A DNA stretch of 43,981 nt, taken from a virus. Its lineage: Duplodnaviria > Heunggongvirae > Uroviricota > Caudoviricetes. Below the pieces are notes generated by a model. That model was not told the origin of the DNA and did not search any database. It was given only the letters and a program-made list of their open reading frames with translations. The number at the start of each line of letters is the position of its first letter. The stretch's first letter is position 1. The position numbers were made by a program, and so were the translations under genes. Below, one piece after another: positions 1 through 43,981 of the stretch. The stretch spans positions 1 through 43,981 of IMG/VR virus record IMGVR_UViG_3300045988_012512. One strand, written 5' to 3'.

Positions 1-55
1 GAATAATGTTGTTGATGCGCGCACCATCTAGCGCTACCCGCGGCGGCTTGACTAC
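1..55. repeat. 55-bp terminal direct repeat, identical to 43927..43981 (genome junction / assembly overlap)
   Basis: Same 55-nt string at both ends of the window; minus-strand tailspike frame is continuous across the junction. Confidence 0.85.
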
Positions 56-1033
56 CATTGTGCCGACAAACGGCTTATATGACACAGTGGGTGTGGAGCT
101 ATAAGTGTAGTAGTTACGGTATCTCAGAGTGCCGTCGGGGTCGATTTCGTGAACCTCTGTTTTTGTTTTACTTTCGCCAGTGTCGCGTAGCATGACGACA
201 TCTGTAGAATCAAGAATAAGAGACCCCTGTAACCCAGTAACAGGGAAGCTCGTCTGCCCTTTCAGGTAACTTACTGCGGAAAACATCGAAGTTACGTCAG
301 TAGTAGATTGAGGTATATGAAAAAGAGTAGTGTCAAGGGACCACACATCGCCGGATTGATAAGTAGAACATGTGACAGTTGCCCCGCTCATATCCGCAGG
401 CACTTCTATAGATAACGGGTCGCTACTGCTTGCCGTCAAAACATAATCACCATTTGCCAAAAAAGATGAGCCGCGTGATTTAGCTTCCGCCAACGCAGCT
501 TTCCACGCAGCGGTGTGGTCTGTCTCCAGCCCTGTCATAAACATCTCTGGTGTCACGGGGGTAGCGGTCTTAATATGGTCAAGTTCTTCTGCAATTGTAA
601 GACCGGAAGAGTGTCCAACAAGAGCGCTGCCAGAGGTTGATGCTAATTCTTCACGTAAATCAGGGTCAGTCTGAGACTTCCAGTTAGCGTTACCAACGGG
701 GTTAAATGCCGCCGGAACCGTAACAGGCAGTGTGCCGGCATACGAGTACCATGTCTTACTTACAGGGTCGTAAACGACTTTGTCGCGGTCATTAACTGTT
801 AACGTACCGCCGGTGGAAAAGTCCCATGACACTGGAGAAAAACCAGCGTCACGCAACACGGCAGGAAGCGTCTTCTGAGTCTGCCCAGTAACTGCGTTGG
901 TCGCGTAATCAATATCCGCACCCGTAGCCACACCGCCCGCTTTACCCGTGATAACCTCGGCTTCGAAGATCTGGTGTTTCTTGGCGGTTTGTAAATCCGC
1001 CAGGCTTAAAACGTCACCGCATCCGCTTGACAT
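1..1033 (-). CDS. tailspike / depolymerase-like protein, N-terminal part (continues in frame at 43926..42506; about 817 aa in total)
   Basis: ATG at 1033..1031 with AAAGAGGA 8 nt upstream; translation MSSGCGDVLSLADLQTAKKHQIFEAEV...; no stop before position 1; absent from the ORF track only because it runs off the window edge. Confidence 0.6.
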   Translation of the reverse strand, partial: MSSGCGDVLSLADLQTAKKHQIFEAEVITGKAGGVATGADIDYATNAVTGQTQKTLPAVLRDAGFSPVSWDFSTGGTLTVNDRDKVVYDPVSKTWYSYAGTLPVTVPAAFNPVGNANWKSQTDPDLREELASTSGSALVGHSSGLTIAEELDHIKTATPVTPEMFMTGLETDHTAAWKAALAEAKSRGSSFLANGDYVLTASSSDPLSIEVPADMSGATVTCSTYQSGDVWSLDTTLFHIPQSTTDVTSMFSAVSYLKGQTSFPVTGLQGSLILDSTDVVMLRDTGESKTKTEVHEIDPDGTLRYRNYYTYSSTPTVSYKPFVGTMVVKPPRVALDGARINNII

Positions 1034-1045
1034 ATAGAGTCCTCT

Positions 1046-3601
1046 TTAATTAAAACCATTGCTGAATCCGTCGGAGAAACCGCTGCCGTATGGCGCGACG
1101 CCGTCGTATTTATAGAATCCGTCGTCATAGTTGTAGCCCGTAATCTTGACCGTGCGGTCGTCGCCGGGGTCGATTGAAGAAACAACTATCTTCTGAGCAT
1201 TATGCCTTGCTTCGTTGCCGAATGAAAACTCAGTTTTTAGTGCACTATTCCCCGTGTAGATTGCTTCCTCCGGCGCGGAGAGCATAATCACTTCGCGGTC
1301 ATGGCTTCCTTCGATAACGGATATACTCTGCACGGAGCCGTCTCGCTTCTTGAGGATGATGGAGTGGTCATCGCCGGGGGTAAACGTAACAGGTTGCGAT
1401 AGCGTCAGCGTAAGCCCATTAACGGCAACAATGTAGCCATCCTGCGGTGCAATACGGGAGCCTTTAACCACGCTGATTATGCCGCCGGGTGTGGCGAGAG
1501 CACCTTCTTCGGTAGCTTCGAACTCTACGACAACTTTACTTAACGCGTTGCGCTGGTAGCGACGCCACGCCAGCCAATATGCCTGCTGATAGTTACGTAC
1601 GCCCTTCGATTCATATTCCTCGGTGTTTGCTCCGAGTTCTTCCGGGATATAAATCGTTTCCTGTACGTTAGTATCCGGGTCGATGTATGAGAACGACAGG
1701 CTATCGTAGGTTGTAGAATCGTTGAACGTGCGGGTCCATTTCTCCGTACCGGTAGTTTTGCTGCGGTGGGTGAACACCATTTCAGGCCCCGCAACCGGAC
1801 GATCGAATCGCAGCATAATATCCGCACCTTTACGGTACGCAGTACAGAACACGGCTTCCGCTATGGTCTGAACAATGTCCTGCATGGTTGTGTCGTAATC
1901 GTCGAACGTGTAGCAGAACTGACCTGCTAATTCGCTACCGAAATATGACTCAATCTCTTCCTGCACGGCGAGTAACTTGTCCATGTTTGCGGTTGTCAGT
2001 TCCAGATTGCCAACCACCGGGTCGCGCGCCAGTCGGATTAGCGACTGCACAGCCTGGGTATTTGGCGTCATTACTGTATCGAATACGCCGTTGCCTAAGT
2101 ATTTGTAGCACATCTCGGTTGCAATCATGCGCAGTTCCGGGTTGTCGATACTGGCGGCCCGCGGCGTCTGTTTACGGGCGCAATGTACTGTTGTCCTGTT
2201 GCCGTAGTGCGGGGTTGTGTCCAGAGACTGCCCGTACAGGTTGATGAACGTTATCTCGTCGCTTACCGTTCCGTCGTAGTCCTTATCGAAATTCGTTATA
2301 CGGCGCATACGGGCGCGGAAACGCGATGCAGTAGGCAACTGCCCATAAATGGATGTACCGACGTAATCCGTGCTATTACCGGTAATTGTGGCCTGTACCG
2401 TGTAAATACCGCTCAACGGGTTACGCTGAGAGTCAATCATCTGGTACTGGAGTTCTACGGTTACGCTGGTGCGGTTATAGCCGCCATCGTATTTGTAGAG
2501 GCCGTTCTGCCCGGCAACGTTAGCAAGCACACGGTCAACTTCCCCGCGCACCATGTAATACCAGTCGGTCAGGGATACGTCATAGGTGTTGCTCGGGCCA
2601 ATAAACGTATCTGAACGCTCTGTTAGGGTGTACGTCTGCCCGCTGGTCAACGCCGCCCAGTTAGACGCTCCGTTTACCGCTAATCTAACTTCGAAGTCGT
2701 CGACATATAAAACTTCAAACGAGCCGTTCAGGTTAGTGACGTCCGCAACGTCAAAGTTGCTCAGCACCGCTACGTCGCCAACGCTAAGAAACTCAGAAAA
2801 AGCAGAGTCGCCTGACGGGTCATAAATGTAGCCGGTGTTTGAGATACGTTTGGCTGTGCCGTCGGCGCTTGGGTTAGCTCCGATGTCGTTTGGTGCTTTC
2901 AGTACGATACCGTCAACGTCGTCGTTGGAGTATGTCACATAGAGTTTCTGGTCAATGACGTCGCCGATTTGTAGCTGCGGCGATGCGGTGTTGTTCGGGG
3001 AAGTATACGGCGCATACACGGCTACAGAGGAGCCTGTGATGTCGCTTATCAGGGTGTCGCCTTCCGTTACGCCATCAGCCTCAATATGCAGATGCCCGCG
3101 CCCCGCGTCATAATACGAATACTCCAGCAAAGCACCCGTGGAGTTGAACGCTTTATACGTCTGCATCAGGTCGTTAGGGATTGTCTGCACAGTCCCGCAG
3201 ATGTCATAGGAGCGCTCGTAAGGACGAGGCTTGTTGGAGCGATCTGTTAGGCTGTTATTCGGTGACGTTGTCTGATTGTTAGTCGCCGTGTAGTTGGCGT
3301 TTGCGGACATGTTCAGACCAAACAACTTGGCAATTGGCTTAAGGATAAAACCAAACACCTTACTAACCGCACCGAGCGCCCCGCTACCCGCACCCTCAAT
3401 AATGTGGTACACGGCGTCTTCGTCTTTGAGCGCGTCGAAGTCGTCTGTCACATCAGTATCATCGCCAATCTCACCGAGGTAGACGCGCACAGGCACGCCG
3501 TCCGGGATACGGTTAACGACAAACTCCATCGGCATCCCGACGTGTTTTGTACGGTCGAAAGCGCCGTCGGCGTTTCGCGTGTAGTGCAGGATTATCGCCA
3601 A
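1046..3601 (-). CDS. tail tip / host specificity protein (lambda J-like)
   Basis: 851-aa ORF immediately downstream of the lambda-like tip genes; FRARMRRIT motif resembles lambda gpJ. Confidence 0.6.
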   Translation of the reverse strand: MAIILHYTRNADGAFDRTKHVGMPMEFVVNRIPDGVPVRVYLGEIGDDTDVTDDFDALKDEDAVYHIIEGAGSGALGAVSKVFGFILKPIAKLFGLNMSANANYTATNNQTTSPNNSLTDRSNKPRPYERSYDICGTVQTIPNDLMQTYKAFNSTGALLEYSYYDAGRGHLHIEADGVTEGDTLISDITGSSVAVYAPYTSPNNTASPQLQIGDVIDQKLYVTYSNDDVDGIVLKAPNDIGANPSADGTAKRISNTGYIYDPSGDSAFSEFLSVGDVAVLSNFDVADVTNLNGSFEVLYVDDFEVRLAVNGASNWAALTSGQTYTLTERSDTFIGPSNTYDVSLTDWYYMVRGEVDRVLANVAGQNGLYKYDGGYNRTSVTVELQYQMIDSQRNPLSGIYTVQATITGNSTDYVGTSIYGQLPTASRFRARMRRITNFDKDYDGTVSDEITFINLYGQSLDTTPHYGNRTTVHCARKQTPRAASIDNPELRMIATEMCYKYLGNGVFDTVMTPNTQAVQSLIRLARDPVVGNLELTTANMDKLLAVQEEIESYFGSELAGQFCYTFDDYDTTMQDIVQTIAEAVFCTAYRKGADIMLRFDRPVAGPEMVFTHRSKTTGTEKWTRTFNDSTTYDSLSFSYIDPDTNVQETIYIPEELGANTEEYESKGVRNYQQAYWLAWRRYQRNALSKVVVEFEATEEGALATPGGIISVVKGSRIAPQDGYIVAVNGLTLTLSQPVTFTPGDDHSIILKKRDGSVQSISVIEGSHDREVIMLSAPEEAIYTGNSALKTEFSFGNEARHNAQKIVVSSIDPGDDRTVKITGYNYDDGFYKYDGVAPYGSGFSDGFSNGFN

Positions 3602-3957
3602 AATTCAATCTCCGTGTACGTGTCTCTGAGGTCCGCCAGCCTGTCAAGCCGTACCTGACGTGACGCAAGCTCACAATGACTCACCATCCCGTCGAAGTAA
3701 ACTCCCGCATGCCACACGATACGACCACCACGGCGATACCCCATAAGAACCGCGCAGAAGTTTTCAGGCGTATCAATTTTCGTAAGCCCCTTCGTGTCGC
3801 GGTGGCCTTCGTCAAACGCTTCGTTAATTGCCGTAGGGCTTGTAACGTCAAACGCCGGGGTCTCTAACCCGGCATCGGCCCGTACAATGCGTACGTGATG
3901 CCAGCAATTGCGTTTGCGAAAGTCGTAAGGTATGCCCGTGTAGTCGTTAATATTCAT
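3592..3957 (-). CDS. tail tip assembly protein (lambda K-like, Cys/His fold)
   Basis: 121-aa ORF between L-like and J-like genes; CWHH and H-C residues suggest an NlpC/P60-type fold. Confidence 0.4.
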   Translation of the reverse strand: MNINDYTGIPYDFRKRNCWHHVRIVRADAGLETPAFDVTSPTAINEAFDEGHRDTKGLTKIDTPENFCAVLMGYRRGGRIVWHAGVYFDGMVSHCELASRQVRLDRLADLRDTYTEIEFWR

Positions 3958-4469
3958 GTGGTCAACAGGCCGCGTAATAACGGTATCTCTTTAGGTGTCA
4001 TCAGTATACCAGTGCTTCGTTGATTCAGCATAGGTGTACCGACATCTGCGGAGAACTCGCCCTTCTCCTGGTTGATGGCCTGCAACTCGTACACGACCGG
4101 GCCGTCAGCCGGGTAAGACAGGTCGGTGCTGACGTAACGGCGGAAGACGAATTTCGGCAACTCGGTATTGCTCATCGGAATTTTATCCATCTCATCATCC
4201 AGTTGATTGAGAATATCCGGTAAAGTAAACGTCGTCGTCTGGTCCATATCGCTATTATTAGCGGCCCCAGACGCTTCCATAGGGGTGGGTTCGAACGTGA
4301 TTATTTCGCCAGTCTCCAGTGTTGCCGTAAGTTCCTGTAACCCGCGCACAAGATAGTACGTCTTCGACAGCAACGGGTGGCTGATTTGCAACGTGATGTA
4401 ATCCATCTCGCCGTCTGGATTTGAGGCCAGCTTACGGCGATAGGCTGCTTCTACTGATTCCTGGCTCAT
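3954..4469 (-). CDS. minor tail protein (L-like)
   Basis: 171-aa ORF in conserved position between distal tail protein and K-like gene. Confidence 0.45.
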   Translation of the reverse strand: MSQESVEAAYRRKLASNPDGEMDYITLQISHPLLSKTYYLVRGLQELTATLETGEIITFEPTPMEASGAANNSDMDQTTTFTLPDILNQLDDEMDKIPMSNTELPKFVFRRYVSTDLSYPADGPVVYELQAINQEKGEFSADVGTPMLNQRSTGILMTPKEIPLLRGLLTT

Positions 4470-4472
4470 AAG

Positions 4473-5873
4473 TTAACCGTCCACATTAAAATCAATACGG
4501 GTGATATATTTACTACCCCACGCAGAATCGGCCTGAGGGATAGTCGCGTAATCATCTACAGCCTGAACGTTTACCACAGAGCCATCGGAATAGGTTATGT
4601 TGATGCTTGTCGCGCCATTCATGGTTACTTTCGCGGACGCTGTCGAGCGGGTGACAACAACGGCATCGGTTATTACCGGGGATGTTGTATTTTGGTTTAC
4701 CTCTACAGTAGCCGCGGATAATTTAACCCCTGAAACGCCATCCCCCGTAAATGACCCGGTAACTCCGTCTGAATATATCCATGCGTCCATCCGTATGCTC
4801 ATTGTTTTATCTTCTGTTGCGGTAATCGTCTCCGATATTCGGAACCACCCTCCGCCTACGTCGGTTACATCTGTACCGCCTGGGCCGGAATAAATGCTAC
4901 CATCCCGCAAATCAACAACTGCTGAGCCTAATACTGTAGGAAGTTCTCGCACGTACATCCGTATGAAATTGTATCCGTTTGCTTTTGCGAAGAAACTAAA
5001 AGTAACCATGTCGCCAACACCAACGCTAACATCTACAGTCTGGTTTATTAGGTGGTTACCGCTTGTGGCGGTAGCAGTTACGTCGTACGTGCCTGCGGCT
5101 GTTAAAACACCTGTTTCAGATACTGATACACTCACCAAACCTTTGTTCCAGTTTGACGAAGAGAAATTGCTTGAATATAGGAATCTGTTAGTTACTGATG
5201 CCTCCGGTGGCACACGCCCAACTGCCGAGCCATCGATAAACGTAAGTGGCCATTCACCGGCGGCGGACTGCACAAGATTGCCGTTTCGGTTGATGTAATA
5301 AACCTGCGGCCCGTCATACACAATGCGGCTATCAAGAGTCGACGCCAGAAGGTTAATCGGCGGGTATCCTGCAGGCCCTTCATTGCTCCAGATGCGCGGG
5401 AACGTCGTCTCGTAGTTCGCATATATTTTCAGGAAACTACCCAGACAGTCCCCGTAACAACCGTACAAATCCGGAAGATTGTTAATCAGGCACTGGTTCT
5501 CAAGGTCCTGGAACGGCGATTTCTCGGCGGTTGCCGTGAAAGTAATCGTCCAGTTAATGCCATCTTCGGTGGACTCAGCGATGGTGGACGTGATTGTTAC
5601 CTGGTAATCCTCAATACCCATGCCGAAGTCGTGCGCCATCCAGAAACTTGACGCACCGCCGTCTACTTTTTCTAGGAACGACAGAAATGCCTGCCGCCCC
5701 AGCGCCGATGTAATCAAGGTTACGCTCACCGGGAACACGTCGTAATATGTGTCGCGTCCCTGACGCACCCCGCCACCGGCTAAATCTACACTCCAGACGT
5801 TGTTGCGTCTGGTCATTGAGTAGCCTTTCGACACAATAGGCTTAAGGCTACGTGGGAAATATAAGTCGGTCAT
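4473..5873 (-). CDS. minor / distal tail protein with C-terminal Ig- or carbohydrate-binding-like extension
   Basis: 466-aa ORF directly downstream of tape measure; stop/start overlap at 5873. Confidence 0.45.
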   Translation of the reverse strand: MTDLYFPRSLKPIVSKGYSMTRRNNVWSVDLAGGGVRQGRDTYYDVFPVSVTLITSALGRQAFLSFLEKVDGGASSFWMAHDFGMGIEDYQVTITSTIAESTEDGINWTITFTATAEKSPFQDLENQCLINNLPDLYGCYGDCLGSFLKIYANYETTFPRIWSNEGPAGYPPINLLASTLDSRIVYDGPQVYYINRNGNLVQSAAGEWPLTFIDGSAVGRVPPEASVTNRFLYSSNFSSSNWNKGLVSVSVSETGVLTAAGTYDVTATATSGNHLINQTVDVSVGVGDMVTFSFFAKANGYNFIRMYVRELPTVLGSAVVDLRDGSIYSGPGGTDVTDVGGGWFRISETITATEDKTMSIRMDAWIYSDGVTGSFTGDGVSGVKLSAATVEVNQNTTSPVITDAVVVTRSTASAKVTMNGATSINITYSDGSVVNVQAVDDYATIPQADSAWGSKYITRIDFNVDG

Positions 5874-8161
5874 TATTTAAACCCCGGCGCGTTTCTTGTG
5901 GCCTTGCGGGCCTTGCTAATCTTACTGTTGCTGTTCTGCAAAGACGCGGCGACTTGCTCCTCTATGATGATACGCAGACGGCCTTCATCATCTTGTTCTG
6001 TGGATACGTTGCCGATTTGAGAACTTGTGTTGTTTACGATAGTAACATTAGACGGGCCGGAAGAAGACCCGTTTTGCCCCATAATTTCTTTCATCTGCTG
6101 CGCGGTGCGCACGCGTGATGCACCAGCTGGCATGATAACTTCTGGTTTACCACGTTCTGCGATGGTGGAAGCCTGCCCCGCAGATAACTGACCGCCCTGT
6201 TCACGCGCGGACCGGATAGCGGAAACCTGCGCCATACCTGCACCAACGGCAGCGGCAGCGGCTACAGGGGCCAGGAACGGGCCAACTACAGGTATAGCTG
6301 CCGTTGACTTGTACGCCTCAATAGCTGCGGTGTACGTGGCGATAGTGGCCTGTACGATAGCGAATGCCTTGTACGCGCCAGAAGCCTCACCCAACGCAGA
6401 CCCGATGTTTGAGGCCATGTTACCAAAGGCCGTTGCCGTTGCATCGGCACGTTTGGTTGCGTATTGCTCGTTGATGGCGTTAAGAGCGGCCTGATACTGC
6501 TTCTCGCTAATCAAACCCTGCTCGCGGTACTTATCCGCTACCGCCAGTTTCTGCTGTTCCTGGATGTCGAGAAGCTCAAGCTCAGTAGCGTTCTGACCCA
6601 TAATCTGAGCCATGAAGTCGTCACCTTTCTGCTGCTTTTCCTGGGCTTCTTTCTGGCGTTTATCCAGTTCATCTTGTCGTTTTTGCCCGGCTTCGAGGAC
6701 GATAGCTGTTTTAGCTTGTTCATATTCTTTCAGGGACAACGCGCCCTGGCTGTAGAACTCTTTTGCCTTAGCCAGTTTCTGCTGTTCCTGCGCGTCGATA
6801 GCCTTTAACTCGTCGTTGTTCTGACGGGCCAAAGTGTCGAGGTAATCTTGCGCCTGATTCCGCAATTGCTCTGCTTTCTTGGCGGCGGCTTTTGCTGCTT
6901 TATCGTCGGTTGTCCCCACCCCACCAGTTCCGCCCTTTTTATTAACAAGGCTGGCTAAGTCAATTTCTTGCTTCTTACGCTCGTCGTACTGCTTGCGCTG
7001 TTCCTCAATTTCTTTCTTACGCTGTTTCGAGCGGTCAGTTATTGCCTGTGATTCTGCCTCCGCGCGTTTTATGCTAGCGGCGTACGCGGCGTCGGCCTCT
7101 GCGGTCAGGTTTTTAAATGTTAGCGCCGCCGTTTTGCTCGGGTCAAACACGTCGGCAAGGGTCTGCCCTAACGCTACAGCGTAATCGTCGATGCGCTGGA
7201 ACCACGCAATAACCTCGTGAAATGTCTGCTGGATGTCCGGCAACCACTCACGGATAGCATCCGGTATAGTCCCCAGCGAGTCAGACATATCAACGGATTT
7301 GTCCTCGGTATCGAATGCCAGGTCATTCAAGGCGTCGGAAATAAACTTGAATGACTCATTGAACAGCGCCACCCAATCCTGGAGCGTGGCGGCTATCTCA
7401 TTAGACGCGATGGCGTCGGTAAGCGCCGTGATAGCGTCTTCCGCTGTGGCCGCTTGCTCACCTACGGCGTCGCCAAAACCAGACTGCGCCACCGCAAGAA
7501 CAAGACCGTCGAAGGAGTCGGCGAGGCTCGATAACTGGCCGTCTAGCGTCTTAGAGCGCGTCTCCATCGCCCCGGCAAAATCGGTGTTGCCGATATTCAG
7601 GAGGTATTTCTGAATCTCTTCGGAGTTCTTCTTAACCGTGGTCGTTACGCCGCGGAACGTGAACGAAACTGTATCTGCCTGTTGCGACGACTTGATGCCG
7701 AACTCTTTTAAGCGCTCAAATTCAAATGTACTGGCGTCGGCAACTGCCTCAATCATCTGATTAAGGTCTTTACCCATAGCCGCCGCGGTGTTGCCGTAGG
7801 AGATTAACGCCTCTTTGCTGGGGTTCAGACCGAGCGCAACGAGCTTGGTAAACCCCTCTACCGCCTGATTGAGACCATACGGGGTCTCTTTTGCGAACTG
7901 TTGCAGGACGCTGAAAGCCTTAGCCGCGTTCTCGGCGCTCCCGGTCATCGTGATGAGGCCGGAGTTCAGCTTATCGAAGTTTCGCTGGGAATCCACCAGC
8001 GCGCTGAACACCTGCTTAGCGGTTTCCAGACTGACAACGGCGGCGGCGGCGGCCCCCGCCGCCTTGGTAAGCCCGTTCAGTTGTGATGTGGTTTTATCGA
8101 CGCCGGTCGATGATACTCGTACTATCAAGCTAGCGGTATCAGCCATGATTTCTACCTTCAA
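5873..8161 (-). CDS. tail tape measure protein
   Basis: 762 aa, Ala/Gln-rich with long coiled-coil segments; located between chaperones and tip genes. Confidence 0.8.
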   Translation of the reverse strand: MKVEIMADTASLIVRVSSTGVDKTTSQLNGLTKAAGAAAAAVVSLETAKQVFSALVDSQRNFDKLNSGLITMTGSAENAAKAFSVLQQFAKETPYGLNQAVEGFTKLVALGLNPSKEALISYGNTAAAMGKDLNQMIEAVADASTFEFERLKEFGIKSSQQADTVSFTFRGVTTTVKKNSEEIQKYLLNIGNTDFAGAMETRSKTLDGQLSSLADSFDGLVLAVAQSGFGDAVGEQAATAEDAITALTDAIASNEIAATLQDWVALFNESFKFISDALNDLAFDTEDKSVDMSDSLGTIPDAIREWLPDIQQTFHEVIAWFQRIDDYAVALGQTLADVFDPSKTAALTFKNLTAEADAAYAASIKRAEAESQAITDRSKQRKKEIEEQRKQYDERKKQEIDLASLVNKKGGTGGVGTTDDKAAKAAAKKAEQLRNQAQDYLDTLARQNNDELKAIDAQEQQKLAKAKEFYSQGALSLKEYEQAKTAIVLEAGQKRQDELDKRQKEAQEKQQKGDDFMAQIMGQNATELELLDIQEQQKLAVADKYREQGLISEKQYQAALNAINEQYATKRADATATAFGNMASNIGSALGEASGAYKAFAIVQATIATYTAAIEAYKSTAAIPVVGPFLAPVAAAAAVGAGMAQVSAIRSAREQGGQLSAGQASTIAERGKPEVIMPAGASRVRTAQQMKEIMGQNGSSSGPSNVTIVNNTSSQIGNVSTEQDDEGRLRIIIEEQVAASLQNSNSKISKARKATRNAPGFK

Positions 8162-8471
8162 ATATTGCTTCTAAGCCCATGATAATGTCTATCTCGAACA
8201 GGCTAAGCTGTTTTTGCGTAACATCGAGATAGGCTTTCAGGTCTTGCCACGTAACAGATTCTCTTGCAAACAATACTACAGCGTCCTCGCGCACGTGTCG
8301 CGTAAACTTAATGTCGCAATACGTCTCAAAGGTGGATATAAAAAGGGGCGGGCATTCTGGCCCACCCCGTCGCGCTGCACGTTTTTTCTTATCGATTACA
8401 CCCATCGCGATAAGCGCCTGTTCGTGTCCGTCGGCGATAGAATCAAACTCTCTGATTTTATGCTTATCCAC
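8139..8471 (-). CDS. tail assembly chaperone extension (GT-like, possibly made by -1 frameshift from 8504..8920)
   Basis: ORF in the -1 frame relative to the upstream chaperone; frame is open back to about 8522 and overlaps the chaperone stop. Confidence 0.4.
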   Translation of the reverse strand: MDKHKIREFDSIADGHEQALIAMGVIDKKKRAARRGGPECPPLFISTFETYCDIKFTRHVREDAVVLFARESVTWQDLKAYLDVTQKQLSLFEIDIIMGLEAIFEGRNHG

Positions 8472-8503
8472 AAACTCGTAGGTGGCGAACCTGTACAGCG
8501 CGT

Positions 8504-8920
8504 CTACTTTTCCTGTAATGCTTTACGCTCGGCGTTATGGAACGCCGCCACCTGTGTACCTAATGCCTTGAATTGGTCGAGCAATTTGCTAAACGCTTCC
8601 TTAGAGAAAGGCTCGTCAAAGCTCCAGCCGTTTACTACTTCTGCCGCAAGTTGCCGGTTGAGGTCTTCTGCCAGTTCGTTAACCGCCATGTTATATTCAG
8701 TATAATCACCAGAGTCTTTGGCAGCTTTTTCCAGTTCTTCAAAACGTGCCAGCCCGCGGCGGTACGCAATAATGAAAGCACGCCCCGCTTTAACGGCGAC
8801 ATCCGCATCGGGACTTACAACGTTAAGCCATTCACCGGAGTCTTCGCCGTTTGGCAGCAGAATGGGCATCTTCTTGCCTACCAGTGCTTTCTCTTCGAAA
8901 TAAAAATCAGAAAGTTTCAT
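8504..8920 (-). CDS. tail assembly chaperone (G-like)
   Basis: 138-aa acidic ORF just upstream of tape measure; AAGGA RBS. Confidence 0.5.
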   Translation of the reverse strand: MKLSDFYFEEKALVGKKMPILLPNGEDSGEWLNVVSPDADVAVKAGRAFIIAYRRGLARFEELEKAAKDSGDYTEYNMAVNELAEDLNRQLAAEVVNGWSFDEPFSKEAFSKLLDQFKALGTQVAAFHNAERKALQEK

Positions 8921-9028
8921 TCTTTAATCCTTTGGTTAAGAGGTTACAGGTTAACGATAAATGCGCCAGACGGGAACCACCCGCTTTTCGTGTGCGACAC
9001 TAGGCGCAAACTTATTCTATCACATTAC

Positions 9029-9057
9029 TTGCACACCCCAATATAATAGGGTACTAT
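9029..9057 (+). promoter_or_regulatory. sigma70-type promoter (TTGCAC-17-TACTAT) for the plus-strand island
   Basis: Canonical spacing; same promoter architecture recurs at 18527, 29673 and 30772. Confidence 0.55.
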
Positions 9058-9087
9058 TCACTTACACCAACAATGAAGGGGTTTAAA

Positions 9088-9279
9088 ATGTCCAGTTTAC
9101 CAGTTTCCTTAATTCTGTTTGCACTGCTCGCTTATTTCGCGCCTTTCCTGGTTGCGTACTTCCGTAACCATAAAGCGAAGTTAGCGATATTCATGGCTAA
9201 TCTGTTTCTTGGTTGGGTTCTGCTGCCGTGGGTATTTATCTTAATCTGGGCGTGCAACTCGAATGTCAAAGAGAAGTGA
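9088..9279 (+). CDS. superinfection-immunity-like small membrane protein
   Basis: Two hydrophobic helices with AYFRNH...ANLFLGWVLLPWVFILIWA, resembling the Imm superinfection-immunity family; AAGGGG RBS before the ATG at 9088 (ORF track starts at 9073). Confidence 0.55.
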   Translation: MSSLPVSLILFALLAYFAPFLVAYFRNHKAKLAIFMANLFLGWVLLPWVFILIWACNSNVKEK

Positions 9280-9317
9280 GCTAGTATAGGACAAATCCTA
9301 AACACGAGGAAGTAAGC

Positions 9318-10448
9318 ATGGCCCAGAAGAAAATAACCGACGAACAGTTACAGGAAGAATTGAACGCCGGGATGAAGAATGTAGACATCGCCCGTAAATA
9401 CGGCATCTCAGACCGCGTTATTCGTATCCGTAAAGCGAAGCTGGCTAAGAAAGGCGTAGGTCACGGGCGAGACGTTAGTCACCTTGTGCCCGATGGCTAC
9501 AAGATTAAGGGTACATCGTCTCTGGTGGACGAGTTCGGCAACACTAAGTTGCAATGGGTTAAGACCGACACCGATGCCGAACGTCAGGTAGAGTTGATGA
9601 AAGCCGTAATCGAAGGAATGAAATCAGAGATTACGCCAGTCGCCCCTGTTAAAGCGGCACGCGCCAAACGTGACGATAAACTACTCAATCTTTACACTGT
9701 GTCTGATTTTCATCTCGGTATGCTGGCATGGGCCGATGAGAGCGGCGACGACTGGGATATGAAGATTGCAGAAGACCTGTTCTCTCGATGGTTCGACGCG
9801 GCGTTTCAGAAAGCACCGGACGCGGGAACAGGAGTTATTAACCTTCTGGGCGACCTCGCTCACTTCGATAGTCTGGATGCAGTTACACCTGCAAGCGGGC
9901 ATGTTCTTGATGCGGACACGCGCTATCAGAAACTTGTACGCTATATGATTCGGATGGTCCGCCGTGTCATTGATATGGCGCTGGTTAAGCATAAAAATGT
10001 TCGCTTGCTTATCGTGCAAGGGAACCACGACGAAAGCGGAATGATTTGGTTGGCTGAGATGTTCAGTACGCTGTATGACAACGAGCCGCGGGTGTTCGTC
10101 GATACGTCGCCGGATGTTTACAAGATGGTGCAACACGGCAAAACGACGCTGTTCTTTCATCACGGTCACAAAGCACGCTTCGACGCTATCGAACCAGTTA
10201 TGATTGCCAAGTTCCGCAAAGCGTTCGGCGAGAGTATTTACAGCTACGCCCACGTAGGCCATCTGCACCACCAGAAGATTGTAGAAAGCCGTAACATGAT
10301 TGTTGAGCAACACCGCACCTTAGCGGCTAAAGACGCCTACGCCTCTCGCGGCGGATGGATGTCGGGCCGCAGTGCAAATGTAATTACTTATAGCGCCGAA
10401 TATGGCGAGGTCGCACGTTTAACTATTTCACCGGAGATGCTGGGATGA
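9318..10448 (+). CDS. HTH domain fused to calcineurin-like (SbcD/Mre11-type) metallophosphoesterase
   Basis: N-terminal HTH (VDIARKYGISDRVIRIRKAKL); five phosphoesterase motifs SDFHLG, GDLAHFD, GNHDE, HHGH, GHLHH. Confidence 0.75.
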   Translation: MAQKKITDEQLQEELNAGMKNVDIARKYGISDRVIRIRKAKLAKKGVGHGRDVSHLVPDGYKIKGTSSLVDEFGNTKLQWVKTDTDAERQVELMKAVIEGMKSEITPVAPVKAARAKRDDKLLNLYTVSDFHLGMLAWADESGDDWDMKIAEDLFSRWFDAAFQKAPDAGTGVINLLGDLAHFDSLDAVTPASGHVLDADTRYQKLVRYMIRMVRRVIDMALVKHKNVRLLIVQGNHDESGMIWLAEMFSTLYDNEPRVFVDTSPDVYKMVQHGKTTLFFHHGHKARFDAIEPVMIAKFRKAFGESIYSYAHVGHLHHQKIVESRNMIVEQHRTLAAKDAYASRGGWMSGRSANVITYSAEYGEVARLTISPEMLG

Positions 10449-10933
10449 AAGATATTGTAATTTTCGATTTAGACGGGACATTGGCCGACGGTACCCATCG
10501 CTTACACCTGTTACCAAAAGATAACTACGGAGAAACGTGGGCGTGGAAGCCATTTAACATGGCCTGCAAAGATGACGCTCCGATATACGACAATATCCAT
10601 TTGTGTAGCGTACTGTGGCATTCCGGACTTACTATAATTATCCTTACCGGGCGAAGTGATGACGCTGAGGAGGAGACTCGCGAATGGTTACGAGAGAATA
10701 ACGTTAGGTTTGACACGCTAATCATGCGCAGCAAACACGACAACAGAAAAGACATCGTAATTAAAGAAGAGGTGTTGCGTGCTTTCGGACTGGAAAGAAT
10801 CTTGTGTGCGTTCGACGACTCTCCAGCGGTAATAAAGCATTTCCGTGACCTCGGCATAACCGCACACGCAGTTACCGAATACGACTGTAACGGGAACTCT
10901 ACACACTTAAAACCACACGGGAGCGATAAATAA
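10445..10933 (+). CDS. HAD-superfamily phosphatase (T4 polynucleotide kinase 3'-phosphatase-domain-like)
   Basis: FDLDGTLA, IIILTGRSDD, RKDIVIKEEVL and DDSPAV motifs; ATGA overlap with the upstream gene. Confidence 0.7.
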   Translation: MKDIVIFDLDGTLADGTHRLHLLPKDNYGETWAWKPFNMACKDDAPIYDNIHLCSVLWHSGLTIIILTGRSDDAEEETREWLRENNVRFDTLIMRSKHDNRKDIVIKEEVLRAFGLERILCAFDDSPAVIKHFRDLGITAHAVTEYDCNGNSTHLKPHGSDK

Positions 10934-11487
10934 TGGCTAAGGTAATTATTCTTAATGGCCCTGCGGGTTGCGGGAAAGACACGCTTGCTATGGCGCTGGT
11001 AGAAATGGGCTTTGCGAAAGGAACTACCAGTTTCAAGAATCCAATGTTCAATATTGCTTTGGCAGCGTTAGGCCAGGATGCTTACCACGAATTTCTCGAC
11101 GGCTACGACGACCGGGCGCGGAAAGAAAAACCCGAGGGTTTTCTTAATGGGTTGTCCCGCCGCCAGTTAATGATTGCCATTTCTGAGCAATTCATTAAAC
11201 CGGTATTCGGCGATGATTATTTCGGTAAGTATCTTGCTGAAAACTTGCCTGACGGCGACGAAGTTTTTGTAGTGTCCGACGGTGGATTCGCCAGTGAAGT
11301 TGCCCCTATCGTCGCCGCGGGGCATGACGTGCGAATCGTCCGCCTCCATCGTGACGGCTATACGTTCATCGGCGATAGCCGTGGCTATCTGTACGATGTT
11401 AGTGGTGTAAAAGATTACGACACCTACATCATACCGGGTGACGTTAAATCGAACGTTATAGACATTGCTTTAAAATTAGGTTTGTAA
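10933..11487 (+). CDS. deoxynucleoside monophosphate kinase (T4 gene 1-like P-loop kinase)
   Basis: Walker A GPAGCGKDT; further blocks resemble T4 dNMP kinase; TAATG overlap with the HAD gene. Confidence 0.65.
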   Translation: MAKVIILNGPAGCGKDTLAMALVEMGFAKGTTSFKNPMFNIALAALGQDAYHEFLDGYDDRARKEKPEGFLNGLSRRQLMIAISEQFIKPVFGDDYFGKYLAENLPDGDEVFVVSDGGFASEVAPIVAAGHDVRIVRLHRDGYTFIGDSRGYLYDVSGVKDYDTYIIPGDVKSNVIDIALKLGL

Positions 11488-11491
11488 GAAA

Positions 11492-11518
11492 AAGGCCCCG
11501 AAAGGGGCCTTAGTTTTA
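11492..11518. terminator. bidirectional intrinsic terminator (AAGGCCCC-GAAA-GGGGCCTT)
   Basis: 8-bp GC stem flanked by A-run and T-run; lies between convergent genes. Confidence 0.7.
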
Positions 11519-12688
11519 TGCGTAGGTGATACGCTGGATAACAATAGACGACTGGTACTGGTTGCCAGTAGCCTGGCCTTCAATGGACTGAGTGATTGAC
11601 TCGGGTCCGCCAATCTCTGGTGTTACTGCTGTAAGCTCTGCGCGTTTCAAACTGAAAGACATCGCCCCGTTTACCCCAGCCAGAATAGAGTTAATCTCTA
11701 CCTGCTGTTCGTTGATAAACTTCTGGATCATCGCCATGTCGTACAGCTTGCCAGAGATAGAGAATGTGTTAGCTGCGCGTCCACGTTCGACGAACGCCAC
11801 GCTACTGTTACCGAGTTCGAACTGCGCGGAAGCTCCGTTGTCGTTGGTGATGGTGAGAGTATCGCAACGCAACGGCGTGGAGCCATCGAACACCGACACA
11901 TCTACCGACGAGAACGGCTCATCGGTGAACGTAACCTGAGAGAAATCAGAGCCAGACGGCGGCGCGGTAAGAATCTCCTGACTCAGGCCGATGAACGGGA
12001 AGCTGCCGGTGACCATGGCGTTAACCGCCTGCTCTACGGTAAAGCCAGAGATTTCCACACCTTTGGTCAGCATGTACGCGTCCGGGTTACCACACTGGCC
12101 CTTGAACCACGTCAGGATGGAGAACGTCTTACACGCGTTACCGGTTTCCAGCTTGTCGCCAGTTTTTGCGTCAGTGGTTACTGTCTCTGCTGTCAGCGTG
12201 TGCTGAATACCTGCGCCCGTAACTACCAGAGCGGAAACCGCGGTCACGATAAACGGTTTTGCGTTGTCGCCGGTTAAGTCGGTGAACGCAATCAGGTCGC
12301 CAACTTCTACACCGTCAGTAATGAAGCTACCGGCAGCGCGGGTGAATGTTTTACCTGCTGGGGCGACCGTAATTTCGGCGCCAGTAATCTCTACCCCAGC
12401 TTGCCACGTAGAAGTCATCGCTCCCGCAAGGAAATCATCCTGGCTACGAGAGCTAAGTTCGATGGCGTACTCCCCGCTAACCTGTTTGTTACCGGTTCGG
12501 ATGGATGTAGTTTCACGGCTGCCGTCTAGTTCGTTGGAAGTCAGCGCATCGCGGGTTACGGCAGGAACACCGCCAGTGTTACGCAACGGCGACCAGACAG
12601 GGTTAGCCGGTGTTACGCCCGGGGTAGTTTCCGCCACATAGAATTGCGCGGTATTCGCGCCCTTAAAAGGAGTTGTAGCCATATTCAC
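11516..12688 (-). CDS. major tail (tube) protein
   Basis: 390-aa ORF between neck genes and chaperones, followed by a terminator. Confidence 0.6.
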   Translation of the reverse strand: MNMATTPFKGANTAQFYVAETTPGVTPANPVWSPLRNTGGVPAVTRDALTSNELDGSRETTSIRTGNKQVSGEYAIELSSRSQDDFLAGAMTSTWQAGVEITGAEITVAPAGKTFTRAAGSFITDGVEVGDLIAFTDLTGDNAKPFIVTAVSALVVTGAGIQHTLTAETVTTDAKTGDKLETGNACKTFSILTWFKGQCGNPDAYMLTKGVEISGFTVEQAVNAMVTGSFPFIGLSQEILTAPPSGSDFSQVTFTDEPFSSVDVSVFDGSTPLRCDTLTITNDNGASAQFELGNSSVAFVERGRAANTFSISGKLYDMAMIQKFINEQQVEINSILAGVNGAMSFSLKRAELTAVTPEIGGPESITQSIEGQATGNQYQSSIVIQRITYA

Positions 12689-13101
12689 AGCCTCTTGGTG
12701 AATGCAATAAAGTTAATTGACAATGGTCTTTTGGCCCATCCGTTTTCTACAATCAGCGGCCCCAGGCTAACCGATTGAACCTCGGCGCAGATGTCGTTAC
12801 GTGAAAATGACTTACCTGCTTTAAACGCCGTGTTAAGTAAGTCTGCCATTTTATTGATTGGCGCGCTACCTTTCACCGATGCGCAGTTAATGTCTACCTG
12901 ATAAACACCTGAGCGTTGTTCAGTGAAGAACAAGTCTGCCTGTTCCGTATCTGCCAGCAACATGTAACTTGCCAGATACGGCGTATCGGTTGACGTCGGC
13001 GCGTCGATGTTTTCAAGCGCGACCTTGATGCCGTTGGTTGTCCCGAAGGCTACCAGCGGCACGTCGAACGCTTTGGTTAAGTCCTCAAAGTAGCCCATCA
13101 T
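12685..13101 (-). CDS. tail terminator / neck protein
   Basis: 138-aa ORF immediately upstream of the major tail gene, overlapping its neighbours. Confidence 0.4.
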   Translation of the reverse strand: MMGYFEDLTKAFDVPLVAFGTTNGIKVALENIDAPTSTDTPYLASYMLLADTEQADLFFTEQRSGVYQVDINCASVKGSAPINKMADLLNTAFKAGKSFSRNDICAEVQSVSLGPLIVENGWAKRPLSINFIAFTKRL

Positions 13102-13493
13102 TTCACCTTATTGGCTTCTTCATTAATTAGTTGCTGGAAGCGTGACACGTTAGTCCTGACCATGCCTTGCGGGGCCTGTTGCGACCAACCGTACTCAAGA
13201 GGTTGGGCGTACGGCAGGTTATTAGTCAGCGTGAACTCGTGCCAGTCTGCGGCTTTCAGCACAAAACTAGTGGCGTTTCCTATTGCGATGTTACCAGACT
13301 TGTCGGTAGCGTCTGTAGTTCCTGAAGCGGGGGTTCCTCCCGACGCCATCCAGTTCATACGAAAACGCCCTTTGTCTACCGGACTCGCCTTTATAATAGC
13401 GGAAAACAGCTTGATAGACACCTGACGCATCACCGTTTCAGGATTCTTCTTCGCCTTCTCGACGAACTTAGAGACATCAAGCGCGAAACTCAT
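13098..13493 (-). CDS. tail completion / head-tail adaptor protein
   Basis: 131-aa ORF in the neck cluster. Confidence 0.4.
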   Translation of the reverse strand: MSFALDVSKFVEKAKKNPETVMRQVSIKLFSAIIKASPVDKGRFRMNWMASGGTPASGTTDATDKSGNIAIGNATSFVLKAADWHEFTLTNNLPYAQPLEYGWSQQAPQGMVRTNVSRFQQLINEEANKVK

Positions 13494-13849
13494 TTTCTCA
13501 CCTGAATGAAGTAGGCCACAACATCATCGTTAACCATCTTCTTCTCGATGGCTACTACTGACCATTGCTCGCCGCCGAATTGCACCTTGTCTTCCATTTT
13601 CGGAACGACGCTGTAATCGGCTTTAACAATCATGTCTCCGGCCTGAATGGTTGTACCGTTAACTAAACCTGCGTTAACCGGAACAGGCGCGGCTTTCAAC
13701 GGCAGCACTTCATCCGCAGACCAGACGTATTCACCGAGAACCTCATCCCACACTTTCGAGCCAGCGCGAACCAGAGATACCGCGCTGCCGAATTTGGTTA
13801 GCAGGCGTGTACCCACGCCCTGCATACGTTTACTAAAGGCGGTGCTCAT
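13490..13849 (-). CDS. head-tail joining protein
   Basis: Likely start at internal ATG 13849 (overlaps upstream stop); ORF track extends to 13903. Confidence 0.4.
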   Translation of the reverse strand: MSTAFSKRMQGVGTRLLTKFGSAVSLVRAGSKVWDEVLGEYVWSADEVLPLKAAPVPVNAGLVNGTTIQAGDMIVKADYSVVPKMEDKVQFGGEQWSVVAIEKKMVNDDVVAYFIQVRK

Positions 13850-14463
13850 TACGCAGCCTCCAGTCTCGAGATAACCAGTAACGCAGAAGGTGCTGTACCC
13901 CACGCGGTTACGGTCGCGGCCTGTGGGTATACACCGCCGAAGTTCGTCCCGGCACTGTCACGCATAATCTGAACGGCAAATGTTTGCCCGGCGGTTGGAT
14001 TAATCACCACACGGGATTCAATAGGGATGGTGGTTTCCGCGCTAACCAGTTTCGTAGCTGCCGGTGAGCCGTATTGCGTGCCGTTAACCAGAATGCGTGA
14101 CAACAAGATAGACGTACCACTGGCTCCGGTGCGCCCGGCCTGTAACTTGATGCGAACGGCATAGTTACCGGCTGTGTTGAAAGTTACCAGACCTGCGGCG
14201 TTAATCATAACCGGGTCGGAGGCGCTACCTTGCGCGGCACCGAAGGTTAGCTGCAACGCGGTATCGACCGCGGACGGAGCCTGGACGACAGTAGACGCAG
14301 CGCGAAGCACCTCAACCTCTTTCACGCCAGGAGTGGCATAAATAGGCGAGTCAGCCATTTGAGTGAGAACACCGCGTAACTTCTCCGGGGGGATTAACCC
14401 GGTTGTGTTATCTGGCAATTCAGACCCGATTAGCGCAAATATCTCTGTTTTAGTCTTCGCCAT
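13849..14463 (-). CDS. putative virion structural protein
   Basis: 204-aa Ala/Thr-rich ORF in the neck cluster. Confidence 0.35.
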   Translation of the reverse strand: MAKTKTEIFALIGSELPDNTTGLIPPEKLRGVLTQMADSPIYATPGVKEVEVLRAASTVVQAPSAVDTALQLTFGAAQGSASDPVMINAAGLVTFNTAGNYAVRIKLQAGRTGASGTSILLSRILVNGTQYGSPAATKLVSAETTIPIESRVVINPTAGQTFAVQIMRDSAGTNFGGVYPQAATVTAWGTAPSALLVISRLEAA

Positions 14464-14465
14464 TT

Positions 14466-14978
14466 TTAACCCCGGTACACGTTAAACGAGAAGCCATTGT
14501 TAAGGCCGCCGCAAAGAAGCGGGCGCAAGGCATCATCCGCTGCGGTGATTGATGTAGTAGCGCCAGAGCTGCCGTTGTTGAAGTAGGTGACTGTTACCGC
14601 GCCCTCTACGCGCTCGGTCTGTACTGAACGCCCGTCTGAGTTGGCACGTACCTCTGTGCCAGAACCGTATGTTACAGAGGCGATTACCTGAGCAAGAATT
14701 ACCTGCTTAGGAATTACATTATTAGCCACAGGGAAGCCGTTCAGCGTTACCCCGGTTCGCGGGTACGCCAGTGACTGCTCGGCGGACACACGGCGACCAC
14801 ACATCTGCGGTTCAGACAGGCCAACATAAGTAGCGCCGTTGCGCAGGGCCACCTCTGCGGCAGTATCGTCCGCAGGCAACTCCAGACCGTAATTAGCCGC
14901 TAACGCGCGGGCGTCAGCCAGACTAACGTAACTGTCAGCGTCAGGTACTATCGACCCGTCTTCCACGATTAGCGGCAT
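14466..14978 (-). CDS. head-tail connector / head completion protein
   Basis: 170-aa ORF downstream of capsid genes. Confidence 0.4.
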   Translation of the reverse strand: MPLIVEDGSIVPDADSYVSLADARALAANYGLELPADDTAAEVALRNGATYVGLSEPQMCGRRVSAEQSLAYPRTGVTLNGFPVANNVIPKQVILAQVIASVTYGSGTEVRANSDGRSVQTERVEGAVTVTYFNNGSSGATTSITAADDALRPLLCGGLNNGFSFNVYRG

Positions 14979-14981
14979 AAA

Positions 14982-15161
14982 TTATTCCTCTGACTTACGG
15001 CGACGACGCTTGGCACCACCGCCGTTGTTGTGCGCTTCTTCGTTGTCCGGTTGAGCTGCGACCAGTTCATCAGCTTCTACCACACCGCGAACAGGCATCA
15101 CCTGACCGTCAACAACATCAACGTGGGTGTACTTTTCGCGGATTACATAATTATCTGCCAT
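14982..15161 (-). CDS. small protein with basic C-terminal tail (59 aa)
   Basis: ATG at 15161..15159; MADNYVIREKYTHVDV...KRRRRKSEE; below the ORF-track size cutoff. Confidence 0.3.
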   Translation of the reverse strand: MADNYVIREKYTHVDVVDGQVMPVRGVVEADELVAAQPDNEEAHNNGGGAKRRRRKSEE

Positions 15162-15197
15162 GGCCTTTCCTTATTACGGCCCCGAAGGGCCGTTGCA

Positions 15198-15551
15198 TTA
15201 AGATACAGTTACTACGGAGCTACTGGAGATAATATTACCATATACATCCTGAACAACCACTTTATACGTACCGGAATCGGTAGACGCGACGGTGGTTGAT
15301 TTGGTGTACGTAGCTGCTGTAGCGCCTGCGATGGCGTTATTATCCTTGAACCACTGATAGGAATAAGGAGCCAGCCCACCGGTCGCCACAACGGTAAGGG
15401 TTAACGCGTTAGGTGCGGTAACCGCGGTAGTAGCCGCAAGCGGGGTAGAAAAAGATGCTGGTGAGATATTTGCCATGTCGATTTCAACCTGACCGTCGGC
15501 AGGAGAATCATCAGAAACACCGGTAATACGACGCTTGATTACATCAACCAT
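15198..15551 (-). CDS. Ig-like domain protein (capsid decoration candidate)
   Basis: C-terminal Ig-like signature PYSYQWFKDN...GTYKVVVQDVYGN. Confidence 0.5.
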   Translation of the reverse strand: MVDVIKRRITGVSDDSPADGQVEIDMANISPASFSTPLAATTAVTAPNALTLTVVATGGLAPYSYQWFKDNNAIAGATAATYTKSTTVASTDSGTYKVVVQDVYGNIISSSSVVTVS

Positions 15552-15562
15552 TTTTAATCTCC

Positions 15563-15817
15563 TTATGATTCGATTACACCGGCGGCGCGTAGTTGCGCCA
15601 GAAGTGCATTTAGTTTAGTGCCTACGGCGTTAACCGCGGTCTGTGCGGACGTAGCAACCGCGGCGACATCCCCACCAGTAACGGTTTGCGTACCGATGTT
15701 CGCTACCGCAGCACCCTTCTTAACCAGTCCGGCGGTTTCTGCCGTTGCTTCTGGCACAACATTACTGAAATCGGTGTTCTCAAGGCTGCGAGGCAAGCCT
15801 TTTCCGGTCTTAGCCAT
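15563..15817 (-). CDS. small Ala-rich structural protein
   Basis: 84-aa ORF with AAGAGGT RBS, directly downstream of the capsid gene terminator. Confidence 0.35.
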   Translation of the reverse strand: MAKTGKGLPRSLENTDFSNVVPEATAETAGLVKKGAAVANIGTQTVTGGDVAAVATSAQTAVNAVGTKLNALLAQLRAAGVIES

Positions 15818-15837
15818 AATTTACCTCTTAGTAAAAG

Positions 15838-15860
15838 AAAAGGGGACCGAAGTCCCCTTA
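15838..15860 (-). terminator. intrinsic terminator after the major capsid gene
   Basis: Minus strand reads AAGGGGACTTCGGTCCCCTT followed by a T-run. Confidence 0.6.
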
Positions 15861-15875
15861 GATTATACATACAAA

Positions 15876-16925
15876 TTAAGCACCAACACCAGTTACCAGG
15901 AAGGCAATAGGTACATGCTTACGGTCAACAACACGGTTCCAGTTGGAGGCGTTCGCCAGGTCCTGCCAGGAAGCAGAGCGGGCGATAGTCTCGGTCCCGT
16001 TGCCAGTGATTACCGCGCTGGTGAAGCTGTAACCAAACGGATGCAGCAACCAGGTCTTACGGGTCCACAGGGTTTCAACGCCACCACCGTTACCACGAGA
16101 CGCTTCGCGTTCGTATTCCAGCGGGTTAGACGGGTTGCCCTCGCCGTAACCGATAGCACCGTTACCGAAGATGATGGAGATGAACTTACGGCTCGGGCCG
16201 GTGCCGACTACGGTCATGCTGTCGTCAACAATCACGCGGTAGCCCTGGTAAGTAGCAAACATGGTGTTGTTATCGGCGTCGCGGATGAAGTCGATAAGCT
16301 GCTGTTTACGTGCCTGCGCATATACGAAGCTGTGCATCGCGATAGCGCCCAACACTTCACCGCCGTTGCCCATCAGCGCATCACCCATAGTCTGGGTAGC
16401 GTCGATGAACGCGCCCGAGTCGAAGCCCAGGGTGGCGGACACGTCCACTACCATGTCGTTCTGCTCGTGGTATGCGTCGGTAGCGGCTACGTTGTCGTTG
16501 TACAGACCGAGCGCGGTAGCAATCAGACGGCGTTGTGCCTGACGCTGCCAGAAGTTATCCAGACGGGACGCTACGGATTGCAGCGGGTTCTGGCTGGTCA
16601 GTTCAACAGTCAAATCCGCCTGGCCGAAACCTTCGTTCAGATAAGCCACGCGAACATCCATCTCACCGGTTTGCACGTTACGTGGGGTGGCGACATCCTG
16701 ATACACATCGTTCGAGTAGTTCGGTTCGATAGAGGTATCAATCGCTTTCCAGTACGGCAGAACAGCTTTGTTGGACGGGCCGTTTGCGATAGCGGCGGCG
16801 TACGGAGTCGAGGTAAGGATACCGGACTGGAAGAACGCGGTTTTCTCTACCGGGTCCTCTGTCATGTAGGACAGGATTACCGATTCTTTACCAGTTACGA
16901 TATCGCCGATAGTAGTAATTGCCAT
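15876..16925 (-). CDS. major capsid protein
   Basis: 349-aa ORF downstream of scaffold and followed by a terminator. Confidence 0.75.
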   Translation of the reverse strand: MAITTIGDIVTGKESVILSYMTEDPVEKTAFFQSGILTSTPYAAAIANGPSNKAVLPYWKAIDTSIEPNYSNDVYQDVATPRNVQTGEMDVRVAYLNEGFGQADLTVELTSQNPLQSVASRLDNFWQRQAQRRLIATALGLYNDNVAATDAYHEQNDMVVDVSATLGFDSGAFIDATQTMGDALMGNGGEVLGAIAMHSFVYAQARKQQLIDFIRDADNNTMFATYQGYRVIVDDSMTVVGTGPSRKFISIIFGNGAIGYGEGNPSNPLEYEREASRGNGGGVETLWTRKTWLLHPFGYSFTSAVITGNGTETIARSASWQDLANASNWNRVVDRKHVPIAFLVTGVGA

Positions 16926-17683
16926 TATTTTTTCCTCAGGGCTTTAAGTTGCCGTTCAAATTCGGCAGGGTTCGATTCGTACAGAGCGATACGCTCCGCT
17001 TCACTCATGTCTTTAAACGCTGGTGCGGCCCCGCCGCCTTTGCTACCGGAAGCCCCGCCGCCGGAAGCTGCATTTGCTTTAATCAAATGCGAAAACGCTT
17101 TGTGTTCGCGCAGGTATTTGCGGAACTGTTCCGGGTCAGTCGTGATTACGTTGCCATCTGCACCGACAAACTTAGTAACCACGTCATCACCCTCGAACTC
17201 AGTCTTAACGAACGGAGCAAGAATGTCTACTGCTTCCGGGGTAATAAAATCACCTGCGAAAGAGCCTAACACCGCTTTACGTTCGCTGCCGAGGATGCGC
17301 TCTGCCATTTTGGAGATGCGACCATCTTTCTCGGCTAACACCGGGTCATACTGGCTACGAATCGTCTTTTCGAACTCGTCCATCTTACCGGCGGCTTTTA
17401 GCGCCTCCTGGTGCGCGCGCTGACGTTCCTCTTCGGCCTCTTTTGCTTTACGGGCGGCTTCTTTCTTCTCCGCCAGCAATGCTTCCTGATTGGCCTTAAG
17501 TCCGGCAACTTCTTTCTCAATCATCGCCTGAACTTCTTCAGCGGTGAACATTTTTGGAGCGTCGCCACCGCCAGATTTATCTTCTGCCCCAGCTTCTTCC
17601 TGGAACGGATAGTGTAAAAAACGATTCATAGTCAGTATGTCCCCTGGACGTTGGAATCCGGGCCTCCCGGATTTACATGTCAA
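16925..17683 (-). CDS. scaffolding protein
   Basis: Charged, helical, coiled-coil-rich ORF directly upstream of the capsid gene; real start may be the ATG at 17629. Confidence 0.55.
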   Translation of the reverse strand: MTCKSGRPGFQRPGDILTMNRFLHYPFQEEAGAEDKSGGGDAPKMFTAEEVQAMIEKEVAGLKANQEALLAEKKEAARKAKEAEEERQRAHQEALKAAGKMDEFEKTIRSQYDPVLAEKDGRISKMAERILGSERKAVLGSFAGDFITPEAVDILAPFVKTEFEGDDVVTKFVGADGNVITTDPEQFRKYLREHKAFSHLIKANAASGGGASGSKGGGAAPAFKDMSEAERIALYESNPAEFERQLKALRKK

Positions 17684-17711
17684 GAATAAATTATTCCAAC
17701 ATACAAGGCAA

Positions 17712-17975
17712 CTATTCCAGAATATTCCTCACGTAATCCTGCAACATGAACACTTTCAGTCTCAGTTGCCGTGTGCATTCGGCGTTCTGAACGTCGATGG
17801 CTAAATCCTCGTCAGCGTCGCTACTTGGCGGTGCCAGTTTGCACGGTGGTTGCATCATCGTCGTATCCGGGGATGGAATTGGCGTTTGCAACGGCGCGGG
17901 ACTTGAGCAGGACGCGAGCATCATCGAAAGTGCACACGCTGCGACCAGGCGTTTTAATGTACTTAACGACTTCAC
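17712..17975 (-). CDS. o-spanin (Rz1-like outer-membrane lipoprotein)
   Basis: Signal peptide with lipobox LAS-C, Pro-rich mature part; start embedded in the i-spanin gene. Confidence 0.7.
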   Translation of the reverse strand: MKSLSTLKRLVAACALSMMLASCSSPAPLQTPIPSPDTTMMQPPCKLAPPSSDADEDLAIDVQNAECTRQLRLKVFMLQDYVRNILE

Positions 17976-18207
17976 GTGTAATTACCTCTGATTTCGTCTT
18001 ACCTTCGTTGTCAGCGGCTGCGGCCTTTGATTCATCCTGCTGCTGCCGTTGTGTTTTCTTCGCTAGCTCAGCCTGTGCTTTCTGCTGTTGCTGCGAAACG
18101 AGATTAGCACGGCCTTCACCCCAGCCGCTGCGGTATTGATAGATGCCGTGTGCGTAGGCCAGGACGACGAAACATGCTCCGGCTACGACAGTTGCTTTAA
18201 GATTCAT
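17821..18207 (-). CDS. i-spanin (Rz-like)
   Basis: N-terminal transmembrane helix then Gln/Ala-rich coiled coil; overlapped architecture with the o-spanin. Confidence 0.65.
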   Translation of the reverse strand: MNLKATVVAGACFVVLAYAHGIYQYRSGWGEGRANLVSQQQQKAQAELAKKTQRQQQDESKAAAADNEGKTKSEVITREVVKYIKTPGRSVCTFDDARVLLKSRAVANANSIPGYDDDATTVQTGTAK

Positions 18208-18231
18208 GTTTCCCCTTTCTCGATAAGTAAA

Positions 18232-18258
18232 GCCCCGCCTTAAAGCGGGGCGCTAGTC
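18232..18258 (-). repeat. 27-nt conserved hairpin element (AGCGCCCCGCTTTAAGGCGGGGCTTTA), copy 1
   Basis: Near-identical to the plus-strand element at 31042..31068 (one mismatch, in the loop). Confidence 0.6.
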
Positions 18259-18526
18259 CTTATCATTTAAACATAGAAACGGCGTAATCTCAGTAAACCA
18301 GTTACTTTTTACACAAGCAATAGAGTATGGCCCTTCCGAACGCGTCAGCGTAACTACACTCAGGACTTACGTCCCGCTCCGTTACCTGCCCGCGCCGCGG
18401 TCGCTTGTTCATACTTCACAAGCTCAGGTGGAGCTTATCATATTTTCAGTGAAAAGTCAACTATTCGAATAGTTTATTCCAACGTTTACAATTGAGTGGA
18501 ATAACTGGAATACGTAAATAAATAGT

Positions 18527-18555
18527 TTGCGCACACCAACATAATAGGGTACTAT
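18527..18555 (+). promoter_or_regulatory. sigma70-type promoter (TTGCGC-17-TACTAT) for the DnaN-like gene
   Basis: Spacer and -10 region nearly identical to the promoter at 9029. Confidence 0.55.
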
Positions 18556-18582
18556 TCAGTTAACTTAAACAGGAGATGAGAA

Positions 18583-19104
18583 ATGGTTACTACAGTAATT
18601 ACTTTCCCTGCGTATGTAGGGGCAAAAATCTGCAGGGCTAAAAATGATGTGCGCTACTATTTGAACGCTTTTTACATAGACCCTGAAGGATTGATAGTGT
18701 CTACGGACGGTCATAGATTGTTCTGCGACAATGTGAAGACCAATGTTGAGAAAGGGACTCTCATAGACATCAAAGGGAGAGAGCCTTCTAAATTTAACTA
18801 CGCAGAGGTAAACCACGACAACGGCAGTGTAACTTTCTATGACGATAATCGTGCGCTTATATGCACGCTTCCGGTAGATGTTGTAGAAGGAAACTTTCCT
18901 GACTGGAGACGCGTGGCGAACATCACACCGGGTGTTGTCGATAGTATAGGGTTCACTCTGCGCTATTTGGCAGACGCGTACAAGATTTCTAAGGCATACA
19001 AAAATGAAATTGCTCGTTTCGATTTCCAGGACCAAACCAGAGGATGTAAAATACTATTTTCAAACACGGCCTTTATGGTGTTAATGCCTGCGCGATTTAA
19101 ATAA
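18583..19104 (+). CDS. truncated DNA polymerase III beta sliding-clamp (DnaN) homologue
   Basis: DVRYYLN, STDGHRL, FPDWRRV and C-terminal VLMPARFK match E. coli DnaN motifs DVRYYLNG, TDGHRL, FPDYRRV, VMPMRL; AGGAG RBS, own promoter and terminator. Confidence 0.7.
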   Translation: MVTTVITFPAYVGAKICRAKNDVRYYLNAFYIDPEGLIVSTDGHRLFCDNVKTNVEKGTLIDIKGREPSKFNYAEVNHDNGSVTFYDDNRALICTLPVDVVEGNFPDWRRVANITPGVVDSIGFTLRYLADAYKISKAYKNEIARFDFQDQTRGCKILFSNTAFMVLMPARFK

Positions 19105-19108
19105 AACT

Positions 19109-19131
19109 AAGGCCCCATAATGGGGCCTTTT
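19109..19131. terminator. bidirectional intrinsic terminator (AAGGCCCC-ATAAT-GGGGCCTT)
   Basis: GC stem with T-run; lies between convergent genes. Confidence 0.7.
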
Positions 19132-19132
19132 A

Positions 19133-19591
19133 TCATTCTGTCTTAGAGACCTTCGCCGCTTTGCTTACGGCCTCTGCACCATCGGCATCAGTAACTTTAA
19201 CGAAGTATTCACCAGCCGCATTAACAGTCAGAGACAGAGCCTCTTCCGGGGCGTTCACCACTTCCTTCCCGTCTTTGTACCAGGTCAGTACATACGGCGC
19301 TTTACCCGCCTTAACTTCGACGGTGATGGTGGCGCTACCGTCGACCAGCTCGGTGTCTTTCGGTTGCACAGAGAAATACACATCACCAGCATCTGCCAGA
19401 TACGGAATCTCATAAAGCATACCAGCAGCAGAGAGTGCGATACCGGTCTTGTCCGCATACGGCATCTCGTCTACAGGTGTACCTAGTACACTTTCATCTT
19501 CAACGTAGGTTACGTTCTCACCAGAACCGGATACACGGGCGTACTGGACTACGCGACGCGACGGCACATCAGTTACTTTAAAAAAGCCCAT
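19133..19591 (-). CDS. Ig-like domain protein
   Basis: C-terminal Ig-like signature PYVLTWYKDGKEV...GEYFVKVTDADG. Confidence 0.5.
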   Translation of the reverse strand: MGFFKVTDVPSRRVVQYARVSGSGENVTYVEDESVLGTPVDEMPYADKTGIALSAAGMLYEIPYLADAGDVYFSVQPKDTELVDGSATITVEVKAGKAPYVLTWYKDGKEVVNAPEEALSLTVNAAGEYFVKVTDADGAEAVSKAAKVSKTE

Positions 19592-19594
19592 AAA

Positions 19595-20218
19595 CTAAAC
19601 CTCTTTCATTGAGTTAATCTTACGTAAGACGCCTTCGAAAAGGCGTGGGTCTATGCTATCGCAAAGACCTTTGTATTCATATGCTAATTCAATTTTTCTA
19701 TGAAACCATGCTACGTGTGCCTCTTGAGCGGTTTCGTAAGCGCCTATTTGTTCAGATACGCCATCCACGGATACTTGAGCGATGAATCTTTTCTTTTGTT
19801 TATGGAAATGTACGCCGAGTGGGTGTTCGCCTCGAAGAGCGTCGTGGGCTGTTAGGAAAGTATTGAGGGATTTAGGGATGAAAACACAGTTAGAAGCATC
19901 GTAAACCTTATTTCCCGGGTTAAGTAAATCCTTATCTATCTGCCACCCAGGTACATAAAAATCATCAAACCAGACCTTGAAATTACTGAACACCAACCAA
20001 TCGTCCGACACGCGGCAACCTATATAAGTTCTGTTTCTTTGCTGCCATTTCTTGTCGTAGCACCTCTTTAACATGTTCTTCCATACGGCGTAGGACGCTA
20101 TATGCACCCCTCCGCAACTTATTGGTGAAACATCGTTAATACCCACACCAAAAACAATTCCCATATTAAACCCTATAAGAAAACCCCATGAAGATTGGTC
20201 GATGCCAGAGATAGGCAT
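19595..20218 (-). CDS. free-standing homing-endonuclease-like protein (HNH-type N-terminal region plus AP2-like DNA-binding domain)
   Basis: WKNMLKRC...YIGCRVSDDW...IDKDLLNPGNKVYDASNC then AP2-like GAYETAQEAHVAW; AT-rich with rare codons. Confidence 0.5.
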   Translation of the reverse strand: MPISGIDQSSWGFLIGFNMGIVFGVGINDVSPISCGGVHIASYAVWKNMLKRCYDKKWQQRNRTYIGCRVSDDWLVFSNFKVWFDDFYVPGWQIDKDLLNPGNKVYDASNCVFIPKSLNTFLTAHDALRGEHPLGVHFHKQKKRFIAQVSVDGVSEQIGAYETAQEAHVAWFHRKIELAYEYKGLCDSIDPRLFEGVLRKINSMKEV

Positions 20219-20288
20219 ACCTTCATGGGGTTATATTCTTTCTCTATTTTTAGTAGTTCACCGACCAAAGCTAGCTACTAGATATACT

Positions 20289-21365
20289 TTATACCGACCT
20301 AAGATATTCAGCAACCCTGTTATCTAACGCCGCCATCTCCTTCAAGGTTAAAGGTCTACCAAAAGCGTCGACGGATATTACCCGGAATTCCTCTGGGGAT
20401 ATCCCACTATTCCTGAATATAGCACCGCGGGTAGGTCCGAGTGCTTCATCCACGAACCATGCCGGTTGCTGTTTCAGGAACTCGTAATAGGTGGTGTCTG
20501 CGCTTACCTGCATACCGCCGTCCGCACCCTTAGCCGCGCGTTTTGCACCTTTATCTAGGAAGTCGAACTCCGAACTGATTACCGGTGCAGTGGTACTTCG
20601 ACATCCAAAATGGGCGGGGGGCATCGGACCTTTACCGATTTCCCACGTCATCCCGTCTCTGGCCCTGCAAATCGTACTGGTACGACTGTCCAGCGTTGAC
20701 ACCCATTCGTATTTCTCGATGATGTCGTCGTTCTGGCGGTATGTCTCGTTGCGGGCTTCGTTGGATACGTGAGACAGCGCGGTGCGGATTACCGTAGCCG
20801 CGTTGCGTTCAGAGATGTCCGCCAGCCCACCAGCGCCTACGACATTTTTAACAATCTGCCGTGTGGTTTGGCCCTGAACAAACCCCATCTTAACGCCGGT
20901 TACGAGGCGCGCGGCCTCCGTTTCACCCCAGCCTGCCATCAGCTTAGTGAAATCGACGGGCTTGTCGCTTAATGATAAGGGTTGAAACTCGGCAGCGGAC
21001 CACACCTGTTCGGCGGTAGGCGTAACAAATTCCGCGTCAACGTTGGCGGTCAGTGTTTTTACGTTCCACTCAGCCTCATATGCGGCCAGTTCCTTAAGGT
21101 CTTCTGCCAGTTTTGTTTGCCAGTCACCTGTAAGCCCGGTTAATGCTTCTTCGAGGTCGCGTAACAGTTTATTCAGTCGCGCAGTGCTTCGCCCGTCATC
21201 GCCGAAAAGCAGCACCTGCCGTTTGATTTCGTCCCGCATCTCCTGAATAAACGGTGCGAGGTCTTTCACTTCGCCGGATGCGGCGCGTTGCAGCCATATC
21301 TGGTGGCTGATTAGAGATGTAAGTAAGCTCATAGATAAACCCTGTGGCGCTAAAGTTAATAGCAT
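20289..21365 (-). CDS. minor head morphogenesis protein (Mu F-like)
   Basis: WVSTLDSRTSTICRARDGM...HFGCRST motif; directly downstream of portal. Confidence 0.6.
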   Translation of the reverse strand: MLLTLAPQGLSMSLLTSLISHQIWLQRAASGEVKDLAPFIQEMRDEIKRQVLLFGDDGRSTARLNKLLRDLEEALTGLTGDWQTKLAEDLKELAAYEAEWNVKTLTANVDAEFVTPTAEQVWSAAEFQPLSLSDKPVDFTKLMAGWGETEAARLVTGVKMGFVQGQTTRQIVKNVVGAGGLADISERNAATVIRTALSHVSNEARNETYRQNDDIIEKYEWVSTLDSRTSTICRARDGMTWEIGKGPMPPAHFGCRSTTAPVISSEFDFLDKGAKRAAKGADGGMQVSADTTYYEFLKQQPAWFVDEALGPTRGAIFRNSGISPEEFRVISVDAFGRPLTLKEMAALDNRVAEYLRSV

Positions 21366-21401
21366 ACTATAAGAAAGCCCCTTTCGGGGCTATATGTGAA
21401 C

Positions 21402-22883
21402 TTACTGCTGAGTGACATCTTGTTGCTGCGCCGACTGCGGAATCTCTCCTGCCACCTGAGTAACAGCACCTAACGGCAGAGGTGCGTCCTCAATAGCGTT
21501 CTGAATATCCTCGTCGGTCCAGTCAGTCACCCCTGCTTTACGCAACGCGGCGTAGTATGCGGTCGCTGGCAGCAGACCGGCATTAATGTCCGCCATCCAC
21601 TGAGCGCGGTCCTGAGCGGTCATCGGTTGCAGGAAGAACTCCATATTCAGCTTGAACTCAATCTCAGTACCGTCACTAAGCCCGAGCATCGTGGCTACCC
21701 AGCGCAACGCATCGGTATACGCCATGCTTACGTTACGTGCGATTGTCGCCATAACGGACGTGTCAGCACCACGTTGCAGGCGGGCCGATTCAGCGGTGAT
21801 TTGCTGCGTCGGGGTAATAAGCTGTGCGCCAATCTGGATGGCCTGATTCTCTTTATCCAGCATATTCTGTTTAGCCAGGTTATTCTCTCCTGCCTGAACA
21901 AGAAACGCGTTGCCGCCGTAACCGATGTTATGGCCCGAACGTGAACCCATTCGCACGCCGTGGGGGTTGACCTCTTTCCACTGCTCCATGCTCATGTTCT
22001 CGCCCGGGGCGATGAACAAAGTTGGCTGGCCTACTACGAAGCTGGATTCCTCATTGTCCGCGCTGTTGCGGAAATGCCCGATATTAAGTTCAGCCAACGG
22101 CAGCAAAGGTGCGTCATCAACCGTCGCGTCGTTATTACTCGCACCAATAAACGTGAATGGGATTTTTCCGCGCAACTGTTCGCCCAGTTCCGGGAAGATT
22201 TCTTTTACATCACCCTGCGCACCACCTTCGGCATCGAAACGGTATATGCGCTGGCGATAGCGGCTGTCAATCAGGTCAAGGACACGGTATTGCTCACCGA
22301 ACTTGGTTTCAAACTCTGCGCCAGGTTCTGAGTATTCCCACACCTCACGCAGCACGACCATTGTCACACGGTTAACCGAACCGATGCGGGTCAGTCGCCA
22401 GTTGATGATGTTCTCTGCGGTATAGAAAGCGATGACCGGGTTTAATAATCCAGCGTTCTGCTCTGCTGCCGTTGCGGCGGCGGTCTCCGGGGCGTCCACC
22501 AGCAACCCGCCACGACCCACCGAGTCAATCTCCATTAGCGTATCCTGGGCGTGCTGCCACAGCCCTACACCTGAGCCATCCGCGTTGCGTAGCAGGTACT
22601 CTAGTTCAGGAGGGATAATCTGCTCCGGGTCTTTGCGCATGACACTGCCAACCATCCCCGCCAGAGTGCGCTTGGTGAAGTTGTAGCAGATAGCGCCGTT
22701 CTCATATTCTTCCTGGCGCTGTGCTGCGTAGGCCGGATCCGGTTCGTTCTTCCCTACGTTGCGCAGATAGCGAATAAGGTCACCTTCCAGAGCGTGGCGC
22801 ACCTTCTGCCATTTATCGAAGTGATGCAGCCATTCCCGGTGTTTTGTCTTAACACCCTGATTCTGACCGTTCATAGTTAACAT
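21402..22883 (-). CDS. portal protein
   Basis: 493-aa ORF immediately downstream of terminase large subunit. Confidence 0.6.
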   Translation of the reverse strand: MLTMNGQNQGVKTKHREWLHHFDKWQKVRHALEGDLIRYLRNVGKNEPDPAYAAQRQEEYENGAICYNFTKRTLAGMVGSVMRKDPEQIIPPELEYLLRNADGSGVGLWQHAQDTLMEIDSVGRGGLLVDAPETAAATAAEQNAGLLNPVIAFYTAENIINWRLTRIGSVNRVTMVVLREVWEYSEPGAEFETKFGEQYRVLDLIDSRYRQRIYRFDAEGGAQGDVKEIFPELGEQLRGKIPFTFIGASNNDATVDDAPLLPLAELNIGHFRNSADNEESSFVVGQPTLFIAPGENMSMEQWKEVNPHGVRMGSRSGHNIGYGGNAFLVQAGENNLAKQNMLDKENQAIQIGAQLITPTQQITAESARLQRGADTSVMATIARNVSMAYTDALRWVATMLGLSDGTEIEFKLNMEFFLQPMTAQDRAQWMADINAGLLPATAYYAALRKAGVTDWTDEDIQNAIEDAPLPLGAVTQVAGEIPQSAQQQDVTQQ

Positions 22884-22895
22884 TGAATAATCCTC

Positions 22896-24146
22896 TTAAA
22901 GTGCGAAAGTCACCGGGATGTTGATTACTGGTTTAACCACCGGCATCTCGTAAACTACAGGATAGCCGAGAGCATCCGCCATATGGTCAATGATGCCGTC
23001 TTTAGCTGGCTCTCCGTTATCGTCGTATGCCTGCTGCTCCAGCGTCTTTGCTATCTCAGGGCATAAGTGGTCGTTAACCCACAGCTTACCTTTTTCCAGC
23101 GCGGTATTCACGGCTAAAACACGGTCTTTAACCGGTGGGTTGGCGGATTTAGCGCGGACATCAAAACCGGCCTGCTGTAGTAAGGCAATATCGGAGATTG
23201 ATGCCGAGTTGGTTTTGCGGTTCTTGCCGCTGGCGTCGGGGTAAACGACGATGCGGTGGCCTTGTGACTTCCACTTCTCAGTAATTACGCGCACGGTGTC
23301 TGGTGTATCGAACAAGCCTTTCAGTTCTGCTACCGCGTGCCAGCCGTCTTTACGTTGCACATACACGGCGCTGGCGTTTTTCGTAACGTTGAAGTCCTGC
23401 CCGATGTACAGTGTGTCGCCTGGCTGAATCGTCTCTTTGCTGCGGTGCTTGCGACGGTCATACGCGTAATACACGCTGCCGGATGTCAGGTTGACGAACT
23501 CACCGTTCAGATACGCGTTAATCAACTGTGCTGGGTAAGTCTCTGTCAGCGAGCTGATGTAATCCGGTGGCAGGAAACGCGCGTTCTCGTGTGTTGAAGC
23601 CTGCACCATCGAGTAACTCGGTGTCGGATTCTCTTTGAACTTGGCGTAGACGAACTTGAACCCTTCCGGCGTCGTGGTTACGGAGATGTGGTTAATTACA
23701 CCCGGGATAACCAGACGCATACGGGCTACAATTTTGTTCCACGCCAGTTCCGCCTTCTCGCGGCTCAATACGTCCAGTTCATCCACGACCGCAGCAGCGA
23801 TTTTGAAACCTACGATAGAGCCAGGGTTATCCATCGAACGGCAGATAACCGTCCCGAGAACCGTCTTACCGCGAGTAACCACGACTTCTTTGTCACCGGA
23901 TTTAACCAGCACATCAAGGCCGAGCAGGTTAGCCGCTTCCTCGAATGTCGGGTAGAAGATGTCGCGGATAGCTGGATATGTGGGGCCGAAGTAACCCAGG
24001 CGCGTACCTGGATGCTTGAGCATAAACGTAAGCAGGTCAAGGCAGCCAACAAATGTCTTTCCGCTGCCGAAGCCTCCGACGTAGGCCTTGTACTTGTTAT
24101 CGCAATTCAGGAACAGCGCCTGAGGGGCGGATAGCTGAATACTCAT
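22896..24146 (-). CDS. terminase large subunit
   Basis: Walker A GGFGSGKTFVG near the N-terminus; ATGA overlap with the upstream small subunit. Confidence 0.8.
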   Translation of the reverse strand: MSIQLSAPQALFLNCDNKYKAYVGGFGSGKTFVGCLDLLTFMLKHPGTRLGYFGPTYPAIRDIFYPTFEEAANLLGLDVLVKSGDKEVVVTRGKTVLGTVICRSMDNPGSIVGFKIAAAVVDELDVLSREKAELAWNKIVARMRLVIPGVINHISVTTTPEGFKFVYAKFKENPTPSYSMVQASTHENARFLPPDYISSLTETYPAQLINAYLNGEFVNLTSGSVYYAYDRRKHRSKETIQPGDTLYIGQDFNVTKNASAVYVQRKDGWHAVAELKGLFDTPDTVRVITEKWKSQGHRIVVYPDASGKNRKTNSASISDIALLQQAGFDVRAKSANPPVKDRVLAVNTALEKGKLWVNDHLCPEIAKTLEQQAYDDNGEPAKDGIIDHMADALGYPVVYEMPVVKPVINIPVTFAL

Positions 24147-24688
24147 TCCTCTACCTCGCCCATGTTTGTGGTAACTATTTTGCCTACGGGCTCCGCAACA
24201 CTGAAAATAATCTCAGTCGGTGCCGTTTCTTCGGTGGATTCGACCGGTTTCTCTTTGCTAAGGCCTAGCTTCGCGGCAGCAAATGTAGCCGAGATGCCCG
24301 CGGCCCCGGTCTCGGTGAAGTATGCCTCTTCCAGTGCCTGTGCAGTTTCATAGGCTTCTGCAAATGCGGGAATCTCGCGCAGCCATAGCTTAATAATCGG
24401 GATAGTGACGCCGATGTGTAAGGCGAAGCGGGCCAGTGACGGTGGTTTATCCTGAATCAGCGGGCGTTCGTCACCCTTGGACGTAGGTACAAGTTCCCAC
24501 GACGTGCGGTCGAAGAACTCGATTAACGCGTCGCAATAGTCCGGGTCCCACAACGCGGCGGAATTACGGGACGATTGATAAAGGCTCTGTTTCCCACGCG
24601 GTCGCCTACGGCGGCGGTTTGCACTAACAGCTTCTTCATGTGCAGCTTGCACCACCTCTGGCGATGGCTGCTTGAGTTTCAGCTTCAT
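24143..24688 (-). CDS. terminase small subunit
   Basis: Arg-rich basic N-terminus; AAGGGG RBS before the ATG at 24688 (ORF track extends to 24727). Confidence 0.5.
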   Translation of the reverse strand: MKLKLKQPSPEVVQAAHEEAVSANRRRRRPRGKQSLYQSSRNSAALWDPDYCDALIEFFDRTSWELVPTSKGDERPLIQDKPPSLARFALHIGVTIPIIKLWLREIPAFAEAYETAQALEEAYFTETGAAGISATFAAAKLGLSKEKPVESTEETAPTEIIFSVAEPVGKIVTTNMGEVEE

Positions 24689-24780
24689 AGAATCCCCTTG
24701 CATATGCGTCTGACCATCAGAGCGCACCAGACGCGCCCTACGCGTCTAAAGGGATTATATAAGGGGATTGGGCGGGATGT

Positions 24781-24806
24781 ACAGAAAAGCCCTCCGTAGA
24801 GGGCTT
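24781..24806 (-). terminator. intrinsic terminator between early operon and terminase genes
   Basis: Minus strand reads AAGCCCTCTACGGAGGGCTT followed by a T-run. Confidence 0.55.
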
Positions 24807-24898
24807 GTATCAGTTATATAGGCCGTGTCGTGGTGCTCTCTTACCGTCGCCGTCGTAATGGTCATTAGCTACGGCGATAGCCCAGGCGTTAGGGATGA

Positions 24899-25141
24899 TT
24901 AGTAACCGCATTCGTTCTCCTCTTTAGCAATACGTTGTTCAGTTTTAGTGATGCCACGGCGCGTGAATAACACCGGGCTTGTCTTAACGTGCGTCATCAG
25001 ACGGTTGTTATAGATTACGTGGCGCTCACATTTCACGTCTTTGCTGTACTTCGCGATCGTCATTTCGTTGAGGCCAGTTTGTCGGCATGTCTCCGCCATC
25101 GTGCCGAATTCTTTAATCAGGTTAGGAATGCTGGTAATCAT
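24899..25141 (-). CDS. small putative DNA-binding protein
   Basis: HTH-like ETCRQTGLNEMTIAKYSKD; ATGA overlap with the upstream ORF. Confidence 0.35.
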   Translation of the reverse strand: MITSIPNLIKEFGTMAETCRQTGLNEMTIAKYSKDVKCERHVIYNNRLMTHVKTSPVLFTRRGITKTEQRIAKEENECGY

Positions 25142-25332
25142 CCTAAGAAATTCCTCGTTGTCCACATCGCATTCGGATATTTGTTATCGCGGTCCTGCAC
25201 TACGGCAATCACGTTACCACGTTGCACCAGGCAGAAGTGCCGTTGTTGCTCACCGTTGTAGCGACGCCAGATTGCTTCTTCGATTGCCGCATTAATGTCA
25301 CTGAACACTGTCTCTACCCCACATAAACCCAA
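25138..25332 (-). CDS. hypothetical early protein
   Basis: ORF-track ORF without an ATG start (TTG or GTG only). Confidence 0.25.
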   Translation of the reverse strand: MGLCGVETVFSDINAAIEEAIWRRYNGEQQRHFCLVQRGNVIAVVQDRDNKYPNAMWTTRNFLG

Positions 25333-25501
25333 TCAATACGCCGATAAAATAACCTGCTGCGACAAGGCCAATAACCACCTCAAGACTCATACTCAACCCT
25401 CCATACTTAATAGCACGTATCCAGGCAGTTCCGCCAGCTTGATTCCTGCCATAACAGGCTCAAAATGCTCAGGTAATATCTTTAGTTCGTGAAACATACT
25501 C

Positions 25502-25684
25502 TCACCCAACTATCTCATCACCAAGCCACGCCGTTTCTCGTATATCATCGACCACACAGGCGGCGTGCTCACGGCTAATTGCAAAAATGTAGAAACTAAA
25601 CTTCTTCCCGTCGGCGTCGATATGGTTAACCGAGTAGGGTTTCCACAGGACACCATCAATTACTACTGGTTTAGGCGACTTCAT
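25502..25684 (-). CDS. hypothetical early protein
   Basis: 60-aa ORF in the coupled early operon. Confidence 0.3.
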   Translation of the reverse strand: MKSPKPVVIDGVLWKPYSVNHIDADGKKFSFYIFAISREHAACVVDDIRETAWLGDEIVG

Positions 25685-25919
25685 ACGCTTTACCGCATTT
25701 TAAGCATGTGACTCGATGCACCCCATCAACTAAATGCAGGCGGTAATCATGCTCGCAGGCGTTCATCTTTTCCCCTTCTCCTCTCAACAACATGAGAAGA
25801 ACCTTAAATGCGGCTAACTGGTACTCACCGTTAATCGACAGTTGCCCGCCTAGCGTCTGTTTCTCCGACTCAAGCACCAGAATACGGCGCTCGAGCGATG
25901 CGATTGTGATTTTAGGCAT
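25671..25919 (-). CDS. coiled-coil plus zinc-ribbon small protein
   Basis: C-terminal CEHDYRLH...CLKCGKAY; same Cys motif occurs twice in the 28964..29512 protein. Confidence 0.4.
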   Translation of the reverse strand: MPKITIASLERRILVLESEKQTLGGQLSINGEYQLAAFKVLLMLLRGEGEKMNACEHDYRLHLVDGVHRVTCLKCGKAYEVA

Positions 25920-26143
25920 TATTCTGCTCCCTCATAAAAATAACCATCGAAACTGTCGTTAGTAGGGGAAGGTTTGTTCAGGTTAAAGCGGTTAATCAGT
26001 TCGCGGCGTTGCTCCATCAGACGGTCTACCTTATTTGCGTAGTACTGAATCATAGTATCCAGGCAAGCAATCTCTGATTCGCCGTTGTCGGCAGGGCGGA
26101 GCGCAGCTTCTACACACGCTTTCTCATATTCACGGTCAGTCAT
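25919..26143 (-). CDS. hypothetical early protein
   Basis: 74-aa ORF; start overlaps upstream stop. Confidence 0.35.
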   Translation of the reverse strand: MTDREYEKACVEAALRPADNGESEIACLDTMIQYYANKVDRLMEQRRELINRFNLNKPSPTNDSFDGYFYEGAE

Positions 26144-26297
26144 TTTTACGCTCTCCCCACATGCGATTGAGATACTTGTTCTTGTCCGGCCCAGGGAAAC
26201 TGTTACGTTTCATCAGTTCCTCACGTGTCGGGAACGGTGTGTGACTGACTTTACGGCCTACTCGTAATGGTTGGCTTACTTGACCTTGTTCGCTCAT
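26136..26297 (-). CDS. hypothetical small protein (53 aa)
   Basis: ATG at 26297; TGATG coupling to the upstream gene. Confidence 0.3.
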   Translation of the reverse strand: MSEQGQVSQPLRVGRKVSHTPFPTREELMKRNSFPGPDKNKYLNRMWGERKND

Positions 26298-26461
26298 CAC
26301 TTAACCTCAACATAATCGGTAGTAAGGAATACAATTTCGCCGTTAACAATCAAAAGCGGTGTATCTTCGATGACGCTTTTAACCTCTACAAAATACCCAC
26401 CGTAACTGTCGTCTATAAACAGAACGTCTCCAGGTACTAAATCTGCGGCTAACTTGCTCAT
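26297..26461 (-). CDS. hypothetical small protein (54 aa)
   Basis: ATG at 26461 in an ATGA overlap with the upstream ORF. Confidence 0.3.
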   Translation of the reverse strand: MSKLAADLVPGDVLFIDDSYGGYFVEVKSVIEDTPLLIVNGEIVFLTTDYVEVK

Positions 26462-26607
26462 TTCTTCTCTCCTGCATAAGCTGCTTTCAGTGTCTGCATC
26501 GCGGCGAACCAGAACGCGTCCGCGGGAATGCTGTTGCTCAGGTTACTAACGGCGATTCGTGCCATCAGTTGTGCGTCTTTGAATGCTTCGATGTCTGTGA
26601 TTTTCAT
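26458..26607 (-). CDS. hypothetical small protein (49 aa)
   Basis: First gene after the promoter at 26642..26670; ATG at 26607. Confidence 0.3.
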   Translation of the reverse strand: MKITDIEAFKDAQLMARIAVSNLSNSIPADAFWFAAMQTLKAAYAGEKK

Positions 26608-26641
26608 TTCTCTCTACTCCGTTCTCGTTGTCGATGGAGTA

Positions 26642-26670
26642 AATATAATAGGGTCGAGGGTAATAGTCAA
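26642..26670 (-). promoter_or_regulatory. sigma70-type promoter (TTGACT-17-TATATT)
   Basis: Read on the minus strand, immediately after a strong terminator. Confidence 0.5.
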
Positions 26671-26692
26671 CTAGTCATTGCAGAAAATAGAT

Positions 26693-26723
26693 AAAAAAAA
26701 TCCCGGCTAGGTCAGGGCCGGGA
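26693..26723 (-). terminator. strong intrinsic terminator (7-bp GC stem followed by eight T)
   Basis: Minus strand reads TCCCGGCCCTGACCTAGCCGGGA then TTTTTTTT. Confidence 0.75.
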
Positions 26724-26760
26724 GAAACAGAGAGCAGAGGGATGATACAGGAGGTTGGTG
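26693..26760 (-). ncRNA. candidate small RNA (about 65 nt, CU-rich) between tandem terminators
   Basis: Promoter-like TTGACA-17-CATACT at 26794..26766 on the minus strand, then a pyrimidine-rich segment, then the terminator at 26723..26693. Confidence 0.25.
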
Positions 26761-26906
26761 AAACCAGTATGAAGCTGCCGTTGTTGGGTGTCAACAGAGA
26801 TTTCCGGCTCGCGTTACCGCACATCGGCCTGACCTTGTCACAGGTCCGCGCGGGGGATGATACCCGGAATGCCCGCAATGTTGTTTATCTTCTGTTGACG
26901 AAATAA

Positions 26907-26929
26907 AACCCGGATTCGCGGTCCGGGTT
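26907..26929 (-). terminator. intrinsic terminator downstream of the endolysin gene
   Basis: 8-bp stem AACCCGGA / TCCGGGTT followed on the minus strand by TTTATTTC. Confidence 0.5.
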
Positions 26930-26968
26930 TCGGGGTGGGGCAAGCACAAACAGCGCAGGGTGATTATA

Positions 26969-27457
26969 TCAGCCTTTCACCGCACGTCCAATAGCAACCG
27001 CCTCTTGCCACGGTTTACCGTCGAACAGTGCCAGACGTCCAGCGGTACGGCGGCGCAAGCCAAGTAATGGTTTGCCGTTCTGGTTGATGAACAGCGCCAG
27101 CTTGGCCCGCAGTGTCGCAACGTCGCCTGAGCGCAGTGCCTTACCGGTACCGGTAGTAGCTGCGATAACGCCAGCACCCGCGTTAAATACCAGGTCGCAC
27201 ACTGCATCGAACTGCGCCTGTGTCAGCGAATGGTGTGCGGCGGCGTCAACCGCAGCTACGGCCTTAGCCATGTCGCGATTCAGTAACAGGAGGCCTTGGC
27301 CTGGTGTGATGGTCTGCCCGGCCTTAACATGTGGGCCATAGCTTCCGTACCCAATAGTAAGGTACTTCTCATTTGGCGTAGCACGATACGCAGTCCCGCG
27401 GAACCCCTCGAACGCGGCGGTGAAATGCAGTCCATTATCTGAAATATTTCGAGACAC
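26969..27457 (-). CDS. endolysin (GH24 lysozyme / T4 lysozyme-like)
   Basis: LHFTAAFEGFRGTAYRATPNEKYLTIGYG catalytic motif; GGAGG RBS before GTG at 27457 (ORF track extends to 27508). Confidence 0.75.
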   Translation of the reverse strand: MSRNISDNGLHFTAAFEGFRGTAYRATPNEKYLTIGYGSYGPHVKAGQTITPGQGLLLLNRDMAKAVAAVDAAAHHSLTQAQFDAVCDLVFNAGAGVIAATTGTGKALRSGDVATLRAKLALFINQNGKPLLGLRRRTAGRLALFDGKPWQEAVAIGRAVKG

Positions 27458-27707
27458 GCTTATGTCCTCCGTATGACAGCCACGCCTGACGAATCTGGCG
27501 CAGCGCAACTAATGTGATTAATGTCTCAGGCAGCGTTGGTGACACGCTGCCCTGTAACAGGTGGATACATCCGGCGGCGCAGACGATAGCAGTCAGGATA
27601 TAGAGCACCCGGCCGAACAGCCCGTCATCAACGCTGGGATGGTACACATTAAACAGCGATGTACCCCCGATTGCCAGCATACCGCCGAACCAGAATAACT
27701 CATTCAT
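27435..27707 (-). CDS. holin-like membrane protein
   Basis: About 90 aa from ATG 27707 (MNELFWFGGMLAIGG...) with 2-3 hydrophobic helices, immediately upstream of the endolysin. Confidence 0.55.
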   Translation of the reverse strand: MNELFWFGGMLAIGGTSLFNVYHPSVDDGLFGRVLYILTAIVCAAGCIHLLQGSVSPTLPETLITLVALRQIRQAWLSYGGHKRVSKYFR

Positions 27708-28008
27708 CCGGGCCTCCTCGACGTGAGATGTATTCCCCGGCGACGATACCGGAGAGGCGGGAATAGATAGGCATCCAGAGAATAGCGATGATGAAACCCA
27801 GACCAGCGATTTCACGCTCCCCGGTAATGCCGAACCATTGGGCAGCGAGAGGCGCACCGAATACGGCGCAAGCGAAGCCGGTTACAATAAAGAATAAGCC
27901 GTCGATGGGTCCAGAAATAACGGACTTATGTTGTCGTAGTCCGATGACCCCTCCGGCGAGTGCGGCAGCGAGAAGCCAGCCTGTCACTGTTTCAGTAAAT
28001 TTATCCAA
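27700..28008 (-). CDS. holin / antiholin-like membrane protein (three predicted transmembrane helices)
   Basis: 102 aa with three hydrophobic segments; adjacent to the second holin-like gene. Confidence 0.55.
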   Translation of the reverse strand: MDKFTETVTGWLLAAALAGGVIGLRQHKSVISGPIDGLFFIVTGFACAVFGAPLAAQWFGITGEREIAGLGFIIAILWMPIYSRLSGIVAGEYISRRGGPDE

Positions 28009-28083
28009 GATGAATCCTCCAGGTGCGTATTAAGTATGCAGTAACTGGAGGATAGCACGGTTAGGAATTATCTTAATAACGGT

Positions 28084-28377
28084 TTATTTATGACGCCAGA
28101 TGTATTGTCGTCTCTGCGGTTTCGTCGGAATATCATCGTATCCGAGCGATTTCCAGTAATTAAATAACCGATTAGCGATTGCAGCGCGTTCCTGCGTTTT
28201 AAACTCACCGAGATTCACGGCCTTCCAGTTCTGGAATCCACAGGCGCGGACAGCTTTGCGTCGGGCCTGAATCTCAGGGTACAGCGCGTTACCCCGACGC
28301 TTGCATATCTGTGTTTTAGCTCTCGGTGACAGCGGCGAGAGGCCGCTTCGTTTCAGGATGTCAGTTGCAAGGCTCAT
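28084..28377 (-). CDS. hypothetical basic protein
   Basis: Likely start at ATG 28377 (ATGA overlap); ORF track extends to 28422. Confidence 0.35.
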   Translation of the reverse strand: MSLATDILKRSGLSPLSPRAKTQICKRRGNALYPEIQARRKAVRACGFQNWKAVNLGEFKTQERAAIANRLFNYWKSLGYDDIPTKPQRRQYIWRHK

Positions 28378-28565
28378 ATACCGAGAATCCCGCTGGCCAT
28401 TTCTTCGGTAGCTTTCGAACACGGCTCATACATTACCTGTTCAGCGAAGTTACGCAGCTTATGCTCAAGCGCCGCGTAATCATCGTATGTCACATAGTCG
28501 CCGTAGTCCCATTTAGCCATCTCAGGCTCTTCCCATCTGGTAGATAATTCGTATCTCTGTACCAT
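28374..28565 (-). CDS. small protein, paralogue B (MVQRYEL...)
   Basis: Begins with the same ATGGT-CAGAGATA nucleotide string as the adjacent paralogue. Confidence 0.35.
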   Translation of the reverse strand: MVQRYELSTRWEEPEMAKWDYGDYVTYDDYAALEHKLRNFAEQVMYEPCSKATEEMASGILGI

Positions 28566-28763
28566 CACTCCACCCCTTCCACATGTGTAACTGACCCACA
28601 GTTCGCGCACTCGACGTAATCCGGGAACTGGTCTTTGTATTTCTGCAACTCGGCTTTTAGTTTCGCATAGTCCCTGTAGCCAACCCATTCACCGTCTGCG
28701 TCTTTCTCTAAATCGATATGCCCGGTAACCCAGTCTTCTTTTAAATCATATCTCTGCACCATG
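28565..28763 (-). CDS. small protein, paralogue A (MVQRYDL..., C-terminal CANCG)
   Basis: AGGAG RBS before ATG 28763; tandem paralogue of 28374..28565. Confidence 0.4.
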
Positions 28764-28967
28764 TTATCTCTCCTGTTTACCAAGTCGCTTAGGTGAGCAG
28801 ATAGCGCGTACCTCTGAATCGTTTGGCTTGTCACCCTGAAACAGGAAGTGCGCGTTCTCTGCGGCGCGTGCCGCTGACTGGCACGCCTCCATCGAATAAA
28901 ACGTTTCTGATGCAGCGAGTTGCATCTGGCCTGCGGACAATACCCAGATAAATAAGATGCTGGTCAT
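28764..28967 (-). CDS. small protein with N-terminal hydrophobic signal or anchor
   Basis: MTSILFIWVLSAGQMQLAAS hydrophobic N-terminus, two Cys; ATGA coupling. Confidence 0.4.
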   Translation of the reverse strand: MTSILFIWVLSAGQMQLAASETFYSMEACQSAARAAENAHFLFQGDKPNDSEVRAICSPKRLGKQER

Positions 28968-29512
28968 GTCGTCTCTCCACATCTGCGGCACACAAAATAA
29001 TCCTCGTCGGCATCAAGAACCCAATCATGATCACATTCCTGAGTATCGTTTTTCGGTTTATATTCCTTGTCGTCCCACTCACGTTCACCACATTTAGAGC
29101 AAAGCTCGCTACCAGGAACGTTGTTCGGATTGCCTTCGCTGAGAAACAACCCAGGCATAATAATCCAAGAGTGCTCGCATTCCTGGGTATCTTCTTTACG
29201 GCAACCAGATTGCTCCGGCGGTACAGGCGTCTGGGTGCACCGACAATTTACCGTTGGCCCGGGCGCATGTTCGCCAACCACGTAGCTCTGGCCCCTAGAA
29301 ATGTACCCACCCTTACGCACAAGTTTGTAAGCCTCTACATCCCCGGTGGCGGTAGCCAGCGCCATATGTAACTCCTTAATCTGCACCGAAGCATCACGTA
29401 ACTGATTCTTAAGTGACTGCACCTCATGAGCCAGGTCTTCGCTCCGGCTGTTATTTACCTGCTGCCGTAGCTGGTCGATCAGGTACTCGAATATTTCGTT
29501 TTTGTTACTCAT
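28964..29512 (-). CDS. coiled-coil protein with two zinc-ribbon-like repeats
   Basis: QECEHSWII...CSKCGERE and QECDHDWVL...CRRCGET; start at ATG 29512 (ORF track 29533). Confidence 0.45.
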   Translation of the reverse strand: MSNKNEIFEYLIDQLRQQVNNSRSEDLAHEVQSLKNQLRDASVQIKELHMALATATGDVEAYKLVRKGGYISRGQSYVVGEHAPGPTVNCRCTQTPVPPEQSGCRKEDTQECEHSWIIMPGLFLSEGNPNNVPGSELCSKCGEREWDDKEYKPKNDTQECDHDWVLDADEDYFVCRRCGETT

Positions 29513-29642
29513 CAGCTTCACCCCTTTTCTCATCCACCCCGACTAGCAGCGATTTAGTGTCGCCGTCACACACCGAAGTGCTACTAATTATTTCGTAAGC
29601 GTCTACCAGTTCGCCTAAAGTCCAGCTACCGTACCAGCCCAT
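29505..29642 (-). CDS. hypothetical small protein (45 aa)
   Basis: GAGAGGAG RBS before ATG 29642; first gene after the promoter at 29673. Confidence 0.3.
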   Translation of the reverse strand: MGWYGSWTLGELVDAYEIISSTSVCDGDTKSLLVGVDEKRGEADE

Positions 29643-29672
29643 CTCTGTCTCTCCTCTCGCTTGTGTAAATGA

Positions 29673-29701
29673 ATAGTAGCCTATTCTATCTTAGCGTGCA
29701 A
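29673..29701 (-). promoter_or_regulatory. sigma70-type promoter (TTGCAC-17-TACTAT)
   Basis: Same architecture as the promoters at 9029 and 30772. Confidence 0.5.
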
Positions 29702-29858
29702 GTAAATTTTATTGGTGTTTGTATTGTTGTATCTCCCGCAATAGTCGCTTCGATTGTGGCGTTTGGTGAAAGTGTCGCTTTTTGACGACACTAAGTTAAA
29801 GTTGTACGCTGCTGTGTAGCAGCGTAAGTCACTCAGTAAAATCCCAAACTATTGAACA

Positions 29859-30062
29859 TCACACTTCTGGCGGCTCAGGTAACGGCATCCAGTGAGAAAA
29901 CACTTCCTGCGCATGTTCCCCGTAGTCCGCCCGGAAATCACACCAAGTTACCCCATCCCACTCGTACACATTGTTCTGGACAACACCGCCCATACTACTG
30001 ACGACCAAAACTGGTTGACCTAGCCCCGGCATCCGCGCACTACACTTAACCCACTCGCCCAT
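29859..30062 (-). CDS. DUF551-family phage protein
   Basis: C-terminal HWMPLPEPP signature. Confidence 0.6.
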   Translation of the reverse strand: MGEWVKCSARMPGLGQPVLVVSSMGGVVQNNVYEWDGVTWCDFRADYGEHAQEVFSHWMPLPEPPEV

Positions 30063-30065
30063 AAA

Positions 30066-30209
30066 TCACCCCTTATTCATCGCAGTTTGCACACCAGCTT
30101 TCCACGCCCGCCACGCGAGACGCGTCTTAACGTTCAGGTACTCTTTCTTTGAACCCTTGTTAACCGGCAGACCCTCGACCACAGCCCACCGTTCAAATGC
30201 TTCTCTCAT
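30066..30209 (-). CDS. hypothetical small protein (47 aa)
   Basis: ATGA-coupled to the upstream ORF. Confidence 0.3.
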   Translation of the reverse strand: MREAFERWAVVEGLPVNKGSKKEYLNVKTRLAWRAWKAGVQTAMNKG

Positions 30210-30361
30210 ACCAGAACCTCACATTCATCCCGATACACGAACAATAACGACCCTTTGTACTCAATCATAAAACCATAATGGTTGCTGCTGAACGCCAGAA
30301 AAACATCACCTACCGAGATACCGAAATCTATAAGCCTGCGGTCAGTTATACGGATTCGCAT
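30206..30361 (-). CDS. hypothetical small protein (51 aa)
   Basis: TAATG coupling to the upstream ORF. Confidence 0.3.
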   Translation of the reverse strand: MRIRITDRRLIDFGISVGDVFLAFSSNHYGFMIEYKGSLLFVYRDECEVLV

Positions 30362-30549
30362 TAACGGCAACCTCCCTCAGAGTCTTCGGCACGAGCATCA
30401 TGATTCGATGCCGTTCTCTCCCGCACTTCTACCATCCTTCCTACCACTGCGGCGTAATGCACATACAGCTTTATTGCGTAATCTTTATTACTTGTCGTCT
30501 CTGTTATGACTCCGTCGACGTATACGTCGTAAATTAATTCTTCCATCAC
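30361..30549 (-). CDS. hypothetical early protein
   Basis: 62-aa ORF, ATGA-coupled. Confidence 0.35.
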   Translation of the reverse strand: MMEELIYDVYVDGVITETTSNKDYAIKLYVHYAAVVGRMVEVRERTASNHDARAEDSEGGCR

Positions 30550-30737
30550 TTCGCCCCTTTGAATTTAAAATTGTTGCCGATTAGCTTTAAATTCTCTTCC
30601 GCTACGTATACCACCGAATTTACTCCTCTCACCTTTTGCACAGTAACTCCGTACTCTCCCGGAAATAAAGCGGATTTTAATTCAATCACACCGTATTTAC
30701 CGTCGGCGCATTTAACCAACTGACCCTTCTTAAACAT
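30546..30737 (-). CDS. hypothetical early protein
   Basis: GAGGAG RBS before ATG 30737; first gene after the promoter at 30772. Confidence 0.4.
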   Translation of the reverse strand: MFKKGQLVKCADGKYGVIELKSALFPGEYGVTVQKVRGVNSVVYVAEENLKLIGNNFKFKGAK

Positions 30738-30771
30738 AACCACCACTCCTCTGTCTCGTTTCGATAAGTGA

Positions 30772-30800
30772 ATAGTATCCTATTATATTGGGGTGTGCAA
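30772..30800 (-). promoter_or_regulatory. sigma70-type early promoter (TTGCAC-17-TACTAT)
   Basis: -35, spacer and -10 nearly identical to the promoter at 9029..9057. Confidence 0.55.
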
Positions 30801-31152
30801 GAGAATAGTTACGTTGCCGTTGTGATTCTTTCGTTTCTTTAAAGAGTACGCAACGCAGTGGGTGGGCGATAGCCCACCCCAGCGGAGTGAAGTACTCTCT
30901 ACCTTGCTTACGGCAACTAAAGAAACTTTTAATTATCAAGTACTTATGAATGGAGGTAAAATTTAAATAGACGGGGTCTTTCTTGTCACTTGCTGTTACT
31001 TTTAGGAAACTTAGATACTAACGTTACCAAGAGTACTGTTTAGCGCCCCGCTTTAGGGCGGGGCTTTAAGTACCCGAGACTTAAGAATAATGTTTCTAAG
31101 TAATTCTGAACTAAGGCCCTTCGATACGTTGATTTTACAGCTACATTTTATT
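30801..31152. promoter_or_regulatory. divergent control region with nested palindromes, AGTAC repeats and a conserved hairpin
   Basis: About 350 bp without credible ORFs between divergent operons; inverted repeat AGAGTAC/GTACTCT around an 8-bp GC hairpin; hairpin element at 31042..31068. Confidence 0.5.
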
Positions 31153-31192
31153 TTGTCAATAGGTTGTGTTTAGTTATTATAGGTGTTATAGT
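31153..31192 (+). promoter_or_regulatory. tandem sigma70-type promoters (TTGTCA-16-TATTAT and TTGTGT-17-TATAGT) for the plus-strand operon
   Basis: Hexamers with canonical spacing upstream of the gene at 31222. Confidence 0.45.
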
Positions 31193-31221
31193 TGTTTAAC
31201 TTGATAAAGAGGGCGTGTAAA

Positions 31222-31401
31222 ATGACACAGAAAGAAGTAGCAGACTTAATCGGAGTTTCCACTATGACTCTTAATCGCTGGCTTCGGTCCGGTAAGTTCC
31301 CGGAGTGTTGCCGTGTTATTAACGGCTACCGGCAGCCAGGTACGTTTGACCGCGCTACCGTGGAGGCGTGGATTAAGGAGAACGTGAAAGATGCTAACTA
31401 A
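31222..31401 (+). CDS. small HTH DNA-binding protein (AlpA/excisionase-like)
   Basis: MTQKEVADLIGVSTMTLNRWLRSGKFP; AGAGGG RBS (ORF track starts at 31192 with a non-ATG codon). Confidence 0.5.
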   Translation: MTQKEVADLIGVSTMTLNRWLRSGKFPECCRVINGYRQPGTFDRATVEAWIKENVKDAN

Positions 31402-31666
31402 ATTCCAGAAACACATATTAATGTGTGCGCGCAGACTTACCGAGGCGAACGGTGCTTTTACGGTAGATGGGCTTCGTAGATACCGGTTAGATAATTACGG
31501 TGTAAATCCGATTAAACATGCTTTAAATGTTCTTGAGCAACACGGAGAGGTTCTTAATAAAGGAAAGTTTTATCGGGCAACAAGAGCAACGCCGATTACA
31601 GAGAAAGCGAGAAGTATTGGAAAAGTGTTGGTCCCCGAGGGTAATATCTCCCGCGACCTGGAATAA
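31391..31666 (+). CDS. hypothetical protein
   Basis: 91-aa ORF overlapping the upstream stop. Confidence 0.4.
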   Translation: MLTKFQKHILMCARRLTEANGAFTVDGLRRYRLDNYGVNPIKHALNVLEQHGEVLNKGKFYRATRATPITEKARSIGKVLVPEGNISRDLE

Positions 31667-31724
31667 AAGAAAGCCCCGACGCGGTGAACGCCGAGGCCAA
31701 ATTACTTACTGAAGGAAATACAAC

Positions 31725-33992
31725 ATGTCCGATGTAATTTTATCCTACTCGTGGTCTCGTCGCAACGCGCGGGCAGAGAAAAAGGATATAAACGTCAGAA
31801 CCACACACACGGCAACACTGGACGACCTGAAAGAGTTAATCCAGCCGCTTGATGCTGTCCGTGACGGAATTAACCCGAAGACAGCGCCCGGTTATATCAC
31901 CGCCGCGTGCGACTCAACGCACAGCACCGTAAAAGACCCGGAAACCGGTGACTTTAAGCGAGCGCGTAAAGGCTTCTTCTATCGCTGTGACGCGTCTGTA
32001 AGCAAATCATCGCTGGCGTATCTGGACTTTGACAGCGCAACGCCGGAAGAGTATCAGGAAGCGGTGCGCCTGGTTAAGCGTAGCCGCCAGGCTATGTGTC
32101 TCTACACCACGGCATCCCATACCGATGAGTCACCGCGCTTTCGCGTCGTCATGCCGCTGGGCCGCCCGGTCGAAGGGGGCGACATCATCCGCATACGTCA
32201 TGGATTGCTGGAGCACTTCTTCAAAGGCATGGGCGCTGACCGTAGCGGGTTCACTTTGTCTCAGCCCATGTACCTTCCTCCGGTAGGCTCTCAGGTTATC
32301 TGGTCGCGCCGTAACGACCTTATTGACCCGGAAGAGTTACTGGAAGGCATCCCCGCCGTTGACGTTAGCAGCGCATCTGACTACCAGATACCGGAAGAAC
32401 TGCGCACTGCATTTACTGATGCGTTCGAGGCACTGGCGTTCGAATACGGCGGCATCATGACGCCGCGTGGCCTTAAGATGCCCGCCACACCGGAACACGC
32501 AGAAAACTACAGCGACCCGACCCCGCGCCCGGACGACTTCCTGCTGTGCTTCCCGCGCGAGGGATATGAAGCGCCGAACGTAACGATGATTCACGACACC
32601 GACATCACGGCAACCGAAGGCATGTCGCCGAAAGAGGTGTGGAAGTATGCGTGTGATGCGACCGGACTGCCGTTCAGTGAAGTCGCAGAGGCCATCGGAT
32701 GGGGCGCGCGTGAAGCCGTCTCATGCAGCCTGGATGACCTTGAAGACGACGAGGACTCAGAGGAGGACGAGTTACCGGAACCGGTAAAGGCTGATTTCGT
32801 CGTTGAGGGGTACATGCCGTCGGATTGTATCTGGGATATTGTTGGGGAGTCTGGCACGTATAAATCATTCTATACGCTGGGGATGATGTACCTGAGCGCC
32901 GCCGGATACCGGTTTGCCGGGGCAGATACCCAGCGTTGCCACCATTTCTATATCGACGGTGAGGGCGGTGCCACTACACGCACCCGTATTGATGCACTCG
33001 CGGCTAAATATGGCGAGGAAGGTAAAGATTATGTACATGTTATCGATATGGGTGAAGTCGGAAAACTGAAAAGCCTGATTAAGTTAATGCGCGAAACTGC
33101 GGGTGATGAACCCATCGGCATGGTCGCGTTCGACACCCTTAACCAGACGCTGGCCCTGACGATTGATAAGTTCGACGAGAACAGTTCATCAACGGCAATC
33201 GGCATGGGTAAAGTTATCGCCATCCTGAAAGAAGTACGCGACGCAACTAAAGCCGCGGCAGGCGTTGTACACCATACGCCGAAGGGTGGAAAGAAAGCCC
33301 GTGGCAGTGGAGCATTGTATGCTGGTGTCGACGTGGAACTGACAATCGAACGTGCTACCGACCGTCAGATAAACGTATACCACTCTAAATTTAAGCACGG
33401 GCCTCAACAGAAGACGGTTGGCATGGTACTGGAGTCGGTACAGTTTCGTGAAGCACCGCCGCCGAAAGAGTACCGCGCGGTTGAGTTCCTCGGTAGCACA
33501 GAGGAATACGGCACAATAGTAAACCTCGACCTGCCTGAGCCGCACAAGGCGCTTGTGCTGATGCCGTGGGGCTTCGAGCCGTTCAAGACTGATGAGGAGA
33601 AAGAGCGGGAAGAAGGGTTAACTAACGAAGGTAAACAAAATGTACGTAAAACCGTAGAGAACGCCGTCAACAGTTCCGAGTCCACTATACTCGCGGCGTT
33701 TGAACTGGCGGAGGGGACCTACAACGGCAACGAAGGTATCACGGTATCCGCGGCGAATAAGCTCGCACAGTCTGACCCCAACGCAAAGGCGTTTAACTCC
33801 AAAGAAGCCATAGAACGCGGGAAGATTAAGAAAATGGTTGAGGCTGGGTATCTTGTTCCGGGTACTGACGAAAACAATCAGATAATCCCAGGCCGTTACA
33901 GACTTAACACCCGGATAACGGATAACAAGATTCCGAAGACAATATACGAACCCAATGAGATGCTGACAGTGACAGAGGAGGATTTGGAATGA
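31725..33992 (+). CDS. replication protein: primase-like N-terminal domain plus RecA-like ATPase/helicase domain
   Basis: N-terminal LAYLDFD and SHTDESPRFRV (primase-polymerase-like); central GESGTYKS P-loop and MVAFDTL Walker-B-like segment. Confidence 0.55.
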   Translation: MSDVILSYSWSRRNARAEKKDINVRTTHTATLDDLKELIQPLDAVRDGINPKTAPGYITAACDSTHSTVKDPETGDFKRARKGFFYRCDASVSKSSLAYLDFDSATPEEYQEAVRLVKRSRQAMCLYTTASHTDESPRFRVVMPLGRPVEGGDIIRIRHGLLEHFFKGMGADRSGFTLSQPMYLPPVGSQVIWSRRNDLIDPEELLEGIPAVDVSSASDYQIPEELRTAFTDAFEALAFEYGGIMTPRGLKMPATPEHAENYSDPTPRPDDFLLCFPREGYEAPNVTMIHDTDITATEGMSPKEVWKYACDATGLPFSEVAEAIGWGAREAVSCSLDDLEDDEDSEEDELPEPVKADFVVEGYMPSDCIWDIVGESGTYKSFYTLGMMYLSAAGYRFAGADTQRCHHFYIDGEGGATTRTRIDALAAKYGEEGKDYVHVIDMGEVGKLKSLIKLMRETAGDEPIGMVAFDTLNQTLALTIDKFDENSSSTAIGMGKVIAILKEVRDATKAAAGVVHHTPKGGKKARGSGALYAGVDVELTIERATDRQINVYHSKFKHGPQQKTVGMVLESVQFREAPPPKEYRAVEFLGSTEEYGTIVNLDLPEPHKALVLMPWGFEPFKTDEEKEREEGLTNEGKQNVRKTVENAVNSSESTILAAFELAEGTYNGNEGITVSAANKLAQSDPNAKAFNSKEAIERGKIKKMVEAGYLVPGTDENNQIIPGRYRLNTRITDNKIPKTIYEPNEMLTVTEEDLE

Positions 33993-34186
33993 GCGGTAAA
34001 TTTAAAGAAGTAAGCGACGAACTGAAAGGCAATAAATACACCAACCACAGAGGCGAAGTAGTTGAAGTTCTTAACGTAGTTCCTTATGGGCGCGGGTATC
34101 ATGTTGTGTACAGTTACACAGAGGCTTACAGCGTGTACTGCGGGTTAGGTAAGTTTCGCAAAAGATACCCGATAAAGGTGCAATAA
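33989..34186 (+). CDS. hypothetical protein
   Basis: 65-aa ORF, ATGA-coupled to the primase/helicase gene. Confidence 0.35.
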   Translation: MSGKFKEVSDELKGNKYTNHRGEVVEVLNVVPYGRGYHVVYSYTEAYSVYCGLGKFRKRYPIKVQ

Positions 34187-34191
34187 AAAGA

Positions 34192-34210
34192 AAGGGGCAT
34201 TAAGCCCCTT
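34192..34210. terminator. bidirectional intrinsic terminator (AAGGGGC-ATTAA-GCCCCTT)
   Basis: Hairpin between convergent genes, T-runs on both sides. Confidence 0.6.
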
Positions 34211-34415
34211 CACCTAACGCCAGCCACTTGGCGTCTACTTCCAGCACTTCCGCCAGTTTAAACAGCGTTGCCGGGCGGACGTCCTGAGTTACACCGAGAG
34301 CCAGCTGGTTAATCGCACCCTGGGAAACGCCAGTCAGGACAGCCAGCCGGCGCTGGGAGATGCCGAGTTCTTTACGGCGTTGCTCTACACGGATTCCTAG
34401 TTCAGATGGTTGCAT
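34200..34415 (-). CDS. XRE-family (Cro/CI-type) HTH transcriptional regulator
   Basis: LGISQRRLAVLTGVSQGAINQL HTH; AAGGAG RBS; divergent from the promoter at 34480. Confidence 0.65.
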   Translation of the reverse strand: MQPSELGIRVEQRRKELGISQRRLAVLTGVSQGAINQLALGVTQDVRPATLFKLAEVLEVDAKWLALGEGA

Positions 34416-34479
34416 GTCAATTACTCCTTAGTCAGTTGATATGTGAATAGTACCATATTAATTATTTTAGAAAAGCCCA

Positions 34480-34508
34480 TTGACATGTGAATAGTTCGCT
34501 ATTATAGT
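34480..34508 (+). promoter_or_regulatory. consensus sigma70 promoter (TTGACA-17-TATAGT)
   Basis: Perfect -35; overlaps the second copy of the ATGTGAATAGT direct repeat. Confidence 0.6.
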
Positions 34509-34538
34509 TAGCCCATACCAAACGAGAGGAGAGACAAA

Positions 34539-34700
34539 ATGAAGTTCAGAGTAGACATGCAACCAACAGAAGAAATGTTAAAAGCCGGCATAGACCAACT
34601 GATATACTACATCCCTGGCATCGAGGATGAAGTCGATGAAGAGCAACTATCAGACGCCGTTTATTTTATCTGGCAAGCAATGATTCAAGCGTCAAAATAA
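34539..34700 (+). CDS. hypothetical small protein (53 aa)
   Basis: GAGAGGAGAG RBS before ATG 34539. Confidence 0.35.
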   Translation: MKFRVDMQPTEEMLKAGIDQLIYYIPGIEDEVDEEQLSDAVYFIWQAMIQASK

Positions 34701-34715
34701 ACAGGAGAACAAATA

Positions 34716-35237
34716 ATGTTAGAGAAATTCTTAGTATTACTGGAACGTTTCGTAGTTGCACATGAACTGATTGCTGCGAACAGTGTGAAACAACCGACTA
34801 ATAAATCTGTAGGTGAATTGACTGTTGACGTCGCGGTAACTGGGGTGGAGACAGTTAAAAAAGAACTGGCTAAAGCACTTGAAGAAGTCGAGAAGGCGAA
34901 AGAACTCCCAGTCGAAGGTGAAGACCTCGTTGACACTAAACCGGCGGAAGAAGAGAAGCCGAAACGCAAGCCGCGTAAAGCTAAAGTAGAGGAGCAGACG
35001 CCAGAACCGGAAGAAGAGAAGGAAGAAGTCAATTATCAGTCTCTGCGCGACCAGATTCAGGCTATCGACGATGCGATTAACGAAGGTCCGAGTGACACCG
35101 CGTGTGATGATTCCGATGAACTGCTGGAAGAGTTCACTGGTAAGAAGATGAAGATTGCTGCTATTAAAGACGAAGACCTCGCCGAGTACCTGGAACGCCT
35201 GACAGCAATCAAGAACAAGTATTTCGAAGAAGAATAA
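34716..35237 (+). CDS. highly acidic Glu/Asp-rich protein
   Basis: AGGAG RBS; long Glu/Asp/Lys-rich segments. Confidence 0.45.
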   Translation: MLEKFLVLLERFVVAHELIAANSVKQPTNKSVGELTVDVAVTGVETVKKELAKALEEVEKAKELPVEGEDLVDTKPAEEEKPKRKPRKAKVEEQTPEPEEEKEEVNYQSLRDQIQAIDDAINEGPSDTACDDSDELLEEFTGKKMKIAAIKDEDLAEYLERLTAIKNKYFEEE

Positions 35238-35243
35238 TCATCT

Positions 35244-35264
35244 GGCGGCCTTCGGGCCGCTTTA
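35244..35264 (+). terminator. intrinsic terminator
   Basis: GCGGCC-TTCG-GGCCGC followed by TTTAACT. Confidence 0.45.
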
Positions 35265-35280
35265 ACTGAGGGTCGGAATT

Positions 35281-35559
35281 ATGATTTACCAACTCTACCG
35301 CGCCTTTGACAGGCGGGATAACACGGAGGCGTTGTGGTTATTGCGTGCGCCGTCCGGTGCACACCAGATGGAAGAGATGGCGTACTTAGGAAAAGTGCCA
35401 CGGCCTAAAGATATAGGCCGCCACGTGTCGCAGATTAAGCGCACGACTTTCGCCAAACCTGACTTTTACGTCTTCGAGTCGATGTATGGCTGGGCCATGC
35501 ATTGCGACCATAAGACAAGACATTTAATTGACCAGTGGGAGAACAGGGTATGTTTGTAA
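35281..35559 (+). CDS. hypothetical protein
   Basis: 92-aa ORF. Confidence 0.4.
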   Translation: MIYQLYRAFDRRDNTEALWLLRAPSGAHQMEEMAYLGKVPRPKDIGRHVSQIKRTTFAKPDFYVFESMYGWAMHCDHKTRHLIDQWENRVCL

Positions 35560-35690
35560 TTATGTATTCAATCGGTGAGGAAGAGTACGAACACAGTAGA
35601 TACCTTACATCCGCAGAGGCTGAGAATATAATACACGAACTTGACGCTGACAGTTTTGACTACGCATGGATTGAGGAGATTACGGAATGA
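35550..35690 (+). CDS. hypothetical small acidic protein (46 aa)
   Basis: ATG 35550 with GGAGAACAGGG upstream; ATGA-coupled to the exonuclease gene. Confidence 0.3.
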   Translation: MFVIMYSIGEEEYEHSRYLTSAEAENIIHELDADSFDYAWIEEITE

Positions 35691-36928
35691 TTCTTAAAGA
35701 ACGTGGTGGCAATAACGATGTGCACGCAATACTGTCGCCGTCTGGCGCTAAAAAGTGGTTAAGTTGCGCGGCATCACTGGCATGTGAAAAAGATATTCCT
35801 AACACGTCCGGTAAAGACGCCGTATTAGGCACGGCTATGCACACGATAGCGGAGATGCACCTTAACCAGTACATCAAAGGCACTGCGCTGCCGTTAGAGC
35901 GTGAAGTCGGCGCTTACGTGATGGATGAGGGTAAAGGTCAGATTAAGGCGCTAATCAGTCCGATGAAAGGCGCGGTGCTTATTACGGCGGACATGATTGA
36001 GCAGGTGCGCAAGTACACCGACTACTGCAAAGCGATTATCGATGTAGCTACTTACGCCAAACTCGAGATGCGCGTCAATCTTACTGAGGTATTGCACCCC
36101 GGTTACGAAGGCGTTGAGACATTCGGAACCGCTGACCTTGTTGCCGTCCAGGAACTGGCGAACATCGACGAGCACATGCTTATCATCGGCGACCTGAAAA
36201 CTGGACGGCATCGTGTCGAAGCGAAAGAAAACAAGCAGCTTATGCTATACGCTCTCGGTGTTTATCGCCGACTAAAGAGACGTTATAACATCACAGTTGT
36301 TCGTCTGGTCATCTTCCAGCCGTACGCGGGTGGCGCGTCGGAGTGGGACATCTCGGTCGAAGGTCTGGAACTGTTCGCCAAGTTCGCACAGAAACGCGCA
36401 CTGTTGGCTCTTGATGCATATTTCCGCGGTAAGAAGAACCTGAAAGCGTCTGACTTCAAGCCGTCGGTCGATGGTTGTCAGTGGTGTCGGTTCTCTGAAC
36501 AATGCGCCGCGCGTACAAAGACGGTCAATTCTGTACTGGCGGAAGAACTGGAAGACGACTTTGCACTGGAACTGACGCCAGAGCAACTCGTAGCTGAGTA
36601 TGAGAAGCTGCCGTTGTTGCGCCAGCACATCGACAAGGTTGAGAAAGCTATGGTCGCCGCGTTGCATTCTGGTAAGAAAGTGCCGGGGTACAAATTGGTT
36701 GAGGGTCGTCCAGGTAATCGTGCGTGGAAAGATGCCGATGCGGTATTCGAGAAGTACGGTACTATGCTGCAAAAGGTAGTTCTGATGACACCAACCGAAG
36801 CGGTTAAAGTAATACCAGAAGAAGAACTGAAAGACTTCATTACCCGTAAGCCAGGAGCGCCATGCGTCGCAACGGCGGATGACAAGCGTCCTGAGTGGAA
36901 TCAGGTAACAGAGGAGGATTTGGAATGA
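35687..36928 (+). CDS. Cas4/RecB-like PD-(D/E)xK exonuclease with Cys cluster
   Basis: N-terminal LSPSGAKKWLSC, IGDLKTGRH core, C-terminal CQWCRFSEQC. Confidence 0.65.
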   Translation: MILKERGGNNDVHAILSPSGAKKWLSCAASLACEKDIPNTSGKDAVLGTAMHTIAEMHLNQYIKGTALPLEREVGAYVMDEGKGQIKALISPMKGAVLITADMIEQVRKYTDYCKAIIDVATYAKLEMRVNLTEVLHPGYEGVETFGTADLVAVQELANIDEHMLIIGDLKTGRHRVEAKENKQLMLYALGVYRRLKRRYNITVVRLVIFQPYAGGASEWDISVEGLELFAKFAQKRALLALDAYFRGKKNLKASDFKPSVDGCQWCRFSEQCAARTKTVNSVLAEELEDDFALELTPEQLVAEYEKLPLLRQHIDKVEKAMVAALHSGKKVPGYKLVEGRPGNRAWKDADAVFEKYGTMLQKVVLMTPTEAVKVIPEEELKDFITRKPGAPCVATADDKRPEWNQVTEEDLE

Positions 36929-37098
36929 TGGTTTATATTCTCACGCGGTATCACCGCCGATACTCTATTCAAGAACTTGATATTGTTTCTGTCCACGCTA
37001 AACGCGCCGACGCCGACAAAATTGCAGAAGAGAAGAACTCGAAGCATGAGGCGGTGCAGCCATATATTTATAAGGTGGTTCCGAAGAAACTTAAATAA
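36925..37098 (+). CDS. hypothetical small protein
   Basis: GGAGGA RBS before ATG 36925 (ORF track starts at 36895). Confidence 0.35.
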   Translation: MMVYILTRYHRRYSIQELDIVSVHAKRADADKIAEEKNSKHEAVQPYIYKVVPKKLK

Positions 37099-37102
37099 AG
37101 TG

Positions 37103-37131
37103 TTGACACCTGAATAGCAAGCTATTATAGT
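37103..37131 (+). promoter_or_regulatory. consensus sigma70 promoter (TTGACA-17-TATAGT) for SSB and polymerase genes
   Basis: Perfect -35 with canonical spacing. Confidence 0.6.
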
Positions 37132-37190
37132 TCTAATCACTGGCCGGGCAGCTTCCCGGAGTAAACGAAACTGAAAAGCGAGAAATCACG

Positions 37191-37823
37191 ATGGGTATTA
37201 AACTGAATCTGCGTAAAGTAAACACTGCTTGGGTTAACGTATTCGAACGCGAAAAAGACCGTGAAAACGATGATGGCTCAATCACTAAAGGCCAGTACAG
37301 CGCGACTATCATCCTTCCGTCTGACCATGCTCAAATCGACGCGCTCTACGACACCGTTTACGCTGTAGTTGAAGAAGCGTTAGGTGCAGCCGCCGCCGAG
37401 AAGTGGATGAAGTCCAACTACGGCGAAGGTAAGCACATGGATAAATGTGCGATTAAAGATATCGCTGAGCGCGACAATCCGTTTGAAGACTTCCCGGAAG
37501 GCTTCTACTTCAAAGCGAAGGCACAAAAACAGCCGCTGATTGTAACCTCTAAAAAAGGTGAGACTCAGGTAGAGCAGGACTTCAACGTAGACGGCGAACA
37601 GATTGAAGGTGAACAGGTTTACAGCGGCTGCGTAGCTAACGTAAGCGTTGAAATCTGGTTCAGCCAGAAATACAAAGTTCTCGGTGTTAACCTGCTGGCG
37701 ATTAAATACGTCGGCGAAGGTAAGGCGTTCGGTGGTTCTAAAGTCGCCGCAAGCGTCGACGACCTGGAAGACGACCTTGAGGATGATGGGCCAGCACCAC
37801 GCCGCGAACGTCGTCGCCGCTAA
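37191..37823 (+). CDS. single-stranded DNA-binding protein (T7 gp2.5-like)
   Basis: Block similarity to T7 gp2.5; acidic C-terminal DDLEDDLEDD. Confidence 0.55.
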   Translation: MGIKLNLRKVNTAWVNVFEREKDRENDDGSITKGQYSATIILPSDHAQIDALYDTVYAVVEEALGAAAAEKWMKSNYGEGKHMDKCAIKDIAERDNPFEDFPEGFYFKAKAQKQPLIVTSKKGETQVEQDFNVDGEQIEGEQVYSGCVANVSVEIWFSQKYKVLGVNLLAIKYVGEGKAFGGSKVAASVDDLEDDLEDDGPAPRRERRRR

Positions 37824-37842
37824 TATCTGAATAAATTTAACT

Positions 37843-37866
37843 AAGGCCCTTCATTGGGCCTTTTTA
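37843..37866 (+). terminator. intrinsic terminator (AGGCCC-TTCATT-GGGCCT then five T)
   Basis: Between SSB and DNA polymerase genes. Confidence 0.55.
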
Positions 37867-37882
37867 CTAAGGGTCGAAAATA

Positions 37883-40132
37883 ATGAGTTACCTGTTCTTA
37901 GACTTTGAAACATTCTCCGAAGCCGATTTGAAGAAAGTCGGCTCCTATGCTTACGCTGAGCACCCAACTACCGAAGTGCTTATCTGCACATACGCTTTTG
38001 ACAACGAGCCAGTGCAGATATGGGATTGCACCGACGGCAGCGACATGCCTGGCGATTTGCACCGCGCACTACGCCGCCTGGTTAAACCAAACAGTCGCAT
38101 TAAGATGGTGTGGCATAACGGTGGACTTTTCGACAGGCTCATCATGAAAAACTGCTGGGACTTTGATATTCCGGTAAGCAACACCATTGATACTATGATT
38201 TGGGCGTTTCGCCACGCGCTGCCGGGTTCGCTAGATGCGCTGTGCGAAGTGCTTGGCGTGTCCGCCGACAACGCGAAAGACAAACGCGGCAAGGCGCTTA
38301 TTCAGCGTTTCTCTAAACCGACACCGAAGAACTACAAAATCCGCCGATACACCGCCGAAACGCACCCGGATGAGTGGGCGCTGTTCATCAAGTACGCCGT
38401 GAGCGACATCACTGCGATGCGTGAAGTCTTCCATAAGCTGCCGCGTTGGGGTAACTCAGAGTTCGAAGACCGTGTACTGGAACTGGACCAGTTAATCAAT
38501 GACCGCGGGTTTAAGGTCGACGTTGCACTGGCGGAAGCCGCGATTGAAGCCGTGGAGAAGCACAAGGCGCAGTTACAGGAAGAAGCCCAACGTAAATACG
38601 GCGGGTCGCTTACCGGTAAAGACTTTCTGCCTATTCTGCGTGAACTCGCTCCTGCGCACAGAATCCACAACGCGCAGAAGTCGACGCTGAATGACCTGCT
38701 GGCTGATGATGATTTACCGGACGACGCTCGCGCGATTATCGAAATGCGCCTCGGGGCGGCGTCCACTGCGTCAACGAAATATAACCCGCTGCTGCTAGGA
38801 CGCTCGTCGGACGACCGCCGTCGTGGTTGTATCCAGTACGGAGGCGCTAAGCGTACATTACGGTTTGCGGGTAAAGGCTTCCAGCCACAGAACCTCGCAC
38901 GCGGGTACTATCACGACGACCCGAAGAATAAAAAGAAGAAAGTACGTTATGACTGGATGTCAGAGAAGGACTGGTGGAGAGTAACGCACCCATTGTCCTA
39001 CGGAATTGACCTGCTGTTTAAAGGCCGTGCGCATCGCCGTTTTGATGTGGCAAAACTGACAGCATCTACGGTGCGTAGCTGCATCATACCGGAAGCCGGG
39101 CATAAGTTTGTCGTAGCTGATTACTCTAACGTTGAAGGTCGCGGGTTGGCATGGCTGGCAGGAGAAGAAACCGCTCTCGATACCTTCCGTGCGGGATTGG
39201 ATATTTACTGTGTAACCGCGGGTAAGATGTTCGGCATGGACCCTGATTACATTCTCGAAAGCCGTAGTGACCTACGCCAGATAGGTAAAGCATGTGAATT
39301 GGGCCTTGGCTATGCTGGTGGTGTCGGTGCTTTCGTTCAGTTTGCTAAGAACCTCGGCTTAAACCTGGTCGATATGGCTAAAACAATGGACGGGACTTTC
39401 CCCGACCATATATGGGCCGCTACTGCACGCGGATACGAGTGGGCGCGTATTCAGGAAGCCAAGCGACCGCCACGCCCCGGTGAAAAAGATGACCGGCCAT
39501 CATATATTCTCGATAAGAAAGTGTGGCGCACATGTGATGCAATCAAGCGTATGTGGCGCGAGTCTCACCCTGAAACAGTAGCATTCTGGCGTGATATTGA
39601 AGACGCAGCTATGGCGGCTATCCGCAACCCAGGTAAAGAGTTCACTGCAGGTCCGCGGGGAGTTAAGTTTTCGCGTAACGTAGAAACAGATAACAACGGC
39701 AACAAAGTCGCTGGTTGGTGGTTGCGGATGACGTTGCCGTCGGGTCGCGTTATGTCATACCCCGGCGTCGGGTTAAGTGTATCGAAAGAGACAGACGAAG
39801 ACGGAAAGGTGTCTACTAACGTGCGCATCAAGTACCAGGGGGAAAACCAGTTAACCCGTCAGTGGGGCTTCCAGTACACCTACTCCGGTAAACTGGTGGA
39901 AAACTGCACTCAGGCGCTGTGCCGTGATTTGCTGGCTAACGCCCTGCTGAATGTAGAAGCAAACGGATATCCAATTGTGCTTCATGTTCACGATGAGATT
40001 ATCTGCGAGACCCCAGATTTACCAGAATACAATGTCGCAGAGCTTGGGCGGTTGATGTGCGAATTACCGGAATGGGCCGAAGGGTTCCCTCTTGTAGCGG
40101 AAGGTGCGGAGATGATGCGTTATGCCAAGTAA
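37883..40132 (+). CDS. family A DNA polymerase with 3'-5' exonuclease domain
   Basis: 749 aa; N-terminal exonuclease motif FLDFETFS; C-terminal VLHVHDEI polymerase motif. Confidence 0.85.
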   Translation: MSYLFLDFETFSEADLKKVGSYAYAEHPTTEVLICTYAFDNEPVQIWDCTDGSDMPGDLHRALRRLVKPNSRIKMVWHNGGLFDRLIMKNCWDFDIPVSNTIDTMIWAFRHALPGSLDALCEVLGVSADNAKDKRGKALIQRFSKPTPKNYKIRRYTAETHPDEWALFIKYAVSDITAMREVFHKLPRWGNSEFEDRVLELDQLINDRGFKVDVALAEAAIEAVEKHKAQLQEEAQRKYGGSLTGKDFLPILRELAPAHRIHNAQKSTLNDLLADDDLPDDARAIIEMRLGAASTASTKYNPLLLGRSSDDRRRGCIQYGGAKRTLRFAGKGFQPQNLARGYYHDDPKNKKKKVRYDWMSEKDWWRVTHPLSYGIDLLFKGRAHRRFDVAKLTASTVRSCIIPEAGHKFVVADYSNVEGRGLAWLAGEETALDTFRAGLDIYCVTAGKMFGMDPDYILESRSDLRQIGKACELGLGYAGGVGAFVQFAKNLGLNLVDMAKTMDGTFPDHIWAATARGYEWARIQEAKRPPRPGEKDDRPSYILDKKVWRTCDAIKRMWRESHPETVAFWRDIEDAAMAAIRNPGKEFTAGPRGVKFSRNVETDNNGNKVAGWWLRMTLPSGRVMSYPGVGLSVSKETDEDGKVSTNVRIKYQGENQLTRQWGFQYTYSGKLVENCTQALCRDLLANALLNVEANGYPIVLHVHDEIICETPDLPEYNVAELGRLMCELPEWAEGFPLVAEGAEMMRYAK

Positions 40133-40253
40133 ACTTATTATCGCGGTACTGGCGGGATTCGCCGCCGGTGTCTACTGTCACGAGGGCCAATACGGCATGA
40201 TGGTTGCCGTGTTGGGCATGTTCATCGCAATTTATCTGTGGGTGCTGGAATGA
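40122..40253 (+). CDS. micro-ORF encoding a two-helix membrane peptide (43 aa)
   Basis: MPSKLIIAVLAGFAAGVY...VAVLGMFIAIYLWVLE; overlaps the polymerase stop. Confidence 0.3.
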   Translation: MPSKLIIAVLAGFAAGVYCHEGQYGMMVAVLGMFIAIYLWVLE

Positions 40254-40339
40254 AAATTTACTGGTTCTACGAAGAAGACTGTCGAATCTGTCCGCGCTGC
40301 GGGATTGAACATACGAAACGTGAGGGGTGTGTATTATGA
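40250..40339 (+). CDS. micro-ORF encoding a Cys-rich peptide (29 aa)
   Basis: MKIYWFYEEDCRICPRCGIEH...; ATGA-coupled. Confidence 0.25.
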   Translation: MKIYWFYEEDCRICPRCGIEHTKREGCVL

Positions 40340-40413
40340 CAATGCTTACCACTATTATGATAATCGTAGCCGTGTTTTTAGGTGTTGCCGTTTTGAGTAA
40401 GGTAACGGACTGA
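40336..40413 (+). CDS. micro-ORF encoding a single-helix membrane peptide (25 aa)
   Basis: MTMLTTIMIIVAVFLGVAVLSKVTD; coupled on both sides. Confidence 0.25.
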   Translation: MTMLTTIMIIVAVFLGVAVLSKVTD

Positions 40414-40697
40414 TGACCCCGGAAGGCAAAATACAGAAATACGCGAAAGAGCGATTCGAGGCCCTCGGCGGCCTCGTTCGTAAACTTTCCTATGAGGGGC
40501 GCTCCGGCGCTCCCGACCTGCTGGTGATTCTCCCCGGCGGCATCGTCTGGTTCGTCGAGGTTAAGAAAGACGAAAACACGGAACCAGACCCACACCAGTT
40601 ACGAGAGCATGAGCGGATGCGTAAACGTGGCGCGAATGTTTTTGTCGTCGGATCGTTTAAACAGGTTGACGACCTAATAGCGAACTATTATAGTTAG
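40413..40697 (+). CDS. VRR-NUC domain nuclease
   Basis: GAPDLLVILPGG...VWFVEVKK PD-(D/E)xK core. Confidence 0.65.
   Translation: MTPEGKIQKYAKERFEALGGLVRKLSYEGRSGAPDLLVILPGGIVWFVEVKKDENTEPDPHQLREHERMRKRGANVFVVGSFKQVDDLIANYYS
40666..40694 (+). promoter_or_regulatory. sigma70-type promoter (TTGACG-17-TATAGT) inside the 3' end of the VRR-NUC gene
   Basis: Canonical spacing; -10 identical to the promoters at 34480 and 37103. Confidence 0.45.
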
Positions 40698-40727
40698 CCC
40701 TACACCAACAATATAAGGAATTGAGAA

Positions 40728-40919
40728 ATGAAACACGAATATGACCGCAAACCAGCACGTGACATCGTACCTGGTGACATGATTTTCAACGTTAAGACCC
40801 GTCGCCCTGTTGCCGTTGATACGGTGTTCGTCGAGTCGAATGGTAAACTGGTTATTGAAGACGTAACCGGTAACGTTACGGCGTTCGGGCGTAAAGAGTT
40901 AGTTCTGGTGGCAAAATGA
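40728..40919 (+). CDS. hypothetical protein
   Basis: 63-aa ORF; stop overlaps the helicase start. Confidence 0.4.
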   Translation: MKHEYDRKPARDIVPGDMIFNVKTRRPVAVDTVFVESNGKLVIEDVTGNVTAFGRKELVLVAK

Positions 40920-42340
40920 GTAAGTTTCAAAGGCGCGAATACCAGAAGCTCATGACTTCGTTCATGCTGCAACACCCGCGCTGTAATATCTGGTGCGGCA
41001 TGGGAGGAGGTAAAACCTCCTCCACTATGTGGGTGCTAAACCGCCTGTTCCGCAACGGGCAGCTTACCGAAGAGGACCGCGTGTTAATCCTCGCCCCGTT
41101 GCGCGTTGCGTCCGGTACGTGGCCTGCAGAACAAGAGAAATGGAACTTTCCTTGTCTGCGTGTCGTAGATGCGACCGGTTCAGAGAAGCGCCGCATCGCG
41201 GCGCTGGAGTCTGATGCTAACGTGGTGTGCACGAACTACGAAGTTATCGAATGGCTGATTGACTACTACGGCAAAGACGACTGGCCTTTTACGGTTATCG
41301 TTGCCGATGAAAGCACGAAGCTTAAATCATTCCGCAGCCGTTCGGGTGGTAGCAAGCGGGCAAAGGCGCTTAGTAAAGTGGCGTTCGGTAAGGTTAGGCG
41401 TTTCATCAACCTGACTGGTACGCCGTCACCAAACGGCCTTAAAGACTTGTGGGGTCAGAACTGGTTTATCGACGCGGGCGAGCGCCTTGGCTCATCATAC
41501 ACGGCATTCACCGACCGCTGGTTTAACTCGGTACAGAAAGGAAAATCTGCGATGGCTCGTGAATATCACGCACGACCGGGTGCGGATAATGAGATTCACC
41601 AGAAGATGAAAGACATCAGCTTGACCATCGACCCCGCCGAGTGGTTTGGTTGCGAAGCTCCTGTTATCGTACCGGTCGAAATAGACCTGCCGAAGAAAGC
41701 GCGTCAGGCGTACATAGACATGGAGGAGAAGCTATTCGCGGAACTGGAGAGCGGGGAGGTTGAAGCGGCTAACGCCGCGGCGAAGACGTCGAAGTGTTTG
41801 CAGATTGCATCCGGTGCCGTATATGTGTCGGGGTCAGACGGCGAAGCAACCAAAGAATGGGAGAAAGTGCACGACACGAAACTGGATGCGCTGGAGTCAA
41901 TTGTTGAGGAGTTACAGGGTGCACCGTTACTGGTGGCCTATCAGTTTAAGCACGAACTGGAGCGCATCCTTAAGCGATTCCCGCAGGCGCAGGCGTTTGC
42001 CAAAGGTGCGAAGGGTAATAAGCAGATGGAAGCGTGGAACCGAGGTGAAATCGAAATCATGTGCGTGCATCCTGCGTCAGCCGGGCATGGTTTGAATTTA
42101 CAGGACGGCGGGCATCATCTTGCGTTCATCTCACAAGGATGGAACCTTGAGCACTATTTGCAGGTCGTTGAGCGCATAGGCCCGGTACGCCAGAAGCAGG
42201 CAGGCCACGAGCGCCCGGTGTTCCTTTATCACATAGTCGCTAAAGACACGCTGGATGAGGTTGTTGCCGCGCGTACAGACGATAAGAAATCGGTACAGGA
42301 AGAATTGCTCAATTACATGAAGAGACGAGGTACGAAATGA
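40916..42340 (+). CDS. SNF2-family (DEAD-like) helicase/ATPase
   Basis: GMGGGKTS (motif I), LILAPLRV, VADEST (motif II), NLTGTPSPNG (motif III). Confidence 0.7.
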   Translation: MSKFQRREYQKLMTSFMLQHPRCNIWCGMGGGKTSSTMWVLNRLFRNGQLTEEDRVLILAPLRVASGTWPAEQEKWNFPCLRVVDATGSEKRRIAALESDANVVCTNYEVIEWLIDYYGKDDWPFTVIVADESTKLKSFRSRSGGSKRAKALSKVAFGKVRRFINLTGTPSPNGLKDLWGQNWFIDAGERLGSSYTAFTDRWFNSVQKGKSAMAREYHARPGADNEIHQKMKDISLTIDPAEWFGCEAPVIVPVEIDLPKKARQAYIDMEEKLFAELESGEVEAANAAAKTSKCLQIASGAVYVSGSDGEATKEWEKVHDTKLDALESIVEELQGAPLLVAYQFKHELERILKRFPQAQAFAKGAKGNKQMEAWNRGEIEIMCVHPASAGHGLNLQDGGHHLAFISQGWNLEHYLQVVERIGPVRQKQAGHERPVFLYHIVAKDTLDEVVAARTDDKKSVQEELLNYMKRRGTK

Positions 42341-42474
42341 ACATCATAGCCCCGATTCCGGCGTTGCAAAAACGTATCAAGGAACTCGAAGAAGAGGTTC
42401 TACGACTACGGCAGCAAAGGGACGCCGCTAATGCGCAACTGGCGTTTGTACTGGAGAAGTTGTCAGAAGAGTAG
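42337..42474 (+). CDS. small coiled-coil protein (45 aa)
   Basis: ATGA-coupled to the helicase gene. Confidence 0.3.
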   Translation: MNIIAPIPALQKRIKELEEEVLRLRQQRDAANAQLAFVLEKLSEE

Positions 42475-42478
42475 AGAA

Positions 42479-42498
42479 AAGGCCCCGTTTGGGGCCTT
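42479..42498. terminator. intrinsic terminator ending the late minus-strand operon (AAGGCCCC-GTTT-GGGGCCTT)
   Basis: GC stem; T-run on the minus-strand side, right after the tailspike stop. Confidence 0.7.
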
Positions 42499-42505
42499 AA
42501 GGCTA

Positions 42506-43926
42506 TTACACCTGATATACACCACTGTTTACATAGTTAGCCTGAATTCGTGTACGGAACGTAGAATCAGCAAGCTGATATGAATTTAACTGGACCAGAA
42601 TCGCGCATCCGGAATATTTACCTGTGGCACTATTCGCGGACTCGTTAGCCCCAAAAAGCAGGCCTATTGTTGAGTTAGATGTTTCAGTTACTCCAGTTAT
42701 GGCTGAAATCCATCCAAACACGCAACTGGTAAAATCAAATATCCCGGTCCTGTACCCCCCGCTACTGGACCAACCTAACCCATAGATTCGACAGTTGTTA
42801 AAGAAAATTCTGTTGTATGAAGCGGAAGTGCGAGCGACCGCGCCGTCGATGTAACCCATTGCCATATCCTGGTCAGACACTCTTATTAACATATCATTCC
42901 AGGCCCCTACATAAGGCACACAGTTAAAGCTATCAGATATAGAAATATCTTGCGGCACACCGTATGTGGTGAATTTAAAAGTTTGCACGTTATATCGCGG
43001 GTTGCTTGATGATACGGTGTTACCTAATCTTGCCAAATCGACGTTCTTAACGGTTAGTTTGTATTTACCGCGACCAACAATCGTTGATAGTTGGGATGCT
43101 GTCAGGCTTGAGTAATTCCGCCGGTTAGAAACCACGTTAGCCGAAAGTGAAGCGCCGTATGACCGTGTCCCTACAACCTTCACATTTTCAATATAATGAC
43201 TGTTAGGGAGAATCATATATTGTTCGTAGTTGCTTCCTGGGGACACCCCGAGGTCAAGAATACGCAAGTCGACAAGGCCAGATGCGTTAGTAAGGTCAAG
43301 AGATACATCCTTTATGACTACATCCGGGCTTGTAGCTATAAAATTACCGTTATATTTAGGTTCCAGGCTGCTGACGACAAAGTATCCTGTACATGTGGAC
43401 GGCAGCACCACGCGCAAACCCTCTACGCGCACCTCACCGTCCCACGACGACATATAATCTCGTTTAACAGAAAAGAACTCCATTACATCTTTGCCGTACA
43501 GGCCGAGGTGCTTGCAGTTAGTGGCAACCCACTCCCCCCATCCTTGCGCCGTGCAATGGTAGCGTACAGTTGTCTCATTCACGTAAATGTCGGAGTTACT
43601 GAAATGCCCACCTACCCCCGCCAGGTCGCAACGGTTTATGTGCACATTACGCGTCATATTCCCGTCATACCCACCCCACCCATTGATGTTTGCGCAATCC
43701 TCTACCACTACATCAGAACATTTCTCAGCAAGAATAAAATACGCGGCCTCATCCCTTCCCGCTGGTAACGATGGCGCTGTTCCACTAAGGTAGCCAACCG
43801 GTGACATATAGATTTTTGACGCCTTAACGCGCGAACACCCCTGTAAATTAATAGCCTGTCGTGCGCTCCCATTGTTACTGATAATTACGGTCATACCTTC
43901 AATTACGGTATTATTTCTCTCGCATA
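42506..43926 (-). CDS. tailspike / depolymerase-like protein, C-terminal part (in frame with 1033..1)
   Basis: Frame open from 43926 to stop at 42506; Ser/Thr/Asn/Gly-rich repetitive sequence; AT-richer than the N-terminal part. Confidence 0.65.
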
Positions 43927-43981
43927 GAATAATGTTGTTGATGCGCGCACCATCTAGCGCTACCCGCGGCGGCTTGACTAC
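43927..43981. repeat. second copy of the 55-bp terminal direct repeat
   Basis: Identical to positions 1..55. Confidence 0.85.

What the first reader, a model, noticed from the sequence alone, without database searches (positions are those of the whole stretch)
8471..8560. Candidate programmed -1 frameshift joining the tail chaperone to the downstream ORF
The ORF 8139..8471 is in the -1 frame relative to the chaperone gene 8504..8920 and stays open back through the chaperone stop. The last chaperone codons read CAG GAA AAG TAG, so slippage on GAAAAG just before the stop would fuse the two, like lambda G/GT. The heptamer is not canonical (GGAAAAG, not XXXYYYZ), so this is uncertain.
Basis: partly seen in the sequence, partly recalled or inferred. 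Interest (0 to 1): 0.4.

Follow-up and report, generated by a model that had tools for sequence, protein, structure and literature searches.

The report
Tail chaperone frameshift with long-range helix
This is the expected lambda G/GT-style -1 ribosomal frameshift that fuses two tail-assembly chaperone reading frames of a Kagunavirus phage; public records already annotate it, but the slip site abuts the stop codon and is followed by a conserved long-range RNA helix that I found described nowhere.

Summary
On the minus strand the chaperone ORF (8920..8504) ends CAG GAA AAG TAG. The -1 frame is open from 8522 to TGA 8141..8139, which overlaps the tape-measure ATG at 8146. The window is a Kagunavirus, 98.5% identical to K1ind2/K1ind3. 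The same fusion (…ALQEK|VDALY…) is already deposited for K1ind2 (ADA82419.1, YP_009597354.1), so the frameshift call is not new.

Comparison adds three points.
- All 78 distinct relatives (17 clusters, T identity down to 38%) end the chaperone gene with NNA_AAG_UAR.
- Coding constraint switches from frame 0 to frame -1 at the stop, and no start codon is conserved in T.
- Most relatives have G_GAA_AAG. Twelve have GCA or UCA before AAG, where the P-site tRNA cannot re-pair. The invariant core is therefore tRNA-Lys slippage on A_AAG next to a stop codon.

A long-range helix starts 4-5 nt after the stop (window 8502..8493 with 8380..8371). It is conserved with compensatory changes, it is recovered unaided by RNAalifold, and it is much longer than protein-preserving recodings give. 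Its 3' arm sits at three different places in different clades. I read it as the frameshift stimulator. That role and the fusion protein itself are untested.

The parts
8504..8920 (-). G-like tail assembly chaperone ORF (138 aa), ATG 8920 to TAG 8506..8504
   Evidence: Pfam Phage_TAC_4 E=6e-6 above its cut-off. PHROG 15027 'tail assembly chaperone' positions 1-138 of 259, E=4e-71.
8507..8513 (-). Near-cognate slippery heptamer G_GAA_AAG
   Evidence: The G before GAA is kept in all 64 GAA-class relatives although the codon that carries it varies (CAG, UCG, CUG, AUG, GCG, UUG). RP180 has canonical G_GGA_AAG and L110 has A_AAA_AAG.
8507..8510 (-). Invariant core shift site A_AAG (tRNA-Lys re-pairs from AAG to AAA)
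   Evidence: NNA_AAG directly before the stop in 78/78 distinct relatives and 17/17 clusters. In L022 and L023 the shift window is only 10 nt, C GCA AAG TAA.
8504..8506 (-). Chaperone stop codon UAG, directly 3' of the shift codon ('shifty stop' position)
   Evidence: UAG in 58 and UAA in 20 of 78 relatives, never UGA, always with zero spacing.
8523..8525 (-). TAA in the -1 frame; upstream limit of the window in which the shift can occur
8139..8510 (-). T segment read in the -1 frame (AAA 8510..8508, GTA, ... TGA 8141..8139; 123 codons), giving a 260-aa G-T fusion ...ALQEK|VDALYRF...
   Evidence: Pfam Phage_TAC_18 E=1e-18. PHROG 15027 positions 137-259. Third-position variability 1.14 against 0.49 and 0.48 bits in the -1 frame. 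The K1ind2 fusion with the same junction equals ADA82419.1 / YP_009597354.1.
8493..8502 (-). 5' arm of the long-range helix, CGCGCUGUAC, starting 4 nt after the AAG
   Evidence: In the MFE and centroid structures. Pair probability 0.77-0.97. No synonymous variation in the arms among 18 Kagunavirus sequences.
8371..8380 (-). 3' arm of the long-range helix, GUGCAGCGCG (10 bp with the 5' arm, one G-U; encloses 112 nt)
   Evidence: Covariation on alignment A3. RNAalifold recovers the helix unaided. Reached by 1 of 400 protein-preserving recodings and at 0.9% of positions along the window.
5873..8146 (-). Tape measure protein gene; its ATG 8146..8144 overlaps the T stop in ATGGCTGA
   Evidence: Annotation of K1ind2. 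The ATGnnTGA overlap is kept in all relatives.

Best explanation
A small fraction of ribosomes translating the tail assembly chaperone gene slip back one nucleotide at A_AAG (8510..8507), the last sense codon before UAG. The single E. coli tRNA-Lys re-pairs from AAG to AAA, and the next codon read is GUA. The ribosome then continues for 121 more codons in the -1 frame to TGA 8141..8139. The product is a 260-aa G-T fusion (...ALQEK-VDALY...) made alongside the 138-aa G protein. By analogy with lambda gpG and gpGT, the shared G part would bind the tape measure protein encoded immediately downstream, and the T part would recruit the major tail protein.

In this window the preceding codon gives the near-cognate heptamer G_GAA_AAG. 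On this heptamer tRNA-Glu can re-pair to GGA with a central G-U, so two-tRNA slippage is possible here. The element conserved in every relative is only A_AAG plus the abutting stop.

Two features probably raise the slip rate.
- The stop codon lies directly 3' of the shift codon, so slow termination may give the tRNA time to slip.
- A 10-bp long-range helix (8502..8493 with 8380..8371) has its first pair about 11 nt from the first base of GAA, the codon in the P site when AAG is in the A site. From general knowledge, that is roughly where mRNA enters the ribosome.

Shown here: the anatomy, its conservation, the frame switch in coding constraint, and the conservation and covariation of the helix. 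Inferred: that the fusion is made, its ratio to G, the roles of the stop and the helix, and the protein functions.
For: The window is a Kagunavirus. G and T match tail-assembly-chaperone families, and PHROG 15027 spans both halves. Joined CDSs are annotated in K1ind2 and fKuEco01, and the exact fusion sequence with this junction is in public databases.

Conservation of the site:
- 78/78 distinct relatives in 17 clusters keep NNA_AAG_UAR, with T opening in the -1 frame at that point and ending in an overlap with the tape-measure ATG.
- The Lys codon is always AAG and the preceding codon always ends in A, whatever amino acid it encodes.
- Third-position variability switches from frame 0 upstream to frame -1 downstream of the stop.
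- No start codon is conserved in T, and 72 of 78 relatives have no Shine-Dalgarno-like motif upstream.

The helix:
- Clade A has 86% of cells paired against 17-53% when the partner is slid, 5 of 11 pairs have changes on both sides, and 0 of 500 shuffles reach the covariation score.
- RNAalifold finds the helix unaided in both clade alignments.
- In at least one of the two sequence contexts folded, it is in the MFE structure of all 15 lineage representatives; pair probability is 0.77-1.0 in 12 of them in both contexts.
- 11 of 18 representatives exceed at least 99% of protein-preserving recodings; the Fisher combination gives 1e-14 if lineages are treated as independent.

Literature: A_AAG is the best -1 tetramer in E. 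coli but is barely shifty without a 3' stimulator (0.15% alone, 5.6% with the IS3 pseudoknot; PMC4066793). NNA_AAG sites are used by B. subtilis cdd and IS1222 (PMC5009743).
Against: No protein, ribosome-profiling or reporter data exist for this phage group in anything I could search.
- The heptamer is not canonical, and one genome announcement for a related phage states there is 'no canonical slippery sequence' (PMC6776780).
- A CTG or TTG codon at +8 is conserved. Independent initiation there cannot be excluded by sequence alone, because the four codons before it are constrained anyway by the stop overlap and the helix.
- Helix covariation rests on a few substitution events shared by related sequences. 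In clade B the helix is mostly invariant; 6 of 500 shuffles reach its covariation score and only one pair shows changes on both sides.
- Seven lineages have only 7-8 bp helices, which 4-27% of recodings reach.
- A spacer of 4-5 nt is at the short end of known stimulators.
- Overall folding energy of the region is not unusual (z = -0.43).
Confidence: 0.8

Rival explanations
1. Classical two-tRNA slippage on the heptamer G_GAA_AAG, with no need for the stop codon or the helix. The protein product is the same and only the mechanism differs.
For: The G at heptamer position 1 is kept in all 64 GAA-class relatives across six different codons. That is what P-site re-pairing GAA to GGA (G-C, G-U, A-U) would require. 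RP180 has the canonical G_GGA_AAG and L110 has A_AAA_AAG. As I recall from the lambda literature (not retrieved here), lambda needs no defined 3' structure; my scan found none comparable there.
Against: Twelve of 78 relatives (6 of 17 clusters) have GCA or UCA before AAG, with a variable upstream base, and there the P-site tRNA cannot re-pair. The stop is adjacent in 78/78 relatives. Nucleotide-level conservation continues into the helix arms at synonymous sites.
Confidence: 0.3
2. No frameshift. The downstream ORF is a separate protein started at its own codon (GTG 8471, ATG 8405, or the CTG at 8498..8496), as many GenBank records annotate it.
For: Most of the 494 phage records list the ORF as a separate hypothetical protein. 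Bas74 calls it from the CTG 5 nt after the stop. A CTG or TTG at that position is conserved.
Against: GTG 8471 is GTC or GTT in close relatives, the ATG is replaced by ATC or ATA in others, and three lineages have no ATG/GTG/TTG in the first 36 T codons. There is no conserved Shine-Dalgarno-like motif. The CTG lies inside the helix 5' arm. This model does not explain invariant AAG (never AAA) preceded by NNA, or the G before GAA. CTG starts are very rare in E. coli (general knowledge).
Confidence: 0.07
3. The frameshift is real, but the long-range helix has another role, such as mRNA stability, protection of the largely untranslated T region from Rho or RNases, or control of tape-measure translation. 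Alternatively it is a neutral relic.
For: Its function is inferred from position only. The 3' arm is 112-190 nt away, which is unusual for stimulators. No relation was seen between slip-site class and helix length. From general knowledge and by analogy with lambda's 30:1 ratio, about 95% of ribosomes would stop at UAG, leaving the T region exposed.
Against: The 5' arm always starts 3-5 nt after the stop although the 3' arm has moved at least twice (+72, about +126, about +198). That points to selection on where the helix begins. A_AAG needs a 3' stimulator to work in E. coli (PMC4066793). At 7-16 bp the helix is too short for RNase III, and no U-tract follows it (general knowledge).
Confidence: 0.3

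Closest known systems
Phage lambda gpG/gpGT tail assembly chaperones (-1 frameshift at G_GGA_AAG; the class generalised by Xu, Hendrix and Duda 2004)
   Same: Two overlapping ORFs lie directly upstream of the tape measure gene. The second is in the -1 frame and ends in an overlap with the tape-measure start. The shift codon is AAG read by tRNA-Lys, and the expected product is a minor G-T fusion (PMC5009743).
   Different: In lambda the heptamer is canonical and the G stop lies 5 codons downstream. No comparable helix was found there (best 8 bp with 2 G-U). Here the site is G_GAA_AAG / A_AAG, the stop abuts it, and a conserved long-range helix follows. The proteins fall in other Pfam families (Phage_TAC_4 and Phage_TAC_18). 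An inverted four-gene cassette separates the major tail gene from G.
IS3-type -1 frameshifting on an A_AAG tetramer with a 3' pseudoknot (Sharma et al. 2014, PMC4066793)
   Same: It uses the same minimal shift site A_AAG with single-tRNA re-pairing. It depends on a 3' RNA structure a few nucleotides downstream (5 nt in IS3, 4-5 nt here).
   Different: The IS3 stimulator is a local pseudoknot and its stop is not adjacent. Here the structure is a simple helix closing a 112-190 nt loop, no pseudoknot was identified, and it serves phage tail assembly rather than a transposase.
NNA_AAG hexanucleotide sites: B. subtilis cdd (A_CGA_AAG) and IS1222 (G_CGA_AAG) (PMC5009743)
   Same: These are non-canonical heptamers in which only tRNA-Lys re-pairs well. 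According to PMC5009743, efficiency depends on the two bases 5' of A_AAG.
   Different: The 5' codon differs (CGA there; GAA, GCA or UCA here). As I recall, cdd uses an upstream Shine-Dalgarno-like stimulator, and none is conserved here.
Long-range frameshift stimulators: IS3411 and 27 other IS elements (second element 44-104 nt 3') and T7 gene 10 (>200 nt) (PMC5009743)
   Same: A distal sequence 70-200 nt downstream takes part in the stimulatory structure.
   Different: In IS3411 a local stem-loop's apical loop kisses a distal internal loop. Here the strand next to the shift site pairs directly with the distal strand.
Burkholderia phage KL1 gp18/gp19 (predicted GGGAAAC immediately upstream of the TGA stop; PMC3483164)
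   Same: It is a predicted tail chaperone -1 shift site that abuts the 0-frame stop.
   Different: It has a canonical heptamer, a UGA stop, and only a short local stem-loop suggested by Mfold. No comparative evidence was given.

Membership tests
G/GT-type tail assembly chaperone frameshift (lambda class) | Two overlapping ORFs immediately upstream of the tape measure gene | tested here: met
   ORFs 8920..8504 and 8522..8139; tape-measure ATG at 8146.
G/GT-type tail assembly chaperone frameshift (lambda class) | The pair lies directly downstream of the major tail protein gene | tested here: not met
   In K1ind2 the 'putative tail protein' gene that I take to be the major tail gene is separated from G by four genes on the opposite strand. 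Gene order is otherwise preserved.
G/GT-type tail assembly chaperone frameshift (lambda class) | The second ORF is in an alternative frame, is constrained as coding from the overlap onward, and has no conserved start of its own | tested here: met
   -1 frame in 78/78 relatives. The third-position signal switches at the stop. No conserved ATG/GTG/TTG and no conserved Shine-Dalgarno-like motif.
G/GT-type tail assembly chaperone frameshift (lambda class) | Canonical X_XXY_YYZ slippery heptamer in the overlap | tested here: not met
   The window has G_GAA_AAG. A canonical heptamer occurs only in RP180 (G_GGA_AAG) and L110 (A_AAA_AAG).
G/GT-type tail assembly chaperone frameshift (lambda class) | Fusion protein produced at a low fixed ratio and required for tail assembly | not testable with these tools
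   Only annotation exists. No experimental report was found.
G/GT-type tail assembly chaperone frameshift (lambda class) | Sequence membership in tail-assembly-chaperone protein families | tested here: met
   Phage_TAC_4 (26.9 bits, cut-off 21.1) and Phage_TAC_18 (67.6 bits, cut-off 27); PHROG 15027. As far as I recall, these are not lambda's own gpG and gpT families.
Z_ZZN tetramer -1 frameshift with 3' stimulator (IS3 type) | A_AAG with an A in the preceding position, allowing cognate re-pairing of tRNA-Lys | tested here: met
   78/78 relatives.
Z_ZZN tetramer -1 frameshift with 3' stimulator (IS3 type) | Stable RNA structure starting a few nt 3' of the motif | tested here: met
   A helix starts 4-5 nt after AAG (one lineage 3 nt). 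It is conserved and covarying. This is predicted, not probed.
Z_ZZN tetramer -1 frameshift with 3' stimulator (IS3 type) | The stimulator is a pseudoknot | tested here: inconclusive
   No pseudoknot-capable prediction was run. Only nested helices were examined.
'Shifty stop' frameshifting (Weiss et al. 1987 concept) | Stop codon immediately 3' of the shift codon | tested here: met
   Zero spacing in 78/78 relatives; UAG 58, UAA 20, UGA 0.
'Shifty stop' frameshifting (Weiss et al. 1987 concept) | Frameshift level responds to release-factor activity or to replacing the stop with a sense codon | not testable with these tools
   Requires reporter assays.
Any curated Rfam RNA family | Covariance-model match | tested here: not met
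   No match at E<=1 in 8100..8950 on either strand.

The most novel reading that the evidence does not exclude
Guernseyvirinae-type phages use a frameshift signal unlike lambda's. It consists of a minimal A_AAG (often G_GAA_AAG) site abutting the stop codon, driven by a long-range mRNA helix that starts 4-5 nt downstream. The distal arm of that helix has been relocated at least twice in evolution (+72, about +126, about +198) while the proximal arm stayed in place. The 112-190 nt loop is largely free of ribosomes, because most ribosomes are expected to terminate at the G stop, so the helix can form. A ribosome that has shifted keeps the helix open while it crosses the loop, which could space out frameshift events and help fix the G:GT ratio.
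Probability: 0.5. Interest if true: 0.6.

Novelty: new variant of a known kind. Interest (0 to 1): 0.42.

Why it matters
The frameshift call itself is routine and already deposited for near-identical phages. What matters is the comparative result.
- It settles conflicting annotation of this gene pair across about 500 phage genomes. Records variously give a separate 'hypothetical protein', a CTG-started ORF, 'no canonical slippery sequence', or a joined CDS.
- It gives annotators a simple rule for this phage group: NNA_AAG_UAR, with T joined in the -1 frame.

For recoding biology it offers a natural, evolutionarily replicated test case. The system combines a tetramer or near-cognate shift site, an adjacent stop codon and a long-range helix whose distal arm has moved. 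Each element can be tested with synonymous mutations in E. coli reporters or in the phage itself. Kagunavirus and Jerseyvirus phages are used in therapy and biocontrol, so correct gene models have practical value.

Tried and rejected
- **Local stimulatory hairpin or pseudoknot within about 120 nt.** Single-sequence folds and RNAalifold on -12..+120 gave nothing conserved (3 invariant pairs, -0.6 kcal/mol). The region's folding energy is ordinary (z = -0.43). The helix appeared only when partners up to +370 nt from the stop were allowed.
- **Upstream Shine-Dalgarno-like stimulator, as in dnaX or cdd.** Absent in 72 of 78 relatives.
- **Rfam.** No match.
- **Transcriptional slippage.** The A-run is only 3-4 nt (GAAAAG or GCAAAG), far below the runs that support polymerase slippage (general knowledge). 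Rejected.
- **Stop-codon readthrough.** T is in the -1 frame, and frame 0 after the stop shows no coding signature. Rejected.
- **+1 shift.** The +1 frame closes after 13 codons. Rejected.
- **Independent start at GTG 8471.** Not conserved.
- **Helix as a by-product of conserved peptides plus codon bias.** Tested with protein-preserving recodings and rejected for most lineages. Seven short-helix lineages are not individually significant.
- **The search for homologous proteins with the fusion.** It returned only 4 hits and added nothing.
- **Literature searches.** Searches for a description of this site or helix in Kagunavirus, Jerseyvirus, SETP3 or Guernseyvirinae found only two genome announcements, which contradict each other.
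- **Link between slip-site class and helix length.** None seen.

Full report
**What is in the window.** All features below are on the minus strand.
- A 138-aa ORF runs from ATG 8920 to TAG 8506..8504. Its last codons are CAG GAA AAG TAG.
- The -1 frame has a TAA at 8525..8523 and is then open from 8522 to TGA 8141..8139.
- That TGA lies inside ATGGCTGA, so it overlaps the ATG (8146) of the 2.3-kb tape measure gene.
- A frame change joining the two ORFs must therefore occur within 19 nt (A GCA TTA CAG GAA AAG TAG).
- After the stop the -1 frame runs 121 codons without a stop, which random sequence gives with probability about 0.003. The +1 frame closes after 13 codons.

**Identity.** The region is 98.5% identical to Escherichia phages K1ind2 and K1ind3, and 117 phage records match it, nearly all Kagunavirus.
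- The first ORF matches Pfam Phage_TAC_4, and the -1 ORF matches Phage_TAC_18 (E = 1e-18).
- PHROG 15027 ('tail assembly chaperone', 259 positions) covers the first ORF with positions 1-138 and the second with positions 137-259.
- RefSeq K1ind2 and GenBank fKuEco01 annotate a joined CDS spanning both ORFs (782 nt span, which fits a -1 shift). Bas74 annotates two separate genes.
- I built the K1ind2 fusion with the junction ...ALQEK|VDALY... An exact look-up found it as ADA82419.1, ADA82468.1, YP_009597354.1 and UniRef100_D2XJT9.

The frameshift is therefore already a public prediction, as far as I recall dating from the original GenBank submission of about 2010. I found no experimental test of it. 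Two genome announcements for related phages contradict each other: one says 'no canonical slippery sequence' (PMC6776780), the other that the slippery sequence is present (PMC6763656).

**Comparative test of the frameshift.** Two scans of IMG/VR returned 111 loci with 78 distinct sequences, forming 17 clusters at 80% nucleotide identity. T-protein identity to the window goes down to 38%. The set includes Jerseyvirus (SETP7) and Klebsiella phage lineages.
- **Shared layout.** In all 78 sequences the chaperone gene ends NNA_AAG_UAR. T opens in the -1 frame exactly there, is 122-123 codons long, and ends in an ATGnnTGA overlap with the tape measure start.
- **Narrow shift window.** In two sequences the window is only 10 nt, C GCA AAG TAA.
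- **Switch in coding constraint.** Column entropy by codon position is 0.77/0.67/1.31 bits in frame 0 upstream of the stop. Downstream it is 0.49/0.48/1.14 bits in frame -1. Purifying selection changes frame at the stop.
- **No conserved start.** The GTG at 8471 is GTC or GTT in close relatives. The next ATG is 101 nt past the stop and is replaced in other lineages. Three lineages have no ATG/GTG/TTG in the first 36 T codons.
- **Selection on the nucleotides of the site.** Lys is always AAG and never AAA. The preceding codon always ends in A, whether it is GAA (64), GCA (11), GGA, UCA or AAA (1 each). This is what tRNA-Lys re-pairing to AAA requires, and independent initiation of T would not need it.

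- In the 64 GAA-class sequences the base before GAA is always G, although the codon carrying it varies (CAG, UCG, CUG, AUG, GCG, UUG).
- G_GAA_AAG allows tRNA-Glu to re-pair on GGA with a central G-U, so two-tRNA slippage is probably selected in that class, which includes this window.
- In 12 sequences (6 clusters) the codon is GCA or UCA with a variable upstream base, and P-site re-pairing is impossible.
- One relative (RP180) has lambda's G_GGA_AAG and one (L110) has A_AAA_AAG.
- The invariant core is therefore the tetramer A_AAG. It is the best of the 16 -1 tetramers in E. coli, but it is barely above background alone (about 0.15%) and reaches 5.6% only with a 3' stimulator (PMC4066793). 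NNA_AAG sites are used in B. subtilis cdd and in IS1222 (PMC5009743).

**The adjacent stop.** The stop follows AAG with zero spacing in 78/78 sequences. It is UAG in 58 and UAA in 20. It is never UGA, although GUG would still encode Val in the T frame. The next base is A in 71. In lambda the stop lies five codons after the heptamer. This positional invariance fits the classical 'shifty stop' idea, in which slow termination gives a P-site tRNA time to slip. That role is inferred, not shown.

**A long-range helix.** Local folding found nothing. However, the block just after the stop (GCGCUGU) was invariant at synonymous sites. Searching further downstream found a complement in every lineage.
- In the window, CGCGCUGUAC (8502..8493) pairs with GUGCAGCGCG (8380..8371). 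This is 10 bp with one G-U and encloses 112 nt.
- The helix is in both the MFE and the centroid structures, with pair probability 0.77-0.97.

*Clade A* (Kagunavirus, Jerseyvirus and four others) has the 3' arm at +125..+135.
- The arms covary: GCGCUG/CAGCGC becomes GCGUUG/CAACGC in Jerseyvirus. Within Jerseyvirus, GUUGU/ACAAC changes to GUUGC/GCAAC, with a U-G intermediate in L056.
- On alignment A3, 86% of cells pair, against 17-53% when the partner is slid.
- Five of 11 pairs have changes on both sides, and 0 of 500 shuffles reach the observed covariation score.
- The 3' arm lies in the most variable part of the T protein. In the VLCpiS11a-like cluster the same CAGCGC motif occurs in a different codon register. 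Protein constraint therefore does not explain the complement.

*Clade B* has the 3' arm at +193..+210 and helices of 8-16 bp.
- 79% of cells pair against at most 47% when slid. The helix is mostly invariant, with one UA/UG/CG pair.
- L110 pairs with a third site, at +72.

*Further support:*
- RNAalifold recovers both helices without guidance.
- In at least one of the two sequence contexts folded, the helix is in the MFE structure of all 15 lineage representatives.
- Along the window, a helix this long from a 6-nt start window occurs at 0.9% of positions.
- With the T protein and codon usage held fixed, 11 of 18 representatives exceed at least 99% of recodings. The other 7 have short helices that 4-27% of recodings reach. 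The Fisher combination is 1e-14, an overstatement because the lineages are related.
- Among 18 Kagunavirus sequences, none of 7 synonymous sites in the arms varies, against 25 of 116 elsewhere.

**How it most likely works.** The 5' arm always begins 3-5 nt after the stop's first base, which is 4-5 nt after AAG, even though the 3' arm has moved at least twice. With AAG in the A site, the first pair of the helix lies about 11 nt from the first base of GAA, the P-site codon. From general knowledge of ribosome geometry, that is roughly where the mRNA enters the ribosome. Because A_AAG needs a 3' stimulator in E. coli (PMC4066793), I read the helix as that stimulator. From general knowledge and by analogy with lambda's 30:1 ratio, most ribosomes would terminate at UAG, so the T region would be nearly ribosome-free and a 112-190 nt loop could close. 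Long-range stimulators are known (IS3411 at 44-104 nt, T7 gene 10; PMC5009743), but their architecture is different. The protein roles rest on analogy with lambda only: G binds the tape measure, T recruits the major tail protein, the ratio is about 30:1, and neither is in virions (PMC5009743).

**Rivals.**
- Pure heptamer slippage without helpers is possible in this window but cannot be the conserved mechanism.
- Independent translation of T from a CTG or TTG at +8 cannot be excluded by sequence. It is unlikely, because it does not explain the selected A_AAG.
- The helix may serve another purpose.
- Transcriptional slippage, readthrough and a +1 shift are rejected.

**Verdict.** I could find no description of the conserved A_AAG-stop cassette or of the covarying long-range helix. 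Together they make this a variant of the G/GT frameshift that differs from lambda's and is directly testable.

Noticed in passing
window 13098..13849, minus strand: RefSeq K1ind2 carries a second joined CDS (ORF14A/14B, 'tail completion or Neck1 protein'), which corresponds to this stretch. In the window the downstream ORF has its own ATG (13493..13491) in an ATGA overlap with the upstream stop, and an AGGTGAG Shine-Dalgarno 6 nt upstream. Ordinary translational coupling may explain it better than a frameshift. The 0-frame end reads AGA AAA TGA.
   Followed up: partly
window 8921..11487: An inverted four-gene cassette on the + strand (superinfection immunity, exonuclease, polynucleotide kinase, ATP-binding protein) lies between the major tail gene and the chaperone gene. 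The chaperone, fusion and tape-measure genes therefore begin a new transcription unit after a divergent intergenic region at 8921..9072.
   Followed up: no
L014 (Raoultella phage RP180) 2908..2914; L110 about 1498..1504: Two relatives have a canonical heptamer at the same position: G_GGA_AAG (one A-to-G change from the Kagunavirus site) and A_AAA_AAG. Both still have the adjacent stop and a long-range helix.
   Followed up: partly
L021-L027 (Klebsiella phage VLCpiS11a-like), +118..127 and +194..208 after the stop: This cluster has complements to the 5' arm at both distal sites, which may be an intermediate in relocation of the 3' arm or a pair of alternative structures.
   Followed up: no
clade-B loci, +5..+19 and +194..+208 after the stop (e.g. 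L073, L022): The 5' arm encodes A-L-Y-E-F and the 3' arm encodes K-F-I-Q-R. The two conserved peptides of the T protein are antisense translations of each other, so RNA pairing and protein sequence constrain one another.
   Followed up: no
public phage records (494 with a T homologue): Annotation of the downstream ORF is inconsistent. It is most often 'hypothetical protein', sometimes a separate chaperone called from a CTG (Bas74), and sometimes a joined CDS.
   Followed up: partly
78 relatives, stop codon of the chaperone gene: The stop is UAG or UAA and never UGA, although UGA would keep Val (GUG) in the T frame. The third base flips within clusters and the second never does. Unexplained.
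   Followed up: no

What the first reader, a model, noticed from the sequence alone, without database searches (positions are those of the whole stretch)
9029..9057. A family of near-identical phage promoters with conserved spacer and discriminator
At least eight sites share -35 TTGCAC or TTGACA, a 17-bp spacer and -10 TACTAT (9029, 18527, 29673, 30772) or TATAGT (34480, 37103, 40666), plus 26642 (TTGACT-17-TATATT). Several share spacer sequence (CCCCAATATAATAGG) and the following TTCA. Conservation beyond the hexamers suggests recognition by an additional factor or a recently duplicated promoter cassette. The promoters also mark the accessory islands as independently transcribed.
Basis: seen in the sequence. 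Interest (0 to 1): 0.5.

Follow-up and report, generated by a model that had tools for sequence, protein, structure and literature searches.

The report
Phage promoters sharing a repressor operator
Nine promoters of this virulent E. coli phage carry the same 14-bp inverted repeat over their core, most likely the binding site of a small Cro-like repressor the phage encodes next to two of these sites; this is an ordinary kind of control not yet described for this phage group.

Summary
All eight sites exist as described. The window is a whole Kagunavirus genome (Guernseyvirinae, about 91% identical to phages K1G and K1H). The shared feature is not a conserved spacer and discriminator. It is a 14-bp dyad, AATAG-N4-CTATT: 7 exact copies against about 0 expected, plus 2-4 degenerate copies. 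All copies are intergenic and overlap the -10/spacer, or once the -35, of sigma-70-like promoters. The dyad sits in at least three registers relative to the -35. In alignments of orthologous promoters its half-sites are the least variable columns (0.004, against 0.127 for N4 and 0.031 for the -35). It is the top-ranked dyad in Kagunavirus and Jerseyvirus, and a relaxed form occurs in Cornellvirus. This argues against recent duplication as the general cause and for a dimeric DNA-binding factor. The best candidate is a 71-aa HTH_3 protein at 34200-34415 (-). Its nearest solved relative is 434 Cro, and its own divergent promoter region holds two dyads. I infer promoter occlusion with autoregulation. 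Nothing has been tested experimentally: no start-site or binding data exist. The opposite-strand islands are independently transcribed. Verdict: a new member of a known kind, of moderate interest.

The parts
9029..9057 (+). Class-A promoter P1 (TTGCAC-17-TACTAT). The dyad AATAGGGTACTATT lies at 9045-9058. P1 drives the opposite-strand island: a superinfection-immunity-like protein, a metallophosphoesterase, a polynucleotide kinase and an ATP-binding protein (9088-11487).
   Evidence: 24.5 bits; PF14373
18527..18555 (+). Class-A promoter P2 (TTGCGC-17-TACTAT). The dyad lies at 18543-18556. P2 drives a single opposite-strand gene, 18583-19104 (phrog_3007).
   Evidence: 24.3 bits
29673..29701 (-). 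Class-A promoter P3 (TTGCAC-17-TACTAT on the minus strand). The dyad lies at 29672-29685. P3 sits upstream of the leftward small genes 29505-29642 and 28964-29533.
   Evidence: (21.7 bits)
30772..30800 (-). Class-A promoter P4 (TTGCAC-17-TACTAT on the minus strand). The dyad lies at 30771-30784. P4 sits upstream of the leftward small genes starting at about 30746.
   Evidence: 25.1 bits
34446..34459 (-). Weaker dyad AATATGGTACTATT (one conserved mismatch) in front of the HTH_3 gene's own ribosome-binding site. It lies just downstream of TTCACA(34491-34486)-16-TAAAAT(34469-34464). This is the inferred autoregulatory operator.
   Evidence: (17.4 bits)
34480..34508 (+). Class-B promoter P6 (TTGACA-17-TATAGT). 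The dyad lies at 34490-34503. P6 is divergent from the HTH_3 gene and drives 34539-36928 (53 aa, 173 aa, 92 aa, exonuclease).
   Evidence: (23.6 bits)
37103..37131 (+). Class-B promoter P7 (TTGACA-17-TATAGT). The dyad lies at 37113-37126. P7 drives the DUF2815 gene, the DNA polymerase and a VRR-NUC nuclease gene.
   Evidence: (24.0 bits)
40666..40694 (+). Class-B promoter P8 (TTGACG-17-TATAGT). The dyad lies at 40676-40689. P8 drives a 63-aa gene and the DNA helicase.
   Evidence: (21.8 bits)
26642..26675 (-). Promoter P9 (TTGACT-17-TATATT on the minus strand). A one-mismatch dyad AATAGTCAACTAGT (26662-26675) lies over the -35, and a lone CTATT half-site lies at the -10. This is the weakest family member.
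   Evidence: 11.6 bits, within the null range
34200..34415 (-). Gene for a 71-aa Cro/C1-type HTH_3 protein. This is the proposed factor that binds the dyads.
   Evidence: PF01381, 2.3e-12; 434 Cro, 7.9e-6 over residues 6-68; pLDDT 85, five helices; TM 0.77-0.83 to 434 Cro
34191..34211 (-). Intrinsic terminator of the HTH_3 gene. It has a T tract on the minus strand only.
31222..31401 (+). Gene for a 59-aa HTH_17 protein, the first gene of the rightward early operon. This is the rival candidate factor.
   Evidence: (PF12728, 1.3e-8)
11492..11511 (.). Bidirectional terminator that closes island 1.
19109..19129 (.). Bidirectional terminator that closes island 2.

Best explanation
The sites are host sigma-70 promoters of the early/middle and accessory transcription units of a Kagunavirus. 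Each carries a 14-bp dyad operator over its core: AATAG-N4-CTATT, or ATAATAG-N4-CTATTCA when the flanks are included.

A dimer of the phage's 71-aa Cro-like HTH_3 protein (gene at 34200-34415, minus strand) binds the dyad. Because the dyad covers the -10 and spacer (once the -35), the bound dimer occludes RNA polymerase. This turns down the replication, small-gene and accessory-island operons together.

The protein also limits its own synthesis. It does so through a conserved weaker operator (AATAT half-site) at its own promoter.

Shown here: the dyads, their significance, positions and conservation, and the fold and location of the HTH gene. Inferred: that this protein binds them, that it represses, and when it acts.
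For: - **Dyad significance.** There are 7 exact copies against about 0 expected. It is the top dyad in an unbiased enumeration in the window, K1G, AG11 and the fetched Kagunavirus/Jerseyvirus loci examined.
- **Location.** Every exact copy is intergenic, 30-90 nt upstream of a co-oriented start codon.
- **Independent of the promoter hexamers.** The dyad sits 10 nt after the -35 in class A and 4 nt after it in class B. It sits 7 nt after it in AG11 site 14512, and over the -35 at 26662. Its asymmetric flanks are inverted between classes A and B.
- **Operator-like conservation.** In ortholog alignments not selected for the dyad, the half-site columns vary least: 0.004, against N4 0.127, -35 0.031 and the rest of the spacer 0.092. 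N4 takes 21 forms in Kagunavirus.
- **Candidate factor.** HTH_3 matches Pfam at 2.3e-12. Its nearest solved relatives are 434 Cro (also 71 aa), the 434 repressor N-terminal domain and P22 c2. From textbook knowledge, these bind 14-18-bp dyads with uncontacted central bases. The hits are, with fold TM 0.77-0.83.
- **Linkage.** Its divergent intergenic region holds one dyad over the opposite promoter and a weaker one before its own ribosome-binding site. The same layout is seen in the window, in L039 (78% identical protein), in Jerseyvirus AG11 (49%) and in Cornellvirus Shemara (41%).
- **Against the other HTH.** No HTH_17 homologue was detected in Cornellvirus. That genus still has dyad-bearing promoters, with a relaxed motif found 5 times against 0.72 expected.
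Against: - There is no binding, start-site or expression data for any Guernseyvirinae phage.
- The recognition helix differs between Kagunavirus (SQGAINQ) and Jerseyvirus (SQSLITH), yet the half-site AATAG is the same. This is not what simple covariation predicts.
- The Cornellvirus motif is loose and AT-rich. In several sites it reads as a direct rather than an inverted repeat.
- The right half-site overlaps the -10 hexamer, so part of its conservation is owed to sigma-70.
- Class-A hexamers are weak (8/12). Those sites might need an activator, not a repressor.
- P9 (26642) scores within the null range.
Confidence: 0.6

Rival explanations
1. The dyad is bound by the other phage DNA-binding protein, the 59-aa HTH_17 (31222-31401). 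This is the first product of the rightward immediate-early operon. It would act as an activator or repressor of delayed-early promoters.
For: It is a genuine HTH protein (PF12728, 1.3e-8). It is made first, from a near-consensus promoter that lacks the dyad. It is 71% conserved in Jerseyvirus, which uses the same half-site. The weak hexamers of class A would suit an activator.
Against: No dyad lies near its own promoter (nearest exact copy about 380 bp away). No homologue was detected in Cornellvirus, which keeps dyad-like promoters. Xis/AlpA-like HTH_17 proteins are not typically symmetric dimers on 14-bp dyads (my own knowledge). A site covering the -10 is incompatible with known activation modes. 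The MerR mode would require a 19-20-bp spacer, and the spacer here is 17 bp.
Confidence: 0.12
2. No extra factor is involved. The shared sequence reflects common descent or duplication of a promoter cassette, together with sigma-70 constraints on the -10 region.
For: Sites 9029 and 30772 are identical at 39 of 40 nt. The right half-site overlaps the -10 hexamer. Relatives are 90% identical overall, so much of the conservation is uninformative. The AG11 record annotates these sites simply as RpoD-like promoters.
Against: The left half-site lies in the spacer, which sigma-70 does not read, yet it is invariant. N4 and the remaining spacer vary. The dyad occurs in three or more registers and both orientations. 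It persists across genera with 41-49% protein identity and in non-orthologous promoters. Perfect two-fold symmetry is not explained by duplication.
Confidence: 0.12
3. A host (E. coli or Salmonella) transcription factor, or a resident cryptic-prophage repressor, recognises the dyad.
For: The half-site is the same in phages of two host genera, although the phage HTH helices differ. Some Kagunavirus isolates plate only on K-12 cured of cryptic prophages (PMC11990801). The DicA N-terminal domain is 33% identical to the phage protein, and its operators have the same 5-4-5 geometry.
Against: I know of no host factor with an AATAG-N4-CTATT consensus (recall only, not a database test). The dicA-dicC region holds no such dyad; the best match there has 2 mismatches. 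Two dyads sit at the phage's own HTH gene, which points to a phage factor.
Confidence: 0.08

Closest known systems
Phage 434 Cro and its OR/OL operators (also P22 Cro/c2)
   Same: It is a single-domain five-helix HTH_3 protein of the same length (71 aa). Identity is 36-40% in structural alignment, and the sequence E-value is 7.9e-6. The target is a 14-bp dyad with a variable, presumably uncontacted centre. The inner AG-N4-CT matches the P22 operator pattern AAG-N4-CTT (my recall). The operators overlap core promoter elements, and a weaker operator lies at the protein's own promoter.
   Different: There is no paired CI repressor, no integrase and no tripartite OR. The operators are single and are dispersed over about nine promoters around a 44-kb virulent genome, rather than clustered in one immunity region. 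The half-site is AATAG, not ACAA. Binding has not been tested.
RpoD-type promoters annotated in Jerseyvirus AG11 (NC_041991)
   Same: Features annotated 'similar to consensus RpoD promoter' lie at the orthologous positions (for example 25608-25636 and 29818-29846). They contain the same dyad.
   Different: That annotation records only the hexamers. The dyad, and its link to the HTH gene, is not noted.
Restriction-modification controller (C) proteins and anti-CRISPR-associated (Aca) repressors
   Same: These are small HTH_3 dimers of the same fold (C.BclI and C.AhdI, TM about 0.8). They autoregulate through dyads at their own promoter.
   Different: They control one operon. Here the dyad marks most early, middle and accessory promoters of the genome.
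Proposed 'Cro-like repressor' ORF49 of Jerseyvirus SGP-C (PMC8790156)
   Same: It is the orthologous gene. The paper calls it a lambda Cro-like regulator and reports turbid plaques, immune survivors and possibly episomal carriage.
   Different: No operator or target promoters were defined there. The lysogeny claim is not established, and other papers treat the group as strictly lytic.

Membership tests
Sigma-70 (RpoD) promoter | -35 and -10 hexamers close to TTGACA/TATAAT with a 17 +/- 1 bp spacer | tested here: met
   Class B scores 10-11/12 and P9 scores 10/12. Class A scores only 8/12 (TTGCAC, TACTAT), but has an exact 17-bp spacer and a G at -14.
Sigma-70 (RpoD) promoter | Located upstream of, and co-oriented with, a transcription unit that has no other source of transcription | tested here: met
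   All sites are intergenic, 30-90 nt before a start codon. The two islands face against their neighbours.
Sigma-70 (RpoD) promoter | Transcription starts 6-8 nt downstream of the -10 | not testable with these tools
   No start-site or RNA-seq data for Guernseyvirinae were found.
Cro/CI-type (HTH_3, 434/P22-like) repressor-operator system | Regulator has the five-helix HTH_3 fold | tested here: met
   PF01381 at 2.3e-12. 434 Cro at 7.9e-6. Model pLDDT 85 with five helices. TM 0.77-0.83 to 2cro.
Cro/CI-type (HTH_3, 434/P22-like) repressor-operator system | Dyad-symmetric operator of 14-18 bp with conserved outer bases and a variable centre | tested here: met
   AATAG-N4-CTATT. Half-site variability is 0.004 against 0.127 for N4, and N4 takes 21 forms.
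Cro/CI-type (HTH_3, 434/P22-like) repressor-operator system | Operators overlap core promoter elements | tested here: met
   The dyad spans about -19 to -6 in class A and -25 to -12 in class B. It lies over the -35 at P9.
Cro/CI-type (HTH_3, 434/P22-like) repressor-operator system | Operator(s) at the regulator's own promoter (autoregulation) | tested here: met
   Two dyads lie in 34416-34538. The layout is conserved in four lineages.
Cro/CI-type (HTH_3, 434/P22-like) repressor-operator system | The protein binds the operator as a dimer and represses | not testable with these tools
   This needs gel shift or footprinting, in vitro transcription, or genetics.
Lambdoid immunity region (divergent cI-cro pair with lysogeny functions) | A second, CI-type repressor divergent from cro, plus integrase or other maintenance functions | tested here: not met
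   The divergent neighbour is a 53-aa protein with no HTH. No further HTH was found among the 30 small ORFs scanned. No integrase is annotated in K1G or AG11.
MerR-type activation from the spacer | Over-long 19-20-bp spacer, with the dyad centred between the hexamers | tested here: not met
   The spacer is 17 bp in all members.
Symmetry-driven bidirectional promoter | -10 hexamers of the two strands occupy essentially the same bases (geometry recalled from the literature, not checked here) | tested here: not met
   The half-sites are 9 bp apart centre to centre. No usable -35 lies on the opposite strand at class-B sites.

The most novel reading that the evidence does not exclude
The Cro-like protein and its nine or so dispersed operators form a genome-wide silencing switch. 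This would let phages regarded as strictly virulent (Kagunavirus and Jerseyvirus, both used for therapy and biocontrol) enter an immune carrier or episomal state.

The repressor gene is convergent with the unterminated rightward early operon. That arrangement would provide the bistable element. The switch would explain the turbid plaques and immune survivors reported for the Jerseyvirus SGP-C.
Probability: 0.12. Interest if true: 0.65.

Novelty: new member of a known kind. Interest (0 to 1): 0.36.

Why it matters
Guernseyvirinae phages (Kagunavirus, Jerseyvirus) are widely isolated for therapy, for food biocontrol and as small synthetic-biology chassis. Their gene regulation is essentially undescribed.

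A single 14-bp operator that marks nearly all non-structural promoters, paired with a candidate 71-aa repressor, gives a compact and testable regulatory map. It identifies which units are co-regulated. It provides a handle for engineering expression. It also explains why a 'repressor' gene keeps appearing in phages judged lytic, which bears on safety calls based on the presence of a repressor gene.

Mechanistically this is a conventional Cro-type occlusion system, so it would not surprise a specialist.

Tried and rejected
- **Hexamer matches as evidence.** The consensus scan finds as many sites as shuffles in two of the three segments, and class A is below its threshold. I therefore relied on the dyad instead.
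- **Alternative -10 inside the class-A spacer.** TATAAT with ATCACA at 9019 is not conserved at the other class-A sites.
- **RNA hairpin reading of the dyad.** It would form a 5-bp AU-rich stem that mostly lies upstream of the inferred start. I rejected this by inspection.
- **Symmetric covariation between Kagunavirus (TAATAG) and Cornellvirus (TATTAG).** This was suggested by three sites. More sites showed that the Cornellvirus left half is variable and that some pairs are direct repeats. I claim only a relaxed A[AT]TA[GC]-N4-[GC]TA[AT]T motif.
- **Extra constraint in the class-A spacer (ACCCCAAYAT).** It is shared only by some paralogues. Across 66 distinct class-A sites, only A.AT next to the dyad is conserved.
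- **Scan of IMG/VR for AATAG-N4-CTATTATAGT.** Contigs with multiple hits were nearly all the same Kagunavirus/Jerseyvirus-type genomes of about 24-45 kb, plus one 5.8-kb fragment. Single hits elsewhere look like chance.
- **Cross-immunity through DicA of the Qin prophage.** The operator geometry is the same but the half-site differs, and there is no AATAG dyad in that region.
- **Literature searches.** I searched on Jerseyvirinae/SETP3/MB78 promoters, on transcriptomes and on repressors. None described the dyad or mapped start sites. The Jerseyvirinae taxonomy paper is not held. I recall older work on MB78 promoters interacting with a phage factor, but could not retrieve it.
- **Structure prediction with the four-sequence alignment.** I used the single sequence instead.

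Full report
**What the window is.** The 43,981-bp window is essentially a complete genome of a Kagunavirus (Guernseyvirinae). It is about 91% identical to E. coli phages K1G, K1H and K1ind, and lies in the opposite orientation to the K1G record.

Structural and packaging genes run leftward over most of 1-24,700. Two short gene islands face the other way, at 9088-11487 and 18583-19104. Small early genes and lysis genes run leftward from about 30,940. Replication genes run rightward from about 31,200 to 42,340.

**Checking the observation.** Site 18527 has TTGCGC and site 40666 has TTGACG. Sites 29673, 30772 and 26642 are leftward promoters seen on the plus strand.

On hexamers alone the case is weak. 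A consensus scan finds about as many 'promoters' as in shuffled sequence in two of three segments. The TTGCAC-17-TACTAT sites score only 8/12, below the scan's threshold.

What is far beyond chance is a sequence embedded in all of them, the inverted repeat AATAG-N4-CTATT.
- There are 7 exact and 4 one-mismatch copies, against 1.07 expected.
- No exact copies occur in Markov shuffles.
- PWM scores are 21.7-25.1 bits, against a null maximum of 18.9.
- An unbiased count of every 5+gap+5 inverted repeat ranks it first in the window.

**Anatomy.** There are two architectures.
- Class A comprises 9029+, 18527+, 29673- and 30772-. Its form is TTGCAC-N10-AATAGGNTACTATT. The -10 (TACTAT) lies inside the right arm, and the dyad spans roughly -19 to -6.
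- Class B comprises 34480+, 37103+ and 40666+. Its form is TTGACA-N4-AATAG-N4-CTATTATAGT. The dyad lies 6 bp further upstream (-25 to -12), and its asymmetric flanks (ATAATAG / CTATTCA) are in the opposite orientation.
- At 26642 a one-mismatch dyad lies over the -35, and only a half-site lies at the -10. This member scores within the null range.
It lies in front of a leftward gene.

Every exact copy is intergenic and 30-90 nt upstream of a co-oriented start codon.

**Conservation.** The same dyad is the top-ranked inverted repeat in four groups:
- K1G, with 6 copies.
- The fetched Kagunavirus IMG/VR loci that were examined.
- A lineage whose regulator is 78% identical.
- Jerseyvirus (AG11 and relatives), where it is a 16-bp perfect TAATAG-N4-CTATTA and occurs in a third register (TTGCGC-N7-dyad).

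The central four bases take 21 forms in Kagunavirus.

I aligned orthologous promoters anchored by BLAST on the flanks, not on the dyad. In these alignments the ten half-site columns are the least variable of all.

| Columns | Minor-allele fraction |
|---|---|
| Half-sites | 0.004 |
| -10 outside the dyad | 0.028 |
| -35 | 0.031 |
| Downstream | 0.057 |
| Rest of spacer | 0.092 |
| Upstream | 0.113 |
| N4 | 0.127 |

The left arm lies in spacer DNA that sigma-70 does not read. Its invariance, together with perfect symmetry, a free centre and variable register, is the signature of an operator for a dimeric protein. It is not the signature of a recently copied cassette. Only 9029 and 30772 share a longer block (39 of 40 nt), and they do so equally in K1G.

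Cornellvirus lacks the exact dyad but has a relaxed form, A[AT]TA[GC]-N4-[GC]TA[AT]T, at orthologous promoters. It occurs 5 times against 0.72 expected. I do not claim clean covariation there.

**The candidate factor.** Pfam scans of 30 small ORFs found two DNA-binding proteins.

The first is a 71-aa HTH_3 protein at 34200-34415 on the minus strand. It is a lone antisense gene within the rightward replication region.
- Its nearest solved relatives are 434 Cro (also 71 aa, E = 7.9e-6 over residues 6-68), the 434 repressor DNA-binding domain and P22 c2.
- A single-sequence model has five helices with pLDDT 85. It superposes on 434 Cro at TM 0.77-0.83, and on C-proteins, SinR and HipB at a similar level.
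- By textbook knowledge, these proteins bind 14-18-bp dyads as dimers and leave the central bases uncontacted.
- Its 123-bp divergent intergenic region contains two dyads. A perfect one covers the spacer/-10 of the rightward promoter P6 and abuts the -35 (TTCACA) of a leftward promoter. The weaker one (AATAT arm) sits at the leftward promoter's start region.
- The same two-site layout recurs in the 78%, 49% (Jerseyvirus) and 41% (Cornellvirus) orthologues.

The second is a 59-aa HTH_17 protein at 31222-31401.
- It is the first gene after a pair of back-to-back near-consensus promoters (31132-31180) that carry no dyad.
- It has no dyad nearby.
- No homologue was detected in Cornellvirus.

**Proposed mechanism.** The shown and inferred steps are kept apart here.

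Shown:
- A dispersed set of about nine promoters carries one dyad over the core promoter.
- A Cro-like gene is flanked by two of these dyads.

Inferred:
- The Cro-like dimer binds the dyads and blocks RNA polymerase.
- This jointly turns down the accessory islands (superinfection-immunity-like protein, phosphoesterase, kinases, the 173-aa protein). It also turns down the leftward small genes and the three replication units (exonuclease; DUF2815 and polymerase; helicase).
- The protein limits itself through the weaker site.

The dyad-free promoters at 31132-31180 would be immediate-early.

The HTH gene's terminator has a T tract only on its own strand. Rightward early transcription may therefore run antisense through the gene. 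I did not pursue this possible layer of control.

**Weaknesses.**
- The recognition helices of Kagunavirus and Jerseyvirus differ, yet the half-site does not.
- The right arm's conservation is partly due to the -10.
- Class-A hexamers are weak.
- No experimental data exist.

**Rivals.**
- *HTH_17 as the binder.* This is possible but disfavoured by location, by distribution across genera, and by the site covering the -10.
- *No factor, only descent and sigma-70 constraints.* This fails to explain the invariant left arm, the symmetry and the multiple registers.
- *A host or cryptic-prophage factor.* I know of no matching consensus. The Qin dicA-dicC region uses dyads of the same 5-4-5 geometry but a different half-site. 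One observation keeps the idea alive at low probability: some Kagunavirus isolates plate only on K-12 lacking cryptic prophages (PMC11990801).

**Comparison with what is known.**
- The AG11 record already annotates the orthologous sites as RpoD-like promoters, so the promoters themselves are not new.
- The SGP-C paper calls the orthologous gene a Cro-like repressor and argues for a temperate or episomal lifestyle, but it defines no operators (PMC8790156).
- Other papers treat these phages as strictly lytic.
- I found no description of the dyad or of its link to the HTH gene.
- The system works like 434/P22 Cro, and it meets the family features that could be tested: fold, dyad type, promoter overlap and an operator at its own promoter.
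- It fails the test for a lambdoid immunity region, because there is no CI partner and no integrase.

**The islands.** Both accessory islands face against the structural operon. Each begins at a class-A dyad promoter and ends at a bidirectional terminator (11492-11511 and 19109-19129).

**Verdict.** This is a new member of a known kind of regulatory system. It gives a useful map for a much-used phage group but is mechanistically conventional. Interest is 0.36.

Noticed in passing
window 37132-37190: The 5' UTR of the DUF2815 gene holds a conserved hairpin (GGCCGGGCAGCTTCCCGGAG). Cornellvirus Shemara has CCTGG...CCAGG there, which is a compensatory change. The hairpin is followed by AAACTGA-like repeats whose copy number varies between relatives. 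It may be a translational operator or an RNA processing site.
   Followed up: partly
window 18459-18474: A perfect 16-bp palindrome, AACTATTCGAATAGTT, lies about 70 bp upstream of promoter P2. It consists of the two dyad half-sites in everted order (CTATT-CG-AATAG). It overlaps a one-mismatch dyad at 18452.
   Followed up: no
window 30790-31220: This is a non-coding control region of about 430 bp. It contains two GC-rich hairpins and back-to-back near-consensus promoters: TTGACA-16-TAAAAT leftward at 31159-31132, and TTGTCA-16-TATTAT rightward at 31153-31180. Neither carries the dyad. They are presumably the immediate-early promoters.
   Followed up: partly
window 34186-34415: The HTH_3 gene is convergent with the rightward early operon. 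Its terminator (34211-34191) has no T tract on the plus strand. Rightward transcripts may therefore read antisense through the repressor gene. In Cornellvirus the primase-helicase block is inverted, so the regulator is co-directional with it.
   Followed up: partly
L001 (K1G NC_027993) 33428-33640; RP180 NC_048181 34870-35082: The RefSeq records of K1G and RP180 leave the HTH_3 regulator gene unannotated. Other records call it variously DicA, repressor, transcriptional regulator or hypothetical protein.
   Followed up: yes
window 21358-21371: A one-mismatch dyad, AATAGCATACTATA (17.9 bits, just under the null maximum), lies between a terminator (21391-21376) and the start of the head-morphogenesis gene. 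It is inside the late operon, and no -35 is evident.
   Followed up: no
window 9060-9090, 34509-34540, 40695-40730 and others: The leaders downstream of the promoters share ACACCAACA / AACGAGAGGAGA-type sequences before the start codon. These are also seen in Cornellvirus. They are probably a conserved extended ribosome-binding region.
   Followed up: no
L181 (E. coli K-12 Qin prophage) 1352-1434: The dicC-dicA intergenic region contains TTAGT-CATA-ACTAA. This has the same 5-4-5 dyad geometry as the phage operator but a different half-site. The DicA N-terminal domain is 33% identical to the phage HTH_3 protein.
   Followed up: partly

What the first reader, a model, noticed from the sequence alone, without database searches (positions are those of the whole stretch)
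9088..9279. Superinfection-immunity-like membrane peptide in a virulent-type genome
The 63-aa product has two hydrophobic helices and the motif AYFRNH...ANLFLGWVLLPWVFILIWA that I associate with the Imm superinfection-immunity family. It is the first gene of the island, behind a strong promoter, so it may exclude secondary infecting phages.
Basis: partly seen in the sequence, partly recalled or inferred. Interest (0 to 1): 0.45.

Follow-up and report, generated by a model that had tools for sequence, protein, structure and literature searches.

The report
T4 Imm-family gene in Kagunavirus
The 63-residue membrane protein is a clear relative of the phage T4 Imm protein, which stops later-arriving phages from injecting DNA, but the same gene is already annotated this way in many closely related phages, so the finding is correct and ordinary.

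Summary
The ORF at 9088-9279 (+) is real. It encodes 63 aa with two hydrophobic segments around a basic loop, RNHKAK. It matches Pfam PF14373 Imm_superinfect at 48.6 bits (cut-off 27.9) and PHROG 1039. It aligns without gaps to T4 Imm (28% identity, E 2e-10). It keeps both residues whose mutation weakens T4 Imm exclusion: T4 R33 is R26 here, and T4 W50 is W43.

The window is a Kagunavirus (Guernseyvirinae), about 91% identical to K1ind3 and EM1. The closest annotated relative has no integrase. The protein is identical to K1G ORF21 and is labelled "superinfection immunity protein" in many GenBank records and at least five papers.

The gene is under purifying selection (dN/dS 0.03-0.25). It sits at the same place, paired with a metallophosphoesterase gene, in all 36 related loci examined.

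The "strong promoter" is overstated. The perfect TATAAT has a weak -35 and occurs only in Kagunavirus. The element conserved across genera is a moderate TTGCAC-17-TACTAT.

No one has tested exclusion for this clade. By homology it most likely blocks genome entry at the inner membrane, possibly by binding the tape measure protein. This is an already-known annotation and the interest is low.

In passing: the intergenic region holds an int-alpA-like structured RNA on the minus strand.

The parts
9088..9279 (+). imm-like CDS. It encodes a 63-aa small membrane protein of the PF14373 / T4 Imm family.
   Evidence: Pfam 48.6 bits against GA 27.9. PHROG 1039 at E 1.4e-22. BLASTP to T4 Imm at E 2e-10. 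dN/dS 0.03-0.25. AF2 pLDDT 96.2.
9076..9081 (+). Shine-Dalgarno sequence AAGGGG, six bases before the ATG at 9088.
   Evidence: Read from the sequence. An equivalent SD-ATG pair is conserved in all 35 related loci, unlike the ATG at 9073.
9029..9057 (+). Conserved promoter-like element TTGCAC-17-TACTAT. The Jerseyvirus form is TTGCAT/TTGCGC-17-TATTAT. It is the most likely imm promoter and is of moderate strength.
   Evidence: TTGC and TAyTAT are invariant, with constant 17-nt spacing, in 31 unique intergenic sequences from two genera. This is a consensus match only, with no transcript data.
9019..9047 (+). It has a perfect -10 and a 4/6 -35.
   Evidence: The -10 degrades to CATAAT in some Kagunaviruses and to TAATAG in Jerseyviruses.
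9318..10448 (+). Metallophosphoesterase, annotated 'DNA repair exonuclease'. It is the constant partner of imm in the island.
   Evidence: PHROG 704 at E 2.5e-167. Weak Pfam Metallophos_2 hit. It lies immediately downstream of imm in 36/36 loci.
10445..10933 (+). HAD-type PNKP phosphatase-domain protein. It is variable cargo of the island.
   Evidence: PF25109 HAD_PNKP at 73.1 bits. PHROG 415. Present in only 12/36 loci.
10933..11487 (+). P-loop kinase, annotated deoxynucleoside monophosphate kinase. It is variable cargo of the island.
   Evidence: PHROG 139 at E 7e-45. Present in 12/36 loci, always together with the HAD gene.
11492..11511 (.). Bidirectional G+C-rich hairpin, AAGGCCCC-GAAA-GGGGCCTT. 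It ends the island and, on the other strand, follows the tail tube gene.
5873..8146 (-). Tape measure protein, the inferred (not shown) target class of Imm. Its one hydrophobic segment is encoded at about 6215-6310.
   Evidence: Weak Pfam TMP_3 hit at 38.8 bits, below the GA of 41. Single hydrophobic segment at residues 618-649. That region is 80-82% identical between Kagunavirus and Jerseyvirus, against 49% overall. No similarity to T4 gp29.
8946..9010 (-). int-alpA-like structured RNA motif upstream of the minus-strand tail assembly chaperone gene. It shares the intergenic region with the imm promoter.
   Evidence: Rfam RF02996 at 31.8 bits here (GA 35.8), and 36.6, 36.6 and 35.8 bits in relatives. 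95% of cells are paired and 3 pairs change on both sides.

Best explanation
The gene encodes a minimal member of the T4 Imm family: an N-terminal hydrophobic helix followed by the 42-residue PF14373 core. The infecting Kagunavirus makes it and it inserts into the cytoplasmic membrane, with the basic loop R26-K31 probably on the cytoplasmic side. It prevents phages that adsorb later from moving their DNA across the inner membrane.

By analogy with T4, it would do this by binding the membrane-inserting part of the incoming phage's tape measure protein, so that no translocation channel forms. This fits phages that bind abundant surface glycans, which they cannot mask.

Shown here: family membership, conservation of the functionally tested residues, purifying selection, fixed synteny, and orientation with the replication genes rather than the tail genes.

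Inferred: membrane topology, time of expression, the exclusion phenotype, which phages are excluded, and the tape measure protein as target.
For: - **Family match.** PF14373 at 48.6 bits against GA 27.9. PHROG 1039 at E 1.4e-22. T4 Imm hits the same model at 58.2 bits.
- **Direct alignment to T4 Imm.** 28% identity over 54 aa without gaps, E 2e-10.
- **T4 mechanism.** Preprint 10.64898/2026.03.06.709160 reports that T4 Imm co-purifies with tape measure protein gp29, and that R33A and W50A reduce exclusion. With the +7 offset, these are R26 and W43 here. Both are nearly invariant across 73 diverse homologues.
- **Structure.** Two hydrophobic segments with a +3 loop. Confident four-helix model. 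The best fold matches are other phage Imm-family proteins, with TMq 0.68-0.74.
- **Selection and synteny.** dN/dS 0.03-0.25. The gene is present at the same site in 36/36 Guernseyvirinae loci and in 368 phage records.
- **Orientation.** The island is on the same strand as the replication module and opposite to the structural genes.
- **Possible target.** The window's tape measure protein has a single hydrophobic segment, in its most conserved region across genera.
- **Receptor biology.** PMC11990801 argues that Kagunaviruses use abundant O-antigen or capsule glycans, and that receptor modification would be futile for such phages. That makes a post-adsorption block a sensible strategy.
Against: - My searches found no experiment on any Guernseyvirinae Imm.
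- Identity to T4 Imm is only 28%.
- The tape measure proteins are not detectably related (E 1.1), so the target cannot be transferred by homology.
- The family is very large: 5,463 cluster representatives at 50% identity. It includes ordinary bacterial chromosomal genes (L007) for which no exclusion role is known. The family name therefore rests on one characterised member.
- One transcriptome of a close relative puts the gene in its 'late' class (PMC12645636). That class also holds the DNA polymerase, so the classes are hard to interpret.
- PADLOC has no matching model.
Confidence: 0.6

Rival explanations
1. It is a true PF14373 family member, but its role is not exclusion of other phages. 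It could instead be some other membrane function shared with the many bacterial chromosomal homologues, such as altering membrane physiology during infection or protecting the infected cell envelope.
For: The family has thousands of members. Some are in plainly non-phage chromosomal contexts: L007 sits next to phasin, ABC-binding and IS110 genes. Only T4 Imm has been characterised (and literature searches). The gene is always paired with a metallophosphoesterase of unknown role.
Against: This copy is in a virulent phage, like T4 Imm. Both residues needed for T4 exclusion are kept. Other members lie in early-gene-like regions of large phages (L009, L003).
Confidence: 0.27
2. It is a small lysis-timing protein, holin- or antiholin-like. 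The two in-frame starts at 9073 and 9088 would give a dual-start pair as in lambda S.
For: The protein is small with two hydrophobic segments. MKGFKM precedes the second Met. One paper loosely describes the homologue as 'involved in cell lysis' (PMC12645636).
Against: - There is no holin family hit in Pfam or PHROGs.
- In the closest annotated relative, the two holins, the lysin and the spanins lie elsewhere in the genome.
- The upstream ATG has no Shine-Dalgarno sequence. It is lost in L015, L017 and L022 and absent from the second Kagunavirus allele and all Jerseyviruses.
Confidence: 0.05
3. It is a chance ORF, or the real gene is the antisense ORF at 9132-9305.
For: The ORF is short, and an overlapping 57-aa antisense ORF exists.
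Against: Pfam E 7.5e-13. Synonymous changes far exceed non-synonymous ones in the + frame. The SD-ATG pair is conserved. The structure model is confident.
Confidence: 0.01

Closest known systems
Phage T4 Imm (immunity to superinfection, NP_049660, 83 aa), the prototype of Pfam PF14373
   Same: - It hits the same Pfam model and PHROG.
- It aligns without gaps over 54 residues.
- It has the same pattern: a hydrophobic helix with Y-x-x-P, a basic loop beginning with R, and a W-rich second hydrophobic segment.
- T4 R33 and W50 are conserved as R26 and W43.
- Both are encoded by virulent coliphages.
   Different: - Identity is only 28%.
- This protein is 20 residues shorter. It lacks the T4 C-terminal tail and 7 N-terminal residues.
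- It has P47 where T4 and the family consensus have G.
- The phage is a siphovirus, and its tape measure protein shows no similarity to T4 gp29.
- The gene lies inside the tail gene block, not beside DNA-metabolism genes 42 and 43.
- Its function is untested.
Annotated 'superinfection immunity protein' of Guernseyvirinae: K1G ORF21 (ADA82265), P AB-2017 P_11, EM1 gp46, MA12 gp44, SeF1 Gp_027, fBC-Eco01 Gp28c
   Same: The sequence is identical to K1G ORF21 and 95-98% identical to other Kagunavirus copies. The core is about 75% identical to Jerseyvirus copies. The position is the same, between the tail assembly chaperone and tail tube genes.
   Different: Nothing of substance differs. This window carries the MSSLP... 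N-terminal allele rather than the MTGIT... allele seen in other Kagunaviruses.
[quoted passage not shown]
   Same: These are small inner-membrane proteins proposed to stop a membrane-inserting protein from forming a channel. Preprint 10.64898/2026.03.06.709160 cites them as parallels to T4 Imm.
   Different: I neither tested nor expect sequence relatedness. This is a comparison of mechanism only.

Membership tests
Pfam PF14373 Imm_superinfect / T4 Imm family | Score above the curated gathering threshold of the family model, covering the whole domain | tested here: met
   48.6 bits against 27.9. Residues 16-56 match profile positions 2-42 of 42.
Pfam PF14373 Imm_superinfect / T4 Imm family | Direct similarity to the characterised prototype, T4 Imm | tested here: met
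   BLASTP gives 28% identity over 54 aa with no gaps, E 2e-10. T4 Imm itself scores 58.2 bits on PF14373.
Pfam PF14373 Imm_superinfect / T4 Imm family | Small protein with two hydrophobic membrane segments around a short basic loop | tested here: met
   Hydrophobic segments at 1-26 and 31-58, with loop RNHKAK at +3. Helices at 3-16, 18-25, 31-41 and 45-55 with pLDDT 96.
Pfam PF14373 Imm_superinfect / T4 Imm family | Residues needed for exclusion by T4 Imm (R33, W50) | tested here: met
   R26 and W43 align to them. Both are at least 90% conserved in 73 homologues.
Pfam PF14373 Imm_superinfect / T4 Imm family | Predicted fold like other family members | tested here: met
   The top five Foldseek BFVD hits include four proteins named as superinfection immunity proteins. 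TMq is 0.68-0.74, but E-values are only 0.015-0.1 because the protein is so short. No solved structure exists to compare with.
Pfam PF14373 Imm_superinfect / T4 Imm family | Expression early in infection | tested here: inconclusive
   The gene is on the same strand as the replication genes, with its own promoter-like element. However, the K1B4 transcriptome lists the homologue as 'late', together with the DNA polymerase.
Pfam PF14373 Imm_superinfect / T4 Imm family | Blocks genome entry of superinfecting phage after adsorption | not testable with these tools
   This needs plating efficiency, adsorption and DNA-entry assays. I found no published test for this clade.
Pfam PF14373 Imm_superinfect / T4 Imm family | Binds the tape measure protein of the excluded phage | tested here: inconclusive
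   The window's TMP has one hydrophobic segment in its most conserved region. It has no similarity to T4 gp29. Binding itself cannot be tested here.
Holins (class II) / antiholins | Gene in the lysis cassette next to the endolysin, a holin family match, and a conserved dual start | tested here: not met
   There is no holin hit. The lysis genes lie elsewhere in relative EM1. The second start is not conserved.
Receptor-masking exclusion lipoproteins (T5 Llp, T1 Cor type) | N-terminal signal peptide with a lipobox cysteine | tested here: not met
   The only cysteine is C56, near the C-terminus, and there is no lipobox (sequence).

The most novel reading that the evidence does not exclude
The T4 Imm mechanism, a block of the tape-measure channel, would extend to siphoviruses with unrelated tape measure proteins. 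The Kagunavirus Imm would bind the highly conserved C-terminal hydrophobic region of its own kind's tape measure protein, which is encoded just across a shared divergent control region.

PF14373 proteins would then be general blockers of tape-measure insertion. The thousands of bacterial chromosomal homologues could be an unrecognised anti-injection defence that is missing from current defence catalogues.
Probability: 0.25. Interest if true: 0.5.

Novelty: already known. Interest (0 to 1): 0.15.

Why it matters
It matters little as a discovery, because the gene is already annotated and discussed for this phage subfamily.

Its practical value is in phage-therapy cocktails, where Kagunaviruses and Jerseyviruses are popular. 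An active Imm could make related phages interfere with one another in a mixture.

It is also a compact test case: 63 residues, with two obvious point mutants. It could show whether the newly proposed Imm-tape measure mechanism of T4 applies to siphoviruses, and to the very large and mostly uncharacterised PF14373 family.

Tried and rejected
- **Upstream ATG at 9073.** This would give a 68-aa product and a possible lambda-S-like dual start. I rejected it. It has no Shine-Dalgarno sequence and is not conserved.
- **Antisense ORF at 9132-9305.** I rejected it because the substitution pattern supports the + frame.
- **Solved structures.** The family has no PDB relative. The only hits are chance matches to PsbW at E > 0.1.
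- **NCBIfam and PADLOC.** Neither has a model matching the protein.
- **Window TMP against T4 gp29.** There is no significant similarity, so I could not support the target by homology.
- **Scan of genome contigs with the 73-sequence alignment.** I looked instead at two contexts by exact-protein look-up.
- **Prophage origin.** The imm region has no match in 5,426 complete E. coli genomes.
- **K1B4 transcriptome.** I read it for timing, but its classes are too coarse to settle early versus late.
- **Free-energy test of the intergenic RNA.** The z-score was -0.23, which is uninformative. Support for the structure comes from the Rfam match and covariation.

Full report
**Observation.** The stretch 9088-9279 on the + strand is an ATG-to-TGA ORF of 63 codons. 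A Kyte-Doolittle scan finds two hydrophobic segments, at residues 1-26 and 31-58, separated by RNHKAK with net charge +3. AAGGGG lies six bases upstream of the ATG at 9088.

In 35 related IMG/VR loci an equivalent SD-ATG pair is always present. The in-frame ATG at 9073 (68 aa) has no Shine-Dalgarno sequence and is lost in several relatives. Pairwise Nei-Gojobori estimates against those relatives give dN/dS of 0.03-0.25. In the core (residues 16-56), pN stays at or below 0.18 while pS reaches 0.8. This is a real, constrained protein-coding gene, and the overlapping antisense ORF can be dismissed.

**What the window is.** Megablast places the whole window in genus Kagunavirus (Guernseyvirinae). 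It is about 91-92% identical to phages K1ind3, K1ind1/2, EM1, K1G and K1H over most of its length. The fully annotated relative EM1 has no integrase or CI-type lysogeny module. Its holins, lysin and spanins lie far from this gene. The imm region has no match in 5,426 complete E. coli genomes, so it is not circulating as a prophage gene there. "Virulent-type genome" is therefore a fair description.

**Family membership.**
- The protein matches Pfam PF14373 Imm_superinfect at 48.6 bits (curated cut-off 27.9, E 7.5e-13), with residues 16-56 covering profile positions 2-42 of 42.
- It matches PHROG 1039 "immunity to superinfection" at E 1.4e-22.
- I fetched T4 imm from NC_000866. Its 83-aa product scores 58.2 bits on the same Pfam model. 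It aligns to the window protein without gaps over 54 residues, at 28% identity and E 2e-10.
- An AlphaFold2 model built on 73 homologues is confident (pLDDT 96.2), with helices at 3-16, 18-25, 31-41 and 45-55.
- The best Foldseek matches among viral models are other phage proteins named as superinfection immunity proteins, with TMq 0.68-0.74. The E-values are weak because the protein is so short.
- No family member has a solved structure in the PDB copy.

**Link to mechanism.** A 2026 preprint (10.64898/2026.03.06.709160) reports three things. T4 Imm co-purifies with a fragment of tape measure protein gp29. Cryo-EM shows Imm against the hydrophobic face of the gp29 helical bundle domain. The substitutions R33A and W50A reduce exclusion.

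With the +7 offset of the gapless alignment, these residues are R26 and W43 in the window protein. Both are conserved here and are at least 90% conserved across 73 diverse homologues. The same holds for Y16, F17, P19, A23, H28, I34, N38, G42, W48 and W54. In my model W43 lies in the turn between the last two helices.

The window's tape measure protein (5873-8146, minus strand) has a single hydrophobic segment, at residues 618-649 of the ORF as listed. Between Kagunavirus and Jerseyvirus the protein is 49% identical overall, but 80-82% identical across residues 601-700, which include that segment. The Imm core is similarly conserved across the two genera.

This is compatible with a conserved Imm-TMP relationship but does not demonstrate one. 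The window TMP shows no similarity to T4 gp29 (E 1.1). The target is therefore an inference by analogy.

**Context.** The gene is the first of four + strand genes:
- imm, 9088-9279
- a metallophosphoesterase annotated "DNA repair exonuclease", 9318-10448
- a HAD/PNKP-type phosphatase, 10445-10933
- a P-loop kinase, 10933-11487

They are wedged between the minus-strand tail assembly chaperone (8504-8920) and tail tube (11516-12688) genes. A bidirectional hairpin at 11492-11511 closes the block.

In 36 of 36 related loci the order chaperone(-) | imm(+) phosphoesterase(+) ... tube(-) holds. The phosphatase and kinase are present in only 12 of 36, and Jerseyvirus MA12 carries other genes there. 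The constant unit is therefore imm plus the phosphoesterase, followed by a variable cargo slot. The island is on the same strand as the replication module and opposite to the structural genes. That suggests it is not part of the late tail transcript.

**Promoter.** It has a perfect -10 and a 4/6 -35. It is one of nine promoter-like matches in 3.4 kb, where shuffles give 4.1 +/- 2.0. In an alignment of 31 distinct intergenic sequences this -10 decays to CATAAT or TAATAG.

A second element, TTGCAC-17-TACTAT at 9029-9057, keeps TTGC, TAyTAT and the 17-nt spacing in both genera. I consider that conserved, moderate element the better candidate. Neither is shown to be active.

The only transcript data I found, for the close relative K1B4, place the homologue in a "late" class that also contains the DNA polymerase and methylases. 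The tail genes are "middle" in the same scheme (PMC12645636). This at least separates the gene from its tail-gene neighbours, but it cannot settle the timing.

**How far function can be transferred.** The family is very large. An exhaustive phmmer search finds 5,463 cluster representatives at 50% identity with E <= 0.001. A profile search finds 1,271 clusters at 90% identity with E <= 1e-5, from many bacterial phyla. One member sits in an ordinary bacterial chromosomal context (L007). Another sits in a run of small early-type phage genes (L009).

Only T4 Imm has been characterised, so the family name rests on one protein. A phage-borne member that keeps the tested residues is the kind of homologue most likely to share the function. 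The BASEL study argues that Kagunaviruses depend on abundant surface glycans, which cannot practically be masked during a lytic cycle (PMC11990801). That makes a block after adsorption the sensible way for such a phage to exclude competitors. I put exclusion at about 0.6, and the tape measure protein as target somewhat lower.

**Comparison with what is known.** The protein is identical to K1G ORF21 and 95-98% identical to other Kagunavirus copies. It is labelled "superinfection immunity protein" in GenBank records such as KY295898, PQ571293 and NC_031021. Published genome papers make the same inference:
- PMC5582158
- PMC8425127, which notes that all Jerseyviruses carry imm yet are lytic
- PMC9409062, which notes that T4 Imm is in the same PHROG
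- PMC9825357

None tested it.

**Differences from T4 Imm.** This protein has a shorter N-terminus and no C-terminal tail. It has P47 in place of the family's glycine. It is encoded by a siphovirus and lies inside the tail gene block.

**Rivals.**
- A non-exclusion membrane role shared with bacterial homologues cannot be excluded (0.27).
- A holin or antiholin role is unlikely (0.05). There is no holin match, the lysis cassette is elsewhere, and the dual start is not conserved.
- A spurious ORF is excluded for practical purposes.

**Verdict.** The mechanism is inferred by homology and the annotation is already known. Interest is low, at 0.15.

Noticed in passing
window 8946-9010 (minus strand), between the tail assembly chaperone gene and imm: This block is more conserved than the flanking coding DNA. 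It matches Rfam RF02996 (int-alpA RNA) over the full model, at 31.8 bits here (gathering score 35.8, E 1e-4) and 36.6, 36.6 and 35.8 bits in relatives L013, L032 and L018. Across 13 distinct sequences, 95% of cells pair, against 61% or less for slid controls. Three pairs change on both sides, and the G-U variants work only on the minus-strand RNA. From memory, the motif is known from between integrase and alpA genes of enterobacterial prophages. Here it sits upstream of the tail chaperone and tape-measure genes of a virulent phage that has no integrase (alpA was not looked for).
   Followed up: partly
window 9088-9132 (Imm residues 1-15); loci L026-L034: Kagunaviruses carry two very different N-terminal helix alleles, MSSLPVSLILFALLA and MTGITMFFLIIIVLV (pN about 0.5), joined to an almost identical core. 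The tail assembly chaperone also has two alleles, 97% and 54% identical. These are not linked to the imm allele (L013, L031), so recombination occurs in or near the intergenic region.
   Followed up: partly
window 9217-9219 (Imm residue 44): Residue 44 (V, I or A) is the only recurrently polymorphic core position among close relatives. It lies directly after W43, the equivalent of T4 W50.
   Followed up: no
window 10445-11487: A separate HAD/PNKP-type phosphatase (162 aa) and a P-loop kinase (184 aa) overlap by one base. Together they resemble a split version of a polynucleotide kinase-phosphatase. The pair is present in only 12 of 36 related loci, always together, and other genes (for example Ant/Roi in MA12) replace it elsewhere.
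   Followed up: partly
window 8139-8920 (minus strand): The tail assembly chaperone ORF (8504-8920) is followed by a second ORF in another frame (8139-8471, Phage_TAC_18). K1G annotates the pair as a joined product (ORF22B), the usual programmed frameshift of siphovirus tail chaperones. I did not locate the slippery site.
   Followed up: no
window 5873-8161 (minus strand): The mechanical ORF for the tape measure protein starts at TTG 8161. Alignment with the Jerseyvirus protein and the length annotated in P AB-2017 point to the ATG at 8146 (MADTASL...) as the true start.
   Followed up: partly
window 8800-11600: G+C is somewhat lower across the intergenic region and the island (0.44-0.52) than in the flanking tail genes (0.50-0.57).
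   Followed up: no

What the first reader, a model, noticed from the sequence alone, without database searches (positions are those of the whole stretch)
9318..10448. Fusion of an HTH domain to an SbcD/Mre11-type metallophosphoesterase with no SbcC partner
All five calcineurin-like motifs are present, and the first (VSDFHLG) looks like the SbcD/Mre11 nuclease type rather than the GDxHG of Ser/Thr phosphatases. The roughly 50-residue N-terminal HTH suggests DNA targeting or autoregulation. No SbcC-like ATPase is encoded anywhere in the window, so it may be a stand-alone nuclease or a phosphodiesterase acting on a small-molecule signal.
Basis: partly seen in the sequence, partly recalled or inferred. 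Interest (0 to 1): 0.6.

Follow-up and report, generated by a model that had tools for sequence, protein, structure and literature searches.

The report
Phage T1 gp16-like HTH–metallophosphoesterase enzyme
The gene is real and encodes a DNA-binding helix-turn-helix domain tethered to an intact Mre11/SbcD-like metallophosphoesterase, but it is one more copy of a very common, already catalogued and still uncharacterised phage protein family (phage T1 gp16, PHROG 704), so it is solid but not surprising.

Summary
Window 9318-10448 (+) is a 376-aa ORF with a strong ribosome-binding site. It has an N-terminal three-helix HTH, a flexible linker, a beta-hairpin plus helix, and a metallophosphoesterase (MPE) core whose five motifs are all invariant across 59 divergent relatives.

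The window is a complete Kagunavirus (Guernseyvirinae) genome, and no SbcC/Rad50-like ATPase is encoded anywhere in it.

It is the ortholog of phage T1 gp16 (45% identity over the full length) and a full-length member of PHROG 704. That family occurs in 2,051 phage records and about 4,600 clusters at 50% identity. No characterised member was found in the literature.

The family gene usually sits between the replication module and the lysis or packaging module. The neighbouring HAD phosphatase and P-loop kinase are a facultative, separable pair.

Most likely it is a stand-alone, DNA-tethered nuclease or phosphodiesterase. The exact substrate is unknown. Interest is modest.

The parts
9019..9047 (+). 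Sigma-70-like promoter candidate (ATCACA-17-TATAAT) upstream of the + strand cassette
   Evidence: Consensus scan gives 10 of 12 matches. This is a consensus match only, not proof of function.
9073..9279 (+). First gene of the cassette: small membrane protein of the superinfection immunity (Imm) type
   Evidence: Pfam Imm_superinfect E 9.3e-13; phrog_1039 E 4.7e-23.
9306..9312 (+). Ribosome-binding site GAGGAAG, 5 nt upstream of ATG 9318
   Evidence: Read directly from the sequence.
9318..10448 (+). HTH-MPE gene (376 aa), ortholog of phage T1 gp16 and member of PHROG 704
   Evidence: ORF confirmed. phrog_704 E 2.5e-167 covering 3-375 of the protein and 1-389 of the 390-position profile. 45% identity over the full length to T1 gp16.
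9318..9455 (+). N-terminal tri-helical HTH (aa 1-46), LuxR/GerE / sigma-70 region 4-like
   Evidence: AlphaFold helices at 8-16, 21-28 and 32-44. Family-level Pfam hits to Sigma70_r4_2 and GerE. Family profile hits GerE 1fse at E 0.007.
9456..9497 (+). Flexible linker (aa 47-60)
   Evidence: Block-mean pLDDT is 65-70, and residues 49-51 fall below 50.
9498..9623 (+). Family-specific beta-hairpin (aa 61-85) plus helix (aa 87-102). It includes the conserved G74 and W80, and is retained in members that lack the HTH.
   Evidence: The Campylobacter phage F357_148 protein matches phrog_704 profile positions 78-389.
9672..10445 (+). Metallophosphoesterase catalytic core (aa 119-376). The protein ends with the core: there is no capping domain and no Rad50-binding helices.
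9699..9719 (+). MPE motif I, VSDFHLG (D130, H132)
   Evidence: Invariant in alignment A1; coordinates.
9843..9869 (+). MPE motif II, LLGDLAHFD (G178, D179; H182 and D184 conserved in at least 90% of sequences). It has the GDLxH form seen in Mre11.
   Evidence: The non-significant HMMER alignment to T. maritima Mre11 pairs it with TGDLLHS.
9882..9923 (+). Family-specific conserved loop VTPASGHVLDADTR (T190, L197, D198) following motif II
   Evidence: Its role is unknown; a substrate-binding loop is an inference.
10017..10037 (+). MPE motif III, QGNHDES (N236, H237)
   Evidence: Invariant.
10152..10175 (+). MPE motif IV, FFHHGHKA (H282)
   Evidence: Invariant.
10254..10274 (+). MPE motif V, VGHLHHQ (G314, H315, H317)
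   Evidence: Invariant or nearly invariant.
10445..10933 (+). HAD phosphatase of the polynucleotide kinase-phosphatase (PNKP) type. Its start overlaps the MPE stop codon (ATGA), suggesting translational coupling. It is a facultative neighbour.
   Evidence: Pfam HAD_PNKP E 3.3e-20. PDB sequence hits to Pnkp1 4xrp and T4 PNK 1ltq. Junction sequence. Absent from 14 of 24 close Kagunavirus-type loci.
10933..11487 (+). P-loop kinase-like protein (GPAGCGKDT), labelled dNMP kinase in PHROG 139. Its start overlaps the HAD stop codon (TAATG). It is a facultative neighbour.
   Evidence: phrog_139 E 7.1e-45. 42% identical to T1 gp62 and 50% identical to Vibrio phage Vp670 gp37.
11492..11511 (.). Bidirectional intrinsic-terminator-like hairpin that closes the cassette and the convergent major tail gene
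   Evidence: Terminator scan finds it on both strands.

Best explanation
**What it is.** This is the Kagunavirus ortholog of phage T1 gp16. It is a two-module phage enzyme. A LuxR/sigma-70-region-4-type HTH is joined by a flexible linker to a catalytically intact binuclear metallophosphoesterase. That core most resembles the nuclease branch of the superfamily (PolD DP1, Mre11, SbcD).

**Most likely mechanism (inferred, not shown).** The HTH holds the enzyme on DNA. The MPE core then acts as a stand-alone, ATPase-independent, Mn2+-type phosphodiesterase or nuclease on DNA. Candidate substrates are DNA ends, 3' termini, branched or blocked structures, or host DNA. The likely timing is the window between phage replication and the late (lysis/packaging) phase.

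**What it does not need.** It does not work with an SbcC/Rad50 partner. The adjacent HAD 3'-phosphatase and P-loop kinase are an accessory, separable pair, not obligatory partners.
For: **Shown.**
- The ORF and ribosome-binding site are real.
- All metal-binding and catalytic residues are invariant across 59 sequences that are 31-50% identical to the window protein. The enzyme activity is therefore under selection.
- The AlphaFold model is confident (pLDDT 92.5), with a low-confidence linker at aa 45-60.
- Motif II has the Mre11-type GDLxH form, with H182 conserved in at least 90% of sequences.
- The N-terminal module is always a DNA-binding HTH, but its class varies (sigma-70 r4, GerE, Fis-type, HTH_23, MarR-like, sometimes two in tandem) while the MPE stays constant. 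This argues that DNA targeting as such is what is selected.
- HTH-less members keep the hairpin plus MPE (Campylobacter phage F357_148, next to a DNA ligase). The enzyme is therefore the core function.
- No SbcC/Rad50 is encoded in the genome.

**Context.**
- The family gene lies among DNA-metabolism genes, after the replication module and before the lysis or packaging module. This holds in T1, Warwickvirus, Webervirus, PY100, RcGingersnap, 14 of 46 non-redundant viral loci, and prophage-like bacterial loci.
- A precedent exists for a stand-alone phage MPE that damages DNA: mycobacteriophage A10ZJ24 Gp48 (PMC12287305). It appears to be a different MPE lineage; that is inferred from its motif I lying at residue 10, and its sequence was not compared here.
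Against: - No biochemical or genetic data exist for any family member (literature searches found none).
- Sequence-profile similarity to Mre11 is not significant (E 0.15-0.35).
- The HTH is the least conserved part of the protein (20% identity against 44% for the MPE core). No DNA target was found: there are no repeats or palindromes in 8900-9330.
- The family also occurs in integrated prophage-like loci. This argues against wholesale host-DNA degradation as the general role.
- MPEs can act on nucleotides rather than polymers, as in the PUA-Cal-HAD defence system (PMC12871103).
Confidence: 0.45

Rival explanations
1. **Small-molecule or nucleotide phosphodiesterase.** The MPE hydrolyses a nucleotide-type substrate, such as a cyclic nucleotide immune signal, dNDP/dNTP, or an Ap4A-like alarmone. 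The HTH serves only for autoregulation or localisation.
For: - MPE plus HAD pairs act on dNTP/dADP in the PUA-Cal-HAD defence system.
- The neighbours in this phage are a HAD phosphatase and a protein labelled dNMP kinase.
Against: - The best structural matches are polymer nucleases.
- The DNA-binding module is near-universal but interchangeable in class. That pattern is hard to explain by autoregulation alone.
- The protein matches no model in PADLOC, a library of host anti-phage defence proteins; that library does not cover phage counter-defence enzymes.
- The HAD/kinase pair is facultative and lies 36 kb away from gp16 in T1.
Confidence: 0.17
2. **Late-gene (lysis/packaging) transcription regulator.** The sigma-70-region-4/LuxR-like HTH activates or times the late operon. 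The MPE domain acts as a coupled enzymatic or sensing module.
For: - Position is strikingly constant. The gene sits at the end of the early/replication block and immediately before holin-endolysin or HNH-TerS-TerL-portal, the slot that Q-type or RinA-type regulators occupy in other phages.
- Family members hit Sigma70_r4_2 down to E 1.5e-9.
- There is a weak hit of aa 5-36 to phrog_836, 'late transcriptional activator' (E 9e-4).
Against: - HTH-less members exist.
- The HTH is the least conserved region, while the catalytic residues are invariant.
- In this very phage the gene is not next to the start of the late operon or to the endolysin (26969-27508). It sits inside a reverse-strand cassette between tail genes.
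- Lambda also keeps an MPE (NinI) just upstream of Q with no regulatory role (established knowledge, not tested here). Position alone is therefore weak evidence.
Confidence: 0.12
3. **Nucleic-acid end-healing enzyme.** The MPE acts as a 2',3'-cyclic phosphodiesterase or 3'-phosphoesterase, like the MPE module of Clostridium thermocellum Pnkp. It works with the adjacent PNKP-type HAD 3'-phosphatase and P-loop kinase to repair RNA or DNA breaks made by host defence nucleases.
For: - The MPE, HAD and P-loop genes are translationally coupled here (overlapping ATGA and TAATG junctions).
- The same trio occurs in PY100, Webervirus and ECBP5-like phages, where the MPE is only 42-55% identical.
- The HAD protein matches Pnkp1 and the T4 PNK phosphatase domain.
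- An HTH-less family member lies next to a DNA ligase in Campylobacter phage.
- The P-loop homolog in Vibrio phage Vp670 sits between another MPE and a ligase.
Against: - HAD and P-loop are absent from 14 of 24 close Kagunavirus-type loci and from most distant loci: HAD is found in 7 and P-loop in 4 of 46 non-redundant loci.
- In T1 the pair is 36 kb from gp16.
- The motifs are not lambda-phosphatase/CthPnkp-like: there is no GDxxDRG and no GNHE.
- No ligase is encoded in this genome.
- The P-loop protein is labelled a nucleotide kinase, not a polynucleotide kinase.
Confidence: 0.12
4. **Canonical SbcD/Mre11 that borrows the host SbcC, or a NinI-like protein Ser/Thr phosphatase.**
For: The MPE motifs and fold are shared with both groups.
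Against: - There is no capping domain and no SbcC/Rad50-binding C-terminal helices; the protein ends with the MPE core.
- There is no NCBIfam SbcD hit.
- The PPP signature motifs are absent.
Confidence: 0.05

Closest known systems
Phage T1 gp16 (YP_003929.1) / PHROG 704 'DNA repair exonuclease' family
   Same: - The same full-length architecture: HTH, linker, hairpin, MPE.
- 45% identity over 377 aa.
- phrog_704 matches at E 2.5e-167 over the whole profile.
- The family is present in Drexlerviridae, Guernseyvirinae, PY100, Casjensviridae, Vibrio and other phages: 2,051 records in all.
   Different: - Only the genomic position differs. Here the gene sits in a reverse-strand cassette between tail genes; in T1 it lies between Dam and the lysis genes.
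- The family name is a bioinformatic label. No member has been characterised.
Mre11 / SbcD nucleases (T. maritima Mre11 3qg5/4o43, S. aureus SbcD 7dog, E. coli SbcD 6s6v)
   Same: - The motifs share the forms DxHLG, GDLxH, GNHD and GHxH.
   Different: - There is no capping domain and no Rad50/SbcC-binding helix-loop-helix.
- The genome encodes no ATPase partner.
- An N-terminal HTH and a beta-hairpin are added.
- Sequence similarity is not significant (E at least 0.15), with 13-18% identity.
Archaeal PolD small subunit DP1 (3'-5' proofreading exonuclease, 5ihe)
   Different: - DP1 works inside the PolD holoenzyme and carries an OB-fold.
- This protein has an HTH instead.
- The family occurs in phages that have no annotated polymerase of their own, such as T1, so it is not tied to a polymerase.
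Mycobacteriophage A10ZJ24 Gp48 (stand-alone phage MPE; PMC12287305)
   Same: It is a phage-encoded, partner-less MPE with phosphodiesterase activity. It damages host genomic DNA and is needed to overcome host defence. This makes it a functional precedent.
   Different: - Gp48 is short and has no HTH; its motif I is at residue 10.
- It probably belongs to a different MPE lineage (inferred from that architecture).
Lambda NinI / PPP-type phosphatases and the C. thermocellum Pnkp MPE module
   Same: They share the MPE superfamily fold. Lambda NinI likewise sits at the end of the early region (established knowledge, not tested here).

Membership tests
PHROG 704 / T1 gp16-like HTH-MPE family | Significant full-length sequence similarity to the family profile and to T1 gp16 | tested here: met
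   phrog_704 E 2.5e-167, with residues 3-375 matching profile positions 1-389 of 390. BLASTP to T1 gp16 gives 45% identity at E 3e-115.
PHROG 704 / T1 gp16-like HTH-MPE family | Architecture of N-terminal HTH, linker, beta-hairpin/helix, then MPE core of about 260 aa | tested here: met
   AlphaFold secondary structure and pLDDT; alignment A1; Pfam scan of the family members.
Calcineurin-like metallophosphoesterase superfamily | Five motifs: DxH, GD, GNH(D/E), H, GHxH | tested here: met
   D130/H132, G178/D179, N236/H237, H282 and G314/H317 are invariant in 59 sequences. The Pfam Metallophos hit for this single protein is sub-threshold (19.1 bits against a cutoff of 21.5). The fold match is unambiguous.
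Mre11/SbcD nucleases | MPE nuclease core with a motif II histidine (GDLxH) and a DxHLG motif I | tested here: met
   [not shown]
Mre11/SbcD nucleases | C-terminal capping domain following the nuclease domain | tested here: not met
   [not shown]
Mre11/SbcD nucleases | Rad50/SbcC-binding helix-loop-helix, and an SbcC/Rad50 ATPase encoded alongside | tested here: not met
   There is no C-terminal extension. All large ORFs of the 44-kb genome are assigned to other functions. None is annotated in the part of phage K-02 that was read.
Mre11/SbcD nucleases | Significant sequence-profile match to SbcD/Mre11 models | tested here: not met
   No NCBIfam SbcD or Mre11 hit at E up to 1. The family profile against PDB Mre11/SbcD gives E 0.15-1.4.
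Mre11/SbcD nucleases | Mn2+-dependent exo/endonuclease activity on DNA | not testable with these tools
   This requires biochemistry.
PPP Ser/Thr protein phosphatases (lambda NinI-like) | The signature GDxHG ... GDxxDRG ... GNHE, and closest fold similarity to PPP enzymes | tested here: not met
   [not shown]
Class III cyclic-nucleotide phosphodiesterases (Rv0805/CpdA/GpdQ) | Closest structural and sequence relationship to the cNMP phosphodiesterase clade | tested here: inconclusive
   [not shown]
LuxR/GerE / sigma-70 region 4 HTH | Helical HTH bundle with a significant match to GerE or Sigma70_r4 models | tested here: inconclusive
   This protein alone gives GerE E 0.026, below the cutoff, and FixJ E 0.003. 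At family level, Sigma70_r4_2 matches 11 of 59 members (best 1.5e-9) and GerE matches 6 of 59 (best 2.4e-8), and the profile hits GerE 1fse at E 0.007. An HTH is certain; its subclass is not fixed, because other members hit HTH_8, HTH_23 and MarR.

The most novel reading that the evidence does not exclude
T1 gp16-type proteins could be a distinct, ATPase-independent class of DNA-tethered Mre11/DP1-like nucleases. They would carry out a still-unrecognised, widely conserved step at the transition from replication to the late phase in tailed phages. Possible roles are trimming or unblocking DNA ends or branches so that packaging or late transcription can proceed, or coupling DNA processing directly to late-promoter activation through the sigma-70-region-4-like HTH. 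The constant position of the gene just upstream of the lysis or terminase genes in virulent and temperate phages alike would then reflect function and not only synteny.
Probability: 0.2. Interest if true: 0.6.

Novelty: new member of a known kind. Interest (0 to 1): 0.3.

Why it matters
The family is one of the more widespread phage proteins of unknown function. It occurs in 2,051 of 50,697 phage records and in about 4,600 clusters at 50% identity. It includes the classic phage T1 and many Klebsiella, E. coli and Salmonella phages of the kinds isolated for phage therapy.

Every copy is auto-annotated 'DNA repair exonuclease' without evidence. Knowing whether it is a nuclease, a signal-degrading phosphodiesterase or a regulator would correct thousands of annotations. 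It could also reveal how small siphophages process DNA, or time late functions, without an Mre11-Rad50 machine.

For this particular window, however, nothing goes beyond what the family already shows.

Tried and rejected
- **Single-sequence PDB search.** It gave no meaningful hit. Family profiles gave only non-significant Mre11 hits.
- **PADLOC.** No match for the MPE, HAD or P-loop proteins.
- **DNA target for the HTH.** No direct or inverted repeats were found in 8900-9330. A genome-wide motif search was not attempted.
- **Obligatory MPE-HAD-kinase 'heal' module.** I rejected this reading as a general rule. The pair is absent from 14 of 24 close loci and from most distant loci. In T1 it lies 36 kb away from gp16.
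- **Vibrio phage HH109/Vp670 gp35.** This is an early 'calcineurin-like phosphoesterase' in RNA-seq data (PMC9040624). It proved unrelated to this family by BLASTP, so its timing cannot be transferred. Only the P-loop neighbour is homologous.
- **Campylobacter phage F357_148.** It is annotated 'recombination endonuclease'. I considered it as a possible T4 gp47 (SbcD) ortholog, but it is an HTH-less PHROG 704 member.
- **Identity of the P-loop protein.** A profile search against the PDB gave only generic Walker-A hits.
- **Trans-acting proofreader for the phage DNA polymerase.** I rejected this reading because T1-like phages carry the gene but have no annotated polymerase.
- **afdb50 fold library.** It was unavailable.
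- **Literature.** Nine searches found no characterised family member.
Full report
**Where the window comes from.** The 43,981-bp window is essentially a complete Kagunavirus (Guernseyvirinae) phage genome. The region 9000-11500 is 93% identical at the DNA level to E. coli phages BEU33, phiEc4 and K-02, and 287 phage records match it. The annotated relative K-02 has the same gene order across the roughly 34.5 kb of its genome that was read.

**Checking the observation.**
- The ORF at 9318-10448 (+) encodes 376 aa. ATG 9318 is the first start after the upstream in-frame stop. A GAGGAAG ribosome-binding site lies at 9306-9312.
- For this single protein, Pfam support is weak. Metallophos scores 19.1 bits against a cutoff of 21.5, and GerE has E 0.026.
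- The family evidence is overwhelming. PHROG 704 matches at E 2.5e-167 over the whole profile. tblastn finds the protein in 2,051 phage records. An exhaustive search of cluster representatives finds 4,626 clusters at 50% identity, most of them 370-420 aa long.
- In an alignment of 59 representatives that are 31-50% identical to the window protein, D130, H132, G178, D179, N236, H237, H282, G314 and H317 are invariant. The active site is therefore under purifying selection and the enzyme is almost certainly active.

**Anatomy.**
- AlphaFold2, run with that alignment, gives a confident model: mean pLDDT 92.5 and pTM 0.79.
- The model has a three-helix HTH (helices 8-16, 21-28, 32-44) and a low-confidence linker (aa 45-60).
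- Next comes a beta-hairpin (61-85) with a helix (87-102), carrying the conserved G74 and W80.
- The MPE core runs from 119 to the C-terminus.
- Nothing follows the core. There is no Mre11/SbcD capping domain and no Rad50/SbcC-binding helices.
- At family level the N-terminus hits Sigma70_r4_2 (11 of 59 members, best E 1.5e-9), GerE (6 of 59, best 2.4e-8), HTH_8, HTH_23 and others. The family profile hits the GerE structure at E 0.007.
- Longer members carry two HTHs, for example P0133 with Sigma70_r4 plus a MarR-like domain.
- Some members lack the HTH but keep the hairpin and MPE, such as Campylobacter phage F357_148.
- The HTH is the least conserved region: 20% mean identity to the window protein, against 44% for the MPE core.

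**Which kind of MPE.**
- LpxH (13.8), MJ0936 (13.6) and further Mre11/SbcD entries (12.5-13.4) follow.
- The cNMP phosphodiesterase Rv0805 scores 11.9. The best PPP protein phosphatase, PP5, scores only 9.1.
- Foldseek agrees. Its top hits are T. maritima Mre11 4o43, DP1 and Rv0805.
- Motif II has the GDLxH form, with H182 conserved in at least 90% of sequences. The non-significant HMMER alignment to T. maritima Mre11 pairs DxHLG with SDWHLG and GDLLH with TGDLLHS.
- The signature PPP motifs (GDxHG, GDxxDRG, GNHE) are absent.
- Membership in the SbcD/Mre11 family fails on the capping domain, the Rad50-binding tail, the ATPase partner, and significant sequence similarity.

**No SbcC partner.** All large ORFs of the genome are assigned:
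- Structural and packaging genes: tail protein, tape measure, portal, head morphogenesis, major head, major tail, tail fibre, terminase.
- Replication and recombination genes: helicase-primase, a phrog_69 exonuclease, a Gp2.5-like SSB, DNA polymerase, helicase.

These assignments come, and the K-02 annotation agrees over the part of that genome that was read.

**Local context.**
- The gene is the second of four + strand genes inserted between the - strand tail assembly chaperone (8504-8920) and the major tail gene (11516-12688).
- The four genes are an Imm-type superinfection immunity protein (9073-9279), the HTH-MPE, a PNKP-type HAD phosphatase (10445-10933) and a P-loop kinase-like protein (10933-11487).
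- The HAD protein hits Pfam HAD_PNKP at E 3.3e-20 and, in the PDB, Pnkp1 and T4 PNK. The P-loop protein hits phrog_139, labelled 'dNMP kinase'.
- The last three genes overlap at ATGA and TAATG junctions.
- A sigma-70-like promoter candidate lies at 9019-9047. A bidirectional terminator-like hairpin at 11492-11511 closes the unit.

**Is the trio a functional unit?**
- The same MPE-HAD-P-loop order recurs in PY100 and Webervirus KpV522 and in ECBP5-like contigs.
- However, the HAD and P-loop genes are absent from 14 of 24 close Kagunavirus-type loci. Among 46 non-redundant loci, HAD is found in 7 and P-loop in 4.
- In phage T1 the ortholog gp16 (45% identity) lies about 36 kb from the Pnk (gp64) and P-loop (gp62, 42% identity) pair.
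- The HAD/P-loop pair is therefore a separable accessory module, not an obligate partner.

**Family-wide context.**
- The most frequent neighbour is an endolysin on the same strand within about 1.5 kb, in 14 of 46 non-redundant viral loci.
- In T1 the order is helicase, gp21, Dam, three small genes, gp16, terminator, HNH, holin, endolysin, spanin. Warwickvirus, Webervirus, PY100 and Rhodobacter phage RcGingersnap are similar.
- The family also occurs in bacterial chromosomes in prophage-like contexts.
- In a Bordetella locus the order is RepO-like, DnaC-like, Holliday junction resolvase, three small ORFs, HTH-MPE, HNH, TerS, TerL, portal.
- Six further loci show the same placement after replication genes and before lysis or packaging genes.
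- The gene thus habitually marks the early-to-late boundary.

**Interpretation.**
- The invariant active site and the HTH-less members make catalysis the core function.
- The near-universal but interchangeable DNA-binding modules argue that being on DNA matters.
- The closest folds are polymer nucleases, and the neighbours are DNA-metabolism genes.
- I therefore favour a stand-alone, ATPase-independent, DNA-tethered MPE nuclease or phosphodiesterase. It would act on DNA ends or structures, or on host DNA, around the switch from replication to late functions (confidence about 0.45).
- A stand-alone phage MPE that damages host DNA has a precedent in mycobacteriophage A10ZJ24 Gp48 (PMC12287305). 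That protein probably belongs to a different lineage; its sequence was not compared here.

**Rivals.**
- A nucleotide or signal phosphodiesterase with an autoregulatory HTH (0.17).
- A late-gene regulator using the sigma-70-r4-like HTH (0.12). It is supported by the striking synteny. It is weakened by the HTH-less members, by the poor conservation of the HTH, and by the atypical position of the gene in this very phage.
- An end-healing enzyme working with the HAD and kinase proteins (0.12).
- A canonical SbcD or a protein phosphatase (0.05).

None can be excluded without experiments.

**Literature.** Nine full-text searches found no characterised member of this family. An apparent lead proved unrelated by sequence: the early-expressed 'calcineurin-like phosphoesterase' gp35 of Vibrio phage HH109/Vp670.

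**Verdict.**
- The feature is the ordinary form of a very large, already catalogued phage family (T1 gp16 / PHROG 704). Proteins 97-99% identical are already public.
- It is a new member of a known, functionally uncharacterised kind. Interest is 0.3.
- The family as a whole would repay experimental study.

Noticed in passing
window 8139-8471 (-) and 8504-8920 (-): Two adjacent - strand ORFs hit consecutive parts (positions 152-259 and 2-138) of the same tail-assembly-chaperone profile, phrog_15027. This is the pattern expected for the conserved programmed translational frameshift (G/GT-like) upstream of the tape measure gene.
   Followed up: no
window 37883-40132 (+), aa 467-561: The family A DNA polymerase carries an extra hit to phrog_93, 'endonuclease' (E 1.6e-13), inside the polymerase match. 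This may be an inserted nuclease-like segment.
   Followed up: no
window 10445-11487 (+); L118 (T1) 4948-6534: The PNKP-type HAD phosphatase and the GKDT P-loop kinase-like protein travel together as a pair in many phages (1,533 records for the P-loop protein). They look like a split kinase-phosphatase module. In T1 an HNH gene is inserted between them, and the pair lies far from gp16.
   Followed up: partly
L090 (Vibrio phage Vp670) 27457-30420: A 50%-identical homolog of the window's P-loop protein, annotated 'phosphomevalonate kinase', sits between an unrelated MPE and an ATP-dependent DNA ligase in a T7-like phage. This is a second, independent MPE plus kinase (plus ligase) neighbourhood.
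   Followed up: partly
window 9019-11511: The cassette Imm, HTH-MPE, HAD, P-loop is transcribed against the surrounding tail operon and splits it between the major tail gene and the chaperone/tape-measure genes. It has its own promoter-like site and a bidirectional terminator-like hairpin. Its content varies among near-identical Kagunavirus genomes: Imm, HAD and P-loop come and go while the MPE stays.
   Followed up: partly
L091, L092, L094, L096, L098, L100, L113 (bacterial genome contigs): Family members occur in chromosomes of Pseudomonas, Xylophilus, Luteimonas, Dyella, Pseudoxanthomonas, Bordetella and Noviherbaspirillum, in prophage-like contexts. The gene always lies between replication genes and the lysis/terminase block.
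   Followed up: partly
window 15618-17423 (+): A 601-aa ORF lies antisense to the major head gene (15876-16925) and the scaffold gene (16925-17683). It is almost certainly a spurious shadow ORF.
   Followed up: no

What the first reader, a model, noticed from the sequence alone, without database searches (positions are those of the whole stretch)
17712..18207. Lysis functions are split: overlapped spanin pair sits about 9 kb from the holin-endolysin cassette
The i-spanin (transmembrane helix plus coiled coil) and embedded o-spanin (lipobox LAS-C, Pro-rich) lie directly upstream of the scaffold and capsid genes in the late operon. The two holin-like genes and the endolysin lie at 26969..28008, at the end of the early operon and before tandem terminators. 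Different operons imply different timing for membrane and cell-wall disruption versus outer-membrane fusion.
Basis: partly seen in the sequence, partly recalled or inferred. Interest (0 to 1): 0.45.

Follow-up and report, generated by a model that had tools for sequence, protein, structure and literature searches.

The report
Spanin genes apart from lysis cassette
This phage keeps the two genes that break the bacterial outer membrane next to its capsid genes, about 9 kb from the genes that break the inner membrane and cell wall; the layout is real but is already described for this phage group.

Summary
On the minus strand, 18207..17821 encodes an i-spanin and 17975..17712 an o-spanin. The o-spanin is overlapped in the +1 frame by 155 nt; it is not embedded. 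The pair lies directly upstream of the scaffold and major capsid genes. A holin, a second holin-like gene and a soluble lysozyme-type endolysin lie at 28008..26969, followed by two intrinsic terminators.

The window is a Kagunavirus (Guernseyvirinae). The spanins belong to the published 'Jersey' spanin families, with the same 155-bp overlap and the same Cys45 and Cys67. Their separation from holin and endolysin is stated in the Schulenberg and fBC-Eco01 papers. I saw the same layout in Jerseyvirus and Dhillonvirus genomes. It is therefore already known.

Separate transcription units are supported by conserved terminators and two different promoter types. Different timing of the lysis steps does not follow from that: spanins stay inactive until the wall is degraded, and the only RNA-seq on a close relative puts lysozyme and capsid in one class.

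The more novel item lies just outside the coordinates. A promoter is followed by a roughly 200-nt leader (18431..18226) that is 95-100% conserved and supported by covariation. It has no Rfam match and sits directly in front of the spanins.

The parts
17821..18207 (-). i-spanin gene (128 aa): N-terminal transmembrane helix and a polyQ-rich, predicted helical periplasmic domain with Cys92
   Evidence: phrog_2536 at 5e-55. Hydropathy maximum at residues 5-23. Low-confidence AF2 helices at 3-63, 69-84 and 94-107. Annotated as i-spanin in Ivi and Shashou.
17712..17975 (-). o-spanin gene (87 aa, GTG start): lipoprotein signal LAS|C23, Pro-rich N-terminal part, Cys45 and Cys67. It overlaps the i-spanin by 155 nt in the +1 frame.
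   Evidence: phrog_5672 at 2.5e-30 and phrog_1267 at 4e-18. Anatomy. Same overlap and cysteines in colinear loci. Selection in both frames.
18232..18251 (-). GC-rich hairpin GCCCCGC-UUUAA-GGCGGGGC followed by UUUACUUAU, 24 nt upstream of the i-spanin ATG. It looks like a terminator.
   Evidence: -17.4 kcal/mol for the 45-nt segment containing it. Compensatory changes in Shashou, L027 and Jersey type. The U tract is not kept in Jersey or Cornell types. A 27/28 copy lies at 31041..31068 on the plus strand.
18324..18431 (-). 5' domain of a conserved structured leader: a 5' hairpin, then a long closing helix around an inner helix and a GNRA-capped hairpin
   Evidence: The 246-nt query covering promoter, leader and hairpin is 95-100% identical in 180 phage records. 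It is more conserved than the flanking coding DNA. Covariation. The covariance model finds Jersey-type versions at E about 1e-6. No Rfam hit.
18432..18474 (-). Promoter-like region of the spanin-scaffold-capsid unit: palindrome AACTATTCGAATAGTT (18474..18459), -35 TTGACT (18460..18455), 17-nt spacer with TGn, -10 TAAGCT (18437..18432)
   Evidence: Sequence. The -35, TGn and -10 are conserved in Kaguna and Jersey types while the 'n' varies.
16925..17626 (-). Head scaffolding protein gene, next gene after the spanins
   Evidence: phrog_206 at 1.8e-54. The 702-bp annotation in relatives gives the start.
15876..16925 (-). Major capsid protein gene
   Evidence: Annotation in relatives. ORF.
15840..15859 (-). 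Intrinsic terminator after the capsid gene; likely end or attenuation point of the spanin-scaffold-capsid unit
   Evidence: -13.8 kcal/mol, UUUUCUUUU. Terminator annotated at the same place in Shashou.
18583..19104 (+). Opposite-strand sliding-clamp-like gene (a 'moron', that is, an inserted extra gene) that interrupts the minus-strand gene string just upstream of the spanin unit
   Evidence: phrog_3007 and phrog_947. Relatives hold other genes, or none, in this slot.
19109..19129 (.). Bidirectional terminator that closes the terminase-portal-head unit (minus strand) and the clamp-like gene (plus strand)
   Evidence: -16.3 kcal/mol.
27700..28008 (-). Holin, class I-like with three hydrophobic segments
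   Evidence: phrog_2359 at 7e-29. Sequence. Annotated as holin in relatives.
27435..27707 (-). Second holin-like gene, class II-like with two hydrophobic segments; possibly an antiholin
   Evidence: phrog_2508 at 6e-34. Called a 'holin/antiholin pair' in Schulenberg.
26969..27457 (-). Endolysin of the phage lysozyme family with no signal-anchor segment, so dependent on the holin
   Evidence: PF00959 at 9e-26. phrog_33703 and phrog_7. No hydrophobic window.
26701..26931 (-). Two intrinsic terminators after the endolysin (26931..26905 and 26723..26701), with a promoter-like TTGACA-17-CATACT (26794..26766) between them
   Evidence: The second terminator is conserved in EC3-1 and Jerseyvirus AG11.
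26642..26670 (-). Promoter-like TTGACT-17-TATATT that starts the next unit (small genes, terminase, portal, head genes)
   Evidence: Conserved in EC3-1 and AG11.
29670..30786 (-). Two copies (29670..29687 and 30769..30786) of the repeated motif TGAATAGTAcCCTATTAT. Its reverse complement carries TTGCAC-17-TACTAT, pointing leftward at the small-gene, holin and endolysin unit.
   Evidence: 7 copies, 0.02 expected.. Consensus reported as a promoter class in PMC9825357.

Best explanation
The window is a Kagunavirus-type siphophage genome with a complete set of lysis genes for a Gram-negative host, held at two loci.

Locus 1 (28008..26969) encodes a class I holin, a second holin-like protein (probably an antiholin or co-holin) and a soluble T4/P22-type lysozyme. 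It lies at the end of the leftward small-gene unit and is closed by two terminators.

[quoted passage not shown] This pair is the first coding element of a separate unit that continues into the scaffold and major capsid genes. That unit has its own extended -10 promoter and a conserved structured leader.

Inferred mechanism, by homology with lambda Rz/Rz1. Spanin complexes build up across the periplasm while capsids are made. They are held inactive by the peptidoglycan mesh. They fuse the inner and outer membranes only after the holin triggers and the endolysin has removed the wall. Lysis timing is therefore set at locus 1. Locus 2 only needs to have been expressed beforehand.

What is shown: gene identities, architecture, conservation, and the terminator and promoter signals.

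What is inferred: the temporal classes, the fusion mechanism, and any regulatory role of the leader.
For: Identity of the phage: the region is about 90% identical at DNA level to Kagunavirus genomes.

Identity of the genes:
- PHROG and Pfam matches for all five lysis genes.
- Transmembrane helix, lipobox LAS|C23, Ser at +2, Pro-rich stretch, 155-nt +1 overlap, Cys45 and Cys67.
- These match the Jersey family description: 155-bp overlap, constant Cys45 and Cys67, two polyQ stretches, K1G/K1H/K1ind members (PMC6139136).
- The same anatomy appears in the colinear homologous loci, and both frames are under purifying selection.

Layout in relatives:
- EC3-1, Ivi and fBC-Eco01 (Kagunavirus), AG11 (Jerseyvirus) and SECphi18 (Dhillonvirus) all have it.
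- The partial loci seen for Shashou (Kagunavirus) and Shemara (Cornellvirus) likewise put the spanins before the scaffold gene.

Unit boundaries:
- Terminators at 26931..26905, 26723..26701, 19109..19129 and 15859..15840.
- Promoter-like sites of two different types.
- The terminator-promoter junction after the endolysin is conserved across genera.
Against: - No experiment on this phage or its spanins is available here.
- The temporal classes are unmeasured. The K1B4 RNA-seq puts lysozyme and capsid in the same broad class.
- The i-spanin coiled coil is supported only by a low-confidence single-sequence model (pLDDT 56).
- Promoters and terminators are consensus matches. The scan tool found no more of them than in shuffled sequence overall, so each site rests on its position and conservation.
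- Read-through could join the units into longer transcripts.
Confidence: 0.85

Rival explanations
1. The physical split has no regulatory meaning. All co-oriented minus-strand genes, from the small early genes through holin, endolysin, terminase, spanins and capsid, are effectively read as overlapping long transcripts. The terminators leak or are overridden, so spanins and holin-endolysin appear together.
For: - Apart from inserted opposite-strand genes, every gene from 30746 down to about 1046 is on the minus strand.
- The K1B4 RNA-seq classes lysozyme, head and capsid genes together.
- The counts of predicted promoters and terminators do not exceed shuffles.
Against: - Strong terminators with good U runs sit exactly at the unit boundaries and are conserved across genera.
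- An opposite-strand gene and a bidirectional terminator sit between the head unit and the spanins.
- The spanin unit has its own conserved extended -10 promoter.
Confidence: 0.2
2. Holin and endolysin are early genes and spanins are late genes, so inner-membrane and wall disruption are programmed at a different time from outer-membrane fusion.
For: - The two loci have different promoter types.
- The holin-endolysin block follows small genes next to the divergent control region, which carries HTH regulators.
Against: - By established lambda and T4 biology (my knowledge), spanin action depends on prior wall degradation, so the time of mRNA synthesis does not set when the outer membrane is disrupted.
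- An early-firing holin would abort the infection.
- RNA-seq on a relative does not place lysozyme in the early class.
Confidence: 0.12
3. The ORF pair at 17.7-18.2 kb is not a working spanin but a relic or a head-assembly accessory that merely looks like one.
For: - The position inside the head gene block is unusual compared with lambda.
- No Pfam family matches either protein.
Against: - All defining sequence features are met.
- The PHROG match is strong.
- Both overlapping frames are under purifying selection.
- No other spanin candidate is annotated in fully annotated relatives.
Confidence: 0.03

Closest known systems
'Jersey' i-spanin and o-spanin families (Kongari et al. 2018, PMC6139136; members include Jersey, SETP3, K1G, K1H, K1ind1-3)
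   Same: Overlapped architecture with a 155-bp overlap. The o-spanin has Cys45 and Cys67. The i-spanin has two polyQ stretches. The proteins are homologous: 62-98% identity to the i-spanins of these phages.
   Different: Nothing material. This is another member.
Kagunavirus genomes Schulenberg, Shashou, fBC-Eco01, Ivi and EC3-1
   Same: Same layout: holin, holin and endolysin in one place; overlapping spanins directly before the scaffold and capsid genes, 7-9 kb away. This is stated in print for Schulenberg and fBC-Eco01.
   Different: The window carries an HNH endonuclease at 20218..19595, and its clamp-like inserted gene sits in the slot before the spanins. In Shashou the clamp gene is elsewhere.
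Lambda lysis cassette S-R-Rz/Rz1
   Same: Same four functions: holin, endolysin, and a two-component spanin with a transmembrane i-spanin and a lipoprotein o-spanin in the +1 frame.
   Different: In lambda the four genes are contiguous on one late transcript and Rz1 is fully embedded in Rz. Here the spanins are overlapped rather than embedded, lie 8.8 kb from the endolysin, and are in another predicted unit.
T4 dispersed lysis genes (e, t, pseT.3/pseT.2)
   Same: The spanin genes are not near the holin and endolysin genes (Kongari et al.).
   Different: In T4 the holin and endolysin are also apart from each other and the spanin genes are 'separated'. Here holin and endolysin stay together and the spanin genes overlap.
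Lambda pR'-6S RNA-tR' with Q, and HK022 put RNA (compared with the leader only)
   Same: A sigma-70-type promoter is followed by about 200 nt of non-coding, structured sequence and a terminator-like hairpin. In lambda the lysis genes come first after that element; here the spanins do.
   Different: No Q-like or N-like protein was found. There is no sequence or Rfam similarity. The U tract of the hairpin is not conserved in sister genera. This is a resemblance only; membership was not tested.

Membership tests
Two-component spanin (Rz/Rz1 type; 'Jersey' families) | i-spanin has a single N-terminal transmembrane domain, with the rest of the protein in the periplasm | tested here: met
   The only hydrophobic 19-residue window is at residues 5-23 (KD 1.69). 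AF2 gives a helix from residue 3.
Two-component spanin (Rz/Rz1 type; 'Jersey' families) | i-spanin periplasmic domain is largely alpha-helical or coiled coil | tested here: inconclusive
   The single-sequence AF2 model predicts helices at 3-63, 69-84 and 94-107, but with pLDDT of only 56. PolyQ stretches are present, as described for the family.
Two-component spanin (Rz/Rz1 type; 'Jersey' families) | o-spanin has a signal peptidase II lipobox with Cys, and the +2 residue is not Asp, which directs it to the outer membrane | tested here: met
   The precursor reads MKSLSTLKR-LVAACALSMMLAS|C23-S24. Cys22/23 is conserved in homologues.
Two-component spanin (Rz/Rz1 type; 'Jersey' families) | o-spanin gene lies in the +1 frame, embedded in, overlapping or just after the i-spanin gene | tested here: met
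   155-nt overlap in the +1 frame, extending 109 nt beyond the i-spanin stop. The Jersey family is reported with a 155-bp overlap.
Two-component spanin (Rz/Rz1 type; 'Jersey' families) | Periplasmic cysteines available for intermolecular disulfides | tested here: met
   The o-spanin has Cys45 and Cys67, reported as constant in the family. The i-spanin has Cys92.
Two-component spanin (Rz/Rz1 type; 'Jersey' families) | Sequence homology to family members | tested here: met
   phrog_2536 at 5e-55, phrog_5672 at 2.5e-30 and phrog_1267 at 4e-18. tblastn matches 626 phage records.
Two-component spanin (Rz/Rz1 type; 'Jersey' families) | Required for outer-membrane disruption; complements lambda Rz/Rz1 mutants | not testable with these tools
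   Needs genetics.
Canonical holin-endolysin pair | Small membrane protein or proteins with 2-3 transmembrane segments, next to a muralytic enzyme that has no secretion signal | tested here: met
   phrog_2359 and phrog_2508 holins, each with hydrophobic segments. PF00959 lysozyme with no hydrophobic window.
Lambda-type contiguous lysis cassette | Holin, endolysin and spanin genes adjacent on one transcript | tested here: not met
   8,762 nt, at least three terminators and an opposite-strand gene separate the endolysin from the spanins.
Q- or N-type antitermination module (considered for the leader) | A phage-encoded antiterminator protein | tested here: not met
   Ten small ORFs scanned against PHROGs and Pfam gave no such match. 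None is annotated in the full genome of relative Ivi. Not every ORF of the window was scanned.
Any described RNA family (considered for the leader) | Match to an Rfam covariance model | tested here: not met
   No match at gathering score in the whole window. Only chance-level matches (E above 1) in 18150..18650. No tRNA or tmRNA.

The most novel reading that the evidence does not exclude
The spanin pair is not simply displaced. It is the first cistron of a capsid operon that is gated by an undescribed structured leader RNA.

- The leader runs from about 18425 to 18226. It has a 108-nt multi-helix 5' domain with a GNRA hairpin, then a conserved 3' part and a GC hairpin 24 nt before the start codon.
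- It lies downstream of an extended -10 promoter that has a palindrome centred near -41.5.

If this leader is a cis-acting regulator (an attenuator, an antiterminator, or a riboswitch-like or protein-binding element), then outer-membrane lysis competence and capsid production are switched on together by an RNA element of a new family shared by Kagunavirus and Jerseyvirus phages.
Probability: 0.25. Interest if true: 0.55.

Novelty: already known. Interest (0 to 1): 0.17.

Why it matters
The finding as written has little consequence. It confirms that automated or by-eye annotation can recover a spanin pair that sits outside the lysis cassette, which many deposited records of this group still miss or truncate (for example, the 147-bp 'o-spanin' calls in EC3-1 and K1B4). 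It also shows that spanin genes need not be linked to the holin and endolysin genes.

For anyone engineering these therapeutic K1 or Salmonella phages, all lysis functions are present, but at two loci.

The conserved leader in front of the spanin-scaffold-capsid unit could matter more. It would be a handle on how phages of this subfamily, which have no RNA polymerase of their own and no recognisable antiterminator, switch on their most highly expressed structural genes.

Tried and rejected
- Rfam at gathering score over the whole window, and at E up to 10 over 18150..18650, gave nothing meaningful. ARAGORN found no tRNA or tmRNA.
- The 36-aa ORF inside the leader (18412..18302) is annotated as hypothetical in some relatives. 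I rejected it as a gene: 1-nt indels in L010, L011, L021 and L031 shift its frame, and Jersey-type leaders lack its start.
- I looked for a second copy of the structured leader in the window with the covariance model and filters off. There is none; the next hit scores 14 bits inside a coding region. Only the 28-nt hairpin is duplicated, at 31041..31068.
- The search for Q-like or N-like antiterminators among ten small ORFs found only two HTH regulators and a weak NinH-like match.
- The time-course RNA-seq paper on K1B4 has no per-gene table in its supplements. Its classes are defined over 5-120 min with a 30-min latent period, so it cannot separate the units.
- VAAC14 as the lipobox was rejected.
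- The single-sequence AF2 model of the i-spanin was too uncertain for fold searches, so none was run.
- The built-in terminator scan missed the two post-endolysin terminators. They were confirmed by reading the sequence and by folding.

Full report
**What the window is**

A megablast of 16000..29500 finds about 500 phage records. The best are Escherichia phages of the genus Kagunavirus (fEg-Eco19, EC3-1, Ivi and others) at about 90% identity over 70-86% of the query. The window of 43,981 bases is essentially one such genome. All genes discussed here are on the minus strand.

**The observation**

The ORF list gives 18207..17821 (128 aa, ATG) and 17975..17712 (87 aa, GTG).

The first ORF matches PHROG 2536 'Rz-like spanin' end to end at E 5e-55. 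The second matches PHROG 5672 (2.5e-30) and PHROG 1267 (4e-18). Pfam has no model for either.

The i-spanin has one hydrophobic stretch, at residues 5-23. It also has two polyQ runs and one periplasmic cysteine, Cys92.

The o-spanin precursor begins MKSLSTLKRLVAACALSMMLAS|C23-S24.
- This is a positively charged n-region, a 13-residue h-region, the lipobox LASC and a non-Asp +2 residue.
- The mature 65 residues hold 9 prolines, all within the first 28 residues.
- There are cysteines at 45 and 67.
- An upstream lipobox-like VAAC14 would leave only a four-residue h-region. Cys14 is also missing in Jersey-type homologues.

The two genes share 155 nt. The o-spanin is in the +1 frame and runs 109 nt past the i-spanin stop. 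This is the 'overlapped' class, not the 'embedded' class.

Across 44 colinear homologous loci both frames are under purifying selection.
- In the i-only part, 99 of 158 possible synonymous changes are seen, against 98 of 538 non-synonymous.
- In the o-only part, the figures are 41 of 68 against 20 of 259.
- In the overlap, changes that are non-synonymous in both frames are the most depleted class, at 33 of 234.

A single-sequence AlphaFold model is of low confidence (pLDDT 56). It predicts helices at 3-63, 69-84 and 94-107. The 'coiled coil' is therefore plausible but not shown.

The scaffold gene (17626..16925, PHROG 206) and the major capsid gene (16925..15876) follow directly.

**The other lysis locus**

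- 28008..27700 is a holin (PHROG 2359).
- 27707..27435 is a second holin-like protein (PHROG 2508).
- 27457..26969 is a lysozyme-family endolysin (PF00959, 9e-26) with no hydrophobic N-terminus, so it depends on the holin.

The endolysin stop lies 8,762 nt from the i-spanin start.

Two hairpins with U runs follow the endolysin. One is at 26931..26905 (-14.4 kcal/mol, UUUUAUUU). The other is at 26723..26701 (-13 kcal/mol, eight U). They are about 210 nt apart. A promoter-like TTGACA-17-CATACT lies between them, and TTGACT-17-TATATT (26670..26642) lies after them. The second terminator and the following promoter are conserved in EC3-1 and in Jerseyvirus AG11.

**Is it new?**

No.
- Kongari et al. 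2018 define a 'Jersey' i-spanin family and a 'Jersey' o-spanin family of 27 phages that include K1G, K1H and K1ind1-3. They are classed as overlapped, with a 155-bp overlap, constant Cys45 and Cys67 in the o-spanin, and two polyQ stretches in the i-spanin (PMC6139136). The window matches every point.
- The fBC-Eco01 paper places the spanin genes gp11 and gp12 apart from the holins and endolysin gp68-70 (PMC9825357).
- GenBank records of Ivi, EC3-1 and Shashou annotate the pair as spanins in the same position.
- I found the same split in Jerseyvirus AG11, where the loci are 7.6 kb apart on the circle, and in Dhillonvirus SECphi18. In Cornellvirus Shemara I saw only the locus around the spanins, which again lie before the scaffold gene; there the pair is of the 'separated' class.
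- T4 is the textbook case of spanin genes that are not near the holin and endolysin.

**Transcription units**

Downstream of the post-endolysin promoter come small genes, terminase, portal, head-morphogenesis, an HNH endonuclease and an Ig-like decoration gene. That string ends at a strong bidirectional terminator, 19109..19129 (-16.3 kcal/mol).

Next comes a plus-strand sliding-clamp-like gene (18583..19104). This slot holds a methyltransferase in S119, a phosphatase in Shemara, and nothing in Jersey or Shashou.

The spanins therefore head their own unit. Its promoter-like site is TTGACT (18460..18455), a 17-nt spacer ending in TGn, and TAAGCT (18437..18432). In 52 related loci the -35, the TG and the -10 are kept while the 'n' varies. 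Jersey-type loci have TGnTACGCT. A 16-nt palindrome, AACTATTCGAATAGTT, is centred about 41.5 nt upstream of the likely start. The unit runs through scaffold and capsid to a terminator at 15859..15840.

The holin-endolysin unit lies downstream of two copies of a different repeated element, TGAATAGTAcCCTATTAT.
- It occurs seven times in the window, against 0.02 expected by chance.
- Its reverse complement reads TTGCAC-17-TACTAT.
- The other copies point at the inserted opposite-strand genes and at a Cro/CI-type HTH gene.
- The fBC-Eco01 authors report the same consensus as a promoter class.

Two loci in two units with two promoter types is thus supported at sequence level.

**Timing**

The step from 'different operons' to 'different timing of membrane and wall disruption versus outer-membrane fusion' is not supported.

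From established lambda work (my knowledge, not tested here), spanin complexes accumulate during late expression. They are restrained by the intact peptidoglycan and act within seconds of its removal. The holin sets the time of all steps.

The only time-course RNA-seq on a close relative (vB_Eco_K1B4, 44,581 bp) samples from 5 to 120 min with a 30-min latent period. It puts lysozyme, Mu-F-like head protein and capsid in one 'middle' class (PMC12645636). Its supplements hold no per-gene expression values.

**What else is there**

The roughly 235 nt between the spanin promoter and the i-spanin start are the most conserved DNA in the neighbourhood.
- A 246-nt query covering this stretch and the promoter is 95-100% identical in 180 phage records.
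- In 47 metagenomic viral contigs it stays at 96-100% in nearly all loci that carry it (two outliers at 92.7% and 82.5%), while the adjacent spanin and scaffold DNA is 78-97% identical. This includes Jerseyvirus-like loci whose coding DNA is only about 80% identical.

Its 5' 108 nt fold into a 5' hairpin, then a long closing helix that encloses an inner helix and a GNRA-capped hairpin (GGGAC-GUAA-GUCC).
- On 14 distinct Kaguna-type variants, 96.6% of cells pair and four pairs carry compensatory changes. The covariation score is 0.103 against 0.060 in shuffles (0 of 500 reach it).
- A covariance model built from these variants finds the divergent Jersey-type leaders at 29-35 bits, E about 1e-6.
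- On that alignment, 10 of 32 pairs carry compensatory changes and 92.5% of cells pair, against 31-44% when the partners are slid. That alignment was fitted to the model, which favours the structure.

The 36-aa ORF in this stretch is frame-shifted in several genomes, so it is not a gene.

The leader ends in a GC hairpin (18251..18232) 24 nt before the ATG. The hairpin shows compensatory changes in Shashou, L027 and the Jersey type, and a 27/28 copy sits in the early control region at 31041..31068. Its U tract (UUUACUUAU) is not kept in Jersey or Cornell types, so whether it terminates is open.

There is no Rfam match, no tRNA, and no second copy of the domain in the window. No Q-like or N-like protein was found. 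The searchable literature does not mention the element.

The element is absent from Dhillonvirus, where the i-spanin appears to abut the head-morphogenesis gene (estimated from the tblastn match in an unannotated stretch). It is partly deleted in one Jersey isolate.

Its function is unknown. A cis-regulatory leader for the spanin-scaffold-capsid unit is the reading I favour, with modest confidence. Part of its extreme conservation may instead reflect exchange of this segment between phages, because the Kaguna-type leader occurs next to Jersey-type spanins in L009, L041, L042 and L055.

**Verdict**

The finding is a correct reading of an arrangement that is already published for this phage subfamily. 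The mechanistic inference about timing does not follow. Interest in the finding itself is low. The conserved leader just upstream of it is the item worth a follow-up.

Noticed in passing
window 18226..18474 (minus strand): An extended -10 promoter with a palindrome near -41.5 is followed by a roughly 200-nt non-coding leader. The 246-nt stretch covering promoter and leader is 95-100% identical in 180 phage records, and its 108-nt 5' domain is supported by covariation. There is no Rfam match. The element sits directly before the i-spanin. It is more conserved than the flanking genes, and a divergent Jersey-type version has the same fold.
   Followed up: partly
window 31041..31068 (+) and 18232..18251 (-): The GC hairpin before the spanins, with its flanks (TAGCGCCCCGCTTTAAGGCGGGGCTTTA), has a 27/28-identical copy in the divergent early control region. 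Its role there is unexplained.
   Followed up: no
window 9043, 18541, 29670, 30769, 34444, 34488, 37111 (18-nt sites): The motif TGAATAGTAcCCTATTAT occurs seven times, against 0.02 expected. It contains the inverted repeat AATAG-N4-CTATT overlapping a TACTAT -10 on the opposite strand. The copies point at the early leftward unit, at the inserted opposite-strand genes and (two copies) at a Cro/CI-type HTH gene. It looks like a combined promoter and operator. A published paper attributes it to a phage RNA polymerase, which neither the fully annotated relatives nor the ORFs I scanned appear to encode.
   Followed up: partly
window 26695..26794 (minus strand): Between the two post-endolysin terminators lies a promoter-like TTGACA-17-CATACT, followed by about 65 nt of CU-rich sequence (ACCUCCUGU...CCCUCUGCUCUC) that ends at the second terminator. 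The CU-rich stretch and the terminator are conserved in EC3-1 and in Jerseyvirus AG11, and the promoter-like site in AG11, where a promoter is annotated at this place. This may be a small RNA with an anti-Shine-Dalgarno-like seed.
   Followed up: no
window 19595..20218 (minus strand): A free-standing HNH endonuclease gene (phrog_953, 3e-79) lies between the head-morphogenesis gene and the Ig-like decoration gene. These two genes abut in EC3-1, Ivi and Shashou.
   Followed up: no
L008 (fEg-Eco19) 2844..3350; L057 (AG11) 38901..39446: Homing endonucleases sit inside lysis loci of relatives. In fEg-Eco19 an HNH gene splits the i-spanin from the o-spanin, turning the overlapped pair into a separated one. 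In AG11 an HNH gene sits between holin 2 and the endolysin.
   Followed up: no
window 18583..19104 (+) and the same slot in L007, L009, L004, L006: The slot between the decoration gene's terminator and the spanin promoter holds different opposite-strand genes in different phages: clamp-like, adenine methyltransferase, metallophosphatase, or nothing. It is a hot spot for inserted genes.
   Followed up: partly
window 17627..17711 (minus strand): The 85-nt gap between the o-spanin stop and the scaffold start contains a TTGACA and an 8-bp hairpin, AATCCGGG-AGG-CCCGGATT, with no U run. It could be an internal promoter or a processing or stability element.
   Followed up: no
L001 (EC3-1) 3213..3359; K1B4 gene 031: Several deposited annotations call only the last 147 bp of the o-spanin gene. 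That leaves out the signal peptide and lipobox, so the o-spanin is mis-annotated in those records.
   Followed up: no
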